Below are positions 1 to 64,000 of a stretch of DNA of 64,000 nucleotides, one piece after another. A program made the translations under genes and the position numbers. Every line of letters starts with the position of its first letter. Position 1 is the first letter of the stretch. The notes under the pieces were generated by a model. It was not told where the DNA came from and did not search any database. It worked only from the letters and a program-made list of their open reading frames with translations. The DNA comes from an uncultured Duodenibacillus sp. (GTDB lineage: Bacteria; Pseudomonadota; Gammaproteobacteria; Burkholderiales; Burkholderiaceae_F), in assembly GCA_944388865.1 (NCBI GenBank), contig CALXKM010000021.1, positions 5,482 to 69,481 of the forward strand, in the 5' to 3' direction.

Positions 1-73
1 AGATTTCCTTGTTGCCAAGACCGAAAGTATATTGGATGTTGGGCAGAGGATTCGAAGAAATGCACGATAAAGG

Positions 74-2521
74 GTGGAATTTTTGCCAGAAAAGGTCATG
101 AGTTTTCAGAGCAAAACGCAAGCAATAGATAGCGACAATCGCAAGGATGCCGGCGCTGGGCAGCGCTTGCCGTCTTGCCATCGGCATGAGTGCGAGAGAG
201 GGGCAAGCGGCGCAGCTAGCCAAAAGGCTGCTTGTCTTTGCGCAAGCCTTTCTGCAAAGTTTGATTCAAAGGAGCAAGACGCGTCTGGGAAATCAATTCT
301 CTTTGCCTTTATATGTGCGCTGTTTACCTTGAGCGTTTTCATCCTGTCTGGCTGTTCTCGCCCGATCAATGCCCCCAGAGCGTTAGGGGATTACGCAAGC
401 AATACGCTTTTTTCAAGTTTCTCCGGCCGCAGTCCTCGTACGCTCGATCCTCAGGAGTCATATTCTTCTGATGAGACGATCTACGTCTACGGCGTCTATG
501 AGATGCTCTACGGCTACCACTATCTCAAGCGCCCGTATGAACTAGTGCCGAGGGCGGCAGAAAAAGTGGCCGTCCCCATCTACTACGACAAGGATGGAAA
601 GGAGCTTCCTGTCGATGCTGACTCTAAACGTATAGCACGAGCGCTTTACCGCATCCCTATCAAAAAGGGAATGAAGTTTGCGCCGCACCCAGCCTTTGCT
701 AAGGATGAAAAAGGAAATTATCTCTACCACAATCTCAGCGAAATAGAGGCTGCCAAACTTAAAAGCCCTCTCGATCTGCCAGCCCGAGGCACGCGCGAAG
801 TCACGGCTGAAGATTTTGTCTACGGCATCAAGCGCATGGGGTCTCCCGTGGTGGTAAGTCCCGTGCTCGGCATGATGGCAAACCACATTGTGGGGCTTAA
901 AGATTTTGCCGACATTCTGTGCCATGAGGCTAAAAAGAAAAGACAAATTGGCGACAAGAGCTGGCTTGATCTGCGCAAATACGAAATTGCTGGCGTCAGG
1001 GCGGCAGATCGCTATACGCTTGAGATCACGTTAAACGGCAAGTACAGCCAGTTTTCCAATTGGCTTTCCATGGCTTTCTTTGCTCCGGTTCCCTGGGAAG
1101 CAGAAGTTTTCTATCACAATGAGGGCTTTAAGGAAAACAATATTTCTCTGGCGACATGGCCTGTGGGTGCAGGTCCCTTTATGCTCACCAAGTCGCTTAT
1201 CAACCGCGAGCATGTTTTGGAGAGAAATCCCAATTACCGCTATGAACCCTATCCGTGCGAAGGGATGCCCGAAGATGAAAAGGCCGCAATGCTCGCAGAC
1301 TGCGGAAAGCCCACGCCTTTTGTTGACCGCGTGGTGATGTCCATGGAAAAAGAAGCCATTCCTACCACCACGAAGTTTTTGCAGGGCTACTACGACAGCC
1401 CTCAGATCACGAGGTTGGATGTTGGTCAAGGATATCTCGTGGCTATGGGTGACGACCCAGATAAGGCTAAGTTTTATCGCGGAAAGAATCTTCAGTTTCC
1501 ATCAACGATTGAAGCAAGCATCTCCTACATTGGCTTCAATTGGCTTGATCCCGTTGTGGGAGCGGGAAAAACGCCAGAAGAAGCCAAACGCAATCGCCTT
1601 TTAAGACAAGCAATCAGCATCGCCTTGGATTGGGAAGAGGAGATTGCGATCTTTTCCAAAGGGCAGGGAAAAGCTGCGCACGGACCTTTGCCTCCAGGTC
1701 TATTTGGCTGGAGCGATGATGGTCCTACAGCTTTCAATGAAGTGGTCTATAAAAAGACAGAAGACGGCCGCATCGTGAGAAGAAGCATTGAAGAAGCTAA
1801 GACACTGATGGTGCAGGCGGGTTACCCCGATGGGCGCGATGCCAAAACCGGCAAGCCCTTGGTGCTTAATTTTGATTGGCAAAGCGCTTCGCCTGGTTCA
1901 AAAGCTTATTTGGAATGGGTGACTAAGCAGTTTGCCAAGCTGGGAATTCAGCTTGAAATTCGTGCCACGGACTACAACCGCTTTCAGGAAAAAATGCTCA
2001 AAGGCTCGGCTCAGATCTATCTCTGGGGGTGGTTGGCTGATTATCCGGACGCAGAAAACTTCTTTACGCTTCTCTACGGGCCCAACAGCAAGGTTGCTTC
2101 GGGAGGAGGCGAAAACGCCAGCAATTACGTCAATCCCGAATTTGACAAGCGCTTTGCGCGCATGAAGGATTTAGAAAATGGTCCGGAGAAGGCTCGCTTA
2201 ATTGATGAAATGACGCGCATTGTTCAGCACGATGCTCCTTGGAGCTTTGGTTACTATCCTACATCGGTGGCCGCATTGCAGCATTGGGTGAAAAATGCCA
2301 AGCCCACGCAGATGATTCGCTACAACGTGCAGTACATGAGAATCGATGCCAAAGAGCGCATGGAAAAAATCAACCAATGGAATCGACCGATTGTCTGGCC
2401 TGTTGTGTTGATTCTCATTGCCGTGGGCGTTCTCGTTTGGCGCGTGCGCGTGCACGCGGCAAGGCTCTCGGCCAAACGGGCTGTAGAACCCTCTCGAGCA
2501 GCGTCAGGTAAAAATAAATAG
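74..2521 (+). CDS. ABC transporter substrate-binding protein, family 5 (peptide/opine type, YejA-like). Start codon uncertain.
   Basis: 815-aa ORF with a hydrophobic segment ending in a lipobox-like LSGC (ILFAFICALFTLSVFILSGCSRP). The long body carries the family-5 hallmark GWLADYPDAENFF. Two permease genes and a fused double ATPase follow directly. The track ORF starts at GTG 74; ATG 98 is an alternative start. Confidence 0.8.
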   Translation: MEFLPEKVMSFQSKTQAIDSDNRKDAGAGQRLPSCHRHECERGASGAASQKAACLCASLSAKFDSKEQDASGKSILFAFICALFTLSVFILSGCSRPINAPRALGDYASNTLFSSFSGRSPRTLDPQESYSSDETIYVYGVYEMLYGYHYLKRPYELVPRAAEKVAVPIYYDKDGKELPVDADSKRIARALYRIPIKKGMKFAPHPAFAKDEKGNYLYHNLSEIEAAKLKSPLDLPARGTREVTAEDFVYGIKRMGSPVVVSPVLGMMANHIVGLKDFADILCHEAKKKRQIGDKSWLDLRKYEIAGVRAADRYTLEITLNGKYSQFSNWLSMAFFAPVPWEAEVFYHNEGFKENNISLATWPVGAGPFMLTKSLINREHVLERNPNYRYEPYPCEGMPEDEKAAMLADCGKPTPFVDRVVMSMEKEAIPTTTKFLQGYYDSPQITRLDVGQGYLVAMGDDPDKAKFYRGKNLQFPSTIEASISYIGFNWLDPVVGAGKTPEEAKRNRLLRQAISIALDWEEEIAIFSKGQGKAAHGPLPPGLFGWSDDGPTAFNEVVYKKTEDGRIVRRSIEEAKTLMVQAGYPDGRDAKTGKPLVLNFDWQSASPGSKAYLEWVTKQFAKLGIQLEIRATDYNRFQEKMLKGSAQIYLWGWLADYPDAENFFTLLYGPNSKVASGGGENASNYVNPEFDKRFARMKDLENGPEKARLIDEMTRIVQHDAPWSFGYYPTSVAALQHWVKNAKPTQMIRYNVQYMRIDAKERMEKINQWNRPIVWPVVLILIAVGVLVWRVRVHAARLSAKRAVEPSRAASGKNK

Positions 2522-2635
2522 AAAGGCTAAGAGCATGACTCAAAGGACAGGACCTGCAAGCATCATTGAAGGGGCAGTGAGCGTATTAGCCAGAATGAAT
2601 TGCCTTTCTTGTTGTCTAGCAAAAGGGGAGGCCGC

Positions 2636-3613
2636 ATGATCGGCTACATTGTGCGGCGCATTGCCTATGGCTTTTTGATTCTTTTGGGCGTCAATGCGCT
2701 GACGTTTGCTCTCTTTTTTGCCGTCAATACGCCAGAGGACATGGCGCGTCTGGCAATTGGCGGGAGATACGTCACGTCGGAGGCGATTGAGCGCTGGAAG
2801 GCTGCTCATGGTTACGACCTGCCGCTCGTGTTCAATGAATCTGCGCAAGGCATTGAAAAACTTACCGAAACCATCTTCTTTCAGCGCTCGGCTCCGCTTC
2901 TAAAAGGGGATCTGGGGCTTTCAGACGCAGGCCGCAGCATCAATCGTGAGATTGCCGATCGTGTGGGGCCCTCGCTTGCCTTGGCCATTCCGACCTTCAT
3001 TCTGGGCGTTATCGTCATGGTGTGCTTTTCGCTCATGCTTGTGGTTGTTCGACGTACCAAACTCGAGTGGGCGGGCGTTGCCATGAGCGTTTGCATCATG
3101 AGCATCTCAAGCCTTTTTTACATCATTTTTGGGCAATGGCTTTTTGCAAAGACATTGCAGCTTGTCCCTGTCTCAGGTTTCATGGACGGCTGGCGCATGG
3201 CAGTCTTTTTGATTTTGCCAGTAGCGATCGGGATTTTTTCAAGGCTCGGGAGCGACACTCTTCTTTACCGCGCCATGTTTTTAGAAGAAGTCGGAAAAGA
3301 CTACGTTCGAACGGCCCGGGCAAAGGGAGCAGGCGAAGCGCGCGTGATGTTCAATCACGTGCTTAGGAACGCGATGCTCCCGATTCTCACAAGTACAGTC
3401 GCCGTGTTCCCGCTTCTTTTTATGGGCTCACTCATCATGGAAAGCTTTTTTGGCATCCCGGGTTTGGGGTCCTACACCATCGATGCCATCAACGCGCAGG
3501 ATTTTGCCATTGTGCGCGCAATGGTTTTTCTTGGAACCGTTGCCTATGTGGCGGGACTTATTTTGACTGACATCAGCTACACGATTGCTGATCCGCGCAT
3601 CAGACTGCGCTGA
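2636..3613 (+). CDS. ABC transporter permease (DppB/OppB/YejB-like)
   Basis: N-terminus MIGYIVRRIAYGFLILLGVNALTF and C-terminus YTIADPRIRLR are typical of this permease family. The protein is multi-TM. A Shine-Dalgarno-like aggggag lies just upstream of ATG 2636. Confidence 0.9.
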   Translation: MIGYIVRRIAYGFLILLGVNALTFALFFAVNTPEDMARLAIGGRYVTSEAIERWKAAHGYDLPLVFNESAQGIEKLTETIFFQRSAPLLKGDLGLSDAGRSINREIADRVGPSLALAIPTFILGVIVMVCFSLMLVVVRRTKLEWAGVAMSVCIMSISSLFYIIFGQWLFAKTLQLVPVSGFMDGWRMAVFLILPVAIGIFSRLGSDTLLYRAMFLEEVGKDYVRTARAKGAGEARVMFNHVLRNAMLPILTSTVAVFPLLFMGSLIMESFFGIPGLGSYTIDAINAQDFAIVRAMVFLGTVAYVAGLILTDISYTIADPRIRLR

Positions 3614-3634
3614 CACGAAGGGAAATAAAGCAAG

Positions 3635-5041
3635 ATGTTTGATGCCAAGTTCGTTTTTCTTTATACGGACGCCGTGATGTGGCTTTTGTTTGCCGCAATT
3701 GTTTTGTATGTCCGGCGCGTGCTGAGAGATCCATTGACCAAGCGGAAATGGCGCAAAGTGCTTGCCAATCGTACAGCGCTTGCGGCAGCGGCAGTGTTGT
3801 CGGTCTTTTTTGTTGTAGCCTTGACCGACAGCGTGCATTTTCGCCGTGCGCTGCCAATGCAGGAAAATGCGGCTGTTCAAGCTTGGGAAACGAAGACCGT
3901 ATCGCTTCTTGATGTGTTTGTAGGTGAAAAGATTGCCGGACGTGAGCGAAGCTATTCGGCACCCTTTTCAATGCACGATTTTGACAAGACGACAGTGGTC
4001 ACTGACAAGGGACCGGAGCGCATTTTTCAGCGGCTCAAAGGAGCGTCTCCAGAAATTGAGGAGACAGGCTTTCGCGCAAAATTCATCAAGAAGCTTGCCG
4101 CCGGCGTGATGACCTCTGCCGTCATCTTGGCGCTTTTTTGGATTGTGCTCTCTTTATTCGTTAAGGTGATTTGCAAAGAGCCTTTCGGGAAAGCTTTGCA
4201 GCGGGCGACAGCTCGCAGCAATCCCTGGCGGCCAGCAATTCTTGTGTGGCAATTGGCGATATTGATTGCCTGCGTGCTCTCATTTCTGTGGCCGTCCTGG
4301 CATATCCTCGGAACAGATGCGACGGGAAGCGACGCACTCTACAGCGCCCTAAAAAGCGTGCGCACGGCGTTTGTGATTGGGTCTTTGGCTACGCTTACAA
4401 CGCTTCCTTTTGCCGTGGTGCTGGGCATCAGCGCCGGGTACTTCAAAGGGAAGGTCGACGATGTCATTCAGTACATTTACACGACCATCAGTTCCATTCC
4501 ATCGGTTCTCTTGATTGCAGCGTCCGTGCTGATGGTGCAGGTCTTCATCGACAAAAATCCGCAGCTTTTTGCAACAGGGCTTGAGCGAGCCGATTTGAGG
4601 TTGTTTTTGCTGGCAGCCATTATCGGCATGACAAGCTGGGCAGGATTAGCAAGACTCTTGAGGGCAGAAACGATGAAGGTCTCTGCCATGGATTTTGTGA
4701 CGGCTGCCAAGTCTTTTGGCGTGTCTGATGCGCGCATCATGGCGCGACACATTTTTCCCAACGTTGTGCACATCGTGCTCATCGTCATGGTGCTTGATTT
4801 CTCCAGCATCGTGCTCTATGAGGCGGTCTTAAGCTATGTGGGCGTGGGCGTCGATCCCACCATGGATTCCTTTGGTTCCATGATCAATGCGGCAGCCGTT
4901 GAAATGAGCCGTTCACCGGTGATCTGGTGGAACCTATTGTCAAGCTTTATTTTCATGGTAACGATGGTGCTCTCGGCCAACCTTTTTGCTTCTGGCGTGC
5001 GGGAAGCATTTGACCCGCGATCTGGAGGCAGCCGTGCTTGA
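3635..5041 (+). CDS. ABC transporter permease (DppC/OppC/YejE-like) with a long N-terminal extension
   Basis: 468-aa multi-TM ORF. It has the conserved cytoplasmic coupling loop LARLLRAETMKVSAMDFVTAAKSFGVSDARIMARHIFPN and sits between the first permease and the ATPase. Confidence 0.9.
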   Translation: MFDAKFVFLYTDAVMWLLFAAIVLYVRRVLRDPLTKRKWRKVLANRTALAAAAVLSVFFVVALTDSVHFRRALPMQENAAVQAWETKTVSLLDVFVGEKIAGRERSYSAPFSMHDFDKTTVVTDKGPERIFQRLKGASPEIEETGFRAKFIKKLAAGVMTSAVILALFWIVLSLFVKVICKEPFGKALQRATARSNPWRPAILVWQLAILIACVLSFLWPSWHILGTDATGSDALYSALKSVRTAFVIGSLATLTTLPFAVVLGISAGYFKGKVDDVIQYIYTTISSIPSVLLIAASVLMVQVFIDKNPQLFATGLERADLRLFLLAAIIGMTSWAGLARLLRAETMKVSAMDFVTAAKSFGVSDARIMARHIFPNVVHIVLIVMVLDFSSIVLYEAVLSYVGVGVDPTMDSFGSMINAAAVEMSRSPVIWWNLLSSFIFMVTMVLSANLFASGVREAFDPRSGGSRA

Positions 5042-6824
5042 AGTTAAGGATCTTCATGTGGCGGTGCACGCTTCCGAAGGTTTGCTAGAAGCCGTAAGCG
5101 GCGTGAGCTTTTTTTTGCAAAAAGGGGAGTGCTTTGCTCTTGTCGGAGAGTCGGGGTGCGGCAAGTCGCTCACCGCGCTTTCCTTGATGCGGCTTTTGCC
5201 GGAATCTGCGCAGATTACCGCGGGTTCCGTGACGATTGATGGGGAAAATTTGCTTGAGCTTCCCGAAAAAGAGATGCAGTCTCGCCGCGGTGCGCAGATT
5301 GCGATGATTTTTCAAGAACCCGCAACAAGCTTAAATCCAGTATTGACCATTGGCGATCAAATTGTTGAAGCTGTGCTTTTGCATCAAAAGATCAGCAAAA
5401 AAGACGCGCGAAGCAAAGCGCTTGAGTGGCTTGAACGAGTGGGCATTGATGCACCGGAAAAAAGGTTTGAAGCTTTTCCGCATGAACTTTCCGGCGGGCA
5501 AAAGCAGCGCGTCATGATTGCCATGGCGCTAGCCTGCGAACCGCAAGTTGTGGTGGCTGATGAACCAACAACGGCACTTGATGTGACGCTGCAGGCGCAG
5601 ATTCTGGAGTTGCTCAAGAGATTGCAAAAAGAGCGCGGCATTGCCCTTTTGCTCATCACGCATGATTTGGCTGTTGTGAGGCAGTGCGCTGACCGTGTGG
5701 CATTGATGTACGCCGGGCAAATCGTTGAGGAAAATGCTGCAGCGGAATTTTTTGCTCATCCCCAGCATCCGTATGCCCGTCAGCTTTTGGCCGCAGTTCC
5801 TTCGGCAGATAAAAGCAAAGGACTTTTGACCGGCATTGCAGGAACAGTGCCGGAGCTTGGTGCAATGCCAAAGGGGTGTCGCTTCGCTCCGAGATGCAAA
5901 ATCGCCAAAAAGGAGTGCACGTGCCGAGAAATTCCTTTGATCAGAAGGACCAACCAAGCATCAATTCGCTGCCTTCGGACAGACTCCATCATTTCTCTTG
6001 AGAAGTTCGTTGAAGCACCGACGTCCAAATCTGGAGACATCGTTTTTGAAGTCCAAAACCTGAGTGTCTCTTATGAAAAAAAGCGCGGAATTTTACGATC
6101 ACCGCTTTTCTTTGATGCTGTCAAGAACGTAAGTCTTGCCGTTCGAGCGGGACAGACAGCCGCACTTGTGGGAGAGTCAGGCTCAGGCAAGACGACACTG
6201 GCCAAAGCGGCGTTGGGGCTTTTAGAGGACGCAAGGATTTCCGGCAAGGTGATGCTTGCTGGGCACTCTGCTTATGACGGGCATGGGCATTTTGATGCGA
6301 AGCTGCATGCATTGGCGCAGATCGTCTTTCAAGATCCCTTTGCTTCGTTAGATCCCCGCATGACGGTGGGCGAATGCATTGAAGAGGGGATAACGGCATT
6401 GCTTCCCGGCATGGAGAAGGCTCAAAGACAGCATCGGGTGAATGAACTGCTCGATCAGGTGGGGTTGGCAAAAAGCGCAGCCATGAAGCTTCCGCACGAG
6501 TTTTCTGGCGGCCAGCGGCAGCGCATCGCCATTGCTCGAGCGCTAGCCGTCGAGCCTCGCATCATGATTTGCGACGAACCCACGAGCGCGCTTGATGTTT
6601 CGGTGCAGGCTCAGATTTTGAATTTGTTGAGACAAATACAGGCAGAAACCGGGGTGGCGATGCTTTTCATTACGCACAACTTTGCCGTAGTTGAATACCT
6701 TGCGCATGAAGTGGCGGTAATGCGTCACGGCGAGTTGGTGGAGGCGGGCTGCGCTCATGAAGTGCTTGCAGGGCCGAAAACAAGTTACACGAGGGAGCTT
6801 TTAGCAGCAGTGCCGAGGATGTAA
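5034..6824 (+). CDS. ABC transporter ATP-binding protein with two fused ATPase domains (YejF-like)
   Basis: Two Walker A motifs (GESGCGKS, GESGSGKT), two signatures (LSGGQKQR, FSGGQRQR) and two Walker B motifs (VVADEPTTALD, MICDEPTSALD). The likely start is GTG 5034 (VLEVKDLHV), overlapping the permease stop. The track ORF begins at 4986. Confidence 0.9.
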   Translation: MLEVKDLHVAVHASEGLLEAVSGVSFFLQKGECFALVGESGCGKSLTALSLMRLLPESAQITAGSVTIDGENLLELPEKEMQSRRGAQIAMIFQEPATSLNPVLTIGDQIVEAVLLHQKISKKDARSKALEWLERVGIDAPEKRFEAFPHELSGGQKQRVMIAMALACEPQVVVADEPTTALDVTLQAQILELLKRLQKERGIALLLITHDLAVVRQCADRVALMYAGQIVEENAAAEFFAHPQHPYARQLLAAVPSADKSKGLLTGIAGTVPELGAMPKGCRFAPRCKIAKKECTCREIPLIRRTNQASIRCLRTDSIISLEKFVEAPTSKSGDIVFEVQNLSVSYEKKRGILRSPLFFDAVKNVSLAVRAGQTAALVGESGSGKTTLAKAALGLLEDARISGKVMLAGHSAYDGHGHFDAKLHALAQIVFQDPFASLDPRMTVGECIEEGITALLPGMEKAQRQHRVNELLDQVGLAKSAAMKLPHEFSGGQRQRIAIARALAVEPRIMICDEPTSALDVSVQAQILNLLRQIQAETGVAMLFITHNFAVVEYLAHEVAVMRHGELVEAGCAHEVLAGPKTSYTRELLAAVPRM

Positions 6825-6849
6825 GCGTCAGGAAATGGAGAGTTTGCAG

Positions 6850-7443
6850 CTATGCAATAAACTCGATTTTTCCGTTAGTCAGGGCGGTGCTTAAAAACAT
6901 GCCGAAATCATTAGCAAAAGGATTCTTGGGGCGCTTTAAACGATCAAGCATGAGAGTAACACGATCTTTGGTTAAATCAAATGGAAGCTCGCCTTTTTTG
7001 TAGTCTGGAAGCAATAAACGGTACAACGGCATATAGTCAGCATCCGTCATCGGGGTGTTGAAGTGCTGATGCTGTACGCAGATGGCTATCCATTTGTCCA
7101 TCAATGAATCTTCGCAATGTAGCATCAGAAAATCTTCAAAGTTCATTGTGGAGAAAAAGAAGTTGGGAATATTTTTAGGTTTTTGCTGATAATTTGTCTG
7201 AGAGTTTTTCGTATTGCGGATATAAATATCGCGATCAACCCAAACGTGAAAAGTTGATTTTCGGTTTCGCTGTTGTTCTTCTTTGAGTTTGGCTATGACT
7301 GAGCCATAATAACCCTGGTGGGCAACCCTGGGAATGAACGGTCCGACATCCCATGAATAATTGGTGCAGCGAAGAATTCTGTTGAGGCTTTGCAGGTAAG
7401 CGTTTTCCGAGCTGCCTTCGCAAATGATGGTGACAGGAAACAT
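6850..7443 (-). CDS. RloB-like (TOPRIM-like) protein, putative effector partner of the upstream AAA ATPase (AbiLii-like)
   Basis: Starting from ATG 7443 the protein begins MFPVTIICEGSSENAYLQ, then HVWVDRDIY, then FFFSTMNFEDFLMLHC. This matches my recollection of the RloB pattern (xxCEGxxxExxY ... D.D ... F E.W.LLH). It starts 7 nt after the ATPase stop and is preceded by GAGG. AT-rich. Confidence 0.7.
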   Translation of the reverse strand: MFPVTIICEGSSENAYLQSLNRILRCTNYSWDVGPFIPRVAHQGYYGSVIAKLKEEQQRNRKSTFHVWVDRDIYIRNTKNSQTNYQQKPKNIPNFFFSTMNFEDFLMLHCEDSLMDKWIAICVQHQHFNTPMTDADYMPLYRLLLPDYKKGELPFDLTKDRVTLMLDRLKRPKNPFANDFGMFLSTALTNGKIEFIA

Positions 7444-7450
7444 AGTCGCC

Positions 7451-8731
7451 TCACACGTAAGGAAAAGGAATGCCCCCAAATTCTCCGCGTAAATAGCGGC
7501 GTCGAAAGTCAGCGCTGTTTCGCAATCTAGGAATTTCAACAAGCCGCAAGAGCTTGCTTCCTTCAAAGCCTCGCTGGCTCACAATTCCGATCTCAGATAG
7601 ACCAAGCAAGTTCTCGGACAACAAGTCTGTGTTGTGTATGGTAAAAATCAATTGAGCCTTGTTTTCATTGATTCTTTTTTCTTTAAAGAGCTTGACGAGT
7701 TCCATCACTAGAAGACTATGCAGAGAGTCGTCAAGCTCATCAATCAGAACAGTCTTTCCTTGACGTATGGCAGCAAGCAGTCCGCCCAGTATTCGTGCAA
7801 GATGCTGTGTTCCTCGAGATTCATAAGAGATATCGAATTTAACAATTTCTCCGGCTTCGGTCTTGTGCAGCGTCTCTAATACGTGCAGAGAAAAATTGTT
7901 TCCGACATCTTCGAAAAGTTTCAGTATCTCGGCAGGCAGACCAGATTTTTCGGGATCTAAATTTTGTATGTTGATGCCGACAATTCTAAAGTCAAGTTTT
8001 TTCAGGTATTGAACAAACAACTCCTGAGCTTTTTGCATGTTGTCAGACTCTGTGCCGCCAAAAGTGTCGGCAAGCAGTTCGAGACCTCGATAAAAATCAA
8101 TGCTCTGATCAATAAAAATCAAATCAGATGTTATGAATTCTCTTGCCAGCAAAAGATTTTCGCTGATGCCAGGCAGCGCCAGGGGAAGTTCATTTAATAA
8201 AGTATTGACTTGTTGTTTGGTAGCGGCGTGAATGCATCGGGACTCAAATGTCGACAAGACGTCATCTTGCAGGGACTCGATGCCTTCATCCAAGAAGGCC
8301 AACTTTGCACCGACCACATCAAAAATCTTCCTTCCCTCGCATTCGAGGTGCTCAGCAACAATGCCGTTTTTACCGAATTCCAAAGAATACGAAAATCTTT
8401 TGAGTTCTTTCCAAAAAACAATAGAAAGAAGCGATGCATCGTGTACAGTTGCGGAAATTTTGTTGGGATTGAAGAAGTGTTTTTTCCAACCAGTTCTCAC
8501 GATTTGCTGCAGCAGACGCATAGCCAGCAAAACCGTTGTTTTGCCGGATGCATTTGGGCCATAGAGGGCCATGACAGGACACAGTCTGCTTTTGGTGCTT
8601 TTTCCTGCTTCAATGAATGGCCACAAGGGGCTCTCTTTGTAGCCGTTGGGAGCTTTCCCTTCGGCAAAGTTCAGCTGAAGATGAAGGTGTTTGATGCAGG
8701 AAAAATTTTTGATTTCTATGCTTTCGAGCAT
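7451..8731 (-). CDS. AAA_15/AAA_21-type ABC ATPase (AbiLi-like abortive-infection ATPase)
   Basis: 426 aa. N-terminus MLESIEIKNF, Walker A GPNASGKTT (8534-8560), signature-like ESRGTQHL, Walker B/D-loop VLIDELDDSLH and H-loop FTIHNT. An RloB-like gene follows immediately. AT-rich. Confidence 0.85.
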   Translation of the reverse strand: MLESIEIKNFSCIKHLHLQLNFAEGKAPNGYKESPLWPFIEAGKSTKSRLCPVMALYGPNASGKTTVLLAMRLLQQIVRTGWKKHFFNPNKISATVHDASLLSIVFWKELKRFSYSLEFGKNGIVAEHLECEGRKIFDVVGAKLAFLDEGIESLQDDVLSTFESRCIHAATKQQVNTLLNELPLALPGISENLLLAREFITSDLIFIDQSIDFYRGLELLADTFGGTESDNMQKAQELFVQYLKKLDFRIVGINIQNLDPEKSGLPAEILKLFEDVGNNFSLHVLETLHKTEAGEIVKFDISYESRGTQHLARILGGLLAAIRQGKTVLIDELDDSLHSLLVMELVKLFKEKRINENKAQLIFTIHNTDLLSENLLGLSEIGIVSQRGFEGSKLLRLVEIPRLRNSADFRRRYLRGEFGGIPFPYV

Positions 8732-8915
8732 GTCAACCCCTCCGAAAGAAGAAAGACCATTGTATCAAGATAAACAAATTTTTGGTTTATCTTCGCATCT
8801 ATTGTTTGTATTCTGCTTGGTTTTGCGTGCTTTGCCCGCAAGATGAATGAAAAAATGTCCTGTTTTTCAACGCAAGGCTGATCGCGCGAGTCGGATGGAG
8901 GACGCAGGGAGTACC

Positions 8916-8947
8916 AAAAAGCCGCAGCCTCAAGAAAAGGCGCGGCT
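8916..8947 (-). terminator. Possible rho-independent terminator after the amino-acid ABC permease gene
   Basis: On the minus strand the hairpin is AGCCGC-(16 nt loop)-GCGGCT followed by TTTTT. The plus strand reads aaaaagccgc...gcggct. The long loop makes it weak. Confidence 0.45.
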
Positions 8948-8973
8948 CTGTAACAAGCTCTCTGACGGGCGGC

Positions 8974-9639
8974 TTATCGTGCGTCGCTAATCTTAAAGCG
9001 CTTCTCAAGGTACCCGACAAGACGTGTAATCGAAAGCGTCATGATGAGGTAGAGAATGGCTACAGCCGACCAGATTTCAAGCGAGCCGTAGGTTTCCGAA
9101 ATGATGAGCTGCCCCGAACGGGTCAGTTCTTCAAAGCCGATGACGGACACCAACGAAGAGTCCTTCAACATAGCGATGAACTCATTGCCAAGCGGCGGGA
9201 TGATGCGCTTAAATGCCTGCGGCAGGATGATGTAGCGCATCGTCTGGTTCCAATTCATGCCCAGAGAGAGGCCCGCGCGCATCTGGCCGATGTCGATTGA
9301 TTGAATGCCGGCGCGGAAGATTTCAGCAACGTACGCACCGGAATTGATTGAGCAGGCAGCCACTGCAGCTACAAAGGGATCAATGCGCTGGCCAATGATC
9401 ACCGGCAGTGCGAAGTAGATGATGAAGATCTGAACCAGAAGAGGGGTGCCGCGGATGAAGTCCACGTAGACTTTGGCAACAATGCGCAACGGTGCCCAGC
9501 GGCTCAACTGCGCAAGTGCGGCAAGCAAACCAAACACCAAGCCAAGGCCCACGGCCAAAGCCGTGATCTCGAGGGTCACAAGCGCTCCCTGCAAAAGCAG
9601 CGGAAGCGAAGACGTAATAAGAGAAAAATCAAATTCCAT
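8974..9639 (-). CDS. Amino-acid ABC transporter permease (HisM/GlnP/polar amino-acid family)
   Basis: Starting from ATG 9639 the protein begins MEFDFSLITSSLPLLLQGALVTLEIT. It has the family coupling loop SIDIGQMRAGLSLGMNWNQTMRYIILPQAFKRIIPPLGNEFIAMLKDSSL. Confidence 0.85.
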   Translation of the reverse strand: MEFDFSLITSSLPLLLQGALVTLEITALAVGLGLVFGLLAALAQLSRWAPLRIVAKVYVDFIRGTPLLVQIFIIYFALPVIIGQRIDPFVAAVAACSINSGAYVAEIFRAGIQSIDIGQMRAGLSLGMNWNQTMRYIILPQAFKRIIPPLGNEFIAMLKDSSLVSVIGFEELTRSGQLIISETYGSLEIWSAVAILYLIMTLSITRLVGYLEKRFKISDAR

Positions 9640-9855
9640 GGGGCGTCGGTCCGAAATGCAGGCTTTGCGCGAAGTGCGCGGCAAAGCTGGCAGTCATGTA
9701 AAAAACCAATGCAGAAAGTAAAAATTCCGCACAGGCCGAAAGTATAAGCGAGATCGTGTTGACGGTGCGCAAAATTTCAAGCCTGCACGTTTTTGCGCTG
9801 GTCTTTGTAAGACTGAGGCGTCACAGTCTGGGATGATTTTTGCGACCGTACAAAT

Positions 9856-11088
9856 TTATTGCTTGGGCTTGCGCGTTCGTCCCAGCAGGCAAACGACAGT
9901 TGCTGTTGCCGTGAGTCCTGCCCAGATGAGAAACGTTGGCTCCCATCCCCAAATAAGAGCCGAAGCTCCGCTTGCTGCAGTTGAGGCTGCGGCTCCGAGA
10001 TACCCCAGAGCATTCAATAGGCCAGAGACGCTTGAGACCGTGCCGCGTCCTTCAAACCGAAGCGGATAGATGGAAACAAGAAGCGTATTGACGCCCATCG
10101 TAAGAGCCGCCGCAAACGCAATTAAAAAAGCCGCGGCAAATAGCGAATTCATGCCCCAAAGTGAGAGAATGACAAGGTCCAAGGCGGCAGCGCTGAGCAG
10201 CAAGGCTGTGGCGACGAATACGTTTTCCTTCACAAGGCTAAGCACAGCTTTAGCAAGGTATGCCCCAAAGAAGTTGATGATGGGAAGCACTGCAGTTACC
10301 AGAAGTGCAAACGAGGCGGTTAAGCCGAAGCTCTCGCCCAGAATCGTGGGCGTCCAGGCTGAGAGGCCATCTTTGAGCGTGCCGTGCACAAATGCAGGCC
10401 AGGCCAAAAGCGCGATGCCGCAGCCTGAAAGCAAAAGCACTTGCGAGAACATTTTCTTTATGTTCGAAGTGCCGCTCATTGACGTAGCCTTCCAGAAGTC
10501 GGGCGTTTGAAAGCCGGTGAGCCTTTCAAAGAAGAAAAGCCAGCCTGCGGCAGCCGCAAGAAGAATGACGGCGGGCACCGCAAAAACGCCCTCCCATCCG
10601 ATAAGCCAGCTAGCAGCTGCAGCAAGCAAAAGCGAGGCAAGCGTGCCGCCCACTTGAGAAGACACGATGTCAACGCTAAAGGAAATCTTGTCGCGATCAG
10701 TCAAAAGCAAGGCAAACATGCGCAGCATCGGAGCCCAGACCATGGCCTGCGCCCAGCCGTTGACAGCCCAGACAAGAGAAAGAAAATCCGTGTGCGCTAC
10801 TATGGGCATGAGCGCATTGGCCGCACCCGACAAACCAAGGCCGGCAGCAATCATTGTTTTGGGAGAGAGCCGGTCGCCTGCCAAGCCGTTTACAAAGCTT
10901 CCGATTCCATAGGCCGTGAAATAGGCCGTGTTGATGAGGCCCGCCGCAGCGGTGGTGACGAGTCCTGCATTGACCATGTCAAGCGTTGCGCTCGAAAAGT
11001 TGAGTCTTCCGAGGTACGAGCAGAAGTATGCCGTCCAGCAAAAGAAGAATAACGCGCGCACGCGGCTGGCATCAGTGATTTTTGACAT
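9856..11088 (-). CDS. MFS transporter
   Basis: About 410 aa and about 12 predicted hydrophobic helices. The MFS-like loop GDRLSPK follows TM2. ATG at 11088; the track ORF starts at TTG 11100. Confidence 0.8.
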   Translation of the reverse strand: MSKITDASRVRALFFFCWTAYFCSYLGRLNFSSATLDMVNAGLVTTAAAGLINTAYFTAYGIGSFVNGLAGDRLSPKTMIAAGLGLSGAANALMPIVAHTDFLSLVWAVNGWAQAMVWAPMLRMFALLLTDRDKISFSVDIVSSQVGGTLASLLLAAAASWLIGWEGVFAVPAVILLAAAAGWLFFFERLTGFQTPDFWKATSMSGTSNIKKMFSQVLLLSGCGIALLAWPAFVHGTLKDGLSAWTPTILGESFGLTASFALLVTAVLPIINFFGAYLAKAVLSLVKENVFVATALLLSAAALDLVILSLWGMNSLFAAAFLIAFAAALTMGVNTLLVSIYPLRFEGRGTVSSVSGLLNALGYLGAAASTAASGASALIWGWEPTFLIWAGLTATATVVCLLGRTRKPKQ

Positions 11089-11220
11089 GCTGCTCAACAA
11101 GAATTAGTTGTTGCCGGGGAAAAGTGTTGACGCAGATGGCAGCTGCTGGCGAAAGCAGTTCATCTACTCTCATCAACGGCAGGATGGTGCATGCTTGCAG
11201 GCAAAAGCATCAATTGGAAA

Positions 11221-11245
11221 ATACCCATGTTTTTTTGTAGGGTAT
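11221..11245. promoter_or_regulatory. Candidate IscR type-1 binding site (distal)
   Basis: ATACCCATGTTTTTTTGTAGGGTAT matches 19 of 25 positions of the E. coli type-1 consensus ATASYYGACTRWWWYAGTCRRSTAT (hand alignment). It lies upstream of iscR. Confidence 0.4.
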
Positions 11246-11256
11246 TTTTCTGTATG

Positions 11257-11281
11257 ATTCCTGACTAATTGAGTAGGGTAT
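11257..11281. promoter_or_regulatory. Candidate IscR type-1 binding site (proximal)
   Basis: ATTCCTGACTAATTGAGTAGGGTAT matches 22 of 25 positions of ATASYYGACTRWWWYAGTCRRSTAT (hand alignment). It lies 103 nt upstream of the iscR start. Confidence 0.6.
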
Positions 11282-11383
11282 TTGAAAGTTTGCGAAAAGA
11301 CGCTGCAAAAAGAAGAGTTTCTTCGCGAGCTTTCTTTTTCCCTGCTGACATGGATGCATTTCAACAACCCCGAATTTTGAGCA

Positions 11384-11872
11384 GTGAAGCTTACCACTCG
11401 CGGACGGTTTGCCGTCACCAGCATGATTGATTTGGCGCTCAATGCCGAGAACAAGCCTGTGCGCTTGAGCGACATTGCACGCAGGCAGAAGATGTCGCTT
11501 GCCTACCTTGAGCAAATTTTTTGCCAATTGCGTCATGCCGAGCTCGTCAAAAGCGTGCGCGGCCCCGGCGGCGGGTATCTGCTGGGAAAGCCCGCTGCTG
11601 AGATCACCGCCGGCGAAATCGTGCGGGCAGTTGAAGGCGATGTGGACGTCAGCCAATGCCGGGGCGAAGCCTCCTGCAGGGGCGGCGCGCAGTGTCTTGC
11701 GCACGGCCTATGGTCGGAGCTCAACGCCAAGATGGCGGAATTTTTAAATTCGCAGACCTTGCAGTCGATCAAGGATAGAAATTTAAGCCGCACGGCAGCG
11801 CTTTCCGGCAACACCGAGCATGTGGTGAGCCTGCATCGTTCGGCAAGAGTGACTTCCTCTGTTTCGCAATGA
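11384..11872 (+). CDS. iscR: Fe-S cluster assembly transcriptional regulator IscR (Rrf2 family)
   Basis: MKLTTRGRFAVTSMIDLAL...YLEQIF..L....LV.S.RGPGGGY, with a Cys-rich cluster-ligand region CRGEASCRGGAQCLAH. It is the first gene of the isc operon. GTG start. Confidence 0.95.
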   Translation: MKLTTRGRFAVTSMIDLALNAENKPVRLSDIARRQKMSLAYLEQIFCQLRHAELVKSVRGPGGGYLLGKPAAEITAGEIVRAVEGDVDVSQCRGEASCRGGAQCLAHGLWSELNAKMAEFLNSQTLQSIKDRNLSRTAALSGNTEHVVSLHRSARVTSSVSQ

Positions 11873-11984
11873 GAGCATCCCGTACGAAAAGGAATTGAGT
11901 CGTTTGTTTTTAGTGCAGCTTTTCCAGCGGCTGATTTTTTGATCAGACTCCACGTGGAAAAGAAGAAAAAAAGAGAGAATCAAA

Positions 11985-13196
11985 ATGAGATTGCCTGTTT
12001 ATCTTGACTATGCGGCCACTACGCCCACCGATCCGCGCGTGGTCGAAAAGATGCTTCCCTTTCTTCTGACGAAGTTCGGCAACCCTGCAAGCCGCTCCCA
12101 CGCCTATGGCTGGGAAGCGGAAAAGGCGGTTGAAGAAGCCAGAAATGAGGTGGCAGCATACCTCAACGCCGATCCGCGCGAAATCGTTTGGACTTCGGGC
12201 GCAACCGAGTCTGACAACCTTGCCATTAAGGGCGCTGCGCACTTTTATAAGGACAAGGGCAAGCATCTCATCACGGTTAAGACCGAGCACAAGGCAGTTT
12301 TAGACAGCATGCGCCATCTTGAAACCGAAGGCTTTGAAGTCACCTATCTTGGCGTGCAGCCCGACGGCATGATCGACATGAAGGAACTTGAAGCTGCCAT
12401 CCGTCCGGATACGACGCTTGTGTCCATCATGGCTGTCAACAACGAAATCGGTGTCATTCAGGATCTTGAAGCCATTGGCGAGCTCTGCCGCAGCAAGGGC
12501 GTGATCTTTCACTGTGATGCGACGCAGGCCGCGGGCAAAATGGAGCTTGATATGACGAAGCTCAAAATTGACCTTCTGAGTCTTTCGTCGCACAAGGTCT
12601 ATGGCCCCAAGGGCATGGGGGCTCTTTACGTTCGCCGCAAGCCGCGCGTTCGCATTGAGCCGCAGATTCACGGCGGCGGACACGAGCGCGGCATGCGCTC
12701 GGGGACGCTGGCCACGCACCAGATCGTGGGCATGGGCGAAGCCTATCGTCTTGCCAGGCTCGAGCAAAAGCACGACATTGAGCACTGCACCAAGCTACGC
12801 GATCGGCTCTTAAAGGGCATTTTGGACAACATTCCTGACGTCTATGTCAACGGCAACATGGAGCACCACGTCTGCTCGACGCTTAACGTGTCCTTTGCCT
12901 TTGTTGAGGGCGAGAGCCTCATGATGGCCGTCAAGGACATTGCAGTGAGTTCAGGATCAGCCTGCACGTCGGCTTCTCTTGAGCCCAGCTACGTGCTTCG
13001 TGCTCTTGGGCGCGACGATGAACTTGCCCACAGCTCGATTCGCTTCTCGATCGGGCGTTTCACGACCGAAGAAGAAATCGACTTCACCATCAAGACCCTT
13101 ACCGAGCAGGTCGCTAAACTGCGCGAAATGTCCCCCTTGTGGGAGATGCACCAGCAGGGCATTGATCTCTCGACCGTGAAGTGGAGCGAACACTAA
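11985..13196 (+). CDS. iscS: Cysteine desulfurase IscS
   Basis: [14 protein letters not shown]...[10 protein letters not shown] (PLP lysine)...[21 protein letters not shown] (active-site Cys loop). 403 aa and strongly IscS-like. Confidence 0.97.
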
Positions 13197-13336
13197 AAAA
13201 GTCTGCACGCGTCTTGAAGCGGCTTTACTTCATCAAAAAAGTCGACGTTTTGTCTTTTTTGAGGTCAGCGCCTTCCTGACGCACGCCAGAGGATAAACAT
13301 ATTGAAAAAGTCCCCATTACCAGGAAACGACAAATC

Positions 13337-13723
13337 ATGGCTTACAGCGAAAAACTGATGGACCACTACGAGCATCCGCGCAATGTGGGCACGCTCGACA
13401 AAAATGATGATTCGGTGGGCACCGGCATGGTCGGCGCTCCGGCTTGCGGCGACGTGATGCGCCTGCAGATCAAGGTCAATGATCAGGGCGTGATTGAAGA
13501 CGCAAAATTTAAGACCTACGGCTGCGGTTCGGCCATTGCCTCAAGTTCGCTCGTGACCGAATGGGTCAAGGGCAAGACGCTCGACGATGCAGCAAAGATT
13601 TCCAACGCCGACATTGCCGAAGAGCTTGCGCTGCCGCCCGTCAAGATTCACTGCTCGATTTTGGCCGAAGATGCCATCAAGGCAGCCATTGACGACTACA
13701 AGTCCAAGCAAAAGAAGGCTTGA
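13337..13723 (+). CDS. iscU: Fe-S cluster scaffold IscU
   Basis: MAYSEKLMDHYEHPRNVG...GAPACGDVM...YGCGSAIASSS...LPPVKIHCS. Confidence 0.97.
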   Translation: MAYSEKLMDHYEHPRNVGTLDKNDDSVGTGMVGAPACGDVMRLQIKVNDQGVIEDAKFKTYGCGSAIASSSLVTEWVKGKTLDDAAKISNADIAEELALPPVKIHCSILAEDAIKAAIDDYKSKQKKA

Positions 13724-13756
13724 TGCCGCACGATACGGACAAGGAGAACATCCACC

Positions 13757-14080
13757 ATGGCAGTGACACTTACTGAGGCTGCGGCCAAGCACGTGGCGGC
13801 CTTTCTCGCCAAGCGCGGGAAAGGTATCGGACTGCGCCTGGGCGTCAAGACGAGCGGCTGCTCGGGCATGGCCTACAAGCTTGAATTTGCCGACGTCGTC
13901 AACGACGATGATCAGGTTTGGGAGAGTTTTGGCGTCAAGGTCATTGTTGACGCAAAGAGCCTTCCTTATATCGACGGCACGGAACTTGACTATGTGCGCG
14001 AAGGCCTGCAGGAAGGCTTTAAGTACAAAAATCCGCAGGAAAAAGAAACCTGCGGCTGCGGCAAGTCGTTTCATGTCTGA
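13757..14080 (+). CDS. iscA: Fe-S cluster insertion protein IscA
   Basis: 107 aa with GCSGMAY and a C-terminal CGCGKSF motif. Confidence 0.95.
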
Positions 14081-14097
14081 AAGTTGAAGGTGCGTGC

Positions 14098-14616
14098 ATG
14101 GCTCAAATCGAAGCCTTCAAAATTCTGGGGCTGCCCGAGCGCTTTGCTCTTGAGGACGCGGCAATTGAAGAAAATTGGCGCAAGACGATTGCGCTCGTGC
14201 ATCCAGATCGCTTTGCGGACAAAACGCCCGCTGAGCGGCGCGTGGCCGAGCAGTGGGCAGGACGAATCAATGAAGCCAAAGATGCCCTTTTGGATCCGGT
14301 TTCTCGCGCCTCGCTTTTGATTAAGGCCGCTGGGGTAGACGTGGGAGCCGAGACCGACACGAAGATGCCGGCTGAATTTTTGCTCGAGCAAATCGAGTGG
14401 CGCGAAGAGCATGAAGCCGCTGCAGGCAACGAGAAAGCCGAGCAAGCCCTGTTGGCTCGCGTAGAAGCGGTTCGAAGCGAACTCCTAGGCAAGCTTGCCA
14501 TTGCCATTGATCAAACCCACGACTGGGCTCTCGCGCGCGACGCCGTTCGGCGCTTGATGTTTATTGAAAAGATGCGTCGCGAGATGATTCGCGGCAAAGT
14601 TCATCCACACGAATAA
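14098..14616 (+). CDS. hscB: Co-chaperone HscB
   Basis: J-domain with LVHPDRF, 172 aa, positioned between iscA and hscA. Confidence 0.9.
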   Translation: MAQIEAFKILGLPERFALEDAAIEENWRKTIALVHPDRFADKTPAERRVAEQWAGRINEAKDALLDPVSRASLLIKAAGVDVGAETDTKMPAEFLLEQIEWREEHEAAAGNEKAEQALLARVEAVRSELLGKLAIAIDQTHDWALARDAVRRLMFIEKMRREMIRGKVHPHE

Positions 14617-14625
14617 GAAGAAAAG

Positions 14626-16521
14626 ATGATCGGACTCATGCAGATTGCAGAGCCCGGCATGTCGGCAGCTCCGCACGAAGAGCGCTACGCCGTCGGCATT
14701 GACCTGGGCACCACGAATTCGCTTGTTGCCATTGTGCTCAACGGCACGACGGAAGTCATTGCCGATGAAAAGGGACGAAGCCTTTTGCCCTCGGTGGTGC
14801 GCTATTGTCCCGACGGCAGCATAGATGTGGGCTATGAGGCGGCCACTGACGCATCTTCAGATGCAGCAAATACCATCAGTTCGGTCAAGCGTTTGATGGG
14901 GCGTGGGTTAAAGGACGTTGCGGGCAGCATCATCTTTCCCTATGACTTTGAAGACGTTCCGGGCATGGTGAAGATTCGCACCCGAGCCGGCGTCAAAACG
15001 CCTGTGGAGGTTTCTGCGGAAATCCTCAAGGTGCTGCGCGAGCGTGCGCAAAAAAGAGTGGGAGCAGAACTTGTCGGAGCCGTCATCACGGTGCCTGCGT
15101 ACTTTGATGATGCACAGCGCCAAGCAACGAAGGATGCGGCAAGGCTTGCGGGCCTTACCGTTTTGCGGCTTCTCAATGAACCGACGGCGGCCGCCCTTGC
15201 CTATGGGCTTGACAATGGCGCAGAGGGCCAGTACCTCATTTATGACTTAGGCGGAGGCACGTTTGACGTATCGCTCTTGAGGCTTACCAAGGGCGTTTTC
15301 GAGGTGCTCGCCACGGGCGGCAATTCGGCTCTTGGGGGCGACGATTTTGATCACCGATTGGTGTGCTGGGCCATTGAAAAGTTGGGAGCCGGCGTTTCGG
15401 CTGAGATTCTAAGCGGGCCCGATAAGCGAACGCTCACGCTTGCGCTCAAGAAGGCCCGAGAAGAGTTGACGCAAAAAGAAAGCGTGTGCGTTGATGTGCA
15501 GTTGGCAAATGGCCGCAAGCTTGAAGCTGAGCTCACGCGCAAAGAGTTCGACGATATGGTCGCTCATCTTGTGCAAAAAACGATGGATGCGGTCAAAAAC
15601 GTGCTCTCAGACGCCGGCATGAGTGCTTCTGACGTCAAGGGGGTAGTGCTCGTGGGCGGCGCAACCCGCATGCCTTGCGTGAGAAAGGCCGTGGAAGATT
15701 ATTTCGGGCACGCTCCCTTTGCCGATATTGATCCCGACAAGGTGGTGGCGGTGGGGGCAGCCATGCAGGCCAATAAGCTTGCGGGCAACGCCTCGCAAGG
15801 CGACGACTGGCTGCTGCTAGACGTTACGCCCTTGTCGCTGGGTCTGGAAACGATGGGAGGTTTGGTCGAAAAGATTATTCCGCGCAACAGCCCCATTCCG
15901 GTGGCGATGGCGCAGGACTTTACGACCTTCAAGGACGGCCAGACGGCAATGGCGCTGCACGTGGTGCAGGGCGAGCGGGAAGTGGTCGACAAGTGCCGGT
16001 CGCTTGCGCGTTTTGAATTGCGCGGCATCCCGCCTATGGCCGCGGGCGCAGCGCGCATTCGCGTGACGTTTCAAATTGATGCCGATGGCCTTTTGTCGGT
16101 CTCTGCGCGTGAAACCCAAACCGGAGTGGAAAGCAGCATTGTCGTCAAGCCCAGCTACGGCTTGACCGATGAAGACGTCATCTCCATGCTCAAAGACGGG
16201 TCGGCAAGCGCTGAGGCCGATATGCGCGAGCGCGAGCTTAGAGAGCAGCGCGTAGAGGCCATGCGCTTGATTGAGTCGACGAATTCTGCCCTTGAAGCAG
16301 ATGCCGATCTCTTGAGCGCTGATGAGAGAGCGCTTATTGATGCTGCCATCCAAAAGCTTCAAGAGGCAGCTCAGAGCGAAGACGTTGACCGCATCAAAGA
16401 GGGCATTGCGGAACTTACCAAAGACACGGGCGAATTTGCAGCCCGCCGCATGGACCGCTCGATTCGCGAGGCACTCGCAGGGCGCTCCGTTGATGCCGTG
16501 ATTGAAGAAAAAGAGCAATAA
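14626..16521 (+). CDS. hscA: Fe-S protein assembly chaperone HscA (Hsp70 family)
   Basis: [29 protein letters not shown] is collinear with the E. coli HscA N-terminus. Hsp70 motifs occur throughout. Confidence 0.97.
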
Positions 16522-16549
16522 GTCGTATTTGCAAGTAAAGGATTTGATC

Positions 16550-16885
16550 ATGCCTTTTGTCACAATTCTTCCCAATGCCGCTCTTTGCCCAGAGGGTGCA
16601 AAGATTGAAGTTCAAACGGGCGAAAAAATTGCGCAAGCGCTCAACAAGGCCGGCATCAAGCTGCCTCATGCCTGCGAGTACAACTGCGCTTGCGCGACGT
16701 GCCACATCATTGTGCGCGAAGGCTTTGACAGCTTGAACGAACCAGATGACGACGAATATGATCAGCTCGACAACGCCTTTGGCGCAACGCCCTTTTCACG
16801 ACTGGCCTGCCAGACAGTGATGGGCAAAGAAGACATCACGATTGAAATTCCGAAAAACAACCGCAACCTCGTCACAGAAGAGTAG
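16550..16885 (+). CDS. fdx: [2Fe-2S] ferredoxin Fdx (ISC system)
   Basis: Starting from ATG 16550 the protein begins MPFVTILPN. It has HACEYNCACATCH plus a later C in LACQ, the adrenodoxin-type ligand pattern. The track ORF begins upstream at 16502. Confidence 0.93.
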   Translation: MPFVTILPNAALCPEGAKIEVQTGEKIAQALNKAGIKLPHACEYNCACATCHIIVREGFDSLNEPDDDEYDQLDNAFGATPFSRLACQTVMGKEDITIEIPKNNRNLVTEE

Positions 16886-16909
16886 GACGCGTTCGAAGGA
16901 GAAAGCATC

Positions 16910-17107
16910 ATGGGCTACAAGTGGACCGATGCTCGAGAGCTTGCTGAAGAGCTCTATGACAATGAACCAGAGCTTGACCCGGTGACGCTGCGCTTGAGCG
17001 AACTGCGCGAGCGCGTGCTTGCTCTCTCTGATTTTGATGATGATCCCGAAGCAAGCAACGAAAGAGTACTTGAGGCGATTTTGCAGGCGTGGATAGACGA
17101 GCGCTAG
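16910..17107 (+). CDS. iscX: Fe-S assembly protein IscX (YfhJ)
   Basis: 65-aa acidic protein MGYKWTDARELAEELYDNEPELDP..., last gene of the isc cluster. Confidence 0.9.
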   Translation: MGYKWTDARELAEELYDNEPELDPVTLRLSELRERVLALSDFDDDPEASNERVLEAILQAWIDER

Positions 17108-17154
17108 CCCTGATTGGGGAGTCGCAGAAAAAGTGAATCTTTGCGTGATAAGTT

Positions 17155-18546
17155 TCAGCACTCGGATATTTTGTGTGCGGCAAGCTCTGAAACCTCATGC
17201 CTAAACCGAAGAACGAACCATCCGCAAATCAGAAAAGAGCCGACTTCAGCTAAGGGCTGCGCGCTCTGCAGCCCAATGAGCCCAAAGGTCGGCGGCAGAA
17301 GAAGAATCATCGGCAAAAAGAAAAGTCCTTGCCGAGTGCTGGCAAGCAGCGTGGCGATCGTGGTGCGTCCGAGCACTTGATAAGTCATGTTGCCGATGAC
17401 GTTGACCGGCACCAAGGGCGCAACGGCGCACTGAAATTTAAGCGCCAGCACGGCCACGGCAAACACTTCCGGATCATTGGTTTCAAAAAATCCGATGACT
17501 TCTCGGGCAAAGATAAATCCCAGACAAGCTAGGCTTGTCATGACGACTGTCGACATCAAAAGCGTCGCGTCAAAGGCTTTCTTGACGCGGTCGAACTTTT
17601 TGGCTCCCCAGTTGTAGCCAAGTACCGGCTGAAAGCCTTGCCCGATGCCGATCAAAGCGGCAGCCGTGATCATCATGACGCGCCCGACAATCGACATGCC
17701 GGCAACGCCTGCGTCGCCAAAGCTTCCTGCCATAAGGTTCAATACCGACGCAGCAACAGCCCCGAGCACATTGCGGGTAAGCGACGGGATGCCGTTTTTA
17801 ACGAGAGAGACGTAGACAGCAGCGCTTCGCGAAATCCAGGAAGGCTGCATCGCAATGGAGCCTTTGCCGCGCATGTAGTGCGACAAAAGAACGAAAAAGG
17901 ATAGCGTCTGACACAAAGCCGTCGCCCAGGCGGCACCCGCAATTCCCGCATCAAGCACAAAGATGAAGACGGGCGCAACAGCAATGTTGAGCAGTCCCCC
18001 GGCGGCAAGCCCAATCATGCCCACAAGCGCCAGGCCCTCTGAGCGCAGAATATTGTTTAAAGTAAAAGCACCGGCCATGAAGGGCGAGGCCAAGAGTACT
18101 GCTTGAGCATATTGCCGGGCATAGGGCAAAATGGTGGGCGTTGCTCCCATGACGGACAAGAGCGCATCCACAAAAGCCCACGCAAGCAGAGCAAAAAGAG
18201 AACCCGCGCACAAGACGGCAAAGACGGCTGAGGTTGCAAGCGTATTGGCGCGTGCATAGTTTTGCGCTCCCAATAGGCGCGATGTCTGCGTTGCGCACCC
18301 CTGACCAATCATGATGCCGATGGCTTGAATGATCATCTGCAGGGCAAACACCACGCCCATGGCTCCGACGGCGGACGTGCCGAGGTAAGAGACGTAATAG
18401 GTGCTTGCCGTGTTGTAGAGCGCAGTGACAAGCATCGAGAGCATGGTGGGCACGCCCAGCCGCAGGACGAGTCCTGCCACGGGAGCCGTCGTCATGCGCT
18501 CAAACGTGCGGCTGGCCGCAAGGCCGCGAGCTTGCGGTTTGGTCAT
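17155..18546 (-). CDS. MATE family efflux transporter
   Basis: 12-TM protein with a MATE-like N-terminus (...VAGLVLRLGVPTMLSMLVTALYN). ATG 18546 is preferred; the track ORF extends to 18612. Confidence 0.85.
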   Translation of the reverse strand: MTKPQARGLAASRTFERMTTAPVAGLVLRLGVPTMLSMLVTALYNTASTYYVSYLGTSAVGAMGVVFALQMIIQAIGIMIGQGCATQTSRLLGAQNYARANTLATSAVFAVLCAGSLFALLAWAFVDALLSVMGATPTILPYARQYAQAVLLASPFMAGAFTLNNILRSEGLALVGMIGLAAGGLLNIAVAPVFIFVLDAGIAGAAWATALCQTLSFFVLLSHYMRGKGSIAMQPSWISRSAAVYVSLVKNGIPSLTRNVLGAVAASVLNLMAGSFGDAGVAGMSIVGRVMMITAAALIGIGQGFQPVLGYNWGAKKFDRVKKAFDATLLMSTVVMTSLACLGFIFAREVIGFFETNDPEVFAVAVLALKFQCAVAPLVPVNVIGNMTYQVLGRTTIATLLASTRQGLFFLPMILLLPPTFGLIGLQSAQPLAEVGSFLICGWFVLRFRHEVSELAAHKISEC

Positions 18547-18690
18547 AAAAATAGAGAGCCCAAGCCTAAAAAGAAGAGAAAAGAAATCTGCCGACCACAG
18601 CAGATTCTGCAAGCAGAATAGCTGATTTGAGATGGGCTGAGCAGCTCACCTGCTGCTACTCAGGGTTTTCCGGCAAGGCTCAAATTGCAA

Positions 18691-19485
18691 CTACCAATCA
18701 AGCTGCATGACGACCGGCGCATGATCGCTTGGTTTTTCAAGTGCGCGCGGTGCGGCGTCAATCCATACATCCTTCATGTCCTTGGCAACAGCCGGACTCA
18801 CAAGCAGGTGGTCAATGCGAAGGCCATGATTTTTTTCAAAGCCTGACATCCTGTAATCCCACCATGAGTACGTTTCAGGAGCGTGAAGCCCCAAGGTCCA
18901 GGTATCGACCAAACCGCTTTGTACTAAGCCCGCATAGGCGCTGCGCTCGGGAGCCGAGACCAGAATCTTTCCCTTCCACTCCTGCGGATTCCAAAGATCA
19001 GCATCTGTGGGAGCAATGTTGAAGTCGCCTCCCAGCACGAAGTTCTTTTCACGGCCAAGTTCATCTCGCACCCAATGGGTGAGCGCGGCAATCCATTCAA
19101 GCTTATAGAAGTATTTGTCAGAGCCCACTTCCTGCCCATTGGGAAAGTAGGCACCGGCTAGCCGCACTTTTTCTCCGGTTTTTGTGGTAATGGTCGCCGC
19201 GATCAGACGCTTTTGCTCATCGGGATAGCCGGGGATGTTGAAAACAATATCGTCAACGGCAGAAACTTGCGATTTGCGCACGGCAAGCGCAACGCCGTTA
19301 TAGGTTTTCTGGCCGCAGAAAAGAACCTCAAAGCCCGCTGCTTCAAAGTCATCTTTGGGAAAAGCATCATCGACGGTTTTGGTTTCCTGCATGACAAGCG
19401 CAGTGGTTTGCGTCTGCTCGAGCCAATTGAGAACATGATTGAGACGAACTTTGATGCTGTTGACGTTCCAGGTGGCTATCTGCAT
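18691..19485 (-). CDS. xthA: Exodeoxyribonuclease III
   Basis: MQIATWNVNSIKVRL...GDFNIAP...SDHAPV: the EEP nuclease/ExoIII motifs. 264 aa. Confidence 0.93.
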   Translation of the reverse strand: MQIATWNVNSIKVRLNHVLNWLEQTQTTALVMQETKTVDDAFPKDDFEAAGFEVLFCGQKTYNGVALAVRKSQVSAVDDIVFNIPGYPDEQKRLIAATITTKTGEKVRLAGAYFPNGQEVGSDKYFYKLEWIAALTHWVRDELGREKNFVLGGDFNIAPTDADLWNPQEWKGKILVSAPERSAYAGLVQSGLVDTWTLGLHAPETYSWWDYRMSGFEKNHGLRIDHLLVSPAVAKDMKDVWIDAAPRALEKPSDHAPVVMQLDW

Positions 19486-19516
19486 AAGGAAAACCTAAAA
19501 GTTTGAAGGATCAAAT

Positions 19517-20326
19517 TTAAGTCATTGCCGTCAAAAAGGCGACGGCGCTGTCCCAGGGAACAATGCCGGTGGCGATGCGCTCGAGCACATCTGCGGGTTC
19601 TAAAAGCTCAATGAAAGCAACTTCACCATCGGTATTGTGCACGTTTTCAGTGTTGTGTACGACGACTTTTTGACAAAACGCATCTTCGTGCATCCAGCCT
19701 TCTTCAACCGGACGGCGAATGGTAAATTGCCAAGAAGAGTCCTCTAAAGAATAGTCGCCGGGCTTGAGCCCAGCTTCTTCTGCGATTTCCCGGGCAAGAC
19801 TCTCGTGCGGCGCTTCACCCGCAGCAATGAGGCCCGCAGCAAGCGCATCCCAAAGTCCGGGGTCGACTTGTTTTGTGAAGCTTCTTTGGCTCATGAAGAT
19901 GCGGCCGTCTTCGGTCATCCCCACAGCGTAGATGCAGCGCGTTGCCATGCCTAAATAGCGAAAAAGTCCTCTTTCGGCTTGAGCGAGAACGTCTCCTGTG
20001 TCGAGATCGCGAACATCAAGCAGTTCTTTTCGCCATTGAAAGAAAAACCCTGCTTGGTGAAAGACGTTTGCCGCAAGTGCGAGACCTTCGTTGAAGTTCG
20101 ATTGAGGGGTAAAGACAACGCCTTGCGGCGTGCGGGAAAAAAGCGTGCTTAAAGAAGATGAGTTGATTTCGCCAACAGTCTTTTCTGAAATTAGGCCGAT
20201 GCGATGATCATTGAGCCAAAGATCAAGCATTCCTGCCGGAGGCAATTGTTGATTGAAGTCAAGAGCTTGTTCAAGCAGAGCTTGAGCTCGAGCGCGATCA
20301 GCGGCGGTCAAATGAAAGTCTGACAT
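19517..20326 (-). CDS. NUDIX family hydrolase
   Basis: Nudix box GLIAAGEAPHESLAREIAEEAGL (G-x5-E-x7-REUxEExGU). ATG at 20326; the track ORF starts at TTG 20335. Confidence 0.75.
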   Translation of the reverse strand: MSDFHLTAADRARAQALLEQALDFNQQLPPAGMLDLWLNDHRIGLISEKTVGEINSSSLSTLFSRTPQGVVFTPQSNFNEGLALAANVFHQAGFFFQWRKELLDVRDLDTGDVLAQAERGLFRYLGMATRCIYAVGMTEDGRIFMSQRSFTKQVDPGLWDALAAGLIAAGEAPHESLAREIAEEAGLKPGDYSLEDSSWQFTIRRPVEEGWMHEDAFCQKVVVHNTENVHNTDGEVAFIELLEPADVLERIATGIVPWDSAVAFLTAMT

Positions 20327-20451
20327 GGGAAGCAATGGGTACAGTCAAATGGGCGGCAGAAGGTTTTTCTTGACAGTGGGGGTTAAAAAAAATAAGCAGA
20401 GGCGCCTGCCGGTTTTTCCATATCCGGTGCAAAAGAGCGCTCAGGATGTCG

Positions 20452-20478
20452 AAAAAGCCGCAGAAGGCCGCGGCTTTT
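20452..20478 (-). terminator. Rho-independent terminator downstream of the SNF2 helicase gene (potentially bidirectional)
   Basis: GAAAAAGCCGC-agaaggcc-GCGGCTTTTC: a 7-bp GC-rich stem flanked by an A-run and a T-run, 16 nt after the SNF2 stop. Confidence 0.6.
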
Positions 20479-20493
20479 CGGCATCAGACGGAA

Positions 20494-23400
20494 TTAACGG
20501 GAAATCTTGAAGATTTCCTCAATTTCGCGGTTGGAAAGATCGCCGATCCAGGCCTCGCCTGTGGTGATCGTCACATCGGCCAGTTCCTTTTTGCGCTCAA
20601 TCATTTTGTTGAGCTTTTCTTCGAACGTGCCTTCTGTGATGAAGCGATAGACGATCACGTCGCGGTTTTGACCAATGCGGTAGGCGCGGTCATTTGCCTG
20701 GGCTTCGACGGCCGGATTCCACCACAGGTCGTAATGGATGACGGCAGAAGCTGACGTCAGATTAAGTCCCAAGCCGCCCGCTTTCAGCGAAAGCACCAAA
20801 ACTTTGGATTGAATGTCGTTTTGGAATCTGTCGATCATGGCCTGACGCTCGGCAAAGGGAACGCCCCCGTGCAGAAAGTCGGGCTTGCGTCCGAAGGCCT
20901 GCGCAATCCAGCCGACTAGAAGGTGCCCCATTTCGGCAAACTGCGTAAAGACAAGCACCTTGCGCTCGGCTTCAAAGCACTGGCCGAGCAGTTCAATAAG
21001 CGCCTGCCCCTTTCCCGAATCGGGCTTGTCGCAAGAACTCTTTTGAAAGTGGCTCGGCGAATTGACGATTTGCTTGAGGTGCGTGATCATGCGCAGAATG
21101 TTTCCCCGACGCTTGAGATTGAGCGCGGCTAGAGTCTGATTTTCTCCTTCAGAGCCTTCGGCGTTTTGTGCGCTGTCCTCGATTTGCCGGGTTTGCTCGG
21201 AGAGCTGATCGAGATCGGCTAAAGACGTTTTCAGACACTCTTCGTAGAGCGCAGTCTGCGCGACGGTAAGCGTCGTGAAGTAGTCGATGCTCTCACGGGC
21301 GGGCAAGTCGGCGATGATGTTTTTGTCGCTTTTCATGCGCCGAATCATGAAGGGTTTTGTGAGACGCCGGAACTGCTCGAGCACGAGTTCGCTGCGCTCT
21401 TCTTCAATCGGGCGTGCAAAGGTGTCGCGAAAGCTCTTGAGCGACCCCAAGAGCTTGGGCTGCACGGCGGCCATGATTGACCAGAACTCCTGCAGGCGGT
21501 TTTCAACAGGCGTGCCGCTCATGGCGATGACTTGCGGTGCAGGGAAATGCCGGGCGGCCGTTGACTGCTCGGTTGCTGAGTTTTTGATTGCCTGCGCTTC
21601 ATCGAGCACCAAAAGCCGCCATTTGCGTTTGCTTAAAATCCCAAGATCGTTGGCCAGAATGCGGTAGCTCGTGATGACGACGTCAGGCATCGTCTGAGGC
21701 AGCTTGCGGTTTTGTCCGTGATGAGCCGTCACGGACAGTGACGGGGCAAAGCGGGCAAGTTCGCGCATCCAGTTGGTGATGACGGAGGTTGGAACGACGA
21801 CAAGAACGCTGCCCTCGCTTAGTTCTCCATCGTTTTTAAACTGCTGCAGCGCAGCAATCACCTGCACCGTTTTGCCAAGCCCCATATCGTCGGCAATCAA
21901 GGCTCCGAGCCCCAAACGAAGGTTTTTCATGAGCCAGGAAAAGCCGCGCAGCTGATAAGGGCGCAGCGTTGCTGCAAGCTCTGCCGGCGGCTGCAGCTCG
22001 TCAACGGCCAAAAGCGCATTGAGTCGTTCGCGTACGGAGTCGGAAGCTTCTACTGCTGCGCCCTGATAGTTGCCCGTGAGAACCGCACGCAGCTTGTCCC
22101 AATTCGTGACGCGCTTGTTGGCGGCAAGTTGCCCTTGAATTTTTTCGGAAGCTTCCTGCGTGAGGTATACAAAACGGTCTTTGTAGGAGACGATATGTCC
22201 GGCCTTCTTGATGAGTCCGCGCAGTTCGTCAAGAGAAATGCGCGCGTTGCCCACAGCGGCTTCCCAGCGGAAATCGGCAAGAGAATATTTGTCGAGCAGT
22301 CCTTTTGTCTCGAGCGTTTCGCCCGCTTCGGCCACGGCAATGAGCTTGGGTTCAAGAAGATTTTTGAGCTCCTCGGGCAGACGCACGTAGATGCCGGCAA
22401 CAGCACATTTGGGCGCTTCGTTGAAGAGAAAATCCTCAATTTCAGATGTACTGAGCTCGACTTCGAGCGCTTCGTGCGGGGAAGCGGCATTTTTGGGCGT
22501 CTTTTTTGCTGCCTGCCGAATGTACTTGTCAAGCTTTTGCTTAAAACGGGAAAAAATGTTGAATGTGCTGCTATAGGTTTCAACGGTGTAAGCAGCCGCT
22601 CTAGCCAGAGCGGGATATGCCTTTTGAGCGCTTAGAACCTGATCGACGCGAATAAGGCGGCCATCAGCAATCTGCGTCTTTTTGGGGGTAAAGCCAATCG
22701 TTGCTGCTGCTTTGCCGCCGCCCGCGTTGCGAACGGATATCACCAGTTCTTCGGGCAGCGCCGTGCGAAGCAAAAGCGTGCGCAGATCGCTGTAGACGCA
22801 GCGCGAGTCAAAGCGATTGCGCTGAATATGAAAAAAGTAGTTGTCGTTGAGTTCGGGATTGGTTTTCCCAAAAGACGACGCAGTCAGACGCTCGACGATT
22901 TCATGATTTGCCAGAGACTTTTTGCTCTTCACGCTCATGCGCAAAATGGCTGAAACGGCAAGAGCAAGGGCGCGCAGCGCGGTGAGCTGCTCAACGTGCT
23001 TGCCCTGCATCTGAAGACTTTTGGCAAAGAGCTCTTTGCTGTAGGGGCTAAGCAATGCGGCAAGCCTTGAGACGCGCTCGCGCACCTGCGGAAGATACAT
23101 GGCCGGCAGCCACAAATAGTTGACTTCGAGCGTGTCTTCGTGCCAAACCGGAGTCGGAACGAGAGAGCCCGCAGCCAAAAGCTTGGCCGCCATGCGGACG
23201 ACGGCTCGCCAAACGACAAAGTTTTCCGGAGCATCAACTACGGCCCAGCGCGGCATCGTCATGAGCGGCACGAGAAACTGCTCGGCGCTAAGCTCCAAAG
23301 GCATATCGGCAGCCGTTTCTTTTTCATTGGGCTTGAATGGAGCCGGCGCAAGCGTTGCTTCAAAGACGAGGTCAAAGGGGCTTTCGTTCGGGCTTTCCTT

Positions 23401-24393
23401 GACGCTGAGATGCTCGAACGTTCTGCCAGCAAGGCCGCGCTCTTGGAGCATTTCTTCCCAGAGCGTGAGGGGGCGGCGGCCGCTTGGCTCAAAGTCGCTT
23501 TCGCCGGCCTCAAGAGCGGGCAGCAGTTTGCGAATCTGTCTTTGCGCGACGCCGAGAAGCTCCTCATAGCGACCGGCAAAAGGACAGTTTTCACGATAGA
23601 GCATGTTGCCGTGCCGATAGCTTTGCGCAACGTAAGCCGGCAATATGGAGCCCACCGTTGTGCCAAGCGAAGCAAAGGGCTGAAGTCCGAAAAAGAGAAG
23701 TTCGCCGTAGGCGCGGCGTTTGGTCGGCGGCAGTCCGATGTCAATGAGTTGGGCTTCATCGCGCAGAACGCGCTCAAGCGAACGGGGCAGCGCTGTGATC
23801 GGCCGTTGCGGCGAGAGCCCGTAATCATTGAGTGCTTTTGTGATGTCGCCGACGGCCACGTGCAGAAACGAGTCGGTATGAGTGCATATCCAGACAGCTA
23901 GAAAGACAGTGACCTGCCCCAGCACGTCGTCTTCGGTTTCTTCTGCGCCGATGTCGTCAAAGAACTCGGGCTTGCCGAGGTGAACAGAAAGGCGTTTGCC
24001 GTCAGGGATCGGATTGATGTCGTGCCTGAGCATCATTGCATGCAGCTCTCGCGGATAGACGCGAGCGAAGATTTTTTCCACCAGATCAGGACGCGTGATC
24101 AATTCGGCTATGAATCCGTCAAAACGCGTGTCGTCAACGAGCTTCCAAGGAGCTCGATAGGAAAAGGTAGTTTCCTCACCAAGGCCGTAGATAAACAAAA
24201 ACTTCAGAAGTTCGCCGTTTTGTGATGCACTGACGGCGTTGTCAATGGATTCAAGAAAATCTGGGTTTGAGACGTCGCGAAGCGCCAAATTAAATACTTC
24301 AAGCGATCTTTTCAAAAAACGGCGCGGAAGCCGAGCAGTGACGACCGATCGGATGAACTCCTCGGCCCAAAAGCGGTTTTCTGGATAGATCAT
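20494..24393 (-). CDS. SNF2-family DNA-dependent ATPase/helicase with a long (about 750 aa) N-terminal region
   Basis: The C-terminal half has LRPYQLRGFSWL...ADDMGLGKTVQ (motif I), VLDEAQAIKN (motif II), then LVFTQF...LSLKAGGLGLNLT...WWNPAVEAQANDRAYRIGQ (helicase C). The N-terminal region resembles the bacterial SNF2-helicase-associated domain; that rests on my recollection, not a search. Confidence 0.9.
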   Translation of the reverse strand: MIYPENRFWAEEFIRSVVTARLPRRFLKRSLEVFNLALRDVSNPDFLESIDNAVSASQNGELLKFLFIYGLGEETTFSYRAPWKLVDDTRFDGFIAELITRPDLVEKIFARVYPRELHAMMLRHDINPIPDGKRLSVHLGKPEFFDDIGAEETEDDVLGQVTVFLAVWICTHTDSFLHVAVGDITKALNDYGLSPQRPITALPRSLERVLRDEAQLIDIGLPPTKRRAYGELLFFGLQPFASLGTTVGSILPAYVAQSYRHGNMLYRENCPFAGRYEELLGVAQRQIRKLLPALEAGESDFEPSGRRPLTLWEEMLQERGLAGRTFEHLSVKESPNESPFDLVFEATLAPAPFKPNEKETAADMPLELSAEQFLVPLMTMPRWAVVDAPENFVVWRAVVRMAAKLLAAGSLVPTPVWHEDTLEVNYLWLPAMYLPQVRERVSRLAALLSPYSKELFAKSLQMQGKHVEQLTALRALALAVSAILRMSVKSKKSLANHEIVERLTASSFGKTNPELNDNYFFHIQRNRFDSRCVYSDLRTLLLRTALPEELVISVRNAGGGKAAATIGFTPKKTQIADGRLIRVDQVLSAQKAYPALARAAAYTVETYSSTFNIFSRFKQKLDKYIRQAAKKTPKNAASPHEALEVELSTSEIEDFLFNEAPKCAVAGIYVRLPEELKNLLEPKLIAVAEAGETLETKGLLDKYSLADFRWEAAVGNARISLDELRGLIKKAGHIVSYKDRFVYLTQEASEKIQGQLAANKRVTNWDKLRAVLTGNYQGAAVEASDSVRERLNALLAVDELQPPAELAATLRPYQLRGFSWLMKNLRLGLGALIADDMGLGKTVQVIAALQQFKNDGELSEGSVLVVVPTSVITNWMRELARFAPSLSVTAHHGQNRKLPQTMPDVVITSYRILANDLGILSKRKWRLLVLDEAQAIKNSATEQSTAARHFPAPQVIAMSGTPVENRLQEFWSIMAAVQPKLLGSLKSFRDTFARPIEEERSELVLEQFRRLTKPFMIRRMKSDKNIIADLPARESIDYFTTLTVAQTALYEECLKTSLADLDQLSEQTRQIEDSAQNAEGSEGENQTLAALNLKRRGNILRMITHLKQIVNSPSHFQKSSCDKPDSGKGQALIELLGQCFEAERKVLVFTQFAEMGHLLVGWIAQAFGRKPDFLHGGVPFAERQAMIDRFQNDIQSKVLVLSLKAGGLGLNLTSASAVIHYDLWWNPAVEAQANDRAYRIGQNRDVIVYRFITEGTFEEKLNKMIERKKELADVTITTGEAWIGDLSNREIEEIFKISR

Positions 24394-24617
24394 GGAAAGA
24401 AAAAAAGAGAAGGCAGACGAGAACCTGGTTGTCGACGGTGCTGTGCTTGAGAGGATTGTATCTTACCTGCTTGGCGTCAGTCTTTTTTCAAATGGCTCAT
24501 ATTCGCCTTTTTTACTGCGAAATGGAAGACTTGCATGAATCTGATTCGGGTAAAATGACCAATCCGAGGTTTGGACAAATGGTTCCGTCATTGTCGACGG
24601 TACAAGGGGACGCATAA

Positions 24618-25880
24618 ATGCGTTTGCATGTTAAGAATATAGGCATCTTGAATGATGCTGAGATTGAAATAGCAGGCATTACCGTTGTAGCAGGTGAAAA
24701 CAACACGGGGAAAAGTACATTTGGCAAAGCCCTTTACGCTGTCTTCAGTGGTCTGCATCAATTAGAAAAACGTGTAGAGAATGCAAAACGCATTGGCGCA
24801 ATGCGTGCGGCAAGCGGGGCGTTTGTCAAAATCAAAAGTTTGTCCTCCATTGATTGGTTTGAGTCTATTTGCCGTAAGATGGGAGCTACAAAGCTGACGG
24901 AAAGCTTGATTCATGAGATAGCGGAATCGTGCCCTGAAGAGCTGCTGAATGAAAAAGATGCTTTTGTGAAGAAAGCAACAAAAATTTTGTCTATGGATGA
25001 AAACATCATCAGGGAAAGACTGATGTTGGAGGCCTTTAATGGTGAATTTAGATCACAGATTCAAAATCAACTAAGTCGAGACGAACCATCGAGAGTTGAT
25101 TTGACCATACGAGATAGAACGATTTCTGTGACTATTCGTAATGAGTCAATTGATTCCTTCAGCGGTTTTGTAGATTTGATTCATACCCCTGTTTATGTTG
25201 ATGATTTGGCATCAAGCTTTGGAGGATCTAGGTCAGCCTTATTTGCCAGGGAGGCATTTAATTATCGGCATAATAGTAATTTATATGATTTGATCAACAG
25301 AAAATTGCCGGATGCTGAAGATCTAACTCGGGGAGAAGAGGGAGATGTTGTTCAGGATATTCTGAATGATCAATTGCTTAGATCGGTGCAGGAGCGATTT
25401 AACGAAATTTGCCATGGATCTCTGAGAATCATAGAAAAAGAGATAAAGTTTGTCGATGACAGCGTGCCGGGCATGCATTTGGATATGGTGAATGTGTCTT
25501 CTGGGTTGAAGACATTTTTGATTCTGCAAGAGTTGATTCGAAATGGGACAATATCTGAAAACGGCACGGTCATTATGGATGAGCCGGAAATTCACCTGCA
25601 TCCTCAATGGCAGGTGGTTCTTGCAGAGATGGTGGTGCTGCTACAGAAAGCAATGGGACTTCATATTTTGCTGACGTCGCATAGCCCGTATTTTATTTCT
25701 GCTATTGATGTATTTGCAAAAAAACATGGCGTCATTCAGAAAAATAGATATTATTTTGGGAAGAGGCAAGGAAACTTTGTTGAGATTGAGGACGTGACGA
25801 ATAGAATACGCGTTATTTATGATTCATTGGCTGAACCATATCAATTGATTCAAAATGAAGCGGATAAGTTTGAATCATGA
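24618..25880 (+). CDS. ABC/SMC-type AAA ATPase (AAA_15/AAA_21-like), candidate defence-system ATPase
   Basis: Walker A GENNTGKST (24693-24719). A helical insert of about 250 aa. Signature-like VSSGLKTF (25494-25517). Walker B/D-loop VIMDEPEIHLHP (25569-25604). H-loop TSHS (25674-25685). RBS aagggga lies upstream of the ATG. AT-rich. Confidence 0.85.
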   Translation: MRLHVKNIGILNDAEIEIAGITVVAGENNTGKSTFGKALYAVFSGLHQLEKRVENAKRIGAMRAASGAFVKIKSLSSIDWFESICRKMGATKLTESLIHEIAESCPEELLNEKDAFVKKATKILSMDENIIRERLMLEAFNGEFRSQIQNQLSRDEPSRVDLTIRDRTISVTIRNESIDSFSGFVDLIHTPVYVDDLASSFGGSRSALFAREAFNYRHNSNLYDLINRKLPDAEDLTRGEEGDVVQDILNDQLLRSVQERFNEICHGSLRIIEKEIKFVDDSVPGMHLDMVNVSSGLKTFLILQELIRNGTISENGTVIMDEPEIHLHPQWQVVLAEMVVLLQKAMGLHILLTSHSPYFISAIDVFAKKHGVIQKNRYYFGKRQGNFVEIEDVTNRIRVIYDSLAEPYQLIQNEADKFES

Positions 25881-26422
25881 AAATCCCTGTTGAGTTTGAT
25901 GAATATGAATCAACCGTTGCTGAATGTTCTTTTGATAAGGAGAACAAAAAGCCGTTGGTCGACAGCAATGAGGCAATGATTAATTTTGATGAAGTTGCGC
26001 AAGCTTATCCTAGTGAAGTTCAAATGGATTCGGTGCCTGCTTCGGCTGACGGCTTGTTTCTTGATGCAGACGGAAAGTATGTGTTTGCTGAATTTAAATC
26101 AGGAAAGCCAGATAGGTGGGAGATTCTTAGGAAAGGAGTAGACTCTGCGATCGTTTTGATTGATAAAAAGAATAAGACTATTGCATGGTTGCGTGAAAAT
26201 GCTGAATTTATACTGGTATATCCAGAGTTGCCGACCGCCTCAAATGATAGGCAGATAGAGACGTCAGAGGATTTGAATAGAGATTCGAGAAACAGGCTTT
26301 TCATGAAGGGAACAGCCAATGCGACGAATCAGATTCGTTTGTATACCCAGGGCTTAAAAGGGTATCTGTATAAAAATGTTTACGAAATGTCTCCCGAAAG
26401 ATTCAAAAAGCAATATTGTTAA
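25877..26422 (+). CDS. Hypothetical 181-aa protein with a PD-(D/E)xK-like motif, translationally coupled to the upstream ATPase
   Basis: Its ATG overlaps the ATPase stop as ATGA (25877-25880). It shares the islet's AT-rich composition. The motif is SADGLFLDADGKYVFAEFKSG (D58...E72-F-K74). I cannot recognise a family by eye. Confidence 0.6.
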   Translation: MKIPVEFDEYESTVAECSFDKENKKPLVDSNEAMINFDEVAQAYPSEVQMDSVPASADGLFLDADGKYVFAEFKSGKPDRWEILRKGVDSAIVLIDKKNKTIAWLRENAEFILVYPELPTASNDRQIETSEDLNRDSRNRLFMKGTANATNQIRLYTQGLKGYLYKNVYEMSPERFKKQYC

Positions 26423-26455
26423 GATCAATAATTTTGGGGATCCACGGGGGCTGCA

Positions 26456-27241
26456 TTAATTTTTGAGTTTGTAGCCTTTAACAAAAAGTGCTGTCGCAGC
26501 AGCAAGAAGCGCAACCGAGGCGGCCGCAACGATCGACAATGACAGCCATGGCGCGAAGTCGCTTTTGCCGAAAAAGCCGTAGCGAAAGCCGTCGATCATG
26601 TAAAAGAAGGGATTAAAAAGCGAGGCTTTGGCCCAAAAGGGAGGCAATTGCGAGACCGAATAAAAGACGCCCGAAAGAAACGTCAGCGGCAAGATGACAA
26701 AAGTCTGAAACGCTCCCATTTGATCGTACTTTTCTGCCCATAGTCCGCAGATGACGCCCAGGCTTGCCATGATGACTGAGCCCAGCACGGCAAAGAGCAC
26801 GATCCACAATGGATGTTTCAAGGCAGGAATGCTCCAGAAAAACGCTGCCAAAAGAACGCCCGTACCCACAATCAGGCCACGCACGACAGAGGCCGCAATA
26901 TAGGCTGCGGCAAGCTGCCAGCCTGAAAAAGGAGGCAGCAGCACGAAGACCATGCTGCCGGTGATCTTGGACTGCAAGATGGAAGAGGCAGAATTGGCAA
27001 AGCTATTTTGTAAAAGCGTCATCATCACCAAGCCAGGGATGAGAAAATCGATGTAGGAGACGCCTTCGAGAACCGTCATTTTGCCTTCGAGCACTCCGCC
27101 GAAAACAAGCAGATACAGCGTCGAGGTGAGAATCGGGGCGAGCACCGAGTGCAGGGCAATTTTTCTAAAGCGCAGAATCTCCTTTTCAAAGAGAGTGAAA
27201 AAGGCGGCGCGGCTGTTGTAGGCTAGGGGCTGAGGCTGCAT
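26456..27241 (-). CDS. yadH: ABC-2 type transporter permease YadH-like
   Basis: Collinear with E. coli YadH as I recall it: FLIPGLVMM...LPLTFLSGVFYS...LPPFW...NPFFYMIDGFRYGFFG. Confidence 0.88.
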   Translation of the reverse strand: MQPQPLAYNSRAAFFTLFEKEILRFRKIALHSVLAPILTSTLYLLVFGGVLEGKMTVLEGVSYIDFLIPGLVMMTLLQNSFANSASSILQSKITGSMVFVLLPPFSGWQLAAAYIAASVVRGLIVGTGVLLAAFFWSIPALKHPLWIVLFAVLGSVIMASLGVICGLWAEKYDQMGAFQTFVILPLTFLSGVFYSVSQLPPFWAKASLFNPFFYMIDGFRYGFFGKSDFAPWLSLSIVAAASVALLAAATALFVKGYKLKN

Positions 27242-27251
27242 GGCGTGTGGC

Positions 27252-28163
27252 CTATTTTGCGGTAAGGCGCAGAAAAACTTCTTCTAAATTGGCTTGCCCG
27301 ACATGCACGACTTCCATATCGACGCGAGCTTGCTGCAAGGTAAAAAGTACGTTGCAGAGCGCTCCGGCATTCTCAAATGATGTGCACCAAAGATTGTCTT
27401 TGACGTGCTCAAAGACGTAGGGCGTGTTGTTGGGAATGTCGCCCGAGATCAACCTGAACTGCAGGCGGTTTCCGGAAAATCGTCTAAGCAGCATTGCGGT
27501 GTCGTCAACGGCGGCGACTTTTCCCTTGTTTAAGAGCGCTATGCGCCGGCACAAGGCTTGCGCTTCTTCAAGGTAGTGCGTTGTGAGCACAATGGTATGG
27601 CCTTGGGCATGGAGCTCTTTCATGAAGTCCCAGATGCGGTGTCGAAGTTCGATGTCTACGCCTGCCGTCGGCTCATCGAGCACGATGACGGGAGGCTTGT
27701 GCACCAGCGCCTGCGCAATGAGAACGCGCCGCTTCATGCCGCCAGAAAGCCTAGAGACGCGGGCATCAGCCTTGTCCGCAAGACCCAGTTTTTCGATGAG
27801 CGTGCTGATCCACTTTTCGTTGTTCCTTAGACCATAGTAGCCGCTTTGCTGGCAAAGAATTTCATTCACAGTAAAGAAAGGATCAACCGTGATTTCCTGC
27901 GGCACGATGCCGACGGCCATTTTGCAAAACCGCCAGTCGCGCACCGTATCTCTGCCCAGAACCTCAATGGTGCCGCCATCTGGCTTGATCAAAGAACCCA
28001 AAGCAGAAATAAGCGTGCTTTTTCCTGCACCGTTGGGGCCTAGAAGACCAAAGAATTCGCCTTCAAAAACATCAAGCGAGACGTCTGAGAGCGCAATTGT
28101 GGCGTGTCCGCCTCGACGGTAGGCTTTACTCAAATGTCTGATCGATAAAGCGGCTTTGCTCAC
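27252..28163 (-). CDS. yadG: ABC transporter ATP-binding protein YadG-like
   Basis: GLLGPNGAGKST, LSGGMKRRVLIAQAL, VLDEPTAGVDIELR and LTTHYLEEA, collinear with E. coli YadG as I recall it. Confidence 0.92.
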   Translation of the reverse strand: MSKAALSIRHLSKAYRRGGHATIALSDVSLDVFEGEFFGLLGPNGAGKSTLISALGSLIKPDGGTIEVLGRDTVRDWRFCKMAVGIVPQEITVDPFFTVNEILCQQSGYYGLRNNEKWISTLIEKLGLADKADARVSRLSGGMKRRVLIAQALVHKPPVIVLDEPTAGVDIELRHRIWDFMKELHAQGHTIVLTTHYLEEAQALCRRIALLNKGKVAAVDDTAMLLRRFSGNRLQFRLISGDIPNNTPYVFEHVKDNLWCTSFENAGALCNVLFTLQQARVDMEVVHVGQANLEEVFLRLTAK

Positions 28164-28654
28164 GCTTTCTCCTTGGGTTGAAGCGCGAGAAGGGCTTTTT
28201 GTCTAGCTTGGTGCCATTCGTTTTCGTGCTTTTTAACAAAATCAACTAGAGCAGCTGCTACGGCGATGGATTCTTCTGAGGCCTCAGCAGCATGGGCTTT
28301 GGCTGCCTTGCGGGCAGCGTCTGTGGCGAGTCCAATGACCTCAGAGAAAAATACTTCAAGCGCTTTTCGCTTCTCGTGCAGAAGCTTGCCAAGGATGAGT
28401 CCGTCTGCAGTCATCTCCAGAGGACCGTAGGGGTAGTAGTTGATAAGTCCCAGAGCTTTGAGCGAGCGCATGGTCGCAGCAACCGTCGCGCGCGAGACGC
28501 CTGCGGTTTGCGCTATGGAACAGCCTCGGGCAACGCCTGTTTTGAGCTGCTCTTCGTAGATGATTTCCAAGTAATCGGCCTGAGCAGCGGTGAGCTCGGG
28601 CAAATTGTCCAGATCGAGGTGTTCGTGAGACGTGTGCTGCGGCAACGAGGGCAT
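28160..28654 (-). CDS. DtxR/MntR-family metal-dependent transcriptional regulator
   Basis: Starting from ATG 28654, the N-terminal wHTH reads AQADYLEIIYEE...SIAQTAGVSRATVAATMRSLKALGLI, followed by a dimerisation helix GLILGKLLHEKRKALEVFFSEV. Its stop overlaps the yadG start by 4 nt. Confidence 0.8.
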   Translation of the reverse strand: MPSLPQHTSHEHLDLDNLPELTAAQADYLEIIYEEQLKTGVARGCSIAQTAGVSRATVAATMRSLKALGLINYYPYGPLEMTADGLILGKLLHEKRKALEVFFSEVIGLATDAARKAAKAHAAEASEESIAVAAALVDFVKKHENEWHQARQKALLALQPKEKA

Positions 28655-28720
28655 GATGAACGAATGCGAAATGCTTCTCAGTTTGACATTGTCGAGATTA
28701 TAGCGATATACTCGCCGCAC

Positions 28721-28738
28721 TGTTAGTTGCAACTAACA
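28721..28738. promoter_or_regulatory. Perfect 18-bp palindrome, candidate operator in the divergent regulator/chuW intergenic region
   Basis: TGTTAGTTGCAACTAACA equals its own reverse complement. It lies 67 nt upstream of the DtxR-like gene and 57 nt upstream of chuW. The half-site TTAGTTG loosely recalls DtxR/IdeR-type TTAGGTTAG half-sites. Confidence 0.5.
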
Positions 28739-28753
28739 ATGAGAATGAGTATC
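28738..28753. promoter_or_regulatory. Fur-box-like sequence upstream of the haem locus
   Basis: AATGAGAATGAGTATC matches 13 of 16 positions of AATGATAATCATTATC, the 3' 16 nt of the E. coli Fur consensus (hand alignment). It abuts the palindrome. Confidence 0.4.
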
Positions 28754-28794
28754 ACTTATTGCAATGAATCAAATCTTTAAAAGCACGCCTATCC

Positions 28795-30216
28795 ATGCAA
28801 AGTCAGCTTTCCACGCAGAAGCAACATGCGCAAAGCTCTGCAACGTTTGAATCCGGCGCTTTGGTCATGCGCGAAAAATTGCGCTCGCATGCCGCTGAGG
28901 CCTATTACGCCAACGCAAAAGATCCGCTGCATGCTGCATTTCAAGCCAAGGCAGTCATTCATTCCGGTCCTAAGGACATGCCGGTGATGGGTGTGGAGGC
29001 AAGAAGCGCTTTTGATGCGCTTGCAAATGAACCGCGCTCGGGAAAATGTCTGGCCTACATCCATGTGCCGTTTTGCGAGACGCGCTGCCTATATTGCCTT
29101 TTTTACCAAAACCCTTACAAGCCTGAAGAGTCAAGTGCGTTTGCCTCGCGCCTTATCCGAGAGCTTGAGCTCACCAGCAAAAAAATCTCGCAAAGCTGCG
29201 CTCCCGTGCATGCGGTCTACTTCGGGGGAGGCACGCCGACGGCATTGGAAGCAGACGACTTAAAGCGCATATTGAAGGCCTTGCCTAAATATCTGCCCTT
29301 GGCCAACGACTGCGAAATCACGATTGAGGGCCGCATTCACAACTTCACCGACGAGAAGATGGAGGCTGCGCTCGAAGGCGGAGCCAACCGATTCTCGCTT
29401 GGCATTCAAAGCTTCAACAGCAAGGTGCGTCAGTCCGTGATGCGCGTTGATGATCGAGACACGCTTATTGCCAGACTTGAAAAACTCATTTCTTATGACA
29501 ATGCAGCCGTTGTGATGGATCTCATCTACGGCTTTCCCGGACAGAGTCTTGAGGTTTGGGAAGATGACCTCAAAACGGCCGCAAGCCTGGCTCTTGACGG
29601 CGTGGACTGCTATCAGCTCAACGTGTTTGAAAAGTCGCCCTTGGCCAAATACATCGCCAACGGCAAGCTGCCCGCAGCGGCCGACTCAGCCATGAAGGCC
29701 GACATGTTTGCCATGTCGGTTGAGCACTTTACCAATGCGCAGTGGCGCAGGCTCTCCAACAACCACTGGGGGCGCACAACGCGCGAGCGCAACATATACA
29801 ACGCGCTTGGCAAAAGCGCCTGCGATTGTCTGGCCTTTGGATGCGGCGCAGGCGGGCGCTTAAAGGGCCACAGCTTCATGCTTGAGCGAAAGCTTTCAGA
29901 CTGGGAAGCGCTCATTGATGCCGGGCAAAAGCCTGTGTGGGTTCTCACGCGGCCGGGGCCGCACTGGTACATGCTGCGCACCGTCAGCGCGGCCATGGAG
30001 TCGGGGGCGGCCAATCTCGCTTCAATTGGCCGCGAGTACGGCCTGCCGGTCGATGACATCACGCGTCCCGTGACCGATCAGTGGATCGAAGCCGGGCTTC
30101 TTGTGCGCACTGGCGAGTGGCTTGTGCAGACCGTGGCAGGTCAGTACTGGCACGTGACGCTCGCGCAGCTTTTGATTGATTTTCTTTCCCGGCGCTTGGT
30201 CAAAGAAGAGGCATAA
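28795..30216 (+). CDS. chuW: Radical SAM HemN-like protein, probable anaerobic haem-degrading methyltransferase ChuW/HutW
   Basis: CxxxCxxC radical SAM motif in YIHVPFCETRCLYCLFYQ. HemN-like body of 473 aa. It is the first gene of a locus that also encodes a haem-type TonB receptor and ChuX/HutX. Confidence 0.8.
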   Translation: MQSQLSTQKQHAQSSATFESGALVMREKLRSHAAEAYYANAKDPLHAAFQAKAVIHSGPKDMPVMGVEARSAFDALANEPRSGKCLAYIHVPFCETRCLYCLFYQNPYKPEESSAFASRLIRELELTSKKISQSCAPVHAVYFGGGTPTALEADDLKRILKALPKYLPLANDCEITIEGRIHNFTDEKMEAALEGGANRFSLGIQSFNSKVRQSVMRVDDRDTLIARLEKLISYDNAAVVMDLIYGFPGQSLEVWEDDLKTAASLALDGVDCYQLNVFEKSPLAKYIANGKLPAAADSAMKADMFAMSVEHFTNAQWRRLSNNHWGRTTRERNIYNALGKSACDCLAFGCGAGGRLKGHSFMLERKLSDWEALIDAGQKPVWVLTRPGPHWYMLRTVSAAMESGAANLASIGREYGLPVDDITRPVTDQWIEAGLLVRTGEWLVQTVAGQYWHVTLAQLLIDFLSRRLVKEEA

Positions 30217-30368
30217 GAGGCGAAATTTTTCATATTGCTTTCAAAGAGCAGTTTTTTCACACCCCTTCTTTTTGATCAACCGCAGGAGTTTGCAGCGACA
30301 GGCTTCTAAAACGAAGGTTCCAAACAAAGAGAACCAACCAGAGTCTGTCCTAAACCGAAGGAAGAAGC

Positions 30369-32489
30369 ATGCAATTTAATGAAGTCAAAATCGCGCTGGC
30401 CGTTTCTGCGGCACTTGCAAGCATCGTAGCGCAGGCGCAGGAATCGGTGACGACCGAAGAGGTTAGGGTGACGGCTAGCCGCGTTGAGCAGGAGCTTTTG
30501 GATGTCCCAATGTCGGTTTCTGTGATTGCCGAAGATGAAATTCGACATTCAAAGGCTAGAAACGTGGGCGAGCTTCTTGAAACTGTTCCCGGAGTCCGAA
30601 TTCTCAATGACGGCAGCCAGGGCATGAAGCGCGTCATGATTCGCGGCGAAGATTCTTTCCGGACGGTGGTGATGATTGACGGTCAGCGAATCTCTGAGCA
30701 TAAGTCGATGTCGGGCGCCCCCATTCTGATTGATCCTTCGATGATTGAGCGCATTGAAGTCATCAAGGGACCGGCCTCTGTGCTCTACGGTTCAGACGCC
30801 ATTGGCGGCGCAATCAACATCATTACGAAAAAAGGAGGAGGAGACAAATTTAATGCGGAAGTCTCCGCGGGCTTTAACTCCTCGGCAAGCGGCAAGAGCG
30901 CAGCGGCTTCCATTTACGGCAGCATCGGAAAACTGGACTATCGCTTGTCGGCTGCCGTAGAGGACAGCGAAGAGCTCGAAACGCCCTACGGAAAAGTGCC
31001 TTACACGGCATTTTCTTCCAAATCGGCGTCACTGTACTTGGCCTACAACCTGACCGAAAACACAAAAGTAGGCGTGACGGCCGATACGTATGATCTGGAC
31101 TTTATGTCCGGCGTACAGGACGATTCCTATTCTGATTTTTTTGTTGATGTGCCCAAGTGGCATCGCACGAAAGGGGCCCTTTTTCTGGAGTCGAAGAATT
31201 TGACGGAAAATCTGGTGCGTCTGCGAGCTGATGCTTTTTATCAGCAAAGCAACAAGGACATGCACAACCGCGTCTACGTGTATGTCAAGCCGGTGGCTGC
31301 CATGCCTTTTCCCATGGTTGATCAAAAAATGGACAACTATGCTGAAAATGAGCTGGCTCAGACCGGTTTTTCGCTGCAGACCGACTGGCAGCTGGGCGAC
31401 AACCATTATCTGATTGCCGGCTATGAGTTTTTGTACGACGATTTGAAGAAGGCTTTTTCGCTTTACCACAGCAAAACGTTTTCCCTCATGAACGGGATGG
31501 GCTATTCCTGGACGACGCATGCAGAAGATCACGAGGGCTTTCAGCAGATGCACTCCCTGTATCTGGCCATGGACAGCACCCTCACCGATTCCGTGACATT
31601 AAACTACGGCGTTCGCTACACCTGGGTGCGCTCGGAGGTGAGTTCTGCCGACGGCGAATCAGTTTCCACCGGCACCTATCCTGTTTTGCCCGCACAGCCC
31701 GCCTCGCCCGTCTTGGGAGAATCGAGCACGCTTGATTCGAGCGACAGTCGCCCTGTCTTTAATTTCGGCGTCAACTGGCGTCCTTACGACAATATGGCGC
31801 TGAGGGCCACCTGGGCGCAGGGCTTTCGCGTTCCCAATCTGATGGAGCGCTATATCCCGACATCCATGGGTGGAGGGCAAGTTTTAGCCAATCCCAACCT
31901 TGATCCCGAAACTTCAAATAATTTTGAGATCGGGCTTCGCCTGACTCCTAAAAACATCAATTTGGATCTTGCCGTGTTCTATAGCGACGCCAACGACTAC
32001 ATCTCTTCGTTTGAAGTGGCCGACGGCATTTATCAAAACAGAAACGTCTCAGGGGCAAAGACATACGGCGTCGAACTGTCAGCAAGTTATCACTTTGACA
32101 ACGGTTTTGAACCCTATGTCACGGGAACATACATTCGTCGCAAATTTGAACAGGACGGCGTTTCGACATACGACTCCGGCACGCCCGAAATTTTTGGGCG
32201 TTGGGGCGTACGTTGGGGAGGATCGCTGGCCGGGCTTGATTTGAGGGCAGATGCTTATGCCGTCACTCAGAGTGCGACAAAACAGTTCCAGTTTGATGAA
32301 GACGGCACGACAACCGAGTACGGCGGTTCAACGTACTACAACTTGACGATGGGCGTCGGCTTTGGGCCTAAGAATGCCTACAGCATTGATGTCGGCTTGT
32401 ACAACATTACCGACAAGGCCTACAAAACAAGCGATGCGATTTATGAGCCGGGGCGCTATTTCATGGTCAAGGCGAGCGCAAGGTATTAA
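30369..32489 (+). CDS. TonB-dependent outer-membrane receptor, haem/haemoprotein type
   Basis: Signal peptide MQFNEVKIALAVSAALASIVAQA, TonB-box-like EEVRVTASR, and a plug domain (IEVIKGPASVLYGSDAIGGAINIITK). FRAP/NPNL-like boxes: FRVP (31824-31835) and NPNL (31890-31901). Aromatic C-terminus ...ASARY. Confidence 0.9.
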   Translation: MQFNEVKIALAVSAALASIVAQAQESVTTEEVRVTASRVEQELLDVPMSVSVIAEDEIRHSKARNVGELLETVPGVRILNDGSQGMKRVMIRGEDSFRTVVMIDGQRISEHKSMSGAPILIDPSMIERIEVIKGPASVLYGSDAIGGAINIITKKGGGDKFNAEVSAGFNSSASGKSAAASIYGSIGKLDYRLSAAVEDSEELETPYGKVPYTAFSSKSASLYLAYNLTENTKVGVTADTYDLDFMSGVQDDSYSDFFVDVPKWHRTKGALFLESKNLTENLVRLRADAFYQQSNKDMHNRVYVYVKPVAAMPFPMVDQKMDNYAENELAQTGFSLQTDWQLGDNHYLIAGYEFLYDDLKKAFSLYHSKTFSLMNGMGYSWTTHAEDHEGFQQMHSLYLAMDSTLTDSVTLNYGVRYTWVRSEVSSADGESVSTGTYPVLPAQPASPVLGESSTLDSSDSRPVFNFGVNWRPYDNMALRATWAQGFRVPNLMERYIPTSMGGGQVLANPNLDPETSNNFEIGLRLTPKNINLDLAVFYSDANDYISSFEVADGIYQNRNVSGAKTYGVELSASYHFDNGFEPYVTGTYIRRKFEQDGVSTYDSGTPEIFGRWGVRWGGSLAGLDLRADAYAVTQSATKQFQFDEDGTTTEYGGSTYYNLTMGVGFGPKNAYSIDVGLYNITDKAYKTSDAIYEPGRYFMVKASARY

Positions 32490-32574
32490 AGCAAACGCCT
32501 GAGCCGGCGAGAAGACTTCAAAGAGGGTGTTTCTTCAAGAAGCTTCTCGCCGGGGCAATGAAGTAGCAAAGAGC

Positions 32575-33120
32575 ATGAACAATATGTTGAAAACACGACA
32601 CTGGTACGCCCGCGAGCTTGTTTTGATCGGCGTTTTTGCCGCCGCAGCCAAGCTCTCGAGCCTTTTGATCGCACTGGCGGGCGGCGGCATGAACCCGGTG
32701 AGCCTCATTGCAAAGAACCTGGTGTACACGACGCTTGTGATCGTGCTGCTCACTAAGGTGCCTAAGCCCGGCACACTGCTTCTGTTTACGCTCATCAGCA
32801 TGATCGTGAGCATTTGCCTGCTGGGCGGAAGCCTAACTTTGCTGCCGGCAGCTTTTGCGGGTGCGATGGCGGGAGAAATCTTCATGTGGCTTGCGGGCGG
32901 AACCAAGCGTCTCTGGGCTCCCTGGGTCGGCGTTGCGGTCTACGACCTTGTGAGCAAAGGGCTTTCGCTCATTGTTTCGTATCTATTTATGCGCGAGTCA
33001 CCGGCATTGATGACGGTGGTGGTGCCCATTGTGCTTTGCGGCTATGCGGGTTCTCTCGGAGGGCTTTGGTTTGCCGTCAAAACGGTAGGAGAGTTAAGAC
33101 ATGCGGGCTTTGTTCGCTAA
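32575..33120 (+). CDS. Small polytopic membrane protein, putative ECF transporter S (substrate-capture) component
   Basis: About 181 aa and 5-6 hydrophobic helices. It overlaps the EcfT-like gene start by 20 nt. The size and topology fit S components. The family assignment (MptD/Trep_Strep-like) is a guess. Confidence 0.6.
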   Translation: MNNMLKTRHWYARELVLIGVFAAAAKLSSLLIALAGGGMNPVSLIAKNLVYTTLVIVLLTKVPKPGTLLLFTLISMIVSICLLGGSLTLLPAAFAGAMAGEIFMWLAGGTKRLWAPWVGVAVYDLVSKGLSLIVSYLFMRESPALMTVVVPIVLCGYAGSLGGLWFAVKTVGELRHAGFVR

Positions 33121-33889
33121 GGGGGCGGCGGCTTCGTGCCTTTTGAGGTTTCTCGATGTGCGCACCAAAATCGTCGTCATTGCAGCAACTGCGGTTGCGA
33201 CTCTGGCTGCCTCAGGGCTTGCGGCGCAGCTGGTGCTTTTTGCGGCAACGCTTGTCTATGCTTTGTTTTTAAAGCGCGCAAAGCTTTTGGCCGTTCTCTA
33301 TGCGCTGATGGCCGCCATGATGGCCATTGCCGCCGTCTGCGCCTGGGGACTTCAGACGTGGCTGCCGCAGATGGGAGAGCTCAACATTCATGCGCTTGTG
33401 ATTCCTTTTTTGCGCGGACTTTCTATGATGAACGCGGTCATCGTGCTGGCGATGACGACGCGCGTCGAGGATCTGCTTTCAACTTTGGAGCGCATGCGGC
33501 TGCCGTTTTGCATCTTTCTGCCCACGGCCGTGATGCTTCGCTTTGTGCCCACGTTTGCCAATGACATCAAGCAGGTGTGGGAGACGCTTCGCATCAAGGG
33601 CTGGCCGCTGGGGCCTGCGATGTTTACGCGGCATCCCATTTTGTCTGCGCGCTTGATTTTGGCTCCCATTCTTTTTCGCGCCTTAAAGAGTTCCGAGACG
33701 CTTGGCGTTGCAGCCGAACTCAAAGGCATGGGCTCGCGCGAGAGAACCGTGCTCGTTGACGCCAAAACGATGACAAGTCTTGATGCGCGCGTGTACTCCG
33801 TGCTGCTTTTGACGCTTGTTTTCGTCGCTGCAGCCGAAGTGCTTCTCGCCGACTTGTGGATGCCGACGGGCTCACAGCTGATGCCCTAA
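33101..33889 (+). CDS. ECF transporter transmembrane (T) component, EcfT/CbiQ family
   Basis: 262 aa, multi-TM, with a CbiQ-like layout and C-terminal coupling-helix region ...ILFRALKSSETLGVAAELKGMGSRE. RBS aggagag precedes ATG 33101. Confidence 0.8.
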   Translation: MRALFAKGAAASCLLRFLDVRTKIVVIAATAVATLAASGLAAQLVLFAATLVYALFLKRAKLLAVLYALMAAMMAIAAVCAWGLQTWLPQMGELNIHALVIPFLRGLSMMNAVIVLAMTTRVEDLLSTLERMRLPFCIFLPTAVMLRFVPTFANDIKQVWETLRIKGWPLGPAMFTRHPILSARLILAPILFRALKSSETLGVAAELKGMGSRERTVLVDAKTMTSLDARVYSVLLLTLVFVAAAEVLLADLWMPTGSQLMP

Positions 33890-33903
33890 AAAGGAGCTTT
33901 GAC

Positions 33904-35394
33904 GTGAAGCCGGAAATCAAGTTTGAAAACGTCTCCTACACCTACGCCAATCAGAAGCACCCTGCCTTGCAGAACGTTTCGCTCACGGTGACCGCAGGCG
34001 AACTCAAGGTCGTCACTGGCGCTTCTGGGTGCGGCAAAACAACGCTCATGCGGTTGGCCAACGGCTTGTGCCCGCAAATTTACGGAGGTGCTGTTAAGGG
34101 ACGCGTGACGGTCTCGGGGCTTGATGTCTCGCACACGCCAGTTGCCGAGCTCTCTGAAGTGATCGGCACGCTTTTTCAGGATCCCGAAGAGCAGTTTTTT
34201 GCCTTAAGCGTGGGAGACGAAATTGCTTTTGCCTTAAGAAGCCGCGGCGTGCCGGCCCCGGAAGTCATCGAGCGCACAAGACGAGCTGCAGATAGGCTTG
34301 CCATCGGCCATCTGCTCGGTCAAGACATTCATGCGTTGTCTGAAGGACAAAAGCAAAAGGTGGGGCTCGCGGCCATTTTGGCCTTGGGGCCTAAGGTGCT
34401 TATTTTTGACGAGCCAAGCGCCAATCTCGATCCCGAGTCCACAGAGGCGCTTGCGTTCACGATGGCTGAACTCAAGCGCGAGGGCGCTGCCATTTTGGTG
34501 GTCGACCACAGACTGTACTGGCTTAAAAACGTTGCCGACAGCGTTTGCGTGATGTCGCGCGGGAAAATCGTCTTTGAGCGCGAATTTTCCGTCTTGAATA
34601 ATGCCGAGCTGAGAAAAGCCTGGGGACTGCGCCAGGCCGAAGTGCCCGACATGCGTCGGGTGCTGCCGCGGGTTAGGACGGCCGTGGGCAAGAATGTGCA
34701 AAGCGAGCGCACCTTTTTCAGCGCGCAGCGCATGAGCTTTGCCTATGACGAAAATCATCAGATTTTTAAGTTGGCAAGCTTTTGCATCGAACCCGGCGTG
34801 ACGGCTTTGATCGGCGACAACGGAACGGGCAAGACGACGCTTGCGCGCATTTTGACGGGACTAAATCAGGCACAGGGCGACTTTTTTATCAAAGGCCGCA
34901 AAGTTGGGCGCGACGGCCTGATGCCGCACGCGGGCCTTGTGCTTCAAAACGCTGATCACCAGCTGCAGATGCGCACGGTTCAGGAAGAGGTGCAAAGCGC
35001 CTGCGCCGCGGGAGAGCTTCTCAAACATGGACGTTTTGAACTGTGGAGGCGCTCGCTTGGCGCAAAAGATTTTGCGCACTACCGCGAAAAAGTCGACGAG
35101 ATTCTTGCCCGACTGCGGCTGTCGCACTTAGCAGAGCGCCATCCGCAGAGTCTTTCGGGCGGGGAAAAGCAGCGCGTCGTGATTGCCTGCGCAATTGCCA
35201 AGAACCCGGCAGTTCTTATTCTTGATGAGCCCACAAGCGGCCTTGACGGGGCAAACATGGCAGCCATTGCAGAGCTTTTAAAAAATCAAGCGCAAAAAGG
35301 CACGGCTGTTTTTCTGATTACGCACGATCTGGAACTGATGCAGATCTGCGATTGGGCGATTGACATGAAGTCGCTTCAATCAAGCGCGGCTTGA
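33904..35394 (+). CDS. ECF/ABC transporter ATP-binding protein with two fused ATPase domains (EcfA1-EcfA2-like)
   Basis: Two Walker A motifs (GASGCGKTT, GDNGTGKTT), signatures LSEGQKQKV and LSGGEKQRV, and Walker B motifs LIFDEPSANLD and LILDEPTSGLD. The likely start is GTG 33904, behind aaggag. The track ORF starts at 33856. Confidence 0.9.
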   Translation: MKPEIKFENVSYTYANQKHPALQNVSLTVTAGELKVVTGASGCGKTTLMRLANGLCPQIYGGAVKGRVTVSGLDVSHTPVAELSEVIGTLFQDPEEQFFALSVGDEIAFALRSRGVPAPEVIERTRRAADRLAIGHLLGQDIHALSEGQKQKVGLAAILALGPKVLIFDEPSANLDPESTEALAFTMAELKREGAAILVVDHRLYWLKNVADSVCVMSRGKIVFEREFSVLNNAELRKAWGLRQAEVPDMRRVLPRVRTAVGKNVQSERTFFSAQRMSFAYDENHQIFKLASFCIEPGVTALIGDNGTGKTTLARILTGLNQAQGDFFIKGRKVGRDGLMPHAGLVLQNADHQLQMRTVQEEVQSACAAGELLKHGRFELWRRSLGAKDFAHYREKVDEILARLRLSHLAERHPQSLSGGEKQRVVIACAIAKNPAVLILDEPTSGLDGANMAAIAELLKNQAQKGTAVFLITHDLELMQICDWAIDMKSLQSSAA

Positions 35395-35428
35395 GAAAAG
35401 ATTTTTTCAACATCAAAGGACAAACAAT

Positions 35429-35965
35429 ATGCAGCACACCACTGCAACGGCTCAGGAAGAGCAAAAGATTCAAGAACTGATGAAAGCGCCTTTTCCGGTG
35501 ACGCTCTCAACGGTGGCCAAAGCTCTGCAGACGACCGAACTTGAGGCTGCGGCCAAGATGCCCGAAGGCGTCGTTAGTTTCGTGAGCGGCAACGTTGCCG
35601 AGCGGTTCGATGAAATTTGGGCAGAACTCGCTCAATGGGAAAAGGCGACGCTTTTCATCGTGCACGACGGCCACGTCTTTGAGATTCAGGGAAAGCTCCA
35701 CACGGGCAAGCGCGCAAGAGGCTACTACAACATCCTTGCCAAGGATGCCGTCATCGGCGGACACCTTCGCTATGAGGGCATCGCGGCGTGCGCTTTTACA
35801 AACTTTCCCTTCATGGGGCGCGAGTCGCTAGCCGTGCAGTTTTTCAATCAGGCGGGTGAAGTGAGTTTTTCGGTGTATGTTGGACGCGAAAATCATCAAT
35901 TGATCGAATCTGTGCGCGAAGCGTTTTTTGCTGCGCAAAGCCGCTTTTGCAGCAAGCTTGAATAA
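35429..35965 (+). CDS. chuX: Haem utilisation cytosolic carrier protein ChuX/HutX family
   Basis: 178 aa. The length, the pattern ...WEKATLFIVHDGHVFEIQGKL..G....GYYNI...GHL and the locus context all fit ChuX/HutX. Confidence 0.85.
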   Translation: MQHTTATAQEEQKIQELMKAPFPVTLSTVAKALQTTELEAAAKMPEGVVSFVSGNVAERFDEIWAELAQWEKATLFIVHDGHVFEIQGKLHTGKRARGYYNILAKDAVIGGHLRYEGIAACAFTNFPFMGRESLAVQFFNQAGEVSFSVYVGRENHQLIESVREAFFAAQSRFCSKLE

Positions 35966-35977
35966 GGAGAAAAAGTG

Positions 35978-36478
35978 ATGAAAACGTTGATTGTGGTGAG
36001 TTCCAAAACTGGAAATACATTGCTTTTGGCCCATGGCATCTGCGATGCCTTAAAGGATTGCGACTTGGTTGAGGCCTCTTCAGTTCCCGAAGATCTCTCT
36101 GAGTACGGCGCTGTGCTTCTTGGCTTTTGGTGTGATCGCGGCATGGCTCCCGAGGACATGCAAAAAGCCGCGCGCGGCATTCATGGAAAGCGCATCGGGT
36201 GCTTTGCCACCATTGGCGGCGATCCGCAGTCAGATTGGGCGCGCAAGTGGATGGATAAGACGTCTCAAGAGCTTGCCGCATTGGGCGAAGGCAATACGCT
36301 TGAGGCAACCTTCATGTGCCGTGGGCGCATTGATCCTGCCGTTTTCGAGATGATGACCAAGATGGCCGGCGGCACCGTGACGCCCGAGCGTGAGGCTCGC
36401 CGACAGGCAAGCGAAACGCATCCTGACCGAATGGACGTGCTGCGTGCGGCAGAAGTATTCGGCCGGATGCTGGGATAA
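35978..36478 (+). CDS. Flavodoxin-family protein
   Basis: MKTLIVVSSKTGNT is the FMN phosphate-binding loop (S/T-x-T-G-x-T). About 166 aa. GTG 35975 is an alternative start. Confidence 0.85.
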   Translation: MKTLIVVSSKTGNTLLLAHGICDALKDCDLVEASSVPEDLSEYGAVLLGFWCDRGMAPEDMQKAARGIHGKRIGCFATIGGDPQSDWARKWMDKTSQELAALGEGNTLEATFMCRGRIDPAVFEMMTKMAGGTVTPEREARRQASETHPDRMDVLRAAEVFGRMLG

Positions 36479-36506
36479 AAACGATCGGTTGCGGAGGAAA
36501 GAGAAA

Positions 36507-37169
36507 ATGCAATTTTCTGCCGAGCGTTTTTCCTACATCTACTCGATGATTGGTCCTGCGGGCGTCGCGCTCGTCTTCGTCGCTCTTTTTGCTGTTTATA
36601 TCGCCGTCTGGCAGCTTTTGTACATGTCGGCCGTCTGGCGCAACTTTCGCAGAGACTTTCTTGACTTGGAGCGAGGCAGCGACAGGTGTCTGAAGGATAT
36701 TGATCCTAAACGGGCCAACCCGCTCATTCGCATCATCTACGAGATCGTCAAGACGCACGGCTCGCACTCTGACGACATTCGAGCGGAGGTTGGCTACCTC
36801 TTTCACCGCAACTTCAAGCGCGTCACGAACGGCCTTTGCTGGCTCAAGCTCATATCGGTCATTTCGCCTCTTTTGGGGCTGCTTGGAACCGTGTGGGGGA
36901 TGGTTGACGTGTTTCAGAGCTTGGCCGACATCACGCGCGCCAACGCATCGCTTCTGGCCTCAGGCATCTGGTCAGCGCTTTTGACGACCATCATGGGCTT
37001 GACGATCGCCATACCGACGTTGATGAGCTACTACTACCTGATGCTCAAATTCAGGGGTTTTCACATTGAGGCCATTGAGCACAGCTACCGTGCTCTGGAA
37101 GTGTGCCGCGGCATGGGACCCTTAAAGCGCAGCCCTGCCGTCAAGGCGCATGACACGGATTTGATTTAG
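36507..37169 (+). CDS. exbB: MotA/TolQ/ExbB proton-channel protein ExbB
   Basis: Starting from ATG 36507 (behind ggagga), it has three TM segments. Conserved C-terminal region LGLLGTVWGMV..F......A....LASGIWSALLTTIMGLTIAIP. Confidence 0.9.
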   Translation: MQFSAERFSYIYSMIGPAGVALVFVALFAVYIAVWQLLYMSAVWRNFRRDFLDLERGSDRCLKDIDPKRANPLIRIIYEIVKTHGSHSDDIRAEVGYLFHRNFKRVTNGLCWLKLISVISPLLGLLGTVWGMVDVFQSLADITRANASLLASGIWSALLTTIMGLTIAIPTLMSYYYLMLKFRGFHIEAIEHSYRALEVCRGMGPLKRSPAVKAHDTDLI

Positions 37170-37186
37170 GCGCAAAGGAAACTGCG

Positions 37187-37618
37187 ATGGACAGCAATTT
37201 TTTCGGTAATTTTGATGAAGAGCCGCAGATTGATCTCACGCCTTTGATCGACTGTCTATTCATGCTCATCATTTTTTTTGTGCTGACGATGACGTTTTCT
37301 CGTCCCGTGCTGGAGATTGTTTTGCCTGAAGCCGTGCATGCCGAAGCAAGCGGGAAAAGAGACGAGATTCTTTTAAACGTCAAGTCCGACGGCACGTTTT
37401 GGCTTGATCAAGAGCGTCAGGTGACGCTTGTAGAGTTGGCCTCAGAGCTTGATGCCAATCCGCAGAAGCTTCTTAACATCTACATGGACAAAGAGGCCGA
37501 TTTTGGGGTTTTCGTTTCAGTGCTTGATTTGGCCAAAGACAAGCGCGAAGGCCGCTTTGTGATCAGCACCAAGCAAGAAGATGTTGCAGAAAATGCCCAA
37601 GAAAGCTCCCAAAATTAA
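37187..37618 (+). CDS. exbD: Biopolymer transport protein ExbD
   Basis: Characteristic N-terminus ...PQIDLTPLIDCLFMLIIFFVLT. 143 aa. Follows exbB. Confidence 0.9.
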   Translation: MDSNFFGNFDEEPQIDLTPLIDCLFMLIIFFVLTMTFSRPVLEIVLPEAVHAEASGKRDEILLNVKSDGTFWLDQERQVTLVELASELDANPQKLLNIYMDKEADFGVFVSVLDLAKDKREGRFVISTKQEDVAENAQESSQN

Positions 37619-38405
37619 CGCCCAGCGCGAAGCGCTAGCGGCGGCTCGAGGGGCTCGCGGCGTGCTCGCCGCATTTGCAGCAGCCTTGATTGCTGCCGTC
37701 GGTATGAACAGCGTTACGCAGGCCATTTCCGTGCCGAGCCTTCCGTCGGGCGTGATGCGCCAAAAAATCGTGGTGCCTCTCGTGGAAGAACCGCTGGCGG
37801 CGCAAAAGCCCAACGAAACGCTCATTGAATACACGGTCGCCAAAAGCGATTTTCAGATCGAAAAGAAAATTGCTGAGCCTGTCATTGAGTCAAAGCCGGA
37901 ACCCAAACTTGAGCCTAAGCCCGTTCCTAAGCCGAAGGTGCGCCCCAAACCCGCGCCCAAGCCCAAGGCTCAGCCTAGGCCTCAGCCTCAGTCGGAGCCT
38001 AAAGCAGTCGTGCAAAAAGTAAATGAATCCCTGGCAAGCGAGGTCAAAAGCACGGGCTCAGATGCTGTCGGCGCTTCAGGCGGCGTCGGCCTTTCCGCTG
38101 GTTCCAATTTGGGGCGAGCAAAACAGGCTCGAGAAAGTGCTCTGGCCGTGATCGTCAACGTGATTGAGGCCAATAAAAGCTACCCGCGCAGGGCGCGGCA
38201 GACAGGCGTCGAAGGCAAGGTGCTGCTTACGGTCCGCATCGCAGCCGGAGGTTTGATCTCTTCCGTTGATGTTAAGAAAAAGCATCGCTCGGCGCTCTTA
38301 AACCGTGCAGCGGCAAGAGCGGCCAACAAGCTGTTGGGCATGCGCATTGAAGGTGCGCCGCAGATGACGGTGGATGTGCCGGTCGTGTTTTCCTTGCAGG
38401 ATTGA
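37581..38405 (+). CDS. tonB: Energy transducer TonB
   Basis: N-terminal anchor, then the Pro/Lys-rich spacer KPEPKLEPKPVPKPKVRPKPAPKPKAQPRPQPQSEP. The C-terminal TonB domain reads YPRRARQTGVEGKVLLTVRIAAGG. The start could be ATG 37581 or 37593. Confidence 0.88.
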   Translation: MLQKMPKKAPKINAQREALAAARGARGVLAAFAAALIAAVGMNSVTQAISVPSLPSGVMRQKIVVPLVEEPLAAQKPNETLIEYTVAKSDFQIEKKIAEPVIESKPEPKLEPKPVPKPKVRPKPAPKPKAQPRPQPQSEPKAVVQKVNESLASEVKSTGSDAVGASGGVGLSAGSNLGRAKQARESALAVIVNVIEANKSYPRRARQTGVEGKVLLTVRIAAGGLISSVDVKKKHRSALLNRAAARAANKLLGMRIEGAPQMTVDVPVVFSLQD

Positions 38406-38439
38406 ACTCAATGTTGTCAGTCGCAAATTTCCACCTACA

Positions 38440-38492
38440 GAACTGTCATAGCGAAAAATATGCAATTTTCGCTATGACAGTTCCGAATTTTT
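38440..38492 (+). terminator. Perfect 18-bp-stem hairpin plus T-run downstream of tonB (probable operon terminator)
   Basis: GAACTGTCATAGCGAAAA-atatgcaa-TTTTCGCTATGACAGTTC (38440-38483), followed by cgaaTTTTT. It begins 35 nt after the tonB stop. Confidence 0.45.
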
Positions 38493-38767
38493 CTGGGACT
38501 GAAAAAATAGCTGACTTCATTAATCGAGATTTGGAAAGGAATGTCGCGGCGGCAACGCCGCCCGCAACTGTCGACATCATCGGATTGCATCGCTGCGGCA
38601 AGACGACCTTTTTGCGGCAGCAGGTCGAAACGCTTTCAGGCGAAATAAGGTGGTTCAACTGCGACTACGCCTCCGATGCAGAACAGCTGAGGATTGGATC
38701 AAAGAGCGACGCCGAAGCGCTTTTGCGGCTTGCTCCAAATATCGTCATTGATGAAGCGCAGCGCGTG
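38474..38767 (+). pseudogene. 5' fragment (about 98 codons) of an AAA_14/DUF4143-type ATPase gene, truncated
   Basis: MTVPNF...VDIIGLHRCGKTTFLRQ (Walker A)...NIVIDEAQRV (Walker B), and then similarity stops at about 38767. That is exactly where the convergent DUF4143 gene ends (stop 38771-38773). The rest of track ORF 38402..38950 is antisense to that gene. Confidence 0.5.
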
Positions 38768-38770
38768 GCG

Positions 38771-39988
38771 TTATTCGGACTTGAGAAGAAATTCGACCAA
38801 ATTTTGATGATCAATACCTTTGTAAGGACGCGCGATGGGATCAAGCGAGAGCACCAGTTTGGGATAGTTGTCCTGAACGCGGGCAAGCGGTTCAAACTCG
38901 CGCTTGAAAGTCTCTTCGCCGGCCAGCAGGTAGCAGACCTGCACATATAAGCGAGAGCCTCCTTTTTCGGCAACGAAGTCGATTTCCTTGCCGTCTTCGT
39001 CGCCGGTTTGAAGCGACCAGCCGCGCCGCTTTAATTCGATGCAGACAATGTTTTCGAGCACTTGATCAATGTTGAGAGCATTGCTGCCGGCAAATTATGC
39101 TTCTCGAAAGCCGTGATCGCAGGCGTACATTTTCGGTTGGAAGACAAAGATGCGTTTGCCTTTGGCATCAGTGCTTTCGAGTCGATGAAAAACGAACGCG
39201 TCAATGCCGGCTTTTATGTAGTCTAAAAGAGCATCCCGAGAAAGAGAAATTTTTTGAGATTTCAAATACTTTTCAATGCTGGCGGCGCTGATCCGATGCC
39301 CTGCCTGCTCGAGCAGATAGGCAAAGAGCTCTTCGAGCACGGCGCTTTGGCGAATGCCGCAGCGCTGGGCGACGTCGCGCAAAACGATGCTCTCAAAGGC
39401 GTCTCTCAGATAGAGGCGGCCAGCTTCGAGATTTGGGTACAAAGACAAGCCGGGCATGCCGCCCCAGGTAAGAAAGTCTTGCCATGTTTTCGAGAGCGGC
39501 TCTGCGGAATCAATCAGAAGGCGCGAGTCTCTAAACTCGGCAAACGAAAACGGAAAGACTTCGAATTGAAGCGTTCTGCCGGCAAGGTGCGTTGCTAGCT
39601 CGCCCGAGAGCAGCTTGGAATTTGAGCCCGTGATGAAAATGTCGCAAAGGTTCCTTGCCCTGAGCGAATTAATGCAGTCTTCCCAATCCTCGACGGTTTG
39701 AATTTCATCGAGCATGACTGTTGCTCGATTGGGCGTACGGGAGACGAAAGCTTCGATGTACTCATGCAGGGCCTGGGCGTTTTTCAAATTGCGTAGCCCG
39801 AAATCTTCGAAGTTAAGCTGCAGAAAAGAGTTTTTCGGCCGGTTCAGATGCAGCTGCATATCCGCAGCGATTAATCCGAGCAGCGTGGATTTTCCCGTAC
39901 GACGCAGTCCCGTGATGACCTTAATGAGACCATCGGTGTAGTAAGGACGAATTTGATCAATAATTGCAGCCCGGTTGATGATCGGCAC
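38771..39988 (-). pseudogene. AAA_14 + DUF4143 family ATPase gene interrupted by an in-frame TAA
   Basis: ORFs 39095..39988 (P-loop GLRRTGKSTLL, Walker B VMLDEIQ) and 38771..39061 (ENIVCIELKRRGW..., DUF4143-like C-terminus) are in the same frame. A single stop (TAA, 39095-39097) separates them. Read-through gives ...DHGFREA*FAGSNALNIDQVLENIVCIELKRRG. Confidence 0.8.
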
Positions 39989-40143
39989 GACTGTCTCCGA
40001 GGAAAGATTGATGGCGATAGAGAATCCAATATCATCGATTATAGTCGAAGGTGCTAGGATGTTTCGCTAACTCATCGATTACGATCGATGAGTTTGATCT
40101 TAAATAGGCAGAAACTGTAATGGCGAAAATTTCGAAATCACAT

Positions 40144-40186
40144 AAAAAAATGCGCCGCTTTGACTCCTAAGGAGCAAGCGGCGCAT
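40144..40186 (-). terminator. Rho-independent terminator of lysS
   Basis: On the minus strand: ATGCGCCGCTT-(15 nt)-AAGCGGCGCAT followed by TTTTTTT, about 30 nt after the lysS stop. Confidence 0.7.
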
Positions 40187-40217
40187 CAAAGACTTGCTGT
40201 GCTAAAGCAAATCAGAG

Positions 40218-41744
40218 TTAGGCGCACTCGGGACGCATGGCCGGAAAGAGCAGTACTTCGCGGATAGTCGAAGCGTTGGTCAGAAGCATCACGAAGCGGT
40301 CAATGCCGATGCCGCATCCAGCCGTGGGCGGCAGACCATATTCAAGCGCGCGGATGAAGTCTGCGTCGTAGAACATGGCCTCATCATCTCCGTGGCTCTT
40401 GGCGTCAGCCTGAGCCTGAAAGCGCCGTGCCTGATCTTCGGGATCATTTAATTCCGAGAAGCCGTTGGCGGTTTCGCGACCATAGATAAAGAGCTCAAAG
40501 CGCTCGGTCATCTCTGGGTTGGCGTCAGAAGCACGGGCAAGCGGGCTTACTTCGACCGGGTAGTTGATGATGAAGGTGGGCTGGATAAGCTTGGACTCGG
40601 CGGTTTCTTCAAAAAGCGCCATCACCAATGCGCCCAAGCCGACGTAGTCGGGCTGCGGGGCGCCCAGACGCTTGAGTTCAGCGCGCAAGAACGCTTCGTC
40701 TTTTAAGTTTTCGGCCGTGTATTGCGGCGCGTACTTCATGATGGCCTCTTCGGGCGTGAGCTGCGCAAAGGGCTTGGAGAGATCAATTTCGGTGCCCTGA
40801 TAGTTGATTACTTCAGAGCCTGTTGCTTCGCGCGCCACATGCCGCAAAAGCTTTTCGGTAAAGGCAATCTGATCGCGGTACGTCCAGTAGGTGGCGTAAA
40901 ACTCAATGGTCGTGAATTCAGGATTGTGGCGCGTATCGATGCCTTCGTTTCTAAAGCACCGGTTGAGCTCAAAGACGCGCTCAAAGCCGCCCACTACCAA
41001 ACGCTTTAAGTAAAGCTCAGGCGCAATGCGCAGATACTGATCGATGTCGAGCGCATTGTGGTGCGTAATGAAGGGCTTGGCATTTGCTCCGCCCGGAATC
41101 GGATTGAGCATCGGGGTTTCGACTTCCACGAAGCGGTGCTCTTCCATGTAGCGGCGGATGGCCGAAACGGCCTTAAAGCGCGTGAGAAAGCGCTCGCGGC
41201 TTTCCTCGTTGATGATGAGGTCTGTGTAGCGCTGGCGGCAGCACATCTCGGGATCAGAAAGCCCCTTGTGCTTGTCCGGCAGCGGCCTGAGCGACTTGGT
41301 GAGCAGGCGCAGCTTCTTGACGCGCACCGAAAGCTCGCCCTTGTTGGTGCGAAAGAGCGTGCCTTCGGCAGCGACGATGTCGCCCAAGTCAAGCGTCTTG
41401 AACATGGCATAGGCTTCAGGGCCCACGTCGTTTGCGCCGACAAAGTACTGCATGCTTCCCGTGAAGTCGCGCACGGTGGCAAAGCTTGCCTTGCCCATGA
41501 CGCGCTTGAGCATCATGCGCCCGGAAACAGCAACCTCTGGGGTGGCTTCTTCGAGTTCTTCGCGGCTCTTCTCGCCCCAAGCTTGGCGCAGGTCGCCGAA
41601 AAGGTCCTTGCGCACGAAGTCGTTGGGATAGGCAACGCCCGTCTCGCGCAAGTGCGCAAGCTTGGCGCGGCGCTCGGCGATGATGTGGTTTTCATCTTCG
41701 GCAGCAGCCGCGGCCGTCGTGCTCTTTGTATTTTCTTCGCTCAT
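40218..41744 (-). CDS. lysS: Lysine--tRNA ligase (class II)
   Basis: 508 aa. N-terminal ...[17 protein letters not shown]..., OB-fold, then the class II core (FVEVETPML, ...ELYLKRL..., [14 protein letters not shown]). Confidence 0.97.
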
Positions 41745-41782
41745 GACAAAAATTTTCTTGAGAAATGATTGAACTGAAATGA

Positions 41783-42887
41783 CTAAATGCCCATCTTGAG
41801 GCTGGCTTCAATGAATTGATCGAGGTCGCCGTCGAGCACTGCGCCAGTGTTGCCGGTTTCGACATTGGTGCGCAGATCCTTGACGCGGCTTTGATCGAGC
41901 ACGTAGCTGCGGATTTGATGGCCCCAGCCGATGTCGCTCTTATTTTCCTCAATCTTTTCCTGTTCGGCCATGCGTTTTCTCAATTCGAGATCGTAGAGCT
42001 TGGCCTTGAGCTGGCGCAGAGCCTGTTCGCGGTTGTTGTGCTGGCTGCGATCGTCCTGACAGACCGTCACGATTCCCGTTGGGATGTGCGTGATGCGCAC
42101 GGCCGACTCGGTCTTTTGGATGTGCTGGCCGCCGGCGCCCGAAGCGCGAAAGACGTCTACGCGCAGATCCGCGGGATTGATCGTGATTTCAATCGAGTCG
42201 TCGACTTCAGGGTAGACGAAAACCGATGCAAAGGATGTGTGACGGCGGGCATTGGCGTCAAAGGGGCTTTTGCGCACCAGACGGTGAATGCCGGTTTCAG
42301 TGCGCAGCGTTCCGTAGGCCCATTGGCCCTCGACATAAATCGTGCAGCCCTTGATGCCTGCAACGTCGCCTTCGGTTTCTTCGGTGAGTTTGGCCGAAAA
42401 GCCGGAGCGCTCGGTGTAGCGCAGATACATGCGCTCGAGCATGCTCGCCCAGTCCTGCGCTTCTGTGCCGCCGGCGCCGGCCTGAATTTCGATATAGCAG
42501 TTGGCGCTGTCTTGCGGGCGGTTGAACATGCGTTTGAATTCGAGCTTTTCAACGTCTCGGCCGAAATCTTCGACCTCAAGGGCAATGCTCTGGGCGCCGG
42601 CCTCGTCGCCTTCTTCAACGGCCATGTTGAAGAGTTCCTTGGCGTCGGCTACGCCCGCGGTGAGCCGCTTGAAGTTGCCGACCAAGTCTTCAAGAAGCTT
42701 TTGCTCCTTGCCGATTTCCTGAGCTCTCTTGGGATCGTCCCAGAGCGCGGGATTTTCTACTTCGCGATTGACTTCTTCGAGGCGTCTTTCCTTGCGGTCG
42801 ACGTCAAAGATACCCCCTAAGCTCAGCAAGACGGTGAGCCAGGTCATCGCACAGATTGTTGATGAAATTGATGCGTTCAGCTTCCAT
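41783..42887 (-). CDS. prfB: Peptide chain release factor 2, requires a programmed +1 frameshift (join 42887..42807 and 42805..41783)
   Basis: Frame 0 from ATG 42887 reads [27 protein letters not shown], then TGA. The +1 frame continues [15 protein letters not shown]..., collinear with E. coli RF2. SPF and GGQ motifs are present ([21 protein letters not shown]). Confidence 0.95.
42803..42818 (-). promoter_or_regulatory. prfB: prfB autoregulatory +1 frameshift site
   Basis: The minus strand reads AGG GGG TAT CTT TGA C. This is the internal SD-like AGGGGG, the slippery CTT, and an in-frame TGA followed by C, identical in form to the E. coli prfB recoding signal. Confidence 0.9.
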
Positions 42888-43081
42888 GTAGATGCTCACG
42901 TAGGTGAGGAAGTTGCAGCCTGATCGTTTCCCAGAAGGCTTGTGCGTCAGTTCTGAGGACAATCTAGGCATGTAGTGATTGAATCAGAATTTCGCATTAT
43001 ACCGAGGCCGGCAGCTGATTTATCTGGATTTTTTTGCGGCCCATATAAGCGAAATGCGTTTTGCGCAGCTTTAGAAAGGTC

Positions 43082-43122
43082 AAAAAAAAGCGCCCGGGCA
43101 CAAAGAAGAAAGCCTCGGGCGC
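43082..43122 (-). terminator. Rho-independent terminator after the enolase-dcuC-prpD-like operon
   Basis: The minus-strand hairpin GCGCCCG...CGGGCGC is followed by an 8-nt T-run (plus-strand aaaaaaaa at 43082-43089). Confidence 0.6.
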
Positions 43123-43158
43123 ATCAAAGTTTATGCGAGCAGAAAATTTATTGTTTTT

Positions 43159-44490
43159 TTATGCGAGCAGCTTCGCAAGCGCGTGCAAATCCGGCTGCGC
43201 ATCAATGTTCTTGACGAAATCAATGATGCGTGCACGCCGCTCTGCGTCATAAAACGGCACAGCGGCTTCAAACTTGGCGATGATCTGCTCTTCGTCGGCG
43301 TTGTCGCACGAATCAAGCGTGATCTCGTCAAAGACGCGGCCGTCCTTGAGCGTGATGATGACGCGGGCCTGACGATGCGGGAAGCGGGCCGTAGCGGCCG
43401 GGTCTTCTTCAACCTTGATGCGGCGGGCAAGGCCGAGCACAGTTTCGTCTGTGCGATAGGACTCAGCGAAGTAGTTGAGCGAGACGCTGCCAAAGAGAAA
43501 TGCCAGAGCGATGCAGTACGGAAGCGAGAACTTGGCTTCGTCTTCGGTGGCGGTCTTAAGCTGCGAAGTGAGGTCCACCGAAACCTTGTAGGTCTTTACC
43601 TGCACGGAATCGATGTCTTCGGCCTTGATGCCGTACTTCTTTCTCATCATGAAGACGACGTCAAGCGGAGAGTTGGTGTGGCCGCACGATGAGTAGACCT
43701 TGAAGAAGGCCGTATCCGAAACAAGCGTTGCTTCCGAGGGATTTTCCAGATTTTCAATGTGCGGTTCGGTGCAGGTGGCGGCGACAAAGCCCTTCTTGCC
43801 CAAAAGCGCAGAATGCGAGCCGGTGTAGCCCAATTTGGCAAGTTCTGCCGAGTCAAGGCCGTTTTGGCAGGCAAGCGCAATGTTGGTTGCCTTGGCGTGG
43901 GTGCCGAAGGATTCCACGATGCCGCCGGCGCTCGTGGCTGCAATGCCGAGCGCATTGTTGACCTGTTCGGGGGTGAGCTTCAAAAGACTGGCGGCCGCAG
44001 CAGCTGCAGCCATTGTTCCTGCCGTGCCCGTTGAGTGCCAGGTACGGTAGTGCGTAGGATTGAGCGTGCGGCCCATGCGGGCAAACATGTCGTAGCCCAA
44101 AATAACGGATTTCAGAAATTCTGCGCCTGTGGCATTGGTTTGTTCGGCCAAAGCCAAAGCGACGGGAAGCGTGATGCAGCCCGGGTGTCCGATGGCAGTG
44201 CGGTGACCGTCATCAAGTTCGCAGACGTGACCGGCAATGCCGTTGAGATAGACGGCGTTGCGCGTCGAATGTCCGGCACCGTGTCCGATGATGGTGCAAG
44301 GCCCCGTGTCGCCAACGGAGAAAAGATACTTCGATGCAATCTGCATCTGGGGATAGTTGGCGCCTGCAGCGGCGCATCCGATCCAGTCGAGCAAGCGCAG
44401 ACGTGCGTCGGCCTTGAAATGCTCGTCAATCTTGGCGAAATCACATTGACTGATGAATTCAGACAGTTTTTCTTGAATCGGTTCCTGCAT
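43159..44490 (-). CDS. MmgE/PrpD family protein (2-methylcitrate dehydratase-like), substrate unknown
   Basis: 443 aa with family hallmarks ...LDWIGCAAAGA...NGIAGHVCELDDGH...GHPG.... Confidence 0.9.
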   Translation of the reverse strand: MQEPIQEKLSEFISQCDFAKIDEHFKADARLRLLDWIGCAAAGANYPQMQIASKYLFSVGDTGPCTIIGHGAGHSTRNAVYLNGIAGHVCELDDGHRTAIGHPGCITLPVALALAEQTNATGAEFLKSVILGYDMFARMGRTLNPTHYRTWHSTGTAGTMAAAAAAASLLKLTPEQVNNALGIAATSAGGIVESFGTHAKATNIALACQNGLDSAELAKLGYTGSHSALLGKKGFVAATCTEPHIENLENPSEATLVSDTAFFKVYSSCGHTNSPLDVVFMMRKKYGIKAEDIDSVQVKTYKVSVDLTSQLKTATEDEAKFSLPYCIALAFLFGSVSLNYFAESYRTDETVLGLARRIKVEEDPAATARFPHRQARVIITLKDGRVFDEITLDSCDNADEEQIIAKFEAAVPFYDAERRARIIDFVKNIDAQPDLHALAKLLA

Positions 44491-44564
44491 GAGAAACTCC
44501 TCCAGGTTGGAAAAAAGGATTGCCGATGGAAAACCGGCAATCCTTTGGGGAGGTTAATGAGGCA

Positions 44565-45953
44565 TTACAGAACGATGGTGTAGGTGAGCACGAAGTTCAC
44601 GAGCACGCATGCCAGAAGCGGTATCAGGTTGCGCTTAATGACATGGAAGGGCGAAACGCCTGCGATGCCCGACACGGCCACGATGGCGCCCGTCACCGGA
44701 GACATCGTGCGGCCAAAGCCCGTCATCGTCTGCAGCGGCAGCAGCACGTCAGCCGAGTGCACGCCGAACTTGGAAGCGATCGACGGAACGAGCGAGGCAA
44801 ACGAGAAGAACGGAGCATTGCCCGAGCCCATCAGGAATGCCACAACGCCAATCACGAGGCTCATGAGCAGAACGAGGAAGCCCACGCCGTAGCCCAGAGA
44901 TTCAACGCCGGTGATCAGAGCGTTCACAGCGCCGATGGCAATCAAGCCCTTGCCGAAGACCTGGCCGGCAACGATGAGCGAGACCACAACGGCAAACTGC
45001 TTGCCCATGCCTTCAAAGAAGCTCTTCATGCCGGCGAGCACTTCATAGCCCTTGCGGGTGCGGATGAACTCAAAGAGCATGGCGATCAGAGTCGAGAGCA
45101 CGATGGCAGCGGGCACGCCGACCTTGATGTTGTAGCCATAGCGGCCGATCACAACCGGGTTGAAGATCAAGAGGATAAAGAGCGGCACAAGCGGCAGCAA
45201 AGCGTAGATCTTCGGCACGGAGGCTTCGGTCGTGGCTTCCTGCTGGAACTGGCGGCGCAGCTCTTCATAGCCCTCATCGGGACCTTCGCGCTTATCCCAG
45301 TACTTCTGCGTGAAGTACTGCGTCACGAGCATCGTGATGAGCAGCGGGAAGTAAATGCGCATCTGCCAATTGATGAAGTATTCGGCCCATTCGATGCCGG
45401 ATGTTCTGGCTGCGAGCATGCAGTTTGCAGAACCCGGTCCAAGGTCGAAGAAGCGGCTGGCGGCGATGATGCACACAGCCGTCATGCGCGAGACGCCGGC
45501 GCGGATGAGCACCGGATAGAGCGTCACCATCAGCATCAGACCAAGGCCGGCAGCCGAGGGGATGGCCATGCCGATGATCTGCGTAACGATAAAGCCCATG
45601 CAAGCCAGCAGATACGGGCTCTTGATGTACTTCAGAGGACCGCCGACGACGTCGTACAGGGCACGACCGGCGCTCAGCGTATCCATGTAGCGGGCAAAGC
45701 CGCCCATGATCATGATGTTCAGACCCAAGCCGCCCAAGGTGCTTGAGAAGACGTCCTGAACAACTTTATAAATATCGAAGAAGATGGAACCGGTGGGCTT
45801 TTTGAGCACGATGCCCGGGTCGCTGCCAAGCAGCACGGCGCAGGTCAACAGAACCACGCCGGCAATAAGCAGAATGGCTGCGGCATAGCCCTTCTTTGCA
45901 ATCGTCCAGCCTACCCAGACGATGACAAGTATCGAGATGATGAGTCCCAACAT
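44565..45953 (-). CDS. dcuC: DcuC-family anaerobic C4-dicarboxylate-type carrier
   Basis: 462 aa, polytopic, collinear with E. coli DcuC as I recall it (...SPYLL...SAAGLGLMLMVTLYPVL...GVSR...). The substrate is not inferable. Confidence 0.85.
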   Translation of the reverse strand: MLGLIISILVIVWVGWTIAKKGYAAAILLIAGVVLLTCAVLLGSDPGIVLKKPTGSIFFDIYKVVQDVFSSTLGGLGLNIMIMGGFARYMDTLSAGRALYDVVGGPLKYIKSPYLLACMGFIVTQIIGMAIPSAAGLGLMLMVTLYPVLIRAGVSRMTAVCIIAASRFFDLGPGSANCMLAARTSGIEWAEYFINWQMRIYFPLLITMLVTQYFTQKYWDKREGPDEGYEELRRQFQQEATTEASVPKIYALLPLVPLFILLIFNPVVIGRYGYNIKVGVPAAIVLSTLIAMLFEFIRTRKGYEVLAGMKSFFEGMGKQFAVVVSLIVAGQVFGKGLIAIGAVNALITGVESLGYGVGFLVLLMSLVIGVVAFLMGSGNAPFFSFASLVPSIASKFGVHSADVLLPLQTMTGFGRTMSPVTGAIVAVSGIAGVSPFHVIKRNLIPLLACVLVNFVLTYTIVL

Positions 45954-46052
45954 GGTGAGAAAACTCCCTTGGATTGATCAAATTCCGCCCGAGCGCCTTT
46001 ATTGAGAAGCCCGGGCGGATTCCGTTTTTTCAAAAAGCGAAGTGCTTTTTTA

Positions 46053-47243
46053 TTACTTCACGGTTTCCTTCGGCGACTCAGCAATCGATTCGTCGGTCAG
46101 TTCCTGGCCGATGCCGGGCAGATCGGGAATCTGATACTTGCCGTTTTCGGGCAGGTAGTCGTACTTGCAGGTGTCGCGGTTGCCCTTGAGCAGAGCGTAG
46201 CGGTGCAGTTCGTGGATGGCGAAGTTGGGGATCGCGGCTTCGAGCTGCAGGGAAGCAGCCGTCATGATCGGGCCGCCGCAGACGTGCACCTGGCAGGTCG
46301 TGTCATAGATGTGGCCCATGTCGCAGATCTTCTTGCACTCGGACATGCCGCCGCAGGTGCCGATGTCGGGCTGGATGAGGTCGATGACGTGATTTTCCAG
46401 GAACGGACGGAAGCCCCAGCGCGTGAAGACGCGTTCGCCGGCAGCGATCGGGATGTTGATGTGTTCACGAACATCCTTCAAGCACTGCATGTTGAGGTTC
46501 ATCACCGGTTCTTCGTAGGCCGAGATGCGGAACTCTTCAATCATGCGGCCGAATTCGACAGCGGAGACCTTGTCGGTCAGAGCGTGAGCTTCGACGATGA
46601 TGTCAACGTCGTAGCCGATGGCTTCGCGGATGGCCTTCAGGCGCTTGTAGCCGACCATCAGATCGCGGCGGGCAAAGGCGCCGTACAGGTTGCGGCGCTT
46701 GGCATAGCCCTGTTCGTCGATTTCGTTGACGTCGACCTTGATGGCGTCATAGCCTTCTTCAACGGCGCGCACGGCAGCTTCGGCGTACTGTTCGGGCGTG
46801 GTGAGGTGTTCCTTCTTTTCAGGATCGCCCCAGCCGAACTGCAGCTGGCTGGCGTAGGTGCGCAGCTCGTCGCGGCACTTGCCGCCCAGAAGCTGATAGC
46901 AGGGCACGCCGAGAGCCTTGCCCTTGATGTCCCACAGAGCCACATCGATGGCGCTCATGCCGGCAGAAACGATCGTGCCGCCGCCCTGGCCCCAGAAGGT
47001 CTTCTTCTGCAGCTTGTCCCAGAGGAATTCGCTGCGCATCGGATCAACGCCCAGCAGCAGACGAGCAAAGTCCTTGACCATGCCGTAGCCGGCGGAAGCA
47101 CCGACGCCGTAGGCAAGGCCTACTTCGCCAAAGCCCGAGATGCCTTCATCGGTGTTGATGCGCACGACGACCGGACGCCACTTGGCAACAGCCGACTGAA
47201 TGGGATTTTTTACATCAATGATGTCAACGCTGACGATTTTCAT
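46053..47243 (-). CDS. Enolase-superfamily enzyme (mandelate racemase/muconate lactonising family, acid-sugar dehydratase-like)
   Basis: From ATG 47243 (behind ggag) it begins MKIVSVDIIDV...SAIDVALWDIKGKALGVPCYQLLGG. The metal-ligand region reads ...KVDV...EEP...DLIQPD.... The track ORF extends to 47318. Confidence 0.9.
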   Translation of the reverse strand: MKIVSVDIIDVKNPIQSAVAKWRPVVVRINTDEGISGFGEVGLAYGVGASAGYGMVKDFARLLLGVDPMRSEFLWDKLQKKTFWGQGGGTIVSAGMSAIDVALWDIKGKALGVPCYQLLGGKCRDELRTYASQLQFGWGDPEKKEHLTTPEQYAEAAVRAVEEGYDAIKVDVNEIDEQGYAKRRNLYGAFARRDLMVGYKRLKAIREAIGYDVDIIVEAHALTDKVSAVEFGRMIEEFRISAYEEPVMNLNMQCLKDVREHINIPIAAGERVFTRWGFRPFLENHVIDLIQPDIGTCGGMSECKKICDMGHIYDTTCQVHVCGGPIMTAASLQLEAAIPNFAIHELHRYALLKGNRDTCKYDYLPENGKYQIPDLPGIGQELTDESIAESPKETVK

Positions 47244-47496
47244 TTTTAACAATCTCCAAATAAGAGAACGATGGAGCGTCCGTGGTGGTCGGGCGCTACG
47301 AAAACCTTTATAGGTCAATGACTTAGCAGAGTCAAATTTGCTTAGTGCCTGCTTGCAGGCAGAGTCGTCTCAAAAAGAAAACAATGCGCAGGCCTCTTAG
47401 GCCTTGAAATGCTGGGCATAAGCTTTTTGCCTAATTGATTTTTGGTAGGATGCAGATTGTTAAATCGGCAATCTAGTTTTCCTTTCTTGCTAAAAA

Positions 47497-48462
47497 ATGA
47501 TCAACGACATCGAGGCTTTGGAAATCTTCGCTTCGCTTTGCGAAACAGGCTCCATTCAAAAAACCGCGGCGCTTTTGGGCATTGAGAACTCTGCGGCTTC
47601 GCGCAAGCTCACCAAGCTTGAGCAGCACATCGGGCGCGTGCTCATTGACCGCACGAAAAGACCCTTTGCGATGACCAAGGATGCGCACGCCGTCATCAAC
47701 GAGGTGCGAAAAATTCTTCAAGCCAGACAATCCATCGATCAGTACTGCCGCAAGCTGCACGACAATGATTCAATGGAAATCCGCGTGATGTTCGGCAACG
47801 GCCACATCAACTTCGGTCCGCGCTTCATTGTTGAGTACGCAGAGAAGTTTCCCAACACCAAGTTCAACATGATTTCGCCCACCGACGTTGACGATTTTTT
47901 GGAGGGAAAGGCCGACGTCATCAATCTGAGCGGTCAGGCAAGCCTTGCCGATTGCGTCAAGGTGCCGCGCGGGCGCATGCTCTTCATTCCGGTGGCTTCG
48001 CCCGAGTACGTGCGGCTGCACGGACAGATCAACCACCCCGATGAGCTCAAGCACCATCGCGTCTTTCACAACCTCTATGCGCACCGCTACTCATTTCAGA
48101 GCAACTATGTGCTTACCAAAAAGGGGGTGAGTCTGCATTTTGACTCAATCGACACGGTGCGCTTTTCCAATGTGGAGATGACGCACCGAGCGGTGATCGA
48201 GGGACTGGGAGTGGCGCCGTGCATGCCGATTTTTCTGTGCATAGAGGATTTGGAAGCGGGCAGGCTCGTGCCGGTGCTCAACGGCTGGCATCGCCCCACG
48301 CACTTGAACTATGTCGCCTGCAAAAAAGAGGATTGGAAAAATCGGCAGATTCGCACGTTCGTCAACTGGTGGGCAAAGAGGCTTGCCGATTATGAAAAGG
48401 AGTGCGAGGCAAGACTCGTGAAGCTCTTTGGACGCTACTTTCTTTTAAATCTGCTGCATTAA
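47497..48462 (+). CDS. LysR-family transcriptional regulator, divergent from the enolase-dcuC-prpD-like operon
   Basis: N-terminal HTH LEIFASLCETGSIQKTAALLGIENSAASRKLTKLEQHIG. 321 aa, with a typical LysR substrate-binding C-terminal domain. Confidence 0.92.
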   Translation: MINDIEALEIFASLCETGSIQKTAALLGIENSAASRKLTKLEQHIGRVLIDRTKRPFAMTKDAHAVINEVRKILQARQSIDQYCRKLHDNDSMEIRVMFGNGHINFGPRFIVEYAEKFPNTKFNMISPTDVDDFLEGKADVINLSGQASLADCVKVPRGRMLFIPVASPEYVRLHGQINHPDELKHHRVFHNLYAHRYSFQSNYVLTKKGVSLHFDSIDTVRFSNVEMTHRAVIEGLGVAPCMPIFLCIEDLEAGRLVPVLNGWHRPTHLNYVACKKEDWKNRQIRTFVNWWAKRLADYEKECEARLVKLFGRYFLLNLLH

Positions 48463-48551
48463 GAGGCGAGCTTGCAAGCGAGTTCGCAAAAACGCACCAG
48501 CTTTGTTTGCCGCGGCAGGAGGTGTTAGACGATTTTTTTGCAGCTTGCGCT

Positions 48552-50249
48552 TTATTCTTCGACGGCTTCGACGACGAGCTGCACCGAGCGGCGTCCCATG
48601 TATTCGTTGATTTCTGGGCGGTACGCCAGGCGCGCGTGCGAAGCCACGGGCGTGTTGCGCCTGAAATGGATTGCCTCAAAGCGGTTGCCGGCGAGATCCA
48701 CGACAAGCTTCAGGTGGGCGTCTTTTAAAACGCGCTGCGACAAAATGCTGAAGTCATTGGCAAAAAGCGGCCGCTCAAAGCCTTGACCCCAAATGCGCTC
48801 GCTCATGGCTTCAACAAGGCCAAAGGAAATCTCTTCGGGCGACAAGGCTCCGTCAATGTAGACCACTTTGTCGAAGACTTCGGGGTCGGCAGTTTCGGTT
48901 ACTGCACGCTCAAAAAGTGCGGTGAAGCGATCGAGTTTTTCAGCTCGAATCGTCAGGCCCGCAGCCATGGCGTGGCCGCCGAAGCGCTCGATCAAATTCG
49001 GGTCTTGCTTGCTCACCCAGTCGAGCATGTCGCGCAGGTGAATGCCTTCGATAGAGCGTCCCGAGCCTTTGAGCATGTTGTTGTCGTCGCGCGCAAAGGC
49101 GATGACGGGACGGTGCGTGCGCTCCTTTAAGCGGCTTGCAACAAGCCCTACGACCCCTTGGTGCCAGTCTTCTTCAAAAAGCGTGATGGTGGCGTGGTGC
49201 CTCCAGTCCATGTTGGAGAGCCGCTCGACGGCATCGAGCTGCATGCTGTCTTCAAGCCCTCGGCGCTCGCGGTTGAGTTGGTCGAGCTCCTGCGCGCAGC
49301 GCATGGCTTTTTCGGGATCATCGGCAAGCAGGCATTCAATTCCAATGCCCATCTCGGTGAGTCTGCCTGCGGCATTGATGCGCGGGGCGATGGCAAAGGA
49401 GAAGTCGCGGGCGGTGGCCTGCGCAATGTCGCGCCCGGCCACTTCAAAGAGCGCATTGATGCCGGGAAGAGCCAGGCCGCGCCGCACGCGCGACAGGCCC
49501 TGAGAGACGAGCACGCGATTGTTGTGGTCGAGCTTGACGACGTCGGCAACGGTGCCCAAGGCCAGCAAATCGCTTAAGCGGTCTAGCCGCGGCTGCGAGG
49601 CTTTGTCAAAGACGCCGCGCCGGCGCAGTTCGGCGCGCAGCGCCAAAAGAACGTAGAACATGACGCCGCACCCGGCAAGCGCCTTGCTCGGGAAAAGGCT
49701 CTCTTTGACATTGGGGTTGACGATGCAGGCGGCCTGCGGCAACGCGTCGCCCGGCAGGTGATGGTCGGTGATGATCACTTCCATGCCGAGCTCGCGGGCG
49801 CGGCGCACCCCTTCGACGCTGGCAATGCCGTTGTCGACCGTGATGATGAGATCCGGCCGCGGGCTGAGGCTTGCAGCCAGATCGACGATGGCTGGCGTCA
49901 AGCCGTAGCCGAATTTGAATCGATCTGGAACGATGTAGTTGGCTTTAATCCCCATCATTGCGAGCCCTCTGACGGCAATGGCGCAGGCCGTGGCGCCGTC
50001 GCAGTCGTAGTCGGCCACGATCGCGATGCGGCGTCCGAGAGCGGCTGCGTCGGCCAATATCTGCGCAGCGCGCTCGGTGCCTTCAAGCAAAGAGGGCGCA
50101 AGCATTGAGCGCCAGTCTTCTAAGAGATCCTGCGGATCATTGATTCCGCGCGCGGCAAGCGCCTGCGCAATCGGACGCAGAATGCCCGCGTGCTCGAGCC
50201 GCTCGCAGGCCATTTTGTCGTAGGGACGCAGGGCAAAGCGCGTTTTCAC
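48552..50249 (-). CDS. recJ: Single-stranded-DNA-specific exonuclease RecJ
   Basis: DHH motifs VADYDCDGAT, VDNG, ITDHH and DHHA1 GGHAMAAG. The likely start is GTG 50249, preceded by GGAGG 6 nt upstream. It forms a GTGA overlap with the stop of the upstream ORF. Confidence 0.95.
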   Translation of the reverse strand: MKTRFALRPYDKMACERLEHAGILRPIAQALAARGINDPQDLLEDWRSMLAPSLLEGTERAAQILADAAALGRRIAIVADYDCDGATACAIAVRGLAMMGIKANYIVPDRFKFGYGLTPAIVDLAASLSPRPDLIITVDNGIASVEGVRRARELGMEVIITDHHLPGDALPQAACIVNPNVKESLFPSKALAGCGVMFYVLLALRAELRRRGVFDKASQPRLDRLSDLLALGTVADVVKLDHNNRVLVSQGLSRVRRGLALPGINALFEVAGRDIAQATARDFSFAIAPRINAAGRLTEMGIGIECLLADDPEKAMRCAQELDQLNRERRGLEDSMQLDAVERLSNMDWRHHATITLFEEDWHQGVVGLVASRLKERTHRPVIAFARDDNNMLKGSGRSIEGIHLRDMLDWVSKQDPNLIERFGGHAMAAGLTIRAEKLDRFTALFERAVTETADPEVFDKVVYIDGALSPEEISFGLVEAMSERIWGQGFERPLFANDFSILSQRVLKDAHLKLVVDLAGNRFEAIHFRRNTPVASHARLAYRPEINEYMGRRSVQLVVEAVEE

Positions 50250-51316
50250 TGTTGGCCTCCGTCCTGAAAGAGCCAATGCTGTGCGGGGAGCTTGCGGGTT
50301 GGGGAGAGTCTAGCCAGAAGTGATTTCGGGTTGTTGTTTTTGCGCGCAAGCGTCACAGTGAGCGATTCTCCGCAGCCGACGATGACAGTGCGGTCGCACC
50401 CTTTCTTGCGTGCAGCCTGAGCGAGTGCATCAACTTGAAAAATCACCGAGGGCAAAAGCTGCTGCCATTTTGCCCAGTCTTTGGCAAGCCACGCAGAGTA
50501 AAGGGTGTCGATGACTGCGATGCATTCGCCATTGGGAGCGTCGGCTGGCCACTCTTCTGCACCTGTGATGCGCCCGAGCCGGTGGTTGAGAATGCCTGCT
50601 GCAAGCGCCCAGCCCGTGACGGCGTCTATGTCCGTGAGCACGCTTCTGATGCGCGTGGGGGGATAAAAGTTGCTGTAGCAGCCGCCGCCCGAAATCCAAA
50701 GCGCGTTGAGTGCTTGGCCTGCACTTTCAATGCTGGCGTCTTTGAGCGTTTCGTTAAGCTCCTCAAGATCATGCCAGGCGCCGGCAGGATCGGTCTGCTC
50801 GAGCGAGGCTTCAAAATCGTCCTGCAGCGAAGGCTTGCGGCCGACCATGGCCTCAAAGGGGCGAACATCTACGCCCCAGGGCGTTTTGCGTGTGAGATAA
50901 AGCGTCTTGTCCCAGCGCTGCAGTCGAAAGCCGCGGCTTTGCAAGGGGACGGTCATGGCCGAGGCAAAAGCCTCAATGGCTTCATCGGTGAGCACGTCAA
51001 TGGGATTGAGGCACTCGTCTTGATCGATGTGAGCAAGATCAAGCGACCAGACTTCGTTGGAAAGCTGCGGACCTTGATTAACTGACCAGACAAAGGGGGC
51101 GGTGACTGCGGGCAGCGCCCGTCTGCAGAGCACTGACCATGCCCAAATGAGATGTACCGAGCGCGAAAATGGGCGCGAGGTAAAGTCCTGGCGCAGCGCA
51201 TCCTCTACGAGCCCCGTCGAAAGACTGCCTGCGGCTTCAAGAACGGGCGCGCTGATCGCATCTTTTTCCTTTGGCGAGAGAATCAGTCCTGGAATCAAGA
51301 AATAAACCTGCTGCAT
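50246..51316 (-). CDS. Conserved hypothetical protein (356 aa), translationally coupled to recJ
   Basis: Long ORF with core-like composition, starting MQQVYFLIPGLILSP, with an internal ALWISGGG. No domain recognisable by eye. I vaguely recall betaproteobacterial proteins of this shape being annotated as phosphoglycerate-mutase-like. Confidence 0.6.
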   Translation of the reverse strand: MQQVYFLIPGLILSPKEKDAISAPVLEAAGSLSTGLVEDALRQDFTSRPFSRSVHLIWAWSVLCRRALPAVTAPFVWSVNQGPQLSNEVWSLDLAHIDQDECLNPIDVLTDEAIEAFASAMTVPLQSRGFRLQRWDKTLYLTRKTPWGVDVRPFEAMVGRKPSLQDDFEASLEQTDPAGAWHDLEELNETLKDASIESAGQALNALWISGGGCYSNFYPPTRIRSVLTDIDAVTGWALAAGILNHRLGRITGAEEWPADAPNGECIAVIDTLYSAWLAKDWAKWQQLLPSVIFQVDALAQAARKKGCDRTVIVGCGESLTVTLARKNNNPKSLLARLSPTRKLPAQHWLFQDGGQQ

Positions 51317-51414
51317 GGCGCGGCCCGTACGAAATAATTTTCAAAATCCACAAAAAAGCACCGCAAACGGCTCAAGAGTTTAACTATAGAAGCGCCTGCG
51401 GCAGTGCTTCTGAC

Positions 51415-51448
51415 GAAAAAGCACAAAAGAAGGCTTTCCTTCTTTTGT
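51415..51448 (-). terminator. Rho-independent terminator after the kinase/response-regulator operon
   Basis: The perfect 11-bp stem ACAAAAGAAGG-cttt-CCTTCTTTTGT (51423-51448) is followed on the minus strand by CTTTTT. It lies about 47 nt after the regulator stop. Confidence 0.6.
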
Positions 51449-51494
51449 CGAAGGCAGCCTTCCTGGCGTGTGTTTTAGCGGCAAAAAGACGCTT

Positions 51495-52157
51495 CTAGAG
51501 GCCGTCGTTTTGCTTTAAGCCGGCTCCGAGCACAACGCGCATGAGATCCGCAACGGTGCCCGAGTTGGTCTTGTCCATGATCGAAGCGCGGTGCGCTTCG
51601 ACGGTCTTGATGGAAATGCCCAGATCGTCGGCGATCTGCTTATTGAGACGCCCTGCGGTGATGCGCTCGAGCACCTGCTGCTCGCGCGCGGTGAGTTTTC
51701 TTAAAAGTGCTTCGTTGAGGCTTCTGCGCTCGTTTCTGACGCGCCGCTCGCGGGCTTCCTGCAGCATGCGCTCGACTTGCTGCTTGAGAGCGGCCTGATC
51801 AAAGGGCTTTTCGATGAAGTCGACGGCGCCTTTTTTGAGCGCATTGACGGCCATGGGCACGTCGCCGTGGCCGGTAATGAAGATGATGGGCAAATCGGCG
51901 TTGCGGGCAATCAGGTGCTCCTGAACTTCAAGGCCGCTCATGCCGTTCATGCGCACATCAAGCAACAGCACGGCGATCGCAAAAGGATCGTATTTGGCAA
52001 TGAAGCTCTCGCCGCTGTCGTAGAGCTCCACCTTGTAGTCGCTTGCTTCGAGAAGCCAGCGGATGGAGTCGCGCACGGCCTCATCATCGTCGACAACGTA
52101 GACAGTACCCAGCGTCTGGGAAGATTCGGAAGGGGTTGCGTAGTTGGAAAAAGGCAT
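51495..52157 (-). CDS. Response regulator, REC + LuxR/FixJ-type HTH
   Basis: From ATG 52157: VYVVDDDEAVRDS, LLLDVRMNGMSG, and the C-terminal LTAREQQVLERITAGRLNKQIADDLGISIKTVEAHRASIM. Confidence 0.92.
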   Translation of the reverse strand: MPFSNYATPSESSQTLGTVYVVDDDEAVRDSIRWLLEASDYKVELYDSGESFIAKYDPFAIAVLLLDVRMNGMSGLEVQEHLIARNADLPIIFITGHGDVPMAVNALKKGAVDFIEKPFDQAALKQQVERMLQEARERRVRNERRSLNEALLRKLTAREQQVLERITAGRLNKQIADDLGISIKTVEAHRASIMDKTNSGTVADLMRVVLGAGLKQNDGL

Positions 52158-52174
52158 AAGTGCTTCTCGTCTTC

Positions 52175-54586
52175 TTATGTAGTAGTTGTTTTTGCGTGTG
52201 TGTTGCAATGAGCCTCGTGCTCTCCGGTCGAGCTCGCCGGAAGCGACAACCTGAATATTGTACCGCCCTCGGCATTGGGCTCAAAGCTCAAGCGCCCGTG
52301 ATGGCTTTCGACGATCGAACGGCAGATGTTGAGTCCAATTCCCATGCCGGTGCGCTTGGTTGAATAAAAGGGATCAAAGATGCGCTGCGTCTGCTCTTTG
52401 TCGATGCCGCAGCCGTGGTCGATGATGTAAAAGCAAAGCGCGGCATCTTCGCGGCGCACGACGAAGCGCACGGTCTGAGAGGGGCTCTCAAAGCTTGCTT
52501 CCATCGCATTTTTAAGCAAATTGATGAGTACCTGTTCAATGAGGACCGGGTCGCAGATGATGCACTCTTGGGCAACGGCACCGTCGTCTCCGAGATCTAG
52601 TTCGATTACCATGCCGTATTTTTTGGCCTGCATCTGCGCAAGCTCCATCGTTTCATCAAGAATGCGCGAGACGAGAGTTTGCGTGCGCACGAGTTCGCCT
52701 CGCTTGGCAAAGCCGCGGATGCGCTTGATGATCTGAGCGGCGCGCTGCGTTTGGTTGATGATTTTGTTGAGCCCTGTTTCGACGCCTGCCTCGGTGAGCT
52801 TTCTTGCCTTGAGCATGGTGAGCGTAGCCGAGGCGTAGTTCTGCACGGCCGCAAGCGGCTGGTTGAGTTCGTGCGCGAGCGAACTTGCTAGTTCGCCCAT
52901 CGTCATCAAGCGCGAGACCTGCTCGGCATTTTTCATCTGCTGCTCGATGAGCGCTTCGTGCGCCTTTTTCACCGTAATGTCTTGAATGGTGAGAAGGTCG
53001 GCCTGTCGGCCGCTCATCCAAGTGATGCTGCGAAGCCCCACGAAGTACCAGCAGCGCGTCGTCTCATCGTAGACTTCGCCGCCTTGATTGACCGGACCTT
53101 GGTTTTTAAGAATTGCCTGCAGTCTGAGATGCGCGGCTGCCGTGTGCCCGAAGACTTCGGAGTAGCGTGCGTTGGCAAAAAGAAGCTCTCCGGCGTCTTC
53201 GCCCGCGGAGGCAACGACGCTCACGGCCGAGTCCATGGATTCGAGCACGCGGATGGTGCGCTCGTGCGCGAGCGCTAGTGCGTGACGAGACTTTTTCTGC
53301 TGCGTCACATCGCGCAGCGTCACAAGCCACCCTGGCTGCTTTTGGCCTGCTGAGAGCGCCTTTAAGGGAAGAATTTCTGCTGCGCAGATAAAGTTTGAGC
53401 CGTCCTTGCGCGAAGCGGTGAACTCGGCTCGCACGATGTCGCCGGCGGCGTTTTCCTGCAGGTGGCGCTTGAAGTCGAAAATGCTCTTGTCCTGCGGACA
53501 GAACGCGTAGGGCGGCGTCATGCCCAGCATTTCTCCCGACTCGTCTTTGAAAAGATCGTTGAAAGCACGGTTGGTGTAGAGAATTTTCCCGAGACGATCG
53601 GTTACGAAGAGGCCGTCGAGAATCGACTGGCTCATGGCCTGCTGCACGATGATGCGTGCTCGAAGCTCCTCTTCGATTTTGAGCTGACGGTATTGATAAA
53701 CAAGCACGCCCATGGTTGAAAGAAGCAGCAGACAGCCGAAAAGAACGATGCTGCGAACAAGCTTTGTATAGCCGTAGGCCGAGTCCATGTGCGTGTTGAC
53801 CGTCAAAAGCCGCACGGATTCGGGCAGGGGCGTCAAGGGAGAAGTGGCGCGAATGTTGTCGCTCGGGGCATCGTTGAGCGCAGACTGGGGCTCTTGCTCT
53901 TCAGCGCTTGCAGCCGAAATTTCCTTGCCGTCGACGAGAAGCGAGATTTTGTAGCGGTAGTCAAGCGTGGTGCCCGTAAATTGCCGCAGCATGCTGGTAA
54001 TCGAAATGCGTGCAACATAGAGCCGATCTTGATTGATCGGGTAGATCAAATCCGAGTAGAGAATGCCGTTTTTGCTTCTGGCATAGGGCAGCGAAAAAAC
54101 AATGGAGGAAAGACGCTTGGCCTGATCAATGGCAAGATTGGTTTGCGTTGTGGGAATGAACTGCGCAATGTCGCGCTTGACGGTATCGAGCGCCGAAGGC
54201 GTCAGGCATGTCTGCAGCACGAGTCCTTCGCGCGTAATCAAAGAGAGTTCGACAAATTCTCCGTAGCGACCGAATAATTCGGAGGCTTCGTCGCACTGCA
54301 CGAAGTTTGGACGCGCTTTTGCAAAGTCGCCGAGGCGGTCTGAAAAAGTCATCATGCGCCGCTCGACTTGCCGTGCAATGGACTGCGTGATGGCAACTTG
54401 AGTTTCCGTTTCAAGCTTGCGGGTTTCCAAACTTATCGCATGCGAGACGAGGGCAAAGAGCACGAGCACCAGCACGATGACGCCGATCGTAATGTAGATG
54501 CCGCGGCGGCTGACGGAGTGCGCGCCGCCGCTGACGAGCTCAAGGAGCTTGTCTTCAATCTGATCGGTTGCGCGGGCGGTGCTCAT
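52175..54586 (-). CDS. Sensor histidine kinase with a periplasmic domain and PAS domains (FixL/DctS-like)
   Basis: Two TM segments flank a periplasmic region of about 250 aa, followed by PAS-like repeats. H-box LAHELNQPLAAV, N-box LINLLKNAMEA, G-boxes IIDHGCGI and GMGIGLNICRSIV. ATG at 54586; the track ORF starts at TTG 54592. Confidence 0.92.
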   Translation of the reverse strand: MSTARATDQIEDKLLELVSGGAHSVSRRGIYITIGVIVLVLVLFALVSHAISLETRKLETETQVAITQSIARQVERRMMTFSDRLGDFAKARPNFVQCDEASELFGRYGEFVELSLITREGLVLQTCLTPSALDTVKRDIAQFIPTTQTNLAIDQAKRLSSIVFSLPYARSKNGILYSDLIYPINQDRLYVARISITSMLRQFTGTTLDYRYKISLLVDGKEISAASAEEQEPQSALNDAPSDNIRATSPLTPLPESVRLLTVNTHMDSAYGYTKLVRSIVLFGCLLLLSTMGVLVYQYRQLKIEEELRARIIVQQAMSQSILDGLFVTDRLGKILYTNRAFNDLFKDESGEMLGMTPPYAFCPQDKSIFDFKRHLQENAAGDIVRAEFTASRKDGSNFICAAEILPLKALSAGQKQPGWLVTLRDVTQQKKSRHALALAHERTIRVLESMDSAVSVVASAGEDAGELLFANARYSEVFGHTAAAHLRLQAILKNQGPVNQGGEVYDETTRCWYFVGLRSITWMSGRQADLLTIQDITVKKAHEALIEQQMKNAEQVSRLMTMGELASSLAHELNQPLAAVQNYASATLTMLKARKLTEAGVETGLNKIINQTQRAAQIIKRIRGFAKRGELVRTQTLVSRILDETMELAQMQAKKYGMVIELDLGDDGAVAQECIICDPVLIEQVLINLLKNAMEASFESPSQTVRFVVRREDAALCFYIIDHGCGIDKEQTQRIFDPFYSTKRTGMGIGLNICRSIVESHHGRLSFEPNAEGGTIFRLSLPASSTGEHEAHCNTHAKTTTT

Positions 54587-54815
54587 AAGCAAATAGATAA
54601 ATGATGAGAAGAATCCCTAGGCTCTAAAGCAGGAGTTTTTTCTGGTGGAAACAGCTGGGGATTAATCATACTACTGCAAAGCCTGGTCTTTGTTTTTTTC
54701 CGTTTCGAATACCAGAAGCGCCTCGCGTATACTTCTTGCCGGATTGGGTAACACGCCTGAGCATGCAGGGGCGCTCATGAGCGCTCCGCAGAGGTGTTTT
54801 TAGGACTGATTAGAG

Positions 54816-55472
54816 ATGACGCAGGATGAATTAAAAAAGCTTGTGGCGCAGGCCGCTCTTAACTATGTTGAAGAGGGGAGCATTCTTGGCGTCGGCACGG
54901 GCTCGACCGTGGATTTTTTCATTGATGCGCTCAAAGCTAGCGGCAAAAACGTCCCAGCCTGCGTATCGAGTTCCGTGCGCTCAACGAAAAAGCTTCAGGC
55001 TTTGGGCTACAAGGTGCTTGATCTCAACGAGGTCGACGAGATCAGCGTGTACGTTGACGGGGCCGATGAAATCAATCCGAGCTTTGACATGATCAAAGGC
55101 GGAGGCGGGGCGCTTACCCGAGAAAAGATTGTGGCAAGCGTCTCAAAGAAGTTTGTCTGCATTGCCGACGCAAGCAAAAAGGTTGATGTGCTCGGGCGCT
55201 TTGCGCTGCCCGTGGAGGTCATTCCCATGGCTGTGCGCGCCGTGGCCGGTAAGCTCAGGGCTCTCGGCGGGGACCCCGTTGAGCGCGACTTTACGACCGA
55301 CAACGGCAACCGCATTCTTGACGTCAGAGGACTGCAGATTGTCGATCCCAAGGCAATGGAGGCGACCGTCAACGCCATCGCAGGCGTGGTGACCGTGGGG
55401 CTTTTTGCCCAGCGCGGCGCCGACGTGCTCCTTTTGGGGACGCCCGAGGGCGTAAAAACTTTCATTCGGTGA
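54816..55472 (+). CDS. rpiA: Ribose-5-phosphate isomerase A
   Basis: [32 protein letters not shown]...DGADE...[13 protein letters not shown]. 218 aa. Confidence 0.95.
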
Positions 55473-55492
55473 GCTCGTTCGAAGAACAAACG

Positions 55493-55531
55493 AAAAAAGG
55501 CAGGAAGTTTTTTGGGACATCCTGCCTTTTT
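55493..55531. terminator. Bidirectional rho-independent terminator between convergent rpiA and yggX
   Basis: AAAAAAGGCAGGA-(14 nt)-TCCTGCCTTTTT: a stem flanked by an A-run and a T-run. Confidence 0.7.
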
Positions 55532-55586
55532 AAATCTGCACGGCAAAGTGAGCCTGTGCGGAGGTTTTGTGCGTTTTTCCAAGCGC

Positions 55587-55856
55587 TTATTCAACCGGGA
55601 CGTGGTTTGGAACGGGATCGACTCCTTTGCCGAAGAAATAGTTTTCGCATTGCTCGAGCAAGTGCGAGCGCACCTTGGGATCAGCGCAATTGAGGCCGTA
55701 CTCGTTGATCATCATCGTCTGCAGCCTCACCCAGCCGTCCCAGGCTTCCTTGCTGACGTTTGCCCAGATGCGCTTTCCCAGTTCGCCTGGAACGGGAGGA
55801 TAGCCGAGTCCGGGGGCATCTTTGTTGAGTTTTACGCAGTGAACCATGCGTGCCAT
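55587..55856 (-). CDS. yggX: Fe(2+)-trafficking protein YggX
   Basis: From ATG 55856: [40 protein letters not shown]...QTMMINE. About 89 aa. Confidence 0.9.
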
Positions 55857-55886
55857 GATGAAGGGTCTCCTTAAGTTTTCAGCCAA

Positions 55887-57254
55887 CTAGAGTTTTTTAA
55901 TAAAAATCTGCGAGCGGCGATGCCAGTTGTACATGCGCTGCTTTTCAACCGGCAGGCTCTCAACGGGCGCGGGCTCGAAGCCGCGCTTGATAAACCAGTG
56001 AGCCGTGCGCGTGGTGAGCACGAAGATGCGCGTCAGCCCCAGATCGCGGGCGCGCTGCTCGATGCGGCGCAGCAATTTGTCGCCGTCGCCAGCGCCCTGA
56101 AAATCTGGATGCACGGCCACGGCTGCCATTTCTCCGATTTTAGCCTCGGGATAGGGGTAAAGAGCAGCAGATCCGTAGATGAAGCCGTCGTGCTCGAGCA
56201 CGGTAAAGCAGTTGATTTCGCGCTCAATTTTTTCACGCGGACGTCTGACGAGTATCCCTTGACTCTCAAAGGGCTCGAGCAGCTTGATGAGGCTGCCGAC
56301 ATCGTCAATGGTTGCTTCGCGAATCGATTCCATGTCCTCTTCGGCCACCATCGTGCCTACGCCGTCGTGGGTAAAGAGTTCGGCCAGAATGCCGCCGTCC
56401 AAGGCGTAGGGGATGATGTGCACGCGCTTGACCCCGTTTTTGACGGCGCGCAGCGCGTAAGTGAGGTTGTAGACGTCTTCTTCGTCAAGGACTTTTTCAT
56501 CGATGAGCTGCTGGGCGCGTTTTGCCGTCAGATCCTGCTCGACCTTTTTCTTGATGCGCACGCCTTTGACGCCTACGCACAAAATCAGCTTGTCGGCGCC
56601 GATGGCTGCGGCAATGGCTGCCGCCACATCTTCCGTGGTGAGGTTGAATGCTTCGCCAGTGGGTGAAAAGCCAAATGGGCTTGCAAGCACAATATTGCCG
56701 CGCGCCAGAAGATCCTTGATGATTTCACCGTCGACTTTGCGCACAAGTCCCGTGTGAAGATGATCGATTCCGTCGATGACGCCCATGGGTTTGGCGGTGA
56801 CGAAGTTGCCCGAGACCACCTTCACGCGCGAGTGCTGCATGGGGGTATTGGGAAGCCCTTGAGAAAAAGCCGCTTCAAGGTTAAAGCGCGTCTCGCCGCA
56901 GGCTTCCTTGACGCAGGCGAGCACTTCAGCATCGGTGATGCGCACGCCTTTGTAAAAGCGTGCGTGCAGTCCTCTGAGCTTCATGAGCGCTTCAATCTGC
57001 GGGCGCGAGCCGGGCACGAGCACGACATGAATGCCCATGCTTGCAATCAGACTAATGTCCATGACCAAGCGGTTGAGCTGCAGCTCGTCGGCTACCGCTT
57101 CGCCCGCGCAGCTCACAACGAATGTGCGGCCGCGGTGCAAATGTACGTAGGGAGCAAAGCTTCTGAGCCAGGAAACCCACTTCGGCAGGTCTTTGGCTGC
57201 AGGTTCGCTGAAGACGGAAACAAAGTGATGCGTTGAAAAATCTTCCTTAGACAT
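55887..57254 (-). CDS. argA: Amino-acid N-acetyltransferase (N-acetylglutamate synthase) ArgA
   Basis: From ATG 57254. The N-terminal amino-acid-kinase-like domain (HRGRTFVVSCAGEAV...VLVPGSRPQI) is collinear with E. coli ArgA. The C-terminal GNAT reads VHPDFQGAGDGDKLL. Confidence 0.93.
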   Translation of the reverse strand: MSKEDFSTHHFVSVFSEPAAKDLPKWVSWLRSFAPYVHLHRGRTFVVSCAGEAVADELQLNRLVMDISLIASMGIHVVLVPGSRPQIEALMKLRGLHARFYKGVRITDAEVLACVKEACGETRFNLEAAFSQGLPNTPMQHSRVKVVSGNFVTAKPMGVIDGIDHLHTGLVRKVDGEIIKDLLARGNIVLASPFGFSPTGEAFNLTTEDVAAAIAAAIGADKLILCVGVKGVRIKKKVEQDLTAKRAQQLIDEKVLDEEDVYNLTYALRAVKNGVKRVHIIPYALDGGILAELFTHDGVGTMVAEEDMESIREATIDDVGSLIKLLEPFESQGILVRRPREKIEREINCFTVLEHDGFIYGSAALYPYPEAKIGEMAAVAVHPDFQGAGDGDKLLRRIEQRARDLGLTRIFVLTTRTAHWFIKRGFEPAPVESLPVEKQRMYNWHRRSQIFIKKL

Positions 57255-57476
57255 TTCGCCGGCACTCTGAGATGAAAAAATCCGTGCTGGCGGGTTCCGT
57301 GAACCGGAATGCCCGTCGACGCTTGCCAAAAATGAAACGCGCAAAGCTTAGCAAAGTATGCGCGCTCTGCGCGCATATTTCTGAGGCAGTTTTGAGTGCC
57401 GCGAAAAGCTCTTGGCCAACGAGCCGGTAAAATCTCGGCACGCTGCAATATTCCGAGAAGATTATTAGAAAATTCA

Positions 57477-60400
57477 ATGGCTCACCAATCGAAAAATCCC
57501 TTTGACGTCTTGCGTACTCTGACCAATATCAGACAAGCCGTGTCGACGACGTCTGCGACAGGCAAAAAGTCTGCTGCGGCCATGCGCTTTGCCGATGCCG
57601 GCATCCGCGCCGCCGCTCAAAAAGAAAGCGAGAAAACAATCGAAAAAGAAAAAAGCACTGCGCAAACTGCTGCCCAAAGGGTTCAGCAAAAGGCTGCTTT
57701 TGTGGATTCCGGCGCTGCGCGCGAGAGCATCGTGCGGCCGGTGCGCAAAAGGCCGTTGACAAAGAACGTGCGCAGCGACTCGTCTCGCTCCTTCTTAGCC
57801 GAGAGTGAAAAAAAATCTTCGCAGCCATTGACAGGGAAAGAGCAAAGCGGATTTGCTGCTCTTAAGGGTTTTGCTGCGCAACAAAAAGCCGCGGACAAAG
57901 CTGTCGTTGAGGGATCCAAAAAACTCGATCAGGAAAAAGGCAAACAAAAAACGCGCGGCAATTTGGGTGAAAAAAATCAAAGCGTCGCTTCAGAGTCCGT
58001 GCGTACGCCTTCTTTGAACGAAGAGCGAGAACATCGCGCAAAGACAGTCTTAAAGGTCAATGCCGCTCTGAAGGCCAGGAAAAATCCGAAGGCAGCGCTG
58101 ATAAACAAAGATGAAAACCAGCAAAGGCCGAAAGTAAAAAGCAAAGCAAAACAATCTTTCGGATCATCTGATGCCAAGGATGTTTTGCAAAAATCCGTTG
58201 CTTTTGCCGCTCCCAACTCGGTGACGGTTCCCATCGAGCTAGCCCCGGGGCTTCCCGTGAGCGAACACGCCCAAGAGCTCATTGAGGCCATTAAAAGCCA
58301 TCAAGTCATCATCGTCTGCGGCGAGACTGGCTCGGGCAAGACAACGCAGCTTCCTAAGCTCTGTCTGCTGGCTGGTCGTGGCCTCAAGGGGCTTATCGGA
58401 CACACCCAGCCAAGGCGCATTGCGGCAAGTTCCATTGCCAAGCGCATCGCTCACGAACTGAACACCCAGGTGGGCGAGGTGGTGGGCTACAAGGTGCGCT
58501 TTACAGACAAGACCATGCCGGGGGCAGCAATAAAGCTTATGACTGACGGCATTTTGCTGGCAGAAACGCAGACCGATCCGCTTTTAAAGCACTACGACAC
58601 GATCATCATTGACGAAGCGCATGAGCGCTCGATCAACATTGATTTCCTATTGGGATATCTCAAACGGATTCTTGCCAAGCGCAGGGATCTCAAGGTGATC
58701 GTCACCTCGGCCACGATTGACGCCGAGCGCTTTGCCAAACATTTTGAAATTGACGGCAAAGCCGCTCCCGTTTATACGATTTCGGGGCGCACCTATCCCG
58801 TGGAGATTCGCTATCGGCCGGTTGAAGATCTCGATGAAGACGATGACCGCACGCTGATGGATGCGGTGGCCGATGCCTGCGATGAGCTGCAGATGGCAGG
58901 GCGCGGCGACATTCTCGTCTTCTTGCCGGGAGAGCGCGAAATTCGCGAGGCGGCAGAGGTTTTGCGCCGCCGAAATAGACCCGCGTCTGTGGAAATTTTG
59001 CCCTTGTACGCGAGGCTTTCGGCCGAAGAGCAAGAACGTGTTTTTGCCAGCGGCGGCCTGCGGCGCATTGTGCTTGCGACAAACGTTGCCGAAACCTCAA
59101 TCACGGTGCCCGGCATTCGATATGTGGTCGATACGGGCTTGGCGCGCGTCAAGCGCTATTCATACCGCAACAAGGTCGAGCAGCTTTTGGTCGAGCCTGT
59201 GAGCAAGGCTTCGGCCAATCAACGAGCAGGCCGGTGCGGGCGCGTGGCCAACGGCATCTGCATTCGGCTTTTTGATGAAAACAATTGGGCGCGACGCCCT
59301 GACTATACCGATCCCGAGATCATGCGCTCAAATCTTGCAGCAGTGATTTTGCGCATGAAAAGCCTCAGGCTCGGAGATGTGCGCGACTTTCCCTTCGTGC
59401 AGGCGCCTCCGGCGCGCGCCATTGCCGACGGGTACTCGATATTGGCTGAGCTCAATGCCATCGACAAGGACGGGCATCTCACCGACATCGGCTGGAGTCT
59501 GGCGAAGCTTCCCGTGGATCCGAGGCTTGCGCGCATGCTCTTGGAGGCAGCCAGACGCAACGCGCTCAAAGAGGCGCTTATCATCGTCTCGGGGCTCTCC
59601 ATTCAGGATCCGCGCGACCGTCCTGTGCAGGCGCAGGATGCGGCCGATGCTGCTCACAAGCGCTTTGCCGACGAGCGAAGCGACTTTCTTGCGTACCTCA
59701 AGATGTGGGACTGGTATGAAAAGGCTTTTGCACAGAAGGCTTCCAACAGGCTTTTTACCGAGGAGATGCACCGCGTTTTTCTGTCACCGCGCCGCATGCG
59801 CGAGTGGCGAGACGTCTGGCGGCAGCTTGCGGAGTTGGCAGCCGGCATGGGCTGGCGCGAAAACACAGAGCCCGCCACCTATGAGGAGCTGCACCGTGCG
59901 CTTTTAAGCGGTCTTTTGGGCAATCTGGGCTTAAGGCAGCTTGACGCCGATTTTCGTGCGCCGCCTTATTTGGGCGCGCGCGGCATTCACTTCTGGGTGT
60001 GGCCGGGGTCTGCGCTTGCCAAAAAGGGCGGCAAGTGGATCATGGCCGCAGAGCTTGTCGAAACGAGCAGGCTCTTTGCCAGGTGCGTTGCCGATATTGA
60101 GCCCGAATGGGTTGAAGCGGCTGCTTTGCATTTGATGAAAAAAAGCTGGAGCGAGCCGCATTGGGAGAAAAAGAGAGCCGAAGTAGTCGCCTTCGAGCGC
60201 GGGGCGCTCTACGGCATGACGGTCTACGCGCAGCGGCGCGTGCAGTTTGCTCCGCACGACCCCAAAACGGCGCGCGAAATTTTTATTCGTGAAGCGCTCG
60301 TTGAGGGTGAGTTTGAAACAAGAGCGCCTTTTCTCGCGCACAATCAAAAGCTCGTGCGCGAGATCCGTGATTTAGAAAACAAATCGCGAAGACCCGATGT

Positions 60401-61973
60401 GCTCGTCGATGAAGAGACGATCTACGGCTTTTATGACAAGATTTTGGACGAAAGCGTCGTCGGCGGCTCAACGTTTGAGAAGTGGCGCAAAACGGCCGAG
60501 GAGAAAAATCCCAAGCTTCTTTTTTTGGAAAAAGAAGAGCTTATGCGCCACGATGCAAGCTCGGTGACGGTGCAGTATTTTCCCAAGACGCTTGAGACGG
60601 CCGGCATCCCGATGGCGCTTACCTATCACTTTGAGCCGGGTGCTGCGCGCGACGGCGTGACGCTTGCCGTTCCCATCTATGCGCTCAACCAGGTCGATGC
60701 CGTGCGCTGCCAGTGGCTTGTGCCGGGCATGCTCAAAGAGAAGGTCAGAGCGCTCATCAAGTCGCTGCCGCAGCGCTATCGGCGCCATTGTGTGCCCATT
60801 GATCAATATGCCGAAGGGTTTTATGCTCGCACGCAGGGCGTGCAGAAAGGCACGATGGCGCTTGTCGATGCGCTCATCGAAGACATTCGCGAACAAACGC
60901 GGGTTGTGTGCGAGAGAACCGACTTTAAGATCGAGTTTTTGCCCAAGCACCTTTTCATGAACTTCAAGGTCATTGACGAGCACGGCAGACAGCTTGCCAT
61001 GGGGAGAAATTTGGCCGAGCTTCGCTCTGAACTGGGAAAAGAAGCGCAGGACGCCTTTCAGAACATGGCTCAGGCCGACGCATCGATTGCCGAAGATCTG
61101 GCCGAGCACATCACCACCTGGTCTTTCGGAGAGCTTCCGGAACTCATGGAAATCAACCGAAAAGGCCGGCAGCTCATCGGACATCCTGCGCTCGTTGATC
61201 GAGGCGAAGACTGCTCGCTTGAGGTGTTTGATGATCTTGAAGAGGCAAAAAAAGCGCATCGCGCTGGGCTCAGACGACTTTTTACCCTGCAGCTGCGCGA
61301 GCAGGTGAAGTACCTCGAGCGCAATTTGGGCGGCTTGCAGCGCGTGCAGATGCAGTGCTCGGTGGTTGAGCCCGCGGCGCGCGCTTTTGAAAGCACTCAG
61401 GCGCTTGTCGCCGACGTGGTCGCCGCCTCCATCGAAACGGCGGCCATGCAGGAGCCTTGGCCTGTGGATGCCGTCAGTTTCGGGGCGAGAAAAGACGAGG
61501 CTCGCAGCAGACTCACGCTCATCGGCGGCGAGTATCTGCGTTTGATGCAGGATCTCGCCGCTGAGCTCTCGCAGATTCCAAAAAGGCTTCAGGCCGTGCG
61601 CGGGTGGCCTGCCGCGGTCAAAGATGTTGAAGAGCAGCTGCGCTTGCTTTTTGAGCCGCACTTTTTGATTTCCGTTGATCATTCGCACGTCAAGCACTAC
61701 GTACGCTATGTGCGGGCCGTCAACGTGAGGCTTGAGAAATTAAGAAACGATCCGGCCCGAGATGCTGCGCGCATGGCCGAGGTTCAGTCGCTGCAGACGG
61801 CCTTTAGAAGAGAACTTGCAGCCAGAAAAGGCAAAGTGGATGTCAGACTCACTGAATTTCGCTGGCTTCTTGAGGAGCTGAGGGTGTCTCTTTTTGCGCA
61901 GGAACTCAAAACCCCGATGCCTGTGAGCGTCAAGCGTCTTGCCAGAGTCTGGGAGTCGATCAGAAGACTTTAG
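57477..61973 (+). CDS. hrpA: ATP-dependent RNA helicase HrpA (DEAH box) with an extended low-complexity N-terminus
   Basis: GETGSGKTTQLPK, IIDEAHERS, SATID, LPGEREI, TNVAETS and QRAGRCGR, followed by the long HrpA C-terminal region. ATG 57477 is preferred; the track ORF starts at 57396. Confidence 0.95.
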   Translation: MAHQSKNPFDVLRTLTNIRQAVSTTSATGKKSAAAMRFADAGIRAAAQKESEKTIEKEKSTAQTAAQRVQQKAAFVDSGAARESIVRPVRKRPLTKNVRSDSSRSFLAESEKKSSQPLTGKEQSGFAALKGFAAQQKAADKAVVEGSKKLDQEKGKQKTRGNLGEKNQSVASESVRTPSLNEEREHRAKTVLKVNAALKARKNPKAALINKDENQQRPKVKSKAKQSFGSSDAKDVLQKSVAFAAPNSVTVPIELAPGLPVSEHAQELIEAIKSHQVIIVCGETGSGKTTQLPKLCLLAGRGLKGLIGHTQPRRIAASSIAKRIAHELNTQVGEVVGYKVRFTDKTMPGAAIKLMTDGILLAETQTDPLLKHYDTIIIDEAHERSINIDFLLGYLKRILAKRRDLKVIVTSATIDAERFAKHFEIDGKAAPVYTISGRTYPVEIRYRPVEDLDEDDDRTLMDAVADACDELQMAGRGDILVFLPGEREIREAAEVLRRRNRPASVEILPLYARLSAEEQERVFASGGLRRIVLATNVAETSITVPGIRYVVDTGLARVKRYSYRNKVEQLLVEPVSKASANQRAGRCGRVANGICIRLFDENNWARRPDYTDPEIMRSNLAAVILRMKSLRLGDVRDFPFVQAPPARAIADGYSILAELNAIDKDGHLTDIGWSLAKLPVDPRLARMLLEAARRNALKEALIIVSGLSIQDPRDRPVQAQDAADAAHKRFADERSDFLAYLKMWDWYEKAFAQKASNRLFTEEMHRVFLSPRRMREWRDVWRQLAELAAGMGWRENTEPATYEELHRALLSGLLGNLGLRQLDADFRAPPYLGARGIHFWVWPGSALAKKGGKWIMAAELVETSRLFARCVADIEPEWVEAAALHLMKKSWSEPHWEKKRAEVVAFERGALYGMTVYAQRRVQFAPHDPKTAREIFIREALVEGEFETRAPFLAHNQKLVREIRDLENKSRRPDVLVDEETIYGFYDKILDESVVGGSTFEKWRKTAEEKNPKLLFLEKEELMRHDASSVTVQYFPKTLETAGIPMALTYHFEPGAARDGVTLAVPIYALNQVDAVRCQWLVPGMLKEKVRALIKSLPQRYRRHCVPIDQYAEGFYARTQGVQKGTMALVDALIEDIREQTRVVCERTDFKIEFLPKHLFMNFKVIDEHGRQLAMGRNLAELRSELGKEAQDAFQNMAQADASIAEDLAEHITTWSFGELPELMEINRKGRQLIGHPALVDRGEDCSLEVFDDLEEAKKAHRAGLRRLFTLQLREQVKYLERNLGGLQRVQMQCSVVEPAARAFESTQALVADVVAASIETAAMQEPWPVDAVSFGARKDEARSRLTLIGGEYLRLMQDLAAELSQIPKRLQAVRGWPAAVKDVEEQLRLLFEPHFLISVDHSHVKHYVRYVRAVNVRLEKLRNDPARDAARMAEVQSLQTAFRRELAARKGKVDVRLTEFRWLLEELRVSLFAQELKTPMPVSVKRLARVWESIRRL

Positions 61974-62173
61974 AGAAGATGCGGCAAATTGTGCAAGAAG
62001 ATGTCAATGCAAACCGAAACGGTGGGATTAAAGAGACAGGCAAAAATTGTAAAACCGTCAAAAAGTCCTCTAAAAACAATATATAATCCTGCGGTTTTGT
62101 TTTTTGACCGTTTGTTTTCATTGTGATTTCCCGCGATCAGACTCAATCGATAGCTTGTGCGCCTTTTGAAACG

Positions 62174-63181
62174 ATGCAGCGCATGTTTTGGATGACTCTT
62201 TGCACCCTTGCCTGCATGGTCTCGCTTCTTGGGGCGGGAGCTTGTCAGGCGGCGGGAGCGGCTGTTGCAACGTATACGCCGCGCTCCTTTTCAGTGGCGA
62301 CGGTTAAGGCGCAGACTGCCAAGGCCCCTGCGGCCAAGCGCAGATTAAGGCGCAATTCTCTTTCGGTGGCCTCGCAGTCGGGGTTGCGCGAAACGCCCGA
62401 TCCGCTTGCGCTTTCTAGTTCCGTGGCCTACATGATTGATCAGGATACGGGCGAAGTCTATTTTGAAAAAAACGCCTACATCAAGCTTCCCATTGCTTCC
62501 GTCACCAAGCTCATGACGGCGTTGGTGATTGCCGAAAGCGAGCTTCCCTTAAAGACCAAGCTCAAGGTGACGCGCGCCGACTATGTCAAAAGCACGGCCG
62601 AGAGCAAGTTGAGAAGCGGCATGGTGCTTACCCGCGAGGACGCTTTGCGTGCCGCTCTCATGAGCTCAGACAACAGAGCCGCGCACATGCTTGCGCGCAC
62701 GTATCCGGGCGGGGTCAAGGTTTTTGTGGAAAAGATGAACGAAACCGCCCGTGAGCTCGGCATGACCGACAGCTTCTTTTCGGATCCCACGGGGCTCTCG
62801 AATGAAAACGTTTCCACTGCACACGATCTTGCCATCTTGGCTTCGCGCGTGCACAGCTACCCCGTGCTTGCCAAGGCTTCAACGGGAGCCGTGGCGCTTC
62901 TCAATACCGGAGCCTCCAAAGTGCGCCTGATGACCACCAATCGGTTGATTGGCGATCCTCGTTGGAATGTGGGCCTGCAAAAGACGGGCTACACGCGTGC
63001 GGCTGGCCGCTGCATGGTCGTGCAAAGCGAATTTGCCGGGCACCGCGTCGTGATGGTGGTGCTCGATTCCGAAACCAACGGCAAGCGTGCCAACGACATG
63101 CTCAAGATGCGCCGTTGGCTAGAGGACGAAGTGCGCTTTGAAAGCCAATTTGCCGGCGTTGCGCCCTACGGTCTGATGTAG
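62174..63181 (+). CDS. pbpG: D-alanyl-D-alanine endopeptidase (PBP7-like, peptidase S11)
   Basis: Signal peptide MQRMFWMTLCTLACMVSLLGAGACQA. Motifs SVTKLMT (SxxK), SSDN (SxN) and KTGYT (KTG), collinear with E. coli PbpG as I recall it. Confidence 0.9.
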   Translation: MQRMFWMTLCTLACMVSLLGAGACQAAGAAVATYTPRSFSVATVKAQTAKAPAAKRRLRRNSLSVASQSGLRETPDPLALSSSVAYMIDQDTGEVYFEKNAYIKLPIASVTKLMTALVIAESELPLKTKLKVTRADYVKSTAESKLRSGMVLTREDALRAALMSSDNRAAHMLARTYPGGVKVFVEKMNETARELGMTDSFFSDPTGLSNENVSTAHDLAILASRVHSYPVLAKASTGAVALLNTGASKVRLMTTNRLIGDPRWNVGLQKTGYTRAAGRCMVVQSEFAGHRVVMVVLDSETNGKRANDMLKMRRWLEDEVRFESQFAGVAPYGLM

Positions 63182-63504
63182 GCGGGAAGACTGAAATTTT
63201 TGCGACAAGAAAAAAGAGTCGTTTTGGGCCTTTGAGCGTGCTGCGTTCGAAGGCTTTTTTGTCTGACGAGCTTGAAGAACCGTCGATGCCAGTGCGCAAG
63301 GAAAGTCAGAAGAAATGCGCGGCTTTTGTGCCGCAAGAGGATCAGAGAGGCTTGCGGGCATTTTCTGCGCTCTATAATGGTTTGAAAGCATCTGGCTGCA
63401 GGCGTTTGGAGTGCCCTTTTGCCGCTTGAAAGGCTTTTTTCAAAAAGCGGTGCGCGCGGTTGTGTGTGAAGAGGCCGTCTGCAGCATTTTCGAGGAGAAA
63501 TTGC

Positions 63505-64000
63505 ATGAAAACCATCGGCATTGTCGCGGGACACCATCAAGAGGATGCCTTAAAGCTTAAGGCTGCCATTCTCAAGCAGGATGCGGGCGTCGAGATCATG
63601 ATTGACGACGGCGAATTCAAAATCGATGAGGCTTTCAAGAAGGCCGACTGCAAGATCAACAACTTCAACGCCGTTGAGCGCCTCCGTGCGCGCGGCGCGC
63701 AGGTGATCGGCTTTAGCTGCGGCTGTCCGCACGCGTTTTTCTCTGAACTGCAGACGGAGACGACTACGCGGCTTGTTGATCCGTGTGATGAAGCGGGCAC
63801 GCGGCTTGATGCCGCGCAGTATGCCGCAAAAATTCTTGCTGCTGACGTCAAGCCCTTGCCCAAGCCTTTTAAGGTGGGGCTCGTGGGCGGCCTGGGCCCG
63901 GCCGCAACCGTTGACCTCTACGACAAGATCACGCGCGCGTGGCCAGCCAAGAACGACCAGGAGCACTTCAAGGTGGTGGTCGAGCAAAATCCTCAGACGC
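63505..64000 (+). CDS. Asp/Glu-racemase-family protein, 5' partial (runs off the window end). Not in the supplied ORF track.
   Basis: My own translation from ATG 63505 (behind gaggag) is open to the window end. It begins MKTIGIVAGHH. At about aa 124-140 it has VGLVGGLGPAATVDLYDKI, then KNDQEHFKVVVEQNPQ, the aspartate-racemase N-terminal signature. The antisense track ORFs here look spurious. Confidence 0.6.
   Translation, partial: MKTIGIVAGHHQEDALKLKAAILKQDAGVEIMIDDGEFKIDEAFKKADCKINNFNAVERLRARGAQVIGFSCGCPHAFFSELQTETTTRLVDPCDEAGTRLDAAQYAAKILAADVKPLPKPFKVGLVGGLGPAATVDLYDKITRAWPAKNDQEHFKVVVEQNPQT

Follow-up and report, generated by a model that had tools for sequence, protein, structure and literature searches.

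A strain-variable, AT-rich islet encoding an OLD-like ABC ATPase and a probable divergent PD-(D/E)xK nuclease: a candidate anti-phage gene pair

The stretch of DNA analyzed here (64 kb in full, called the window below) carries an AT-rich islet of two genes between an SNF2 helicase gene (start at 24393, minus strand) and yadH (stop at 26456, minus strand), and the question it raises is what this pair does and whether it belongs to a defense system that has already been described. A sequence-only reading had proposed two co-directional genes overlapping as ATGA, an ABC-type ATPase followed by a small nuclease-like protein, and had regarded them as a defense system of undescribed logic and effector type. 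Our preferred reading, at a probability of about 0.65, is a nuclease-NTPase module of two genes that arrived by horizontal transfer and most likely acts against phages, by abortive infection or by degrading nucleic acids. The open reading frames are present as that reading described them, and the following elements were located.

24476-26418, no strand: inserted AT-rich segment (the islet proper), ~1.94 kb, delimited by blastn against strain contigs and a GC of 0.40
24476-24617, plus strand: upstream region within the insert, presumed to hold the pair's own promoter
24604-24610, plus strand: Shine-Dalgarno AAGGGGA, 7 nt before the ATG of gene 1, from the sequence
24618-25880, plus strand: gene 1, a predicted 420-aa ABC-type (AAA_15/AAA_21, OLD-like) ATPase, from the ORF list, Pfam, and motifs
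25877-25880, plus strand: ATGA stop/start overlap of gene 1 and gene 2, from the sequence
25877-26422, plus strand: gene 2, a 181-aa partner and probable divergent PD-(D/E)xK nuclease, from conservation, an AF2 model, and weak Foldseek neighbors

The ATGA overlap suggests that the two genes are translationally coupled, and in relatives they likewise overlap or nearly abut. A promoter for gene 1 inside the insert can only be presumed, because a simple scan of 24476-24617 found no sigma-70 consensus site. As had been proposed, the islet contains no tRNA, no mobility gene, and no convincing terminal repeats, the only candidate being a 12-nt inverted repeat of which ~0.16 are expected by chance; it also has no match to Rfam elements.

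The sharp drop in G+C to about 40% that first drew attention to the islet is borne out by the full count: the module has a GC of 0.403 vs 0.542 in the remaining window, and it is the lowest-GC 1.8-kb segment of the 64 kb (minimum 0.4005 at 24631-26435; z of about −4 with sliding and about −5 with non-overlapping windows). Its GC3 is 0.39 to 0.40 vs 0.60 to 0.63 in the SNF2, yadH, and ABC transporter genes. Comparison with strain contigs by blastn shows how the islet came to lie there. The contig L009, whose flanks are 98.3% identical, loses homology at 24475 and regains it at 26455, with 205 unrelated bases where the window has 24476-26454; in L010 to L013 homology restarts at 26419, and in other strains the same junction holds only an IS element. 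The islet is thus an insertion, polymorphic at a strain-variable hotspot, and the pair was horizontally acquired as a module; an empty SNF2-yadH junction in related genomes had been suggested as a check, and conservation in place with normal composition, which would have spoken against it, is not what the strains show. In prophages of ~53% GC the module likewise stands at 0.36 to 0.39. Selection on the pair is suggested by the broad conservation of the family and by a gene 2 dN/dS of ~0.24 against the 98%-identical allele, a value based on few substitutions. The neighboring SNF2 gene gives ZorD/DpdE-like PADLOC matches; a link between it and the islet was considered and rejected, because L009 keeps SNF2 without the islet and the two are therefore independent.

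Gene 1 belongs, as judged from profile matches, to the AAA_15/AAA_21 (OLD-like) group of the ABC ATPase superfamily, with 69.4 bits to Pfam AAA_15 (cut-off 32.1, residues 2-360) and 57.2 bits to AAA_21 (cut-off 27) and, as anticipated, no fused nuclease domain. All of the ATPase motifs that had been proposed were found where they had been placed, with an insert of ~259 aa, except that the Walker A lysine is K32 and not K31.

Residues 26-34 (G26-T34), plus strand: Walker A GENNTGKST, K32 codon at 24711-24713
From residue 293, plus strand: signature VSSGLKTF, S294-G296
From residue 318, plus strand: Walker B VIMDEPEIHLHP, D321-E322 at 25578-25583
From residue 353, plus strand: H-loop TSHSPYF, H355 at 25680-25682

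All of these residues are conserved without exception in 8 relatives, the most distant at 43% identity. The best PADLOC match of gene 1 is PD-T4-4_A, which is modest and split into two stretches (105.8 bits, E = 7.7e-31), followed by HEC-02A (80 bits, E = 5.6e-23, residues 2-400 on model positions 5-314 of 337) and AriA (78.7 bits, E = 1.8e-22); among PHROGs it matches phrog_14430 over its full length (E = 6.4e-41). Other members of the ATPase family score 70 to 87 bits on PD-T4-4_A, level with HEC-02A, NsnB, and AriA. By these scores (70 to 106 bits), the likeness of gene 1 to defense ATPases is at the superfamily level.

The identity of the partner is less direct. Gene 2 has no match among Pfam, NCBIfam (June 2026), PADLOC v2, or PHROG models and none in a PDB profile search, and Toprim, DUF4435, RloB, and HNH domains are found neither in it nor in its family, in agreement with the earlier view that it fits no nameable family and is not of the HNH or RloB/TOPRIM/DUF4435 kind. 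The D...ExK motif noticed at the outset proved genuine: across 111 diverse relatives no substitution is seen at D58, E72, F73, K74, or K86, and at least 90% of these sequences, which are 22 to 47% identical to gene 2, keep D38.

D38, D58 (26048-26050), E72 (26090-26092), and K74 (26096-26098), plus strand: candidate catalytic residues of gene 2
K86, D89, and S90, plus strand: further residues on the following helix

An AF2 model built on the 111-sequence alignment reached a pLDDT of 92.7 and a pTM of 0.86 (a 3-sequence alignment gave a pLDDT of 40). Its elements are a helix at 37-48, strands at 59-62 and 68-73, a helix at 80-98, and a strand at 109-114, an order that fits the restriction-endonuclease-like alpha-beta-beta-beta-alpha-beta core; in this alpha/beta model strand 59-62 begins directly after D58, and strand 68-73 ends at E72/K74, so that two neighboring strands of a hairpin carry D58 and the ExK. 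The structure comparison that had been advised thus gave a confident model but no Foldseek match at E ≤ 0.001. The best hit is NucS (2vld; E = 0.034, probability 0.75, TM 0.28), and the weak list is mostly PD-(D/E)xK proteins (NucS, HamA, the Cas4-like ACE1, Card1, XPF, Mus81, and BstEII). Some family members also have weak sequence matches to HEC-02B, DruK, HamA, and SduA_C, and a weak CARF_PDDEXK match falls on the ExK strand. We regard gene 2 as a probable divergent PD-(D/E)xK nuclease on the basis of its conserved residues and predicted fold.

A census of homologous pairs, another check that had been recommended, shows that the two genes travel together. A relative of gene 2 directly follows a relative of the ATPase on the same strand at 79 of 80 diverse genome loci, at 10 of 11 IMG/VR viral loci, at all 6 metagenomic prophage loci, on both of 2 short contigs, and in the GenBank phage MT835532.1. 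The pair is therefore a strictly co-occurring module conserved across phyla. The gene 2 family has 846 representatives in an exhaustive profile search and at least 2,665 clusters at 90% identity in a profile-seeded word search, and its members are everywhere annotated as hypothetical; a plain word-based homologue search had recovered only 2 relatives and wrongly implied extreme rarity. A genome scan seeded with the gene 2 alignment returned pattern matches and no confirmed relative, whereas a scan with the ATPase alignment succeeded and placed an ATPase relative in at least 461 of 185,579 species-representative genomes, scattered across phyla. In plasmids, tblastn recovered just 9 ATPase matches, all of them distant. 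The closest ATPase relatives (57 to 67% identity) are in prophages, between replication genes and the terminase and beside a SieB superinfection-exclusion gene, a position that fits host protection. In 32 diverse genomes the neighbors of the module are mostly housekeeping genes, with a handful of defense-model matches, so that the suggested enrichment next to known defense genes is not clear at these 32 loci.

The claim of an undescribed logic and effector type does not stand. An ABC ATPase with a separate small PD-(D/E)xK protein has been validated in PD-T4-4 (PMC9519451), HEC-02 (10.1101/2024.01.29.577857), and WonAB (PMC12137116), an 'OLD-ABC ATPase + novel REase' operon of the same architecture has been described bioinformatically (PMC12137116), and such pairs fall in a recognized 'nuclease-NTPase' class (10.1101/2025.07.10.664194). 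PD-T4-4 from E. coli ECOR58 (Vassallo et al. 2022, PMC9519451) is likewise a two-gene 'ATPase, nuclease' operon on a mobile element, of 1,973 bp vs 1,805 bp for the islet pair, and it also combines an ABC/AAA_15-type ATPase with a nuclease classed as PD-(D/E)xK (10.1101/2025.07.10.664194). The PD-T4-4_B models nevertheless match neither gene 2 (E ≤ 1) nor any of the 111 family members (E ≤ 0.01) or 5 further partners (E ≤ 0.001), and we reject membership in PD-T4-4 because the partner lies outside PD-T4-4_B as represented by the PADLOC models. HEC-02 (Payne et al. 2024, 10.1101/2024.01.29.577857) pairs an ABC ATPase with a small NERD-like PD-(D/E)xK protein bearing a (D/E/Q)xK motif, and its defense needs both genes. 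The HEC-02A model has ~337 positions vs 420 aa for gene 1, and the score is at the superfamily level; HEC-02B weakly matches 8 of the 111 partner-family members (best E = 3e-4) but not gene 2 itself, and Pfam NERD matches none of the 111. Membership in HEC-02 is rejected on these partner results.

In the effector core there is a parallel with WonAB and with operons of the OLD-ABC ATPase + Novel REase type (Adams et al. 2025, PMC12137116), in which an ATPase precedes a small variant PD-(D/E)xK effector, as in the islet. WonAB is prophage-borne (PMC12137116), like the closest relatives of the islet pair, and is known in outline to act by abortive infection through translation shut-off, its effector depending for activity on a working ATPase (PMC12137116). 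WonB and gene 2 share a D-x13-E-x-K-G core and an upstream (V/F)D, and by position K71 of WonB corresponds to K74 of gene 2 and K34 of WonA to K32 of gene 1. Beyond this the proteins diverge. Compared by phmmer with 7 WonA/OLD-ABC ATPase sequences from Supplementary Tables 4 and 5 of PMC12137116, gene 1 reaches 15 to 34 bits, and the alignments are confined to the N-terminal P-loop and the C-terminal Walker B/H-loop. The 111-sequence gene 2 profile gives no more than 11.3 bits with any of 13 WonB/Novel REase sequences, and hhalign a probability of 28.3% over 44 columns, the catalytic core only. WonB has ~140 aa vs 181 aa in gene 2, and the helix after the ExK carries A-x2-Q in WonB/Novel REase but K86-x2-D89-S90 in gene 2. 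Membership in WonAB/Novel REase is rejected on these scores, which show neither full-length homology of the ATPase to WonA/OLD-ABC ATPases nor homology of the partner to WonB/Novel REase. AbiL, PARIS, Septu, Gabija, and OLD have the same sensor class (OLD-like ABC ATPase) and the same two-gene sensor-effector logic, but their effectors are RloB/Toprim/DUF4435 or HNH proteins, and gene 2 is none of these. An AbiL system (ATPase and RloB-like protein) lies in the window at 6850-8731, in a second AT-rich islet 17 kb away; its ATPase, a true AbiLi member used as a control, reaches 207 bits with the model of its family vs at most 106 bits for gene 1 with any defense model, and BLASTP detects no similarity between the two. 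Because this AbiL islet is in the same genome, the host evidently acquires ATPase-nuclease defense pairs as small islets. The Pfam, NCBIfam, PADLOC v2, and PHROG profiles do not assign the pair to a named system. What is new, on the evidence of these models, is narrower than had been claimed, namely an ATPase/partner family outside those of PD-T4-4, HEC-02, and WonAB.

From PD-T4-4, HEC-02, WonAB, and PARIS we infer complex formation, sensing, nuclease activity, a target, and a defense phenotype for the islet pair. The gene 1 ATPase, probably a dimer, would be the sensor and regulator, and the gene 2 protein, its synthesis tied to that of the ATPase by the ATGA overlap, would be the effector nuclease, which the ATPase may hold, stabilize, or activate. 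Infection would cause an ATP-dependent change in the ATPase that licenses the nuclease, and the licensed nuclease might then cut phage DNA or host RNA (tRNA or rRNA), so that phage production stops.

Other explanations have to be weighed against this one. The pair could be a selfish addiction module similar to toxin-antitoxin systems, with gene 2 as a toxin that the ATPase restrains, so that loss of the module kills the cell and there is no real anti-phage benefit. Pfam annotates AAA_21 as 'putative AbiEii toxin, Type IV TA system', over-produced WonB is toxic by itself (PMC12137116), and the pair is small, mobile, AT-rich, and often alone among housekeeping genes without defense-island enrichment. 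For WonAB, however, a simple toxin-antitoxin model was put to the test and rejected, since the toxicity of WonB needs active WonA (PMC12137116); the requirement of both genes in HEC-02 (10.1101/2024.01.29.577857) and the prophage setting of the closest relatives, in the accessory genes next to SieB, also argue against it, and toxin-antitoxin behavior would in any case be compatible with abortive-infection defense. We consider it very unlikely. We expect equally little of a role in DNA repair, recombination, or the phage life cycle, in which an SMC/RecF/SbcC-like ATPase would work with a structure-specific nuclease outside immunity. Because the pair is missing from near-identical strains, a core function is ruled out, and its occurrence in a small and scattered minority of species is typical of accessory conflict genes. 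The matches of gene 1 to RecN, Rad50, and SMC_N, which favor such a role, are weak and confined to the P-loop (13 to 17 bits), and the adjoining SNF2 helicase is independent of the islet, as L009 shows; the nearby replication genes in prophages and the presence of NucS/EndoMS, XPF, Mus81, and Exo5 among the best fold neighbors of gene 2 remain on its side.

A different doubt concerns gene 2 alone, whose D, E, and K residues might serve nucleotide or ligand binding or another hydrolysis, making it an effector with a non-nucleolytic mechanism. A D-x13-E-x-K on a beta-hairpin with the acidic D38 on the preceding helix is the canonical PD-(D/E)xK arrangement, the motif aligns with that of WonB, and weak matches in three independent libraries are nearly all PD-(D/E)xK proteins. 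We therefore think this unlikely, although gene 2 has no significant match to solved or annotated nucleases, its K86-x2-D89-S90 helix departs from that of WonB/Novel REase, and its C-terminal half (residues 100-181) has no recognizable counterpart. The preferred reading remains that of a nuclease-NTPase module. A further proposal we make only tentatively, at somewhat less than even odds: that the pair stands for a large family of two-gene immune modules, spread across phyla and without a name, whose effector is a new PD-(D/E)xK branch without a close structural neighbor and whose trigger and target (perhaps an RNA, as has been suggested for WonB) are not those of PD-T4-4, HEC-02, or WonAB.

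The pair brings no new principle. Human-gut Bacillota, Bacteroidota, Actinomycetota, Spirochaetota, and Sutterellaceae commonly carry it, as do their prophages, and its family is left unannotated by PADLOC v2, Pfam, NCBIfam (June 2026), and PHROGs; with models from the alignments made here, defense-annotation tools could detect thousands of gene pairs now listed as hypothetical. If functional, the pair adds a widespread defense family to the growing nuclease-NTPase class. Mechanistically, it would be a fourth, independent pairing of an ATPase with a PD-(D/E)xK protein beside PD-T4-4, HEC-02, and WonAB, and a four-way comparison would reveal general features of sensing and effector licensing.

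The AT-rich islet that had been described from the sequence alone, with its two overlapping genes between the SNF2 helicase and yadH, is real. The following features define it in the window:

24393, minus strand: start of the SNF2 gene, bordering the islet
24618-25880, co-directional with gene 2: gene 1, an ORF for the ABC ATPase of 420 aa
25877-26422, co-directional with gene 1: gene 2, an ORF for the partner protein of 181 aa
26456, minus strand: stop of the yadH-like ABC-2 permease gene, bordering the islet
19517-27241: strain-variable region, with SNF2 and the islet in the window, SNF2 only in contig L009, and only a DDE_Tnp_1 IS element in contigs L010-L013

The stop of gene 1 and the start of gene 2 overlap as ATGA. 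The sharp fall in G+C was confirmed, with a GC content of 0.38-0.43 over 24400-26400 versus 0.49-0.59 in the flanks. The lowest-GC 1.8-kb segment of the whole 64 kb is 24631-26435 (minimum 0.4005, window mean 0.538, z of about −4 to −5), and the GC3 of the islet genes is 0.39-0.40, compared with 0.60-0.63 in neighbouring genes. In agreement with the sequence-only reading, which saw no tRNA or obvious flanking repeats, no tRNA, Rfam element or convincing terminal repeat was found at the islet. Two 12-nt stretches (GAATCTGATTCG / CGAATCAGATTC), at 24537-24548 and 26325-26336, form a perfect inverted repeat with arms about 60-80 nt inward from either insert end and the right arm inside gene 2; since chance alone would give about 0.16 such pairs, it is probably not meaningful.

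Contigs from other strains and samples differ in content at this position, and we therefore regard the islet (about 24476-26418) as an insertion and the yadH-NUDIX junction as a hotspot that varies between strains. L009, which is 98.3% identical to the window on the SNF2 side and 93.9% on the yadH side, has 205 unrelated bases where the window has 24476-26454, so that the empty junction looked for in relatives does exist. L010-L013 are 96% identical on the yadH side, starting at 26419, and have neither SNF2 nor the islet; their IS element lies between yadH and the NUDIX gene. L002, from a second sample, has this insertion at the identical position with 98% nucleotide identity, and the dN/dS of gene 2 between the two copies is about 0.24 (9 synonymous and 9 non-synonymous changes). 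Because strains L009-L013 vary in carrying it, the SNF2/DUF3670 helicase (1,299 aa, with ZorD/DpdE-like PADLOC matches across the helicase core) is itself accessory. The window encodes an IscS that clusters at 90% identity with MDR3898440.1, a protein of a Duodenibacillus sp. MAG (Sutterellaceae).

The AAA_15/AAA_21 architecture suggested for gene 1 is supported by Pfam (69.4 and 57.2 bits, respectively). The ATPase motifs are where they had been placed, except that the lysine of Walker A, numbered K31 before, is K32. The residues of Walker A, the signature, Walker B and the H-loop do not vary among relatives down to 43% identity. Gene 1 has about 2,000 homologues. In PADLOC, gene 1 scores highest against PD-T4-4_A (105.8 bits), HEC-02A (80 bits over the full length) and AriA (78.7 bits), followed by PDC-M47A and NsnB; in NCBIfam there are only weak PtuA and Eco8-effector matches, far under the cut-off, and phrog_14430, annotated as unknown function, covers its full length (6.4e-41).

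Gene 2 could indeed be assigned to no family, having no match in Pfam, PADLOC, NCBIfam or PHROGs. A word-seeded search found two relatives, both directly behind this ATPase and overlapping it in the same way; 846 representatives came up at E ≤ 1e-3 (300 at E ≤ 1e-10) when the profile was searched exhaustively, and a profile-seeded search gave at least 2,665 clusters. Among the matches listed, the name, where there is one, is always "hypothetical protein", and Pfam domains are absent. D58, E72, F73, K74 and K86 do not vary across 111 diverse members, in which S18, D20, F37, D38, S56, S90 and R106 are nearly invariant. phrog_25533, annotated as unknown function, is matched by 30 of these 111 members (best E 3e-8) and not by gene 2 itself; phage databases therefore hold an unannotated fragment of the family. 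There are longer members of 231 aa (P0145) and 270 aa (P0164), and the family match at residues 113-230 of the latter points to a fusion at the N terminus or a wrongly called start.

The AlphaFold2 model of gene 2 from the 111-sequence alignment (pLDDT 92.7, pTM 0.86) has a helix at 37-48, strands at 59-62 and 68-73, a helix at 80-98 and a strand at 109-114, a predicted order that is the one expected for a PD-(D/E)xK core. D58 directly precedes the first strand, E72 and K74 end the second, and K86, D89 and S90 lie on the helix 80-98. Foldseek against PDB and BFVD returned nothing significant; its weak neighbours are mostly PD-(D/E)xK enzymes, with NucS/EndoMS (E 0.034, probability 0.75) beside HamA, Cas4-like ACE1, Card1, XPF, Mus81, Exo5, BstEII and XisH. 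A PDB sequence-profile search was empty, and some family members match HEC-02B, DruK, HamA, SduA_C or CARF_PDDEXK weakly. The motif evidence for a nuclease is strong and the fold evidence suggestive, and we suggest that gene 2 probably encodes a divergent PD-(D/E)xK nuclease; a non-nuclease partner is less likely.

The two genes travel together. The closest ATPase relatives (57-67% identity) are in lambdoid-type prophages, between repressor/SSB/replication genes and terminase, and are directly followed by partners of 172-180 aa that are 43-47% identical to gene 2; the module there has a GC content of 0.36-0.39 versus 0.52-0.54. SieB adjoins these ATPases in several cases. In prophage contigs L004-L006, SieB (superinfection exclusion) is at 4744-5289, two genes upstream of the pair and about 700 nt from the ATPase, which points to clustering of accessory defence genes in these prophages. 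Scanning species-representative genomes gave at least 461 ATPase relatives, and in 79 of the best 80 loci a gene 2 family ORF is directly downstream on the same strand (E 1e-8 to 1e-69). These 80 loci (29-37% identity) come from Bacillota, Bacteroidota, Spirochaetota, Actinomycetota, Fusobacteriota, Campylobacterota, Fibrobacterota, Chloroflexota and one Methanosarcinales MAG. The remaining locus, L049, has no detectable partner, and in L040, L041 and L046 the partner ORF is short or displaced; decay of these copies or frameshifts from sequencing may be the cause. The archaeal copy, at 493-2377 of a 6.6-kb contig (L066; partner E 8.5e-23), reflects transfer between domains or else a binning error. 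The partner is also directly downstream in 10 of 11 IMG/VR contigs, and the pair occurs in the GenBank phage MT835532.1 (16467-18138, minus strand; 32% identical to gene 1 and 34% to gene 2), an unannotated 40-kb genome from human faeces. No clear enrichment beside known defence genes appeared: of the first two genes to either side of the module in 32 diverse loci, most are housekeeping (Gly-tRNA synthetase, Mfd, transporters, glycosyltransferases, two-component systems), with few defence-model matches (AriAB, DRT, PDC-S01, MzaA). The module is therefore usually a solitary islet outside classical defence islands, as in the window.

The pair had also been put forward as a candidate undescribed system, with an effector type not recognised as described. 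However, the literature already establishes the kind in which an ABC ATPase is paired with a small PD-(D/E)xK protein: the architecture and the unassignable partner stand, and the novelty of the logic or effector type does not. PD-T4-4 is described as "ATPase, nuclease" (1,973 bp; PMC9519451), and HEC-02 is an ABC ATPase with a NERD-like nuclease, both genes being required (10.1101/2024.01.29.577857). WonAB combines an OLD-ABC ATPase with a variant PD-(D/E)xK protein; its defence, abortive infection via translation arrest, is abolished by K34A and by K71A, and WonB toxicity depends on active WonA (PMC12137116). Such systems are now grouped as a "nuclease-NTPase" class (10.1101/2025.07.10.664194). 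Against the references in Supplementary Tables 4 and 5 of PMC12137116, WonA/OLD-ABC ATPases score 15-34 bits with gene 1 and WonB/Novel REase effectors at most 11 bits with the gene 2 profile, and hhalign gives 28% probability over 44 columns, pairing FD38, D58 and E72xK74 with VDG, CD and ELK of WonB; motif geometry is thus common to both, and family membership is not. Nor do the effector models of the named systems claim gene 2: PD-T4-4_B matches neither gene 2, the 111 members nor five further partners, and HEC-02B does not match gene 2 itself, with weak matches in 8 of the 111. HEC-02A, PD-T4-4_A, NsnB and AriA alike give 70-90 bits with five ATPases taken from very different hosts. An internal control for such scores is a catalogued AbiL-type system at 6850-8731 (minus strand), 17 kb away in a second AT-rich islet, where the GC content of the window is second lowest (0.43 at 7066-8870). 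Its 426-aa AAA_21/AAA_15 ATPase reaches 207 bits on AbiLi (E 7.4e-62) and is followed by a 238-aa RloB-like protein (AbiLii, 3.7e-7); BLASTP detected no similarity between this ATPase and gene 1. We therefore regard the pair as a family of its own inside the known kind.

By analogy with PD-T4-4, HEC-02, WonAB and PARIS, from which complex formation, trigger, target and phenotype are drawn, the ABC ATPase, probably dimeric, would act as an infection sensor, with the nuclease output coupled to it through the ATGA overlap. The ATPase would hold, stabilise or activate the nuclease under ATP-dependent licensing, and the nuclease might then cut phage DNA or host RNA, so that the infection is aborted. 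A selfish TA-like module is a less likely account of the pair, as is a repair or phage life-cycle factor. We suggest instead that the pair, whose anatomy, conservation, co-occurrence and mobility are directly observed, is probably an anti-phage nuclease-NTPase module representing an unannotated and widespread family.

Follow-up and report, generated by a model that had tools for sequence, protein, structure and literature searches.

Haem uptake by Gram-negative bacteria is taught as a relay, in which an outer-membrane receptor hands haem to a periplasmic binding protein and the binding protein delivers it to a type II ABC permease. To our knowledge, energy-coupling factor (ECF) haem importers have so far been described only from Gram-positive bacteria, and every characterised ECF transporter is an importer. 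The closest described system is LhaSTA from Staphylococcus lugdunensis, an iron-regulated ECF-type haem importer whose S component, LhaS, binds haem with spectra that suggest His ligation (PMC7299338). According to its citation in PMC11282960, SiaFGH from group A Streptococcus is also an ECF-family haem importer and is encoded in a haem-uptake operon (Chatterjee et al. 2020, J Bacteriol 202:e00205-20). For another cofactor, vitamin B12, proteobacterial uptake can pair the receptor BtuB with an S-component-like protein, BtuM, without a periplasmic binding protein (PMC6072759).

The window, which is the whole 64-kb stretch of Duodenibacillus DNA that was analysed, comes from a gut Gram-negative member of the Sutterellaceae and carries an operon of anaerobic haem uptake and haem breakdown genes that extends from chuW to tonB. 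The original prediction had placed ECF-type genes between a TonB-dependent receptor gene (30369-32489) and chuX/hutX (35429-35965), and every one of these genes was found in position: S, T, and fused ATPase genes occupy 32575-35394 as neighbours in one operon without a solute-binding-protein gene, which is the arrangement of a dedicated ECF transporter. The expected 20-nt overlap of the S and T genes lies exactly at 33101-33120, and the T and ATPase genes overlap by 34 nt. The S component, T component, ATPase (as a member of the cbiO subfamily), ChuW, and HutX all score above curated Pfam or NCBIfam cutoffs, and a terminator-like hairpin with an 18-bp stem (38440-38483, forward strand) closes the chuW-tonB operon. 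From these sequence data, we propose that S-T-AA is a dedicated (group I) ECF importer of haem and that the operon, self-contained for anaerobic haem utilisation, uses it in place of ChuTUV/HmuTUV, a reading to which we assign a probability of roughly 0.75. Haem is suggested as the substrate by the gene context; the original prediction had also allowed for a different tetrapyrrole or a metal chelate.

The gene for the putative substrate-capture subunit, the S component (32575-33120, forward strand), could begin at 32527 (GTG) or 32575 (ATG), and the N termini of homologues favour a start at 32575-32584. The 181-aa product has six predicted hydrophobic helices, at residues 12-37, 41-61, 67-83, 87-106, 115-138, and 143-177. 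Lys and Arg, as read from the sequence, are concentrated at both termini and in loops 2-3 and 4-5; by the positive-inside rule, this distribution agrees with a six-helix protein whose N and C termini are cytoplasmic, as they are in S components. That this small membrane protein is an S component, as had been supposed, is supported by a profile search of the kind recommended with the prediction, which returned the MptD/Trep_Strep family (PF09605, 32.7 bits; gathering cutoff 28.7), by homology to the LhaS clade, and by the name that NCBI gives to a clade member and to LhaS relatives alike, "MptD family putative ECF transporter S component." No NCBIfam model matched the protein. More than 814 homologues were collected; the clade is tight and separate, and in a set of 1.84 billion proteins it comprises only 113 clusters at the 50% identity level. 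Two AlphaFold2 models (pLDDT 76.4 and 81.2, with a pTM of 0.77 for the latter) found no S component among their top 50 Foldseek matches in the PDB, which counts against the haem ECF reading. None of the matches was significant: the lowest E-values reached 0.59 and 0.66 (PnuC), TM-scores were at most 0.38, and no member of the Trep_Strep (MptD) family with a solved structure was found. Conserved polar residues are W10, K26, M39, N40, K47, N48, E101, D124, R140, E141, Y157, and E173, and no His is conserved at ≥95% among 77 sequences of the clade. Candidates for haem binding are Met39/Asn40 in loop 1, Lys26, Lys47, Arg140/Glu141, and Tyr157.

Comparison with LhaS required its sequence, which was recovered from published primers as a 194-aa ORF that matches the primers at both ends, adjoins a gene for a NEAT/LPXTG protein, and scores 174 bits against PF09605. 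Profile-profile alignment by hhalign indicates that the two S components are homologous, since the LhaS clade and the window clade align over their full length (165 columns, 19% identity) with 97% probability and an E-value of 9.2e-11. Both share a G-x-x-x-A motif in TM1, K-x-x-K-x-G-T-L after TM2, FMR(E/D)S after TM5, and a C-terminal (K/R)AG. In contrast, the LhaS clade has an insertion of about 19 residues between TM5 and TM6 that contains a His, and the window clade has neither this insertion nor an invariant His. The missing loop and the 19% identity weigh against the haem ECF reading, as does the result that LhaS alone gave no significant match to the window-clade profile.

The partner subunits are more conventional. 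The T component (33101-33889, forward strand) is an EcfT/CbiQ-type scaffold (PF02361 CbiQ, 49.5 bits against a cutoff of 25) that is 24% identical to LhaT (E = 1e-12), and no direct sequence match for it was found in the PDB. ECF T components carry two short Arg-containing coupling motifs of the Ala-Arg-Gly type. Where these would be expected, the protein has two conserved motifs: one reads E-x-L-[KR]-I-[RK]-G, with IKG in the window and IRG in most homologues; the second is A-x-E-L-K-G, where Lys stands in place of Arg throughout the window clade and LhaT and one related locus (L086) have RG. The ATPase (33856-35394, forward strand, start codon uncertain) had been called a fused double ATPase, and its 512 aa indeed hold two ABC_tran domains (180.6 bits) that correspond to A and A'. 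ECF ATPases are its top NCBIfam models (TIGR04520, ECF_ATPase_1, 298.5 bits); the cbiO subfamily model gives 239 bits against a cutoff of 211.8, and the top single-domain PDB matches are CbiO and EcfA1 (E ~1e-34). As read from the sequence, catalytic motifs are intact in both halves: Walker A is GASGCGKT in the N-terminal half and GDNGTGKT in the C-terminal half, the signatures are LSEGQ and LSGGE, the Walker B motifs are IFDEP and ILDEP, and both halves have H-loops.

The remaining genes of the operon all lie on the forward strand. The TonB-dependent outer-membrane receptor (Plug, 101 bits; TonB_dep_Rec_b-barrel, 142 bits) is probably a haem receptor, with the TonB-hemin model TIGR01785 as its top NCBIfam match; at 236 bits, it falls below the cutoff of 316.85, which counts against the haem ECF reading. 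The receptor contains the stretch FRVPNL...NPNL, which we take to be the two boxes of the haem-receptor motif, with no His between them. Locus L001 comes from a near-identical strain, yet nothing in it matches the barrel segment 30839-32589 at the nucleotide level, and on this comparison the barrel part of the receptor is mosaic between strains. ChuW/HutW (28795-30216), the radical-SAM methyltransferase that degrades haem anaerobically (anaerobilin synthase), matches TIGR04107 with 502 bits against a cutoff of 400 and is 42% identical to E. coli O157 ChuW (E = 6e-104). HutX/ChuX, a cytosolic haem carrier, is similarly well supported (TIGR04108, 126.7 bits against 110; PF06228, 80 bits), so both partners of ChuW/HutW-type anaerobic haem degradation are above cutoff. 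Next comes a Flavodoxin_3 protein (35975-36478; PF12641, 109.9 bits) with an HP motif conserved in 65 homologues, whose sole PDB match is 8G64, Fusobacterium nucleatum FldH (E = 2.4e-7). FldH is a haem-binding flavodoxin, and HmuF/FldH proteins take part in haem trafficking and anaerobilin reduction (PMC10404700). Energiser genes complete the set: ExbB (36507-37169, alternative start 36390; PF01618, 87 bits), ExbD (37187-37618; TIGR02804 ExbD_2, 43 bits, below the cutoff of 123.45, with Pfam ExbD assigned to the orthologue in L081), and TonB (37581-38405; PF03544 TonB_C, 41.2 bits against 24.6).

Taken as one pathway, these proteins would work as follows. The TonB-dependent receptor, powered by the operon's own ExbB-ExbD-TonB, would bring haem into the periplasm, where the membrane-embedded S component may take it directly at its periplasmic face without a soluble binding protein. 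ATP hydrolysis by A-A' would then act through the T component to topple the S component and release haem to the cytoplasm. From there, haem would pass to HutX/ChuX and the FldH-like flavodoxin, ChuW would open the ring without oxygen and free the iron, and the flavodoxin would reduce the toxic anaerobilin.

A search for co-localised receptor, ECF, and chuWX genes, proposed along with the prediction, showed that the cassette is conserved across three phyla and in remoter relatives. About 70 genomes of Sutterellaceae, Desulfovibrionaceae, and Deferribacteres (Mucispirillum) show the order chuW-receptor-S-T-AA-chuX-flavodoxin-exbB-exbD(-tonB), synteny extends over 80 genome loci from these groups, and independent gene calls and Pfam annotation agree on its content. 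Most of the related loci are from metagenome-assembled genomes, which counts against the haem ECF reading. Among loci long enough to judge, the S gene is linked to the T gene in 76/76, the ATPase in 73/73, the receptor in 68/72, ChuW in 65/67, ChuX in 64/68, the flavodoxin in 64/65, and ExbB in 55/63; because of these synteny counts, the arrangement is not due to chance. Even an S member at 34% identity belongs to a receptor-radical SAM-S-T-AA array that adjoins a Flavodoxin_3+ChuX fusion protein, and one at 31% identity to a receptor-S-T-AA-ChuX-ExbBD array. The locus had been viewed as an unusual hybrid; the pairing of receptor and ECF module is real, but rather than being a one-off, it belongs to a cassette found widely among gut diderm anaerobes.

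This conservation bears on whether the ECF module might import something other than haem, such as another metalloporphyrin, a corrinoid, or an iron chelate, and merely share an operon with haem-degradation genes. The subthreshold receptor score and the distance of the S component from LhaS, with its missing His-containing loop, would suit such a substrate, and so would other Trep_Strep contexts: a member designated P0224 adjoins a Mg-chelatase/VWA gene, and in two loci (L055 and L058) S-T-AA lies away from any haem genes, which we also count against the haem ECF reading. Nevertheless, about 95% of judgeable loci, drawn from three phyla, have S-T-AA flanked by the receptor gene and chuX and preceded by chuW. 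It also fills the exact slot of HmuTUV/ChuTUV in the Fusobacterium and E. coli operons (PMC10404700), the families of ChuW and HutX are specific to haem, and the cassette holds no other inner-membrane importer. We therefore regard a non-haem substrate as unlikely and favour haem import by the ECF module.

Whether a canonical importer might do the work instead was examined by tblastn with E. coli O157 ChuT, ChuU, ChuS, and ChuY as queries against the 64-kb window and 82 related loci (~1.36 Mb). ChuT, ChuS, and ChuY had no match in either set; ChuU had none in the window and a ChuU-like gene in one of the 82 loci (L065), where the permease lies 8 kb upstream, outside the cassette. Among 30 other ORFs of the window, Pfam detected neither Peripla_BP_2 nor FecCD, and the operon encodes no ChuT-type binding protein or FecCD permease, in agreement with precomputed Pfam annotation of the related loci. 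The claim that the locus lacks a substrate-binding-protein gene thus holds by tblastn and by Pfam, and the lack extends to type II permeases. The FldH/HmuF-like flavodoxin is present where ChuY and ChuS are missing. The sole binding-protein-type importer in the window is an Opp/Dpp-type system at 74-6824, 25 kb away. Haem is among the cargoes of the E. coli Dpp system. Haem could, then, enter through a binding protein and type II ABC system encoded elsewhere, with the ECF module redundant, auxiliary, or in need of a soluble periplasmic haem shuttle, and the scope of the ChuT/ChuU search, the permease in L065, and the Opp/Dpp-type importer leave some room for this. Against it stand the complete lack of ChuT homologues in ~1.36 Mb and the single FecCD-type gene in 82 loci. 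Moreover, because receptor, energiser, importer, carrier, and degrading enzyme are all encoded in the cassette, it probably works on its own, and we judge haem entry by a second system to be improbable.

Divergent from chuW on the reverse strand is a gene for a DtxR/MntR-family metal-dependent repressor (28160-28732; Fe_dep_repress, 29.9 bits against 26; below cutoff for MntR NCBIfam models), whose true start is probably the ATG at 28654; cassette-linked homologues of it occur in 23 loci. A promoter-like TTGACA-18-TATACT (11/12 positions) and the palindrome TTAGTTGCAACTAA (28723-28736), a candidate operator, together span 28683-28736 on the forward strand. The palindrome, of the form TTAG-N6-CTAA, occurs once in the window; in 1.3 Mb of loci, 15 of 19 such sites lie ≤330 bp upstream of chuW, and 13 of 70 loci have one there, against 0.33 expected. 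The repressor probably controls the operon through this site. Co-transcribed with it are an ABC-2 type permease (26456-27241; ABC2_membrane, 107.9 bits) and ATPase (27252-28163; ABC_tran, 118.8 bits), an exporter pair accessory to the cassette whose orthologues accompany the cassette in 29 loci of Sutterellaceae, where they lie upstream of it or follow tonB, and which could possibly serve in haem or anaerobilin efflux. Although the toxicity of free haem and anaerobilin has to be managed (PMC10404700), so that an efflux step would help the operon, detoxifying export of either by the ECF module itself is highly improbable, given that the characterised ECF transporters, LhaSTA among them, are importers (PMC7299338), that the ABC-2 pair is the better efflux candidate, and that a cassette deprived of S-T-AA would have no inner-membrane importer.

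If the module is indeed a haem importer, a high-affinity S component in the membrane can do the job of the periplasmic shuttle when the cofactor is hydrophobic, just as BtuM does in B12 uptake. It would also reveal a haem and iron route, encoded in ~10 kb from end to end, in abundant but little-studied gut Sutterella, Duodenibacillus, Mailhella/Bilophila relatives, and Mucispirillum, whose habitat is rich in dietary and host haem and free of oxygen. The window clade is a second, very divergent haem-linked branch of MptD/Trep_Strep proteins, and a comparison of the two branches should help to find the haem pocket. We also posit, with somewhat less than even confidence, that in gut diderm anaerobes of at least three phyla, periplasmic haem released by the receptor is captured directly by the ECF S component with non-His ligation (candidates Met39 or Tyr157), and that this binding-protein-free module is the sole inner-membrane haem importer, a third architecture for two-membrane haem uptake that has spread as a mobile ten-gene cassette. 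An earlier description of such a route in diderms was not found in the searchable literature.

The locus resembles several known systems in part. First, it shares with ChuA-ChuTUV and HmuR-HmuTUV a TonB-dependent receptor, ExbBD-TonB, ChuW/HmuW, and ChuX in one haem uptake and utilisation locus, and with the F. nucleatum hmuTRUVWF operon a HmuF/FldH-type flavodoxin (PMC10404700). The differences are that S-T-AA stands in place of both ChuT/HmuT and ChuU/HmuU and that the ChuS and ChuY of the E. coli O157 chu locus are missing. Second, like BtuB/BtuM, it combines a TonB-dependent receptor with a co-localised S-like membrane protein for a tetrapyrrole-type cofactor (B12 there, haem as proposed here), and B12 uptake is a precedent for a receptor and S-component protein without a binding protein (PMC6072759), which corrects the original prediction on this point. 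However, BtuM is solitary, without T or A partners, belongs to another sequence family, and handles B12, whereas the window has a complete ECF module in a haem context. Third, SiaFGH is described in the citing source as an ECF-family haem importer within a haem-uptake operon; its host is monoderm and has no outer-membrane receptor, in contrast to the diderm host here. Finally, LhaSTA and the window module both consist of S, then T, then ATPase genes in one operon of a haem-acquisition locus, with S components of the MptD family (PF09605) and homologous T components. LhaSTA is iron regulated, operates behind Isd/NEAT surface proteins, and is tied to IsdG-type oxygenases, whereas the window module has a DtxR-type regulator at its cassette, lies behind a TonB-dependent receptor in a diderm, and is tied to anaerobic degradation by ChuW/HutX.

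The haem genes of the window form a plus-strand block, delimited from an ORF listing and profile scans and bracketed by a near-consensus promoter (28683-28712) and an 18-bp-stem hairpin (38440-38483). A ChuW/HutW radical-SAM haem-degrading enzyme (28795-30216; TIGR04107, 502 bits against a cutoff of 400) is followed by a TonB-dependent receptor with plug and barrel (30369-32489), whose top model, TonB-hemin, scores 236 bits, below its cutoff of 316.85. Next come the three genes of the ECF module: a 181-aa membrane protein (S; 32575-33120; PF09605 Trep_Strep, 32.7 bits against 28.7), a CbiQ-type T component (33101-33889; 49.5 bits against 25), and a fused double ABC ATPase of 512 aa (33856-35394). 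HutX/ChuX (35429-35965; 126.7 bits against 110), a Flavodoxin_3 protein (35975-36478), and ExbB, ExbD, and TonB (36507-38405) complete the block, and a DtxR/MntR-like repressor is encoded divergently from it (28160-28732, minus strand). The original prediction placed and described the genes from the receptor to chuX correctly, down to the overlap of the S and T genes, which is exactly 20 nt. The ATPase it called fused indeed has two ABC_tran domains with catalytic motifs intact in both halves; its top NCBIfam models are ECF ATPases, and it passes the cbiO subfamily model above cutoff.

The assignment of the small membrane protein as an S component is supported by its passing the Trep_Strep gathering score, by the name that NCBI gives to one member of the clade, from a deltaproteobacterium ("MptD family putative ECF transporter S component"), and by its constant partners, as the T component follows the S gene in 76/76 loci and the double ATPase in 73/73. 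The protein has six hydrophobic segments, and six helices appear in both of its AlphaFold2 models (pLDDT 76 from 22 sequences and 81 from 50). Basic residues are concentrated at the N terminus, in loops 2-3 and 4-5, and at the C terminus, a distribution that fits cytoplasmic termini. Foldseek comparison of both models with the PDB returned nothing significant, with S components absent from the top 50, and PDB sequence searches with profiles of this clade and of the clade of LhaS (the proven haem S component of LhaSTA) yielded no usable match, so the family has no solved structure by these searches. Also, no model matched in an NCBIfam scan, PF09605 goes unmentioned in the supplementary files to the paper on the S-component fold, and existing database annotation of the protein is a generic label. 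We regard the sequence evidence for the putative S-component identity as stronger than the fold comparison.

The window S proteins form a tight clade of their own: searching 1.84 billion representatives with their profile gave only 113 clusters at E <= 0.001, and the core Trep_Strep proteins were no more than marginal matches. Conserved polar residues are W10, K26, M39, N40, K47, N48, E101, D124, R140, E141, Y157, and E173; no histidine is conserved at >=95% among 77 window-clade proteins. The T component carries two conserved stretches that are putative coupling motifs, [KR]-I-[RK]-G and E-L-K-G, the second of which is invariable in the window protein and its homologues; it has no usable match among PDB sequences. 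ECF T components usually carry arginine where this clade has lysine in the second motif, and the arginine is kept in both LhaT (the T component of LhaSTA) and the T component of L086, a deltaproteobacterial locus. A remote Trep_Strep member, P0224 (L089, 3325-5600), overlaps the end of a Mg_chelatase/VWA gene, a context hinting at ties to tetrapyrrole or metal-chelate handling in further branches of the family as well.

The original prediction proposed looking for the receptor, ECF, and chuWX genes together in other proteobacteria. A one-genome-per-species scan with the S protein gave 132 loci. In the 80 retained, tblastn with the window proteins recovered the order chuW-receptor-S-T-AA-chuX-flavodoxin-exbB-exbD(-tonB), AA being the ATPase, almost throughout. 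Counting only loci long enough to judge, the receptor is present in 68/72, ChuW in 65/67, ChuX in 64/68, the flavodoxin in 64/65, ExbB in 55/63, and ExbD in 53/60. Precomputed Pfam annotation on independent gene calls agrees with this order. The closest locus, L001, comes from an uncultured Duodenibacillus (Sutterellaceae, Betaproteobacteria) with an S protein 98% identical. Other carriers are Sutterella, Aphodousia, Mesosutterella, and Dakarella on the Sutterellaceae side, Desulfovibrionaceae (Mailhella, Bilophila, and Desulfovibrio), and Deferribacteres (Mucispirillum); all cassette carriers in the scan are gut diderm anaerobes. Complete or near-complete genomes with the cassette include those of Sutterella wadsworthensis DSM 14016, S. 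parvirubra, Mesosutterella multiformis 4NBBH2, Dakarella massiliensis ND3, Mucispirillum schaedleri, and Mailhella massiliensis. Two loci with S proteins 76-77% identical, L010 and L011, are filed under Firmicutes bins (Oscillospiraceae and Acutalibacteraceae) and carry a TonB receptor and ExbBD; their placement most likely reflects binning contamination by Sutterellaceae contigs.

Remote members of the clade keep the same association. The locus of the S homologue P0181 (34% identical) reads receptor-radical SAM-S-T-AA followed by one protein in which Flavodoxin_3 is fused to ChuX_HutX; this 346-aa fusion in a deltaproteobacterial cassette (L086, 8152-9192) speaks for joint action of flavodoxin and haem carrier. 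In an AT-rich organism with PTS genes, P0180 (31% identical) lies in a receptor-S-T-AA-ChuX-ExbB-ExbD arrangement without chuW (L087, 8020-14953, and L088), next to an AraC/PocR-type regulator.

Set beside the gene counts, the reading that the ECF module carries a different substrate is unlikely. On its side can be placed L055 (5235-8255) and L058 (9887-12900), in which S-T-AA, with S 66% identical, has no haem genes within reach; these may represent a second context or a paralogue. Both are Sutterella-like MAG contigs in which S-T-AA adjoins a 702-aa secreted-looking protein.

Slightly less probable still is that a binding-protein system elsewhere does the main work. When proteins of the E. 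coli O157 chu locus were used as tblastn queries against the window and 82 loci (about 1.36 Mb), counterparts were found for ChuW, ChuX, and ChuA, while ChuT, ChuS, and ChuY had no match at E <= 0.01 and ChuU had a single match, which lies outside the cassette of the locus concerned. Neither Peripla_BP_2 nor FecCD came up when another 30 ORFs of the window were scanned with Pfam, so the predicted absence of a binding-protein gene from the locus holds. S-T-AA fills the slot that HmuTUV/ChuTUV occupies in known loci, for example, F. nucleatum hmuTRUVWF (PMC10404700). The window also encodes an Opp/Dpp-type ABC importer (74-6824) with two permeases, a fused double ATPase, and an unusually long SBP_bac_5 binding protein (815 aa), of a family unrelated to haem binding proteins. 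E. coli Dpp systems can carry haem.

The flavodoxin points to the downstream pathway. Its sole PDB sequence match is 8G64 (E 2.4e-7), the haem-bound FldH of F. nucleatum, a paralogue of HmuF, which functions in haem trafficking to HmuW and in anaerobilin reduction (PMC10404700). An HP motif in its C-terminal region is conserved in 65 homologues, and 8G64 likewise has HP at this position in a pairwise alignment. From the component identities, including this FldH/HmuF-like flavodoxin, it follows that the cassette would span entry to product reduction, with putative functions in outer-membrane entry, its own energization, inner-membrane import, cytosolic carriage, oxygen-independent ring opening, and reduction of the product. 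An ABC-2 exporter pair (26456-28163, minus strand) follows the repressor gene in the same transcription unit. Orthologues linked to the cassette occur in 29 loci of Sutterellaceae, where some are placed after tonB, and the pair may serve haem or anaerobilin efflux.

Comparison with L001 reveals a mosaic receptor. The DNA is 94% identical on the receptor flanks (26419-30838 and 32590-43011), whereas the barrel part (30839-32589) has no nucleotide match and the receptor proteins are 53% identical. Retention of the plug alongside exchange of the barrel suggests that the surface-exposed part is subject to diversifying selection or recombination. The receptor has the FRAP/NPNL boxes, which were considered as a haem-receptor motif and set aside, being general to the superfamily and lacking the diagnostic histidine.

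Regulation may be metal dependent. The interval separating the DtxR-like repressor from chuW holds the palindrome TTAGTTGCAACTAA (28723-28736), which follows closely on the -10 of the promoter-like site for chuW and overlaps the divergent site's -35. The window has no other TTAG-N6-CTAA site. Across the related loci (1.3 Mb), 15/19 such sites fall <=330 bp upstream of chuW, and 13/70 loci have one there against 0.33 expected; upstream of chuW, the sites are approximately 45-fold enriched across loci of several phyla. A DtxR/MntR-type repressor gene is tied to the cassette in 23 loci. It is a reasonable inference that TTAGTTGCAACTAA is a candidate operator through which metal-dependent repression would act. 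A Fur box upstream of chuW, matching the consensus by eye at only 12/19 positions, was unconvincing.

Two neighboring regions have other content. The segment at 24618-26422 is low in GC (42.5% versus ~54%) and holds genes for an AAA_15/AAA_21 ATPase and for a 181-aa protein without a Pfam family. As the alignment with L001 starts only to its right (26419), the segment probably represents an insertion specific to the strain, which may be defence related. At 6850-8731 (minus strand), an RloB-like protein adjoins an AAA_21 ATPase, a pair that resembles abortive-infection or OLD-type defence gene pairs.

We propose that the TonB-dependent receptor would bring haem into the periplasm, where the S component would capture it at its periplasmic face. 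Judging from topology and conservation, the periplasmic loops would contain G36-G-G-M-N-P41, G84, and F138-M-R-E-S-P; the haem propionates could find partners in K26, K47, and R140, all basic and conserved, and M39 or Y157 might be an axial ligand. The T component would pass on the ATP-driven movement of the fused ATPase, and HutX and the flavodoxin would receive the released haem on its way to ChuW. We give this import mechanism a probability of roughly three in four. Export by the ECF module is very improbable.

Parts of this route have precedents. SiaFGH is reportedly a documented ECF haem importer in a monoderm. LhaSTA of Staphylococcus lugdunensis is another monoderm example (PMC7299338), and for B12, a receptor and an S-component protein operate without a binding protein (BtuB/BtuM; PMC6072759). 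Literature searches of incomplete coverage found no account of haem uptake by an ECF system in a diderm and no paper linking an ECF transporter to ChuW, HutW, or anaerobilin, which is absence of evidence only.

The LhaS sequence was recovered by way of the primer table of PMC7299338, as the paper itself prints no sequence. An exact-match scan of metagenome contigs with a junction sequence from the LhaSTA primers found two contigs. One carries a 194-aa ORF with the MKRQ start and RAGMI end that both cloning primers demand, directly followed by a CbiQ gene; on the other, a NEAT/LPXTG-type protein adjoins LhaS. LhaS scores 174 bits against PF09605, and its staphylococcal relatives bear the same NCBI name, MptD family. 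Against the window-clade profile, LhaS was not significant (E 0.055); only comparison of the window-clade (30 sequences) and LhaS-clade (17) profiles linked the two S proteins (97% probability, E 9.2e-11, 165 columns, 19% identity). LhaT aligns with the window T component at E 1e-12. Both S clades share G-x-x-x-A in helix 1, K-x-x-K-x-G-T-L after helix 2, FMR(E/D)S after helix 5, and a C-terminal (K/R)AG motif, whereas a His-containing insertion of ~19 residues between helices 5 and 6 is present in the LhaS clade and absent from the window clade. The ECF module is a member of the transporter family of LhaSTA, but of a very divergent clade that stands behind a TonB-dependent receptor, is tied to the anaerobic breakdown of haem, and occurs widely among gut bacteria.
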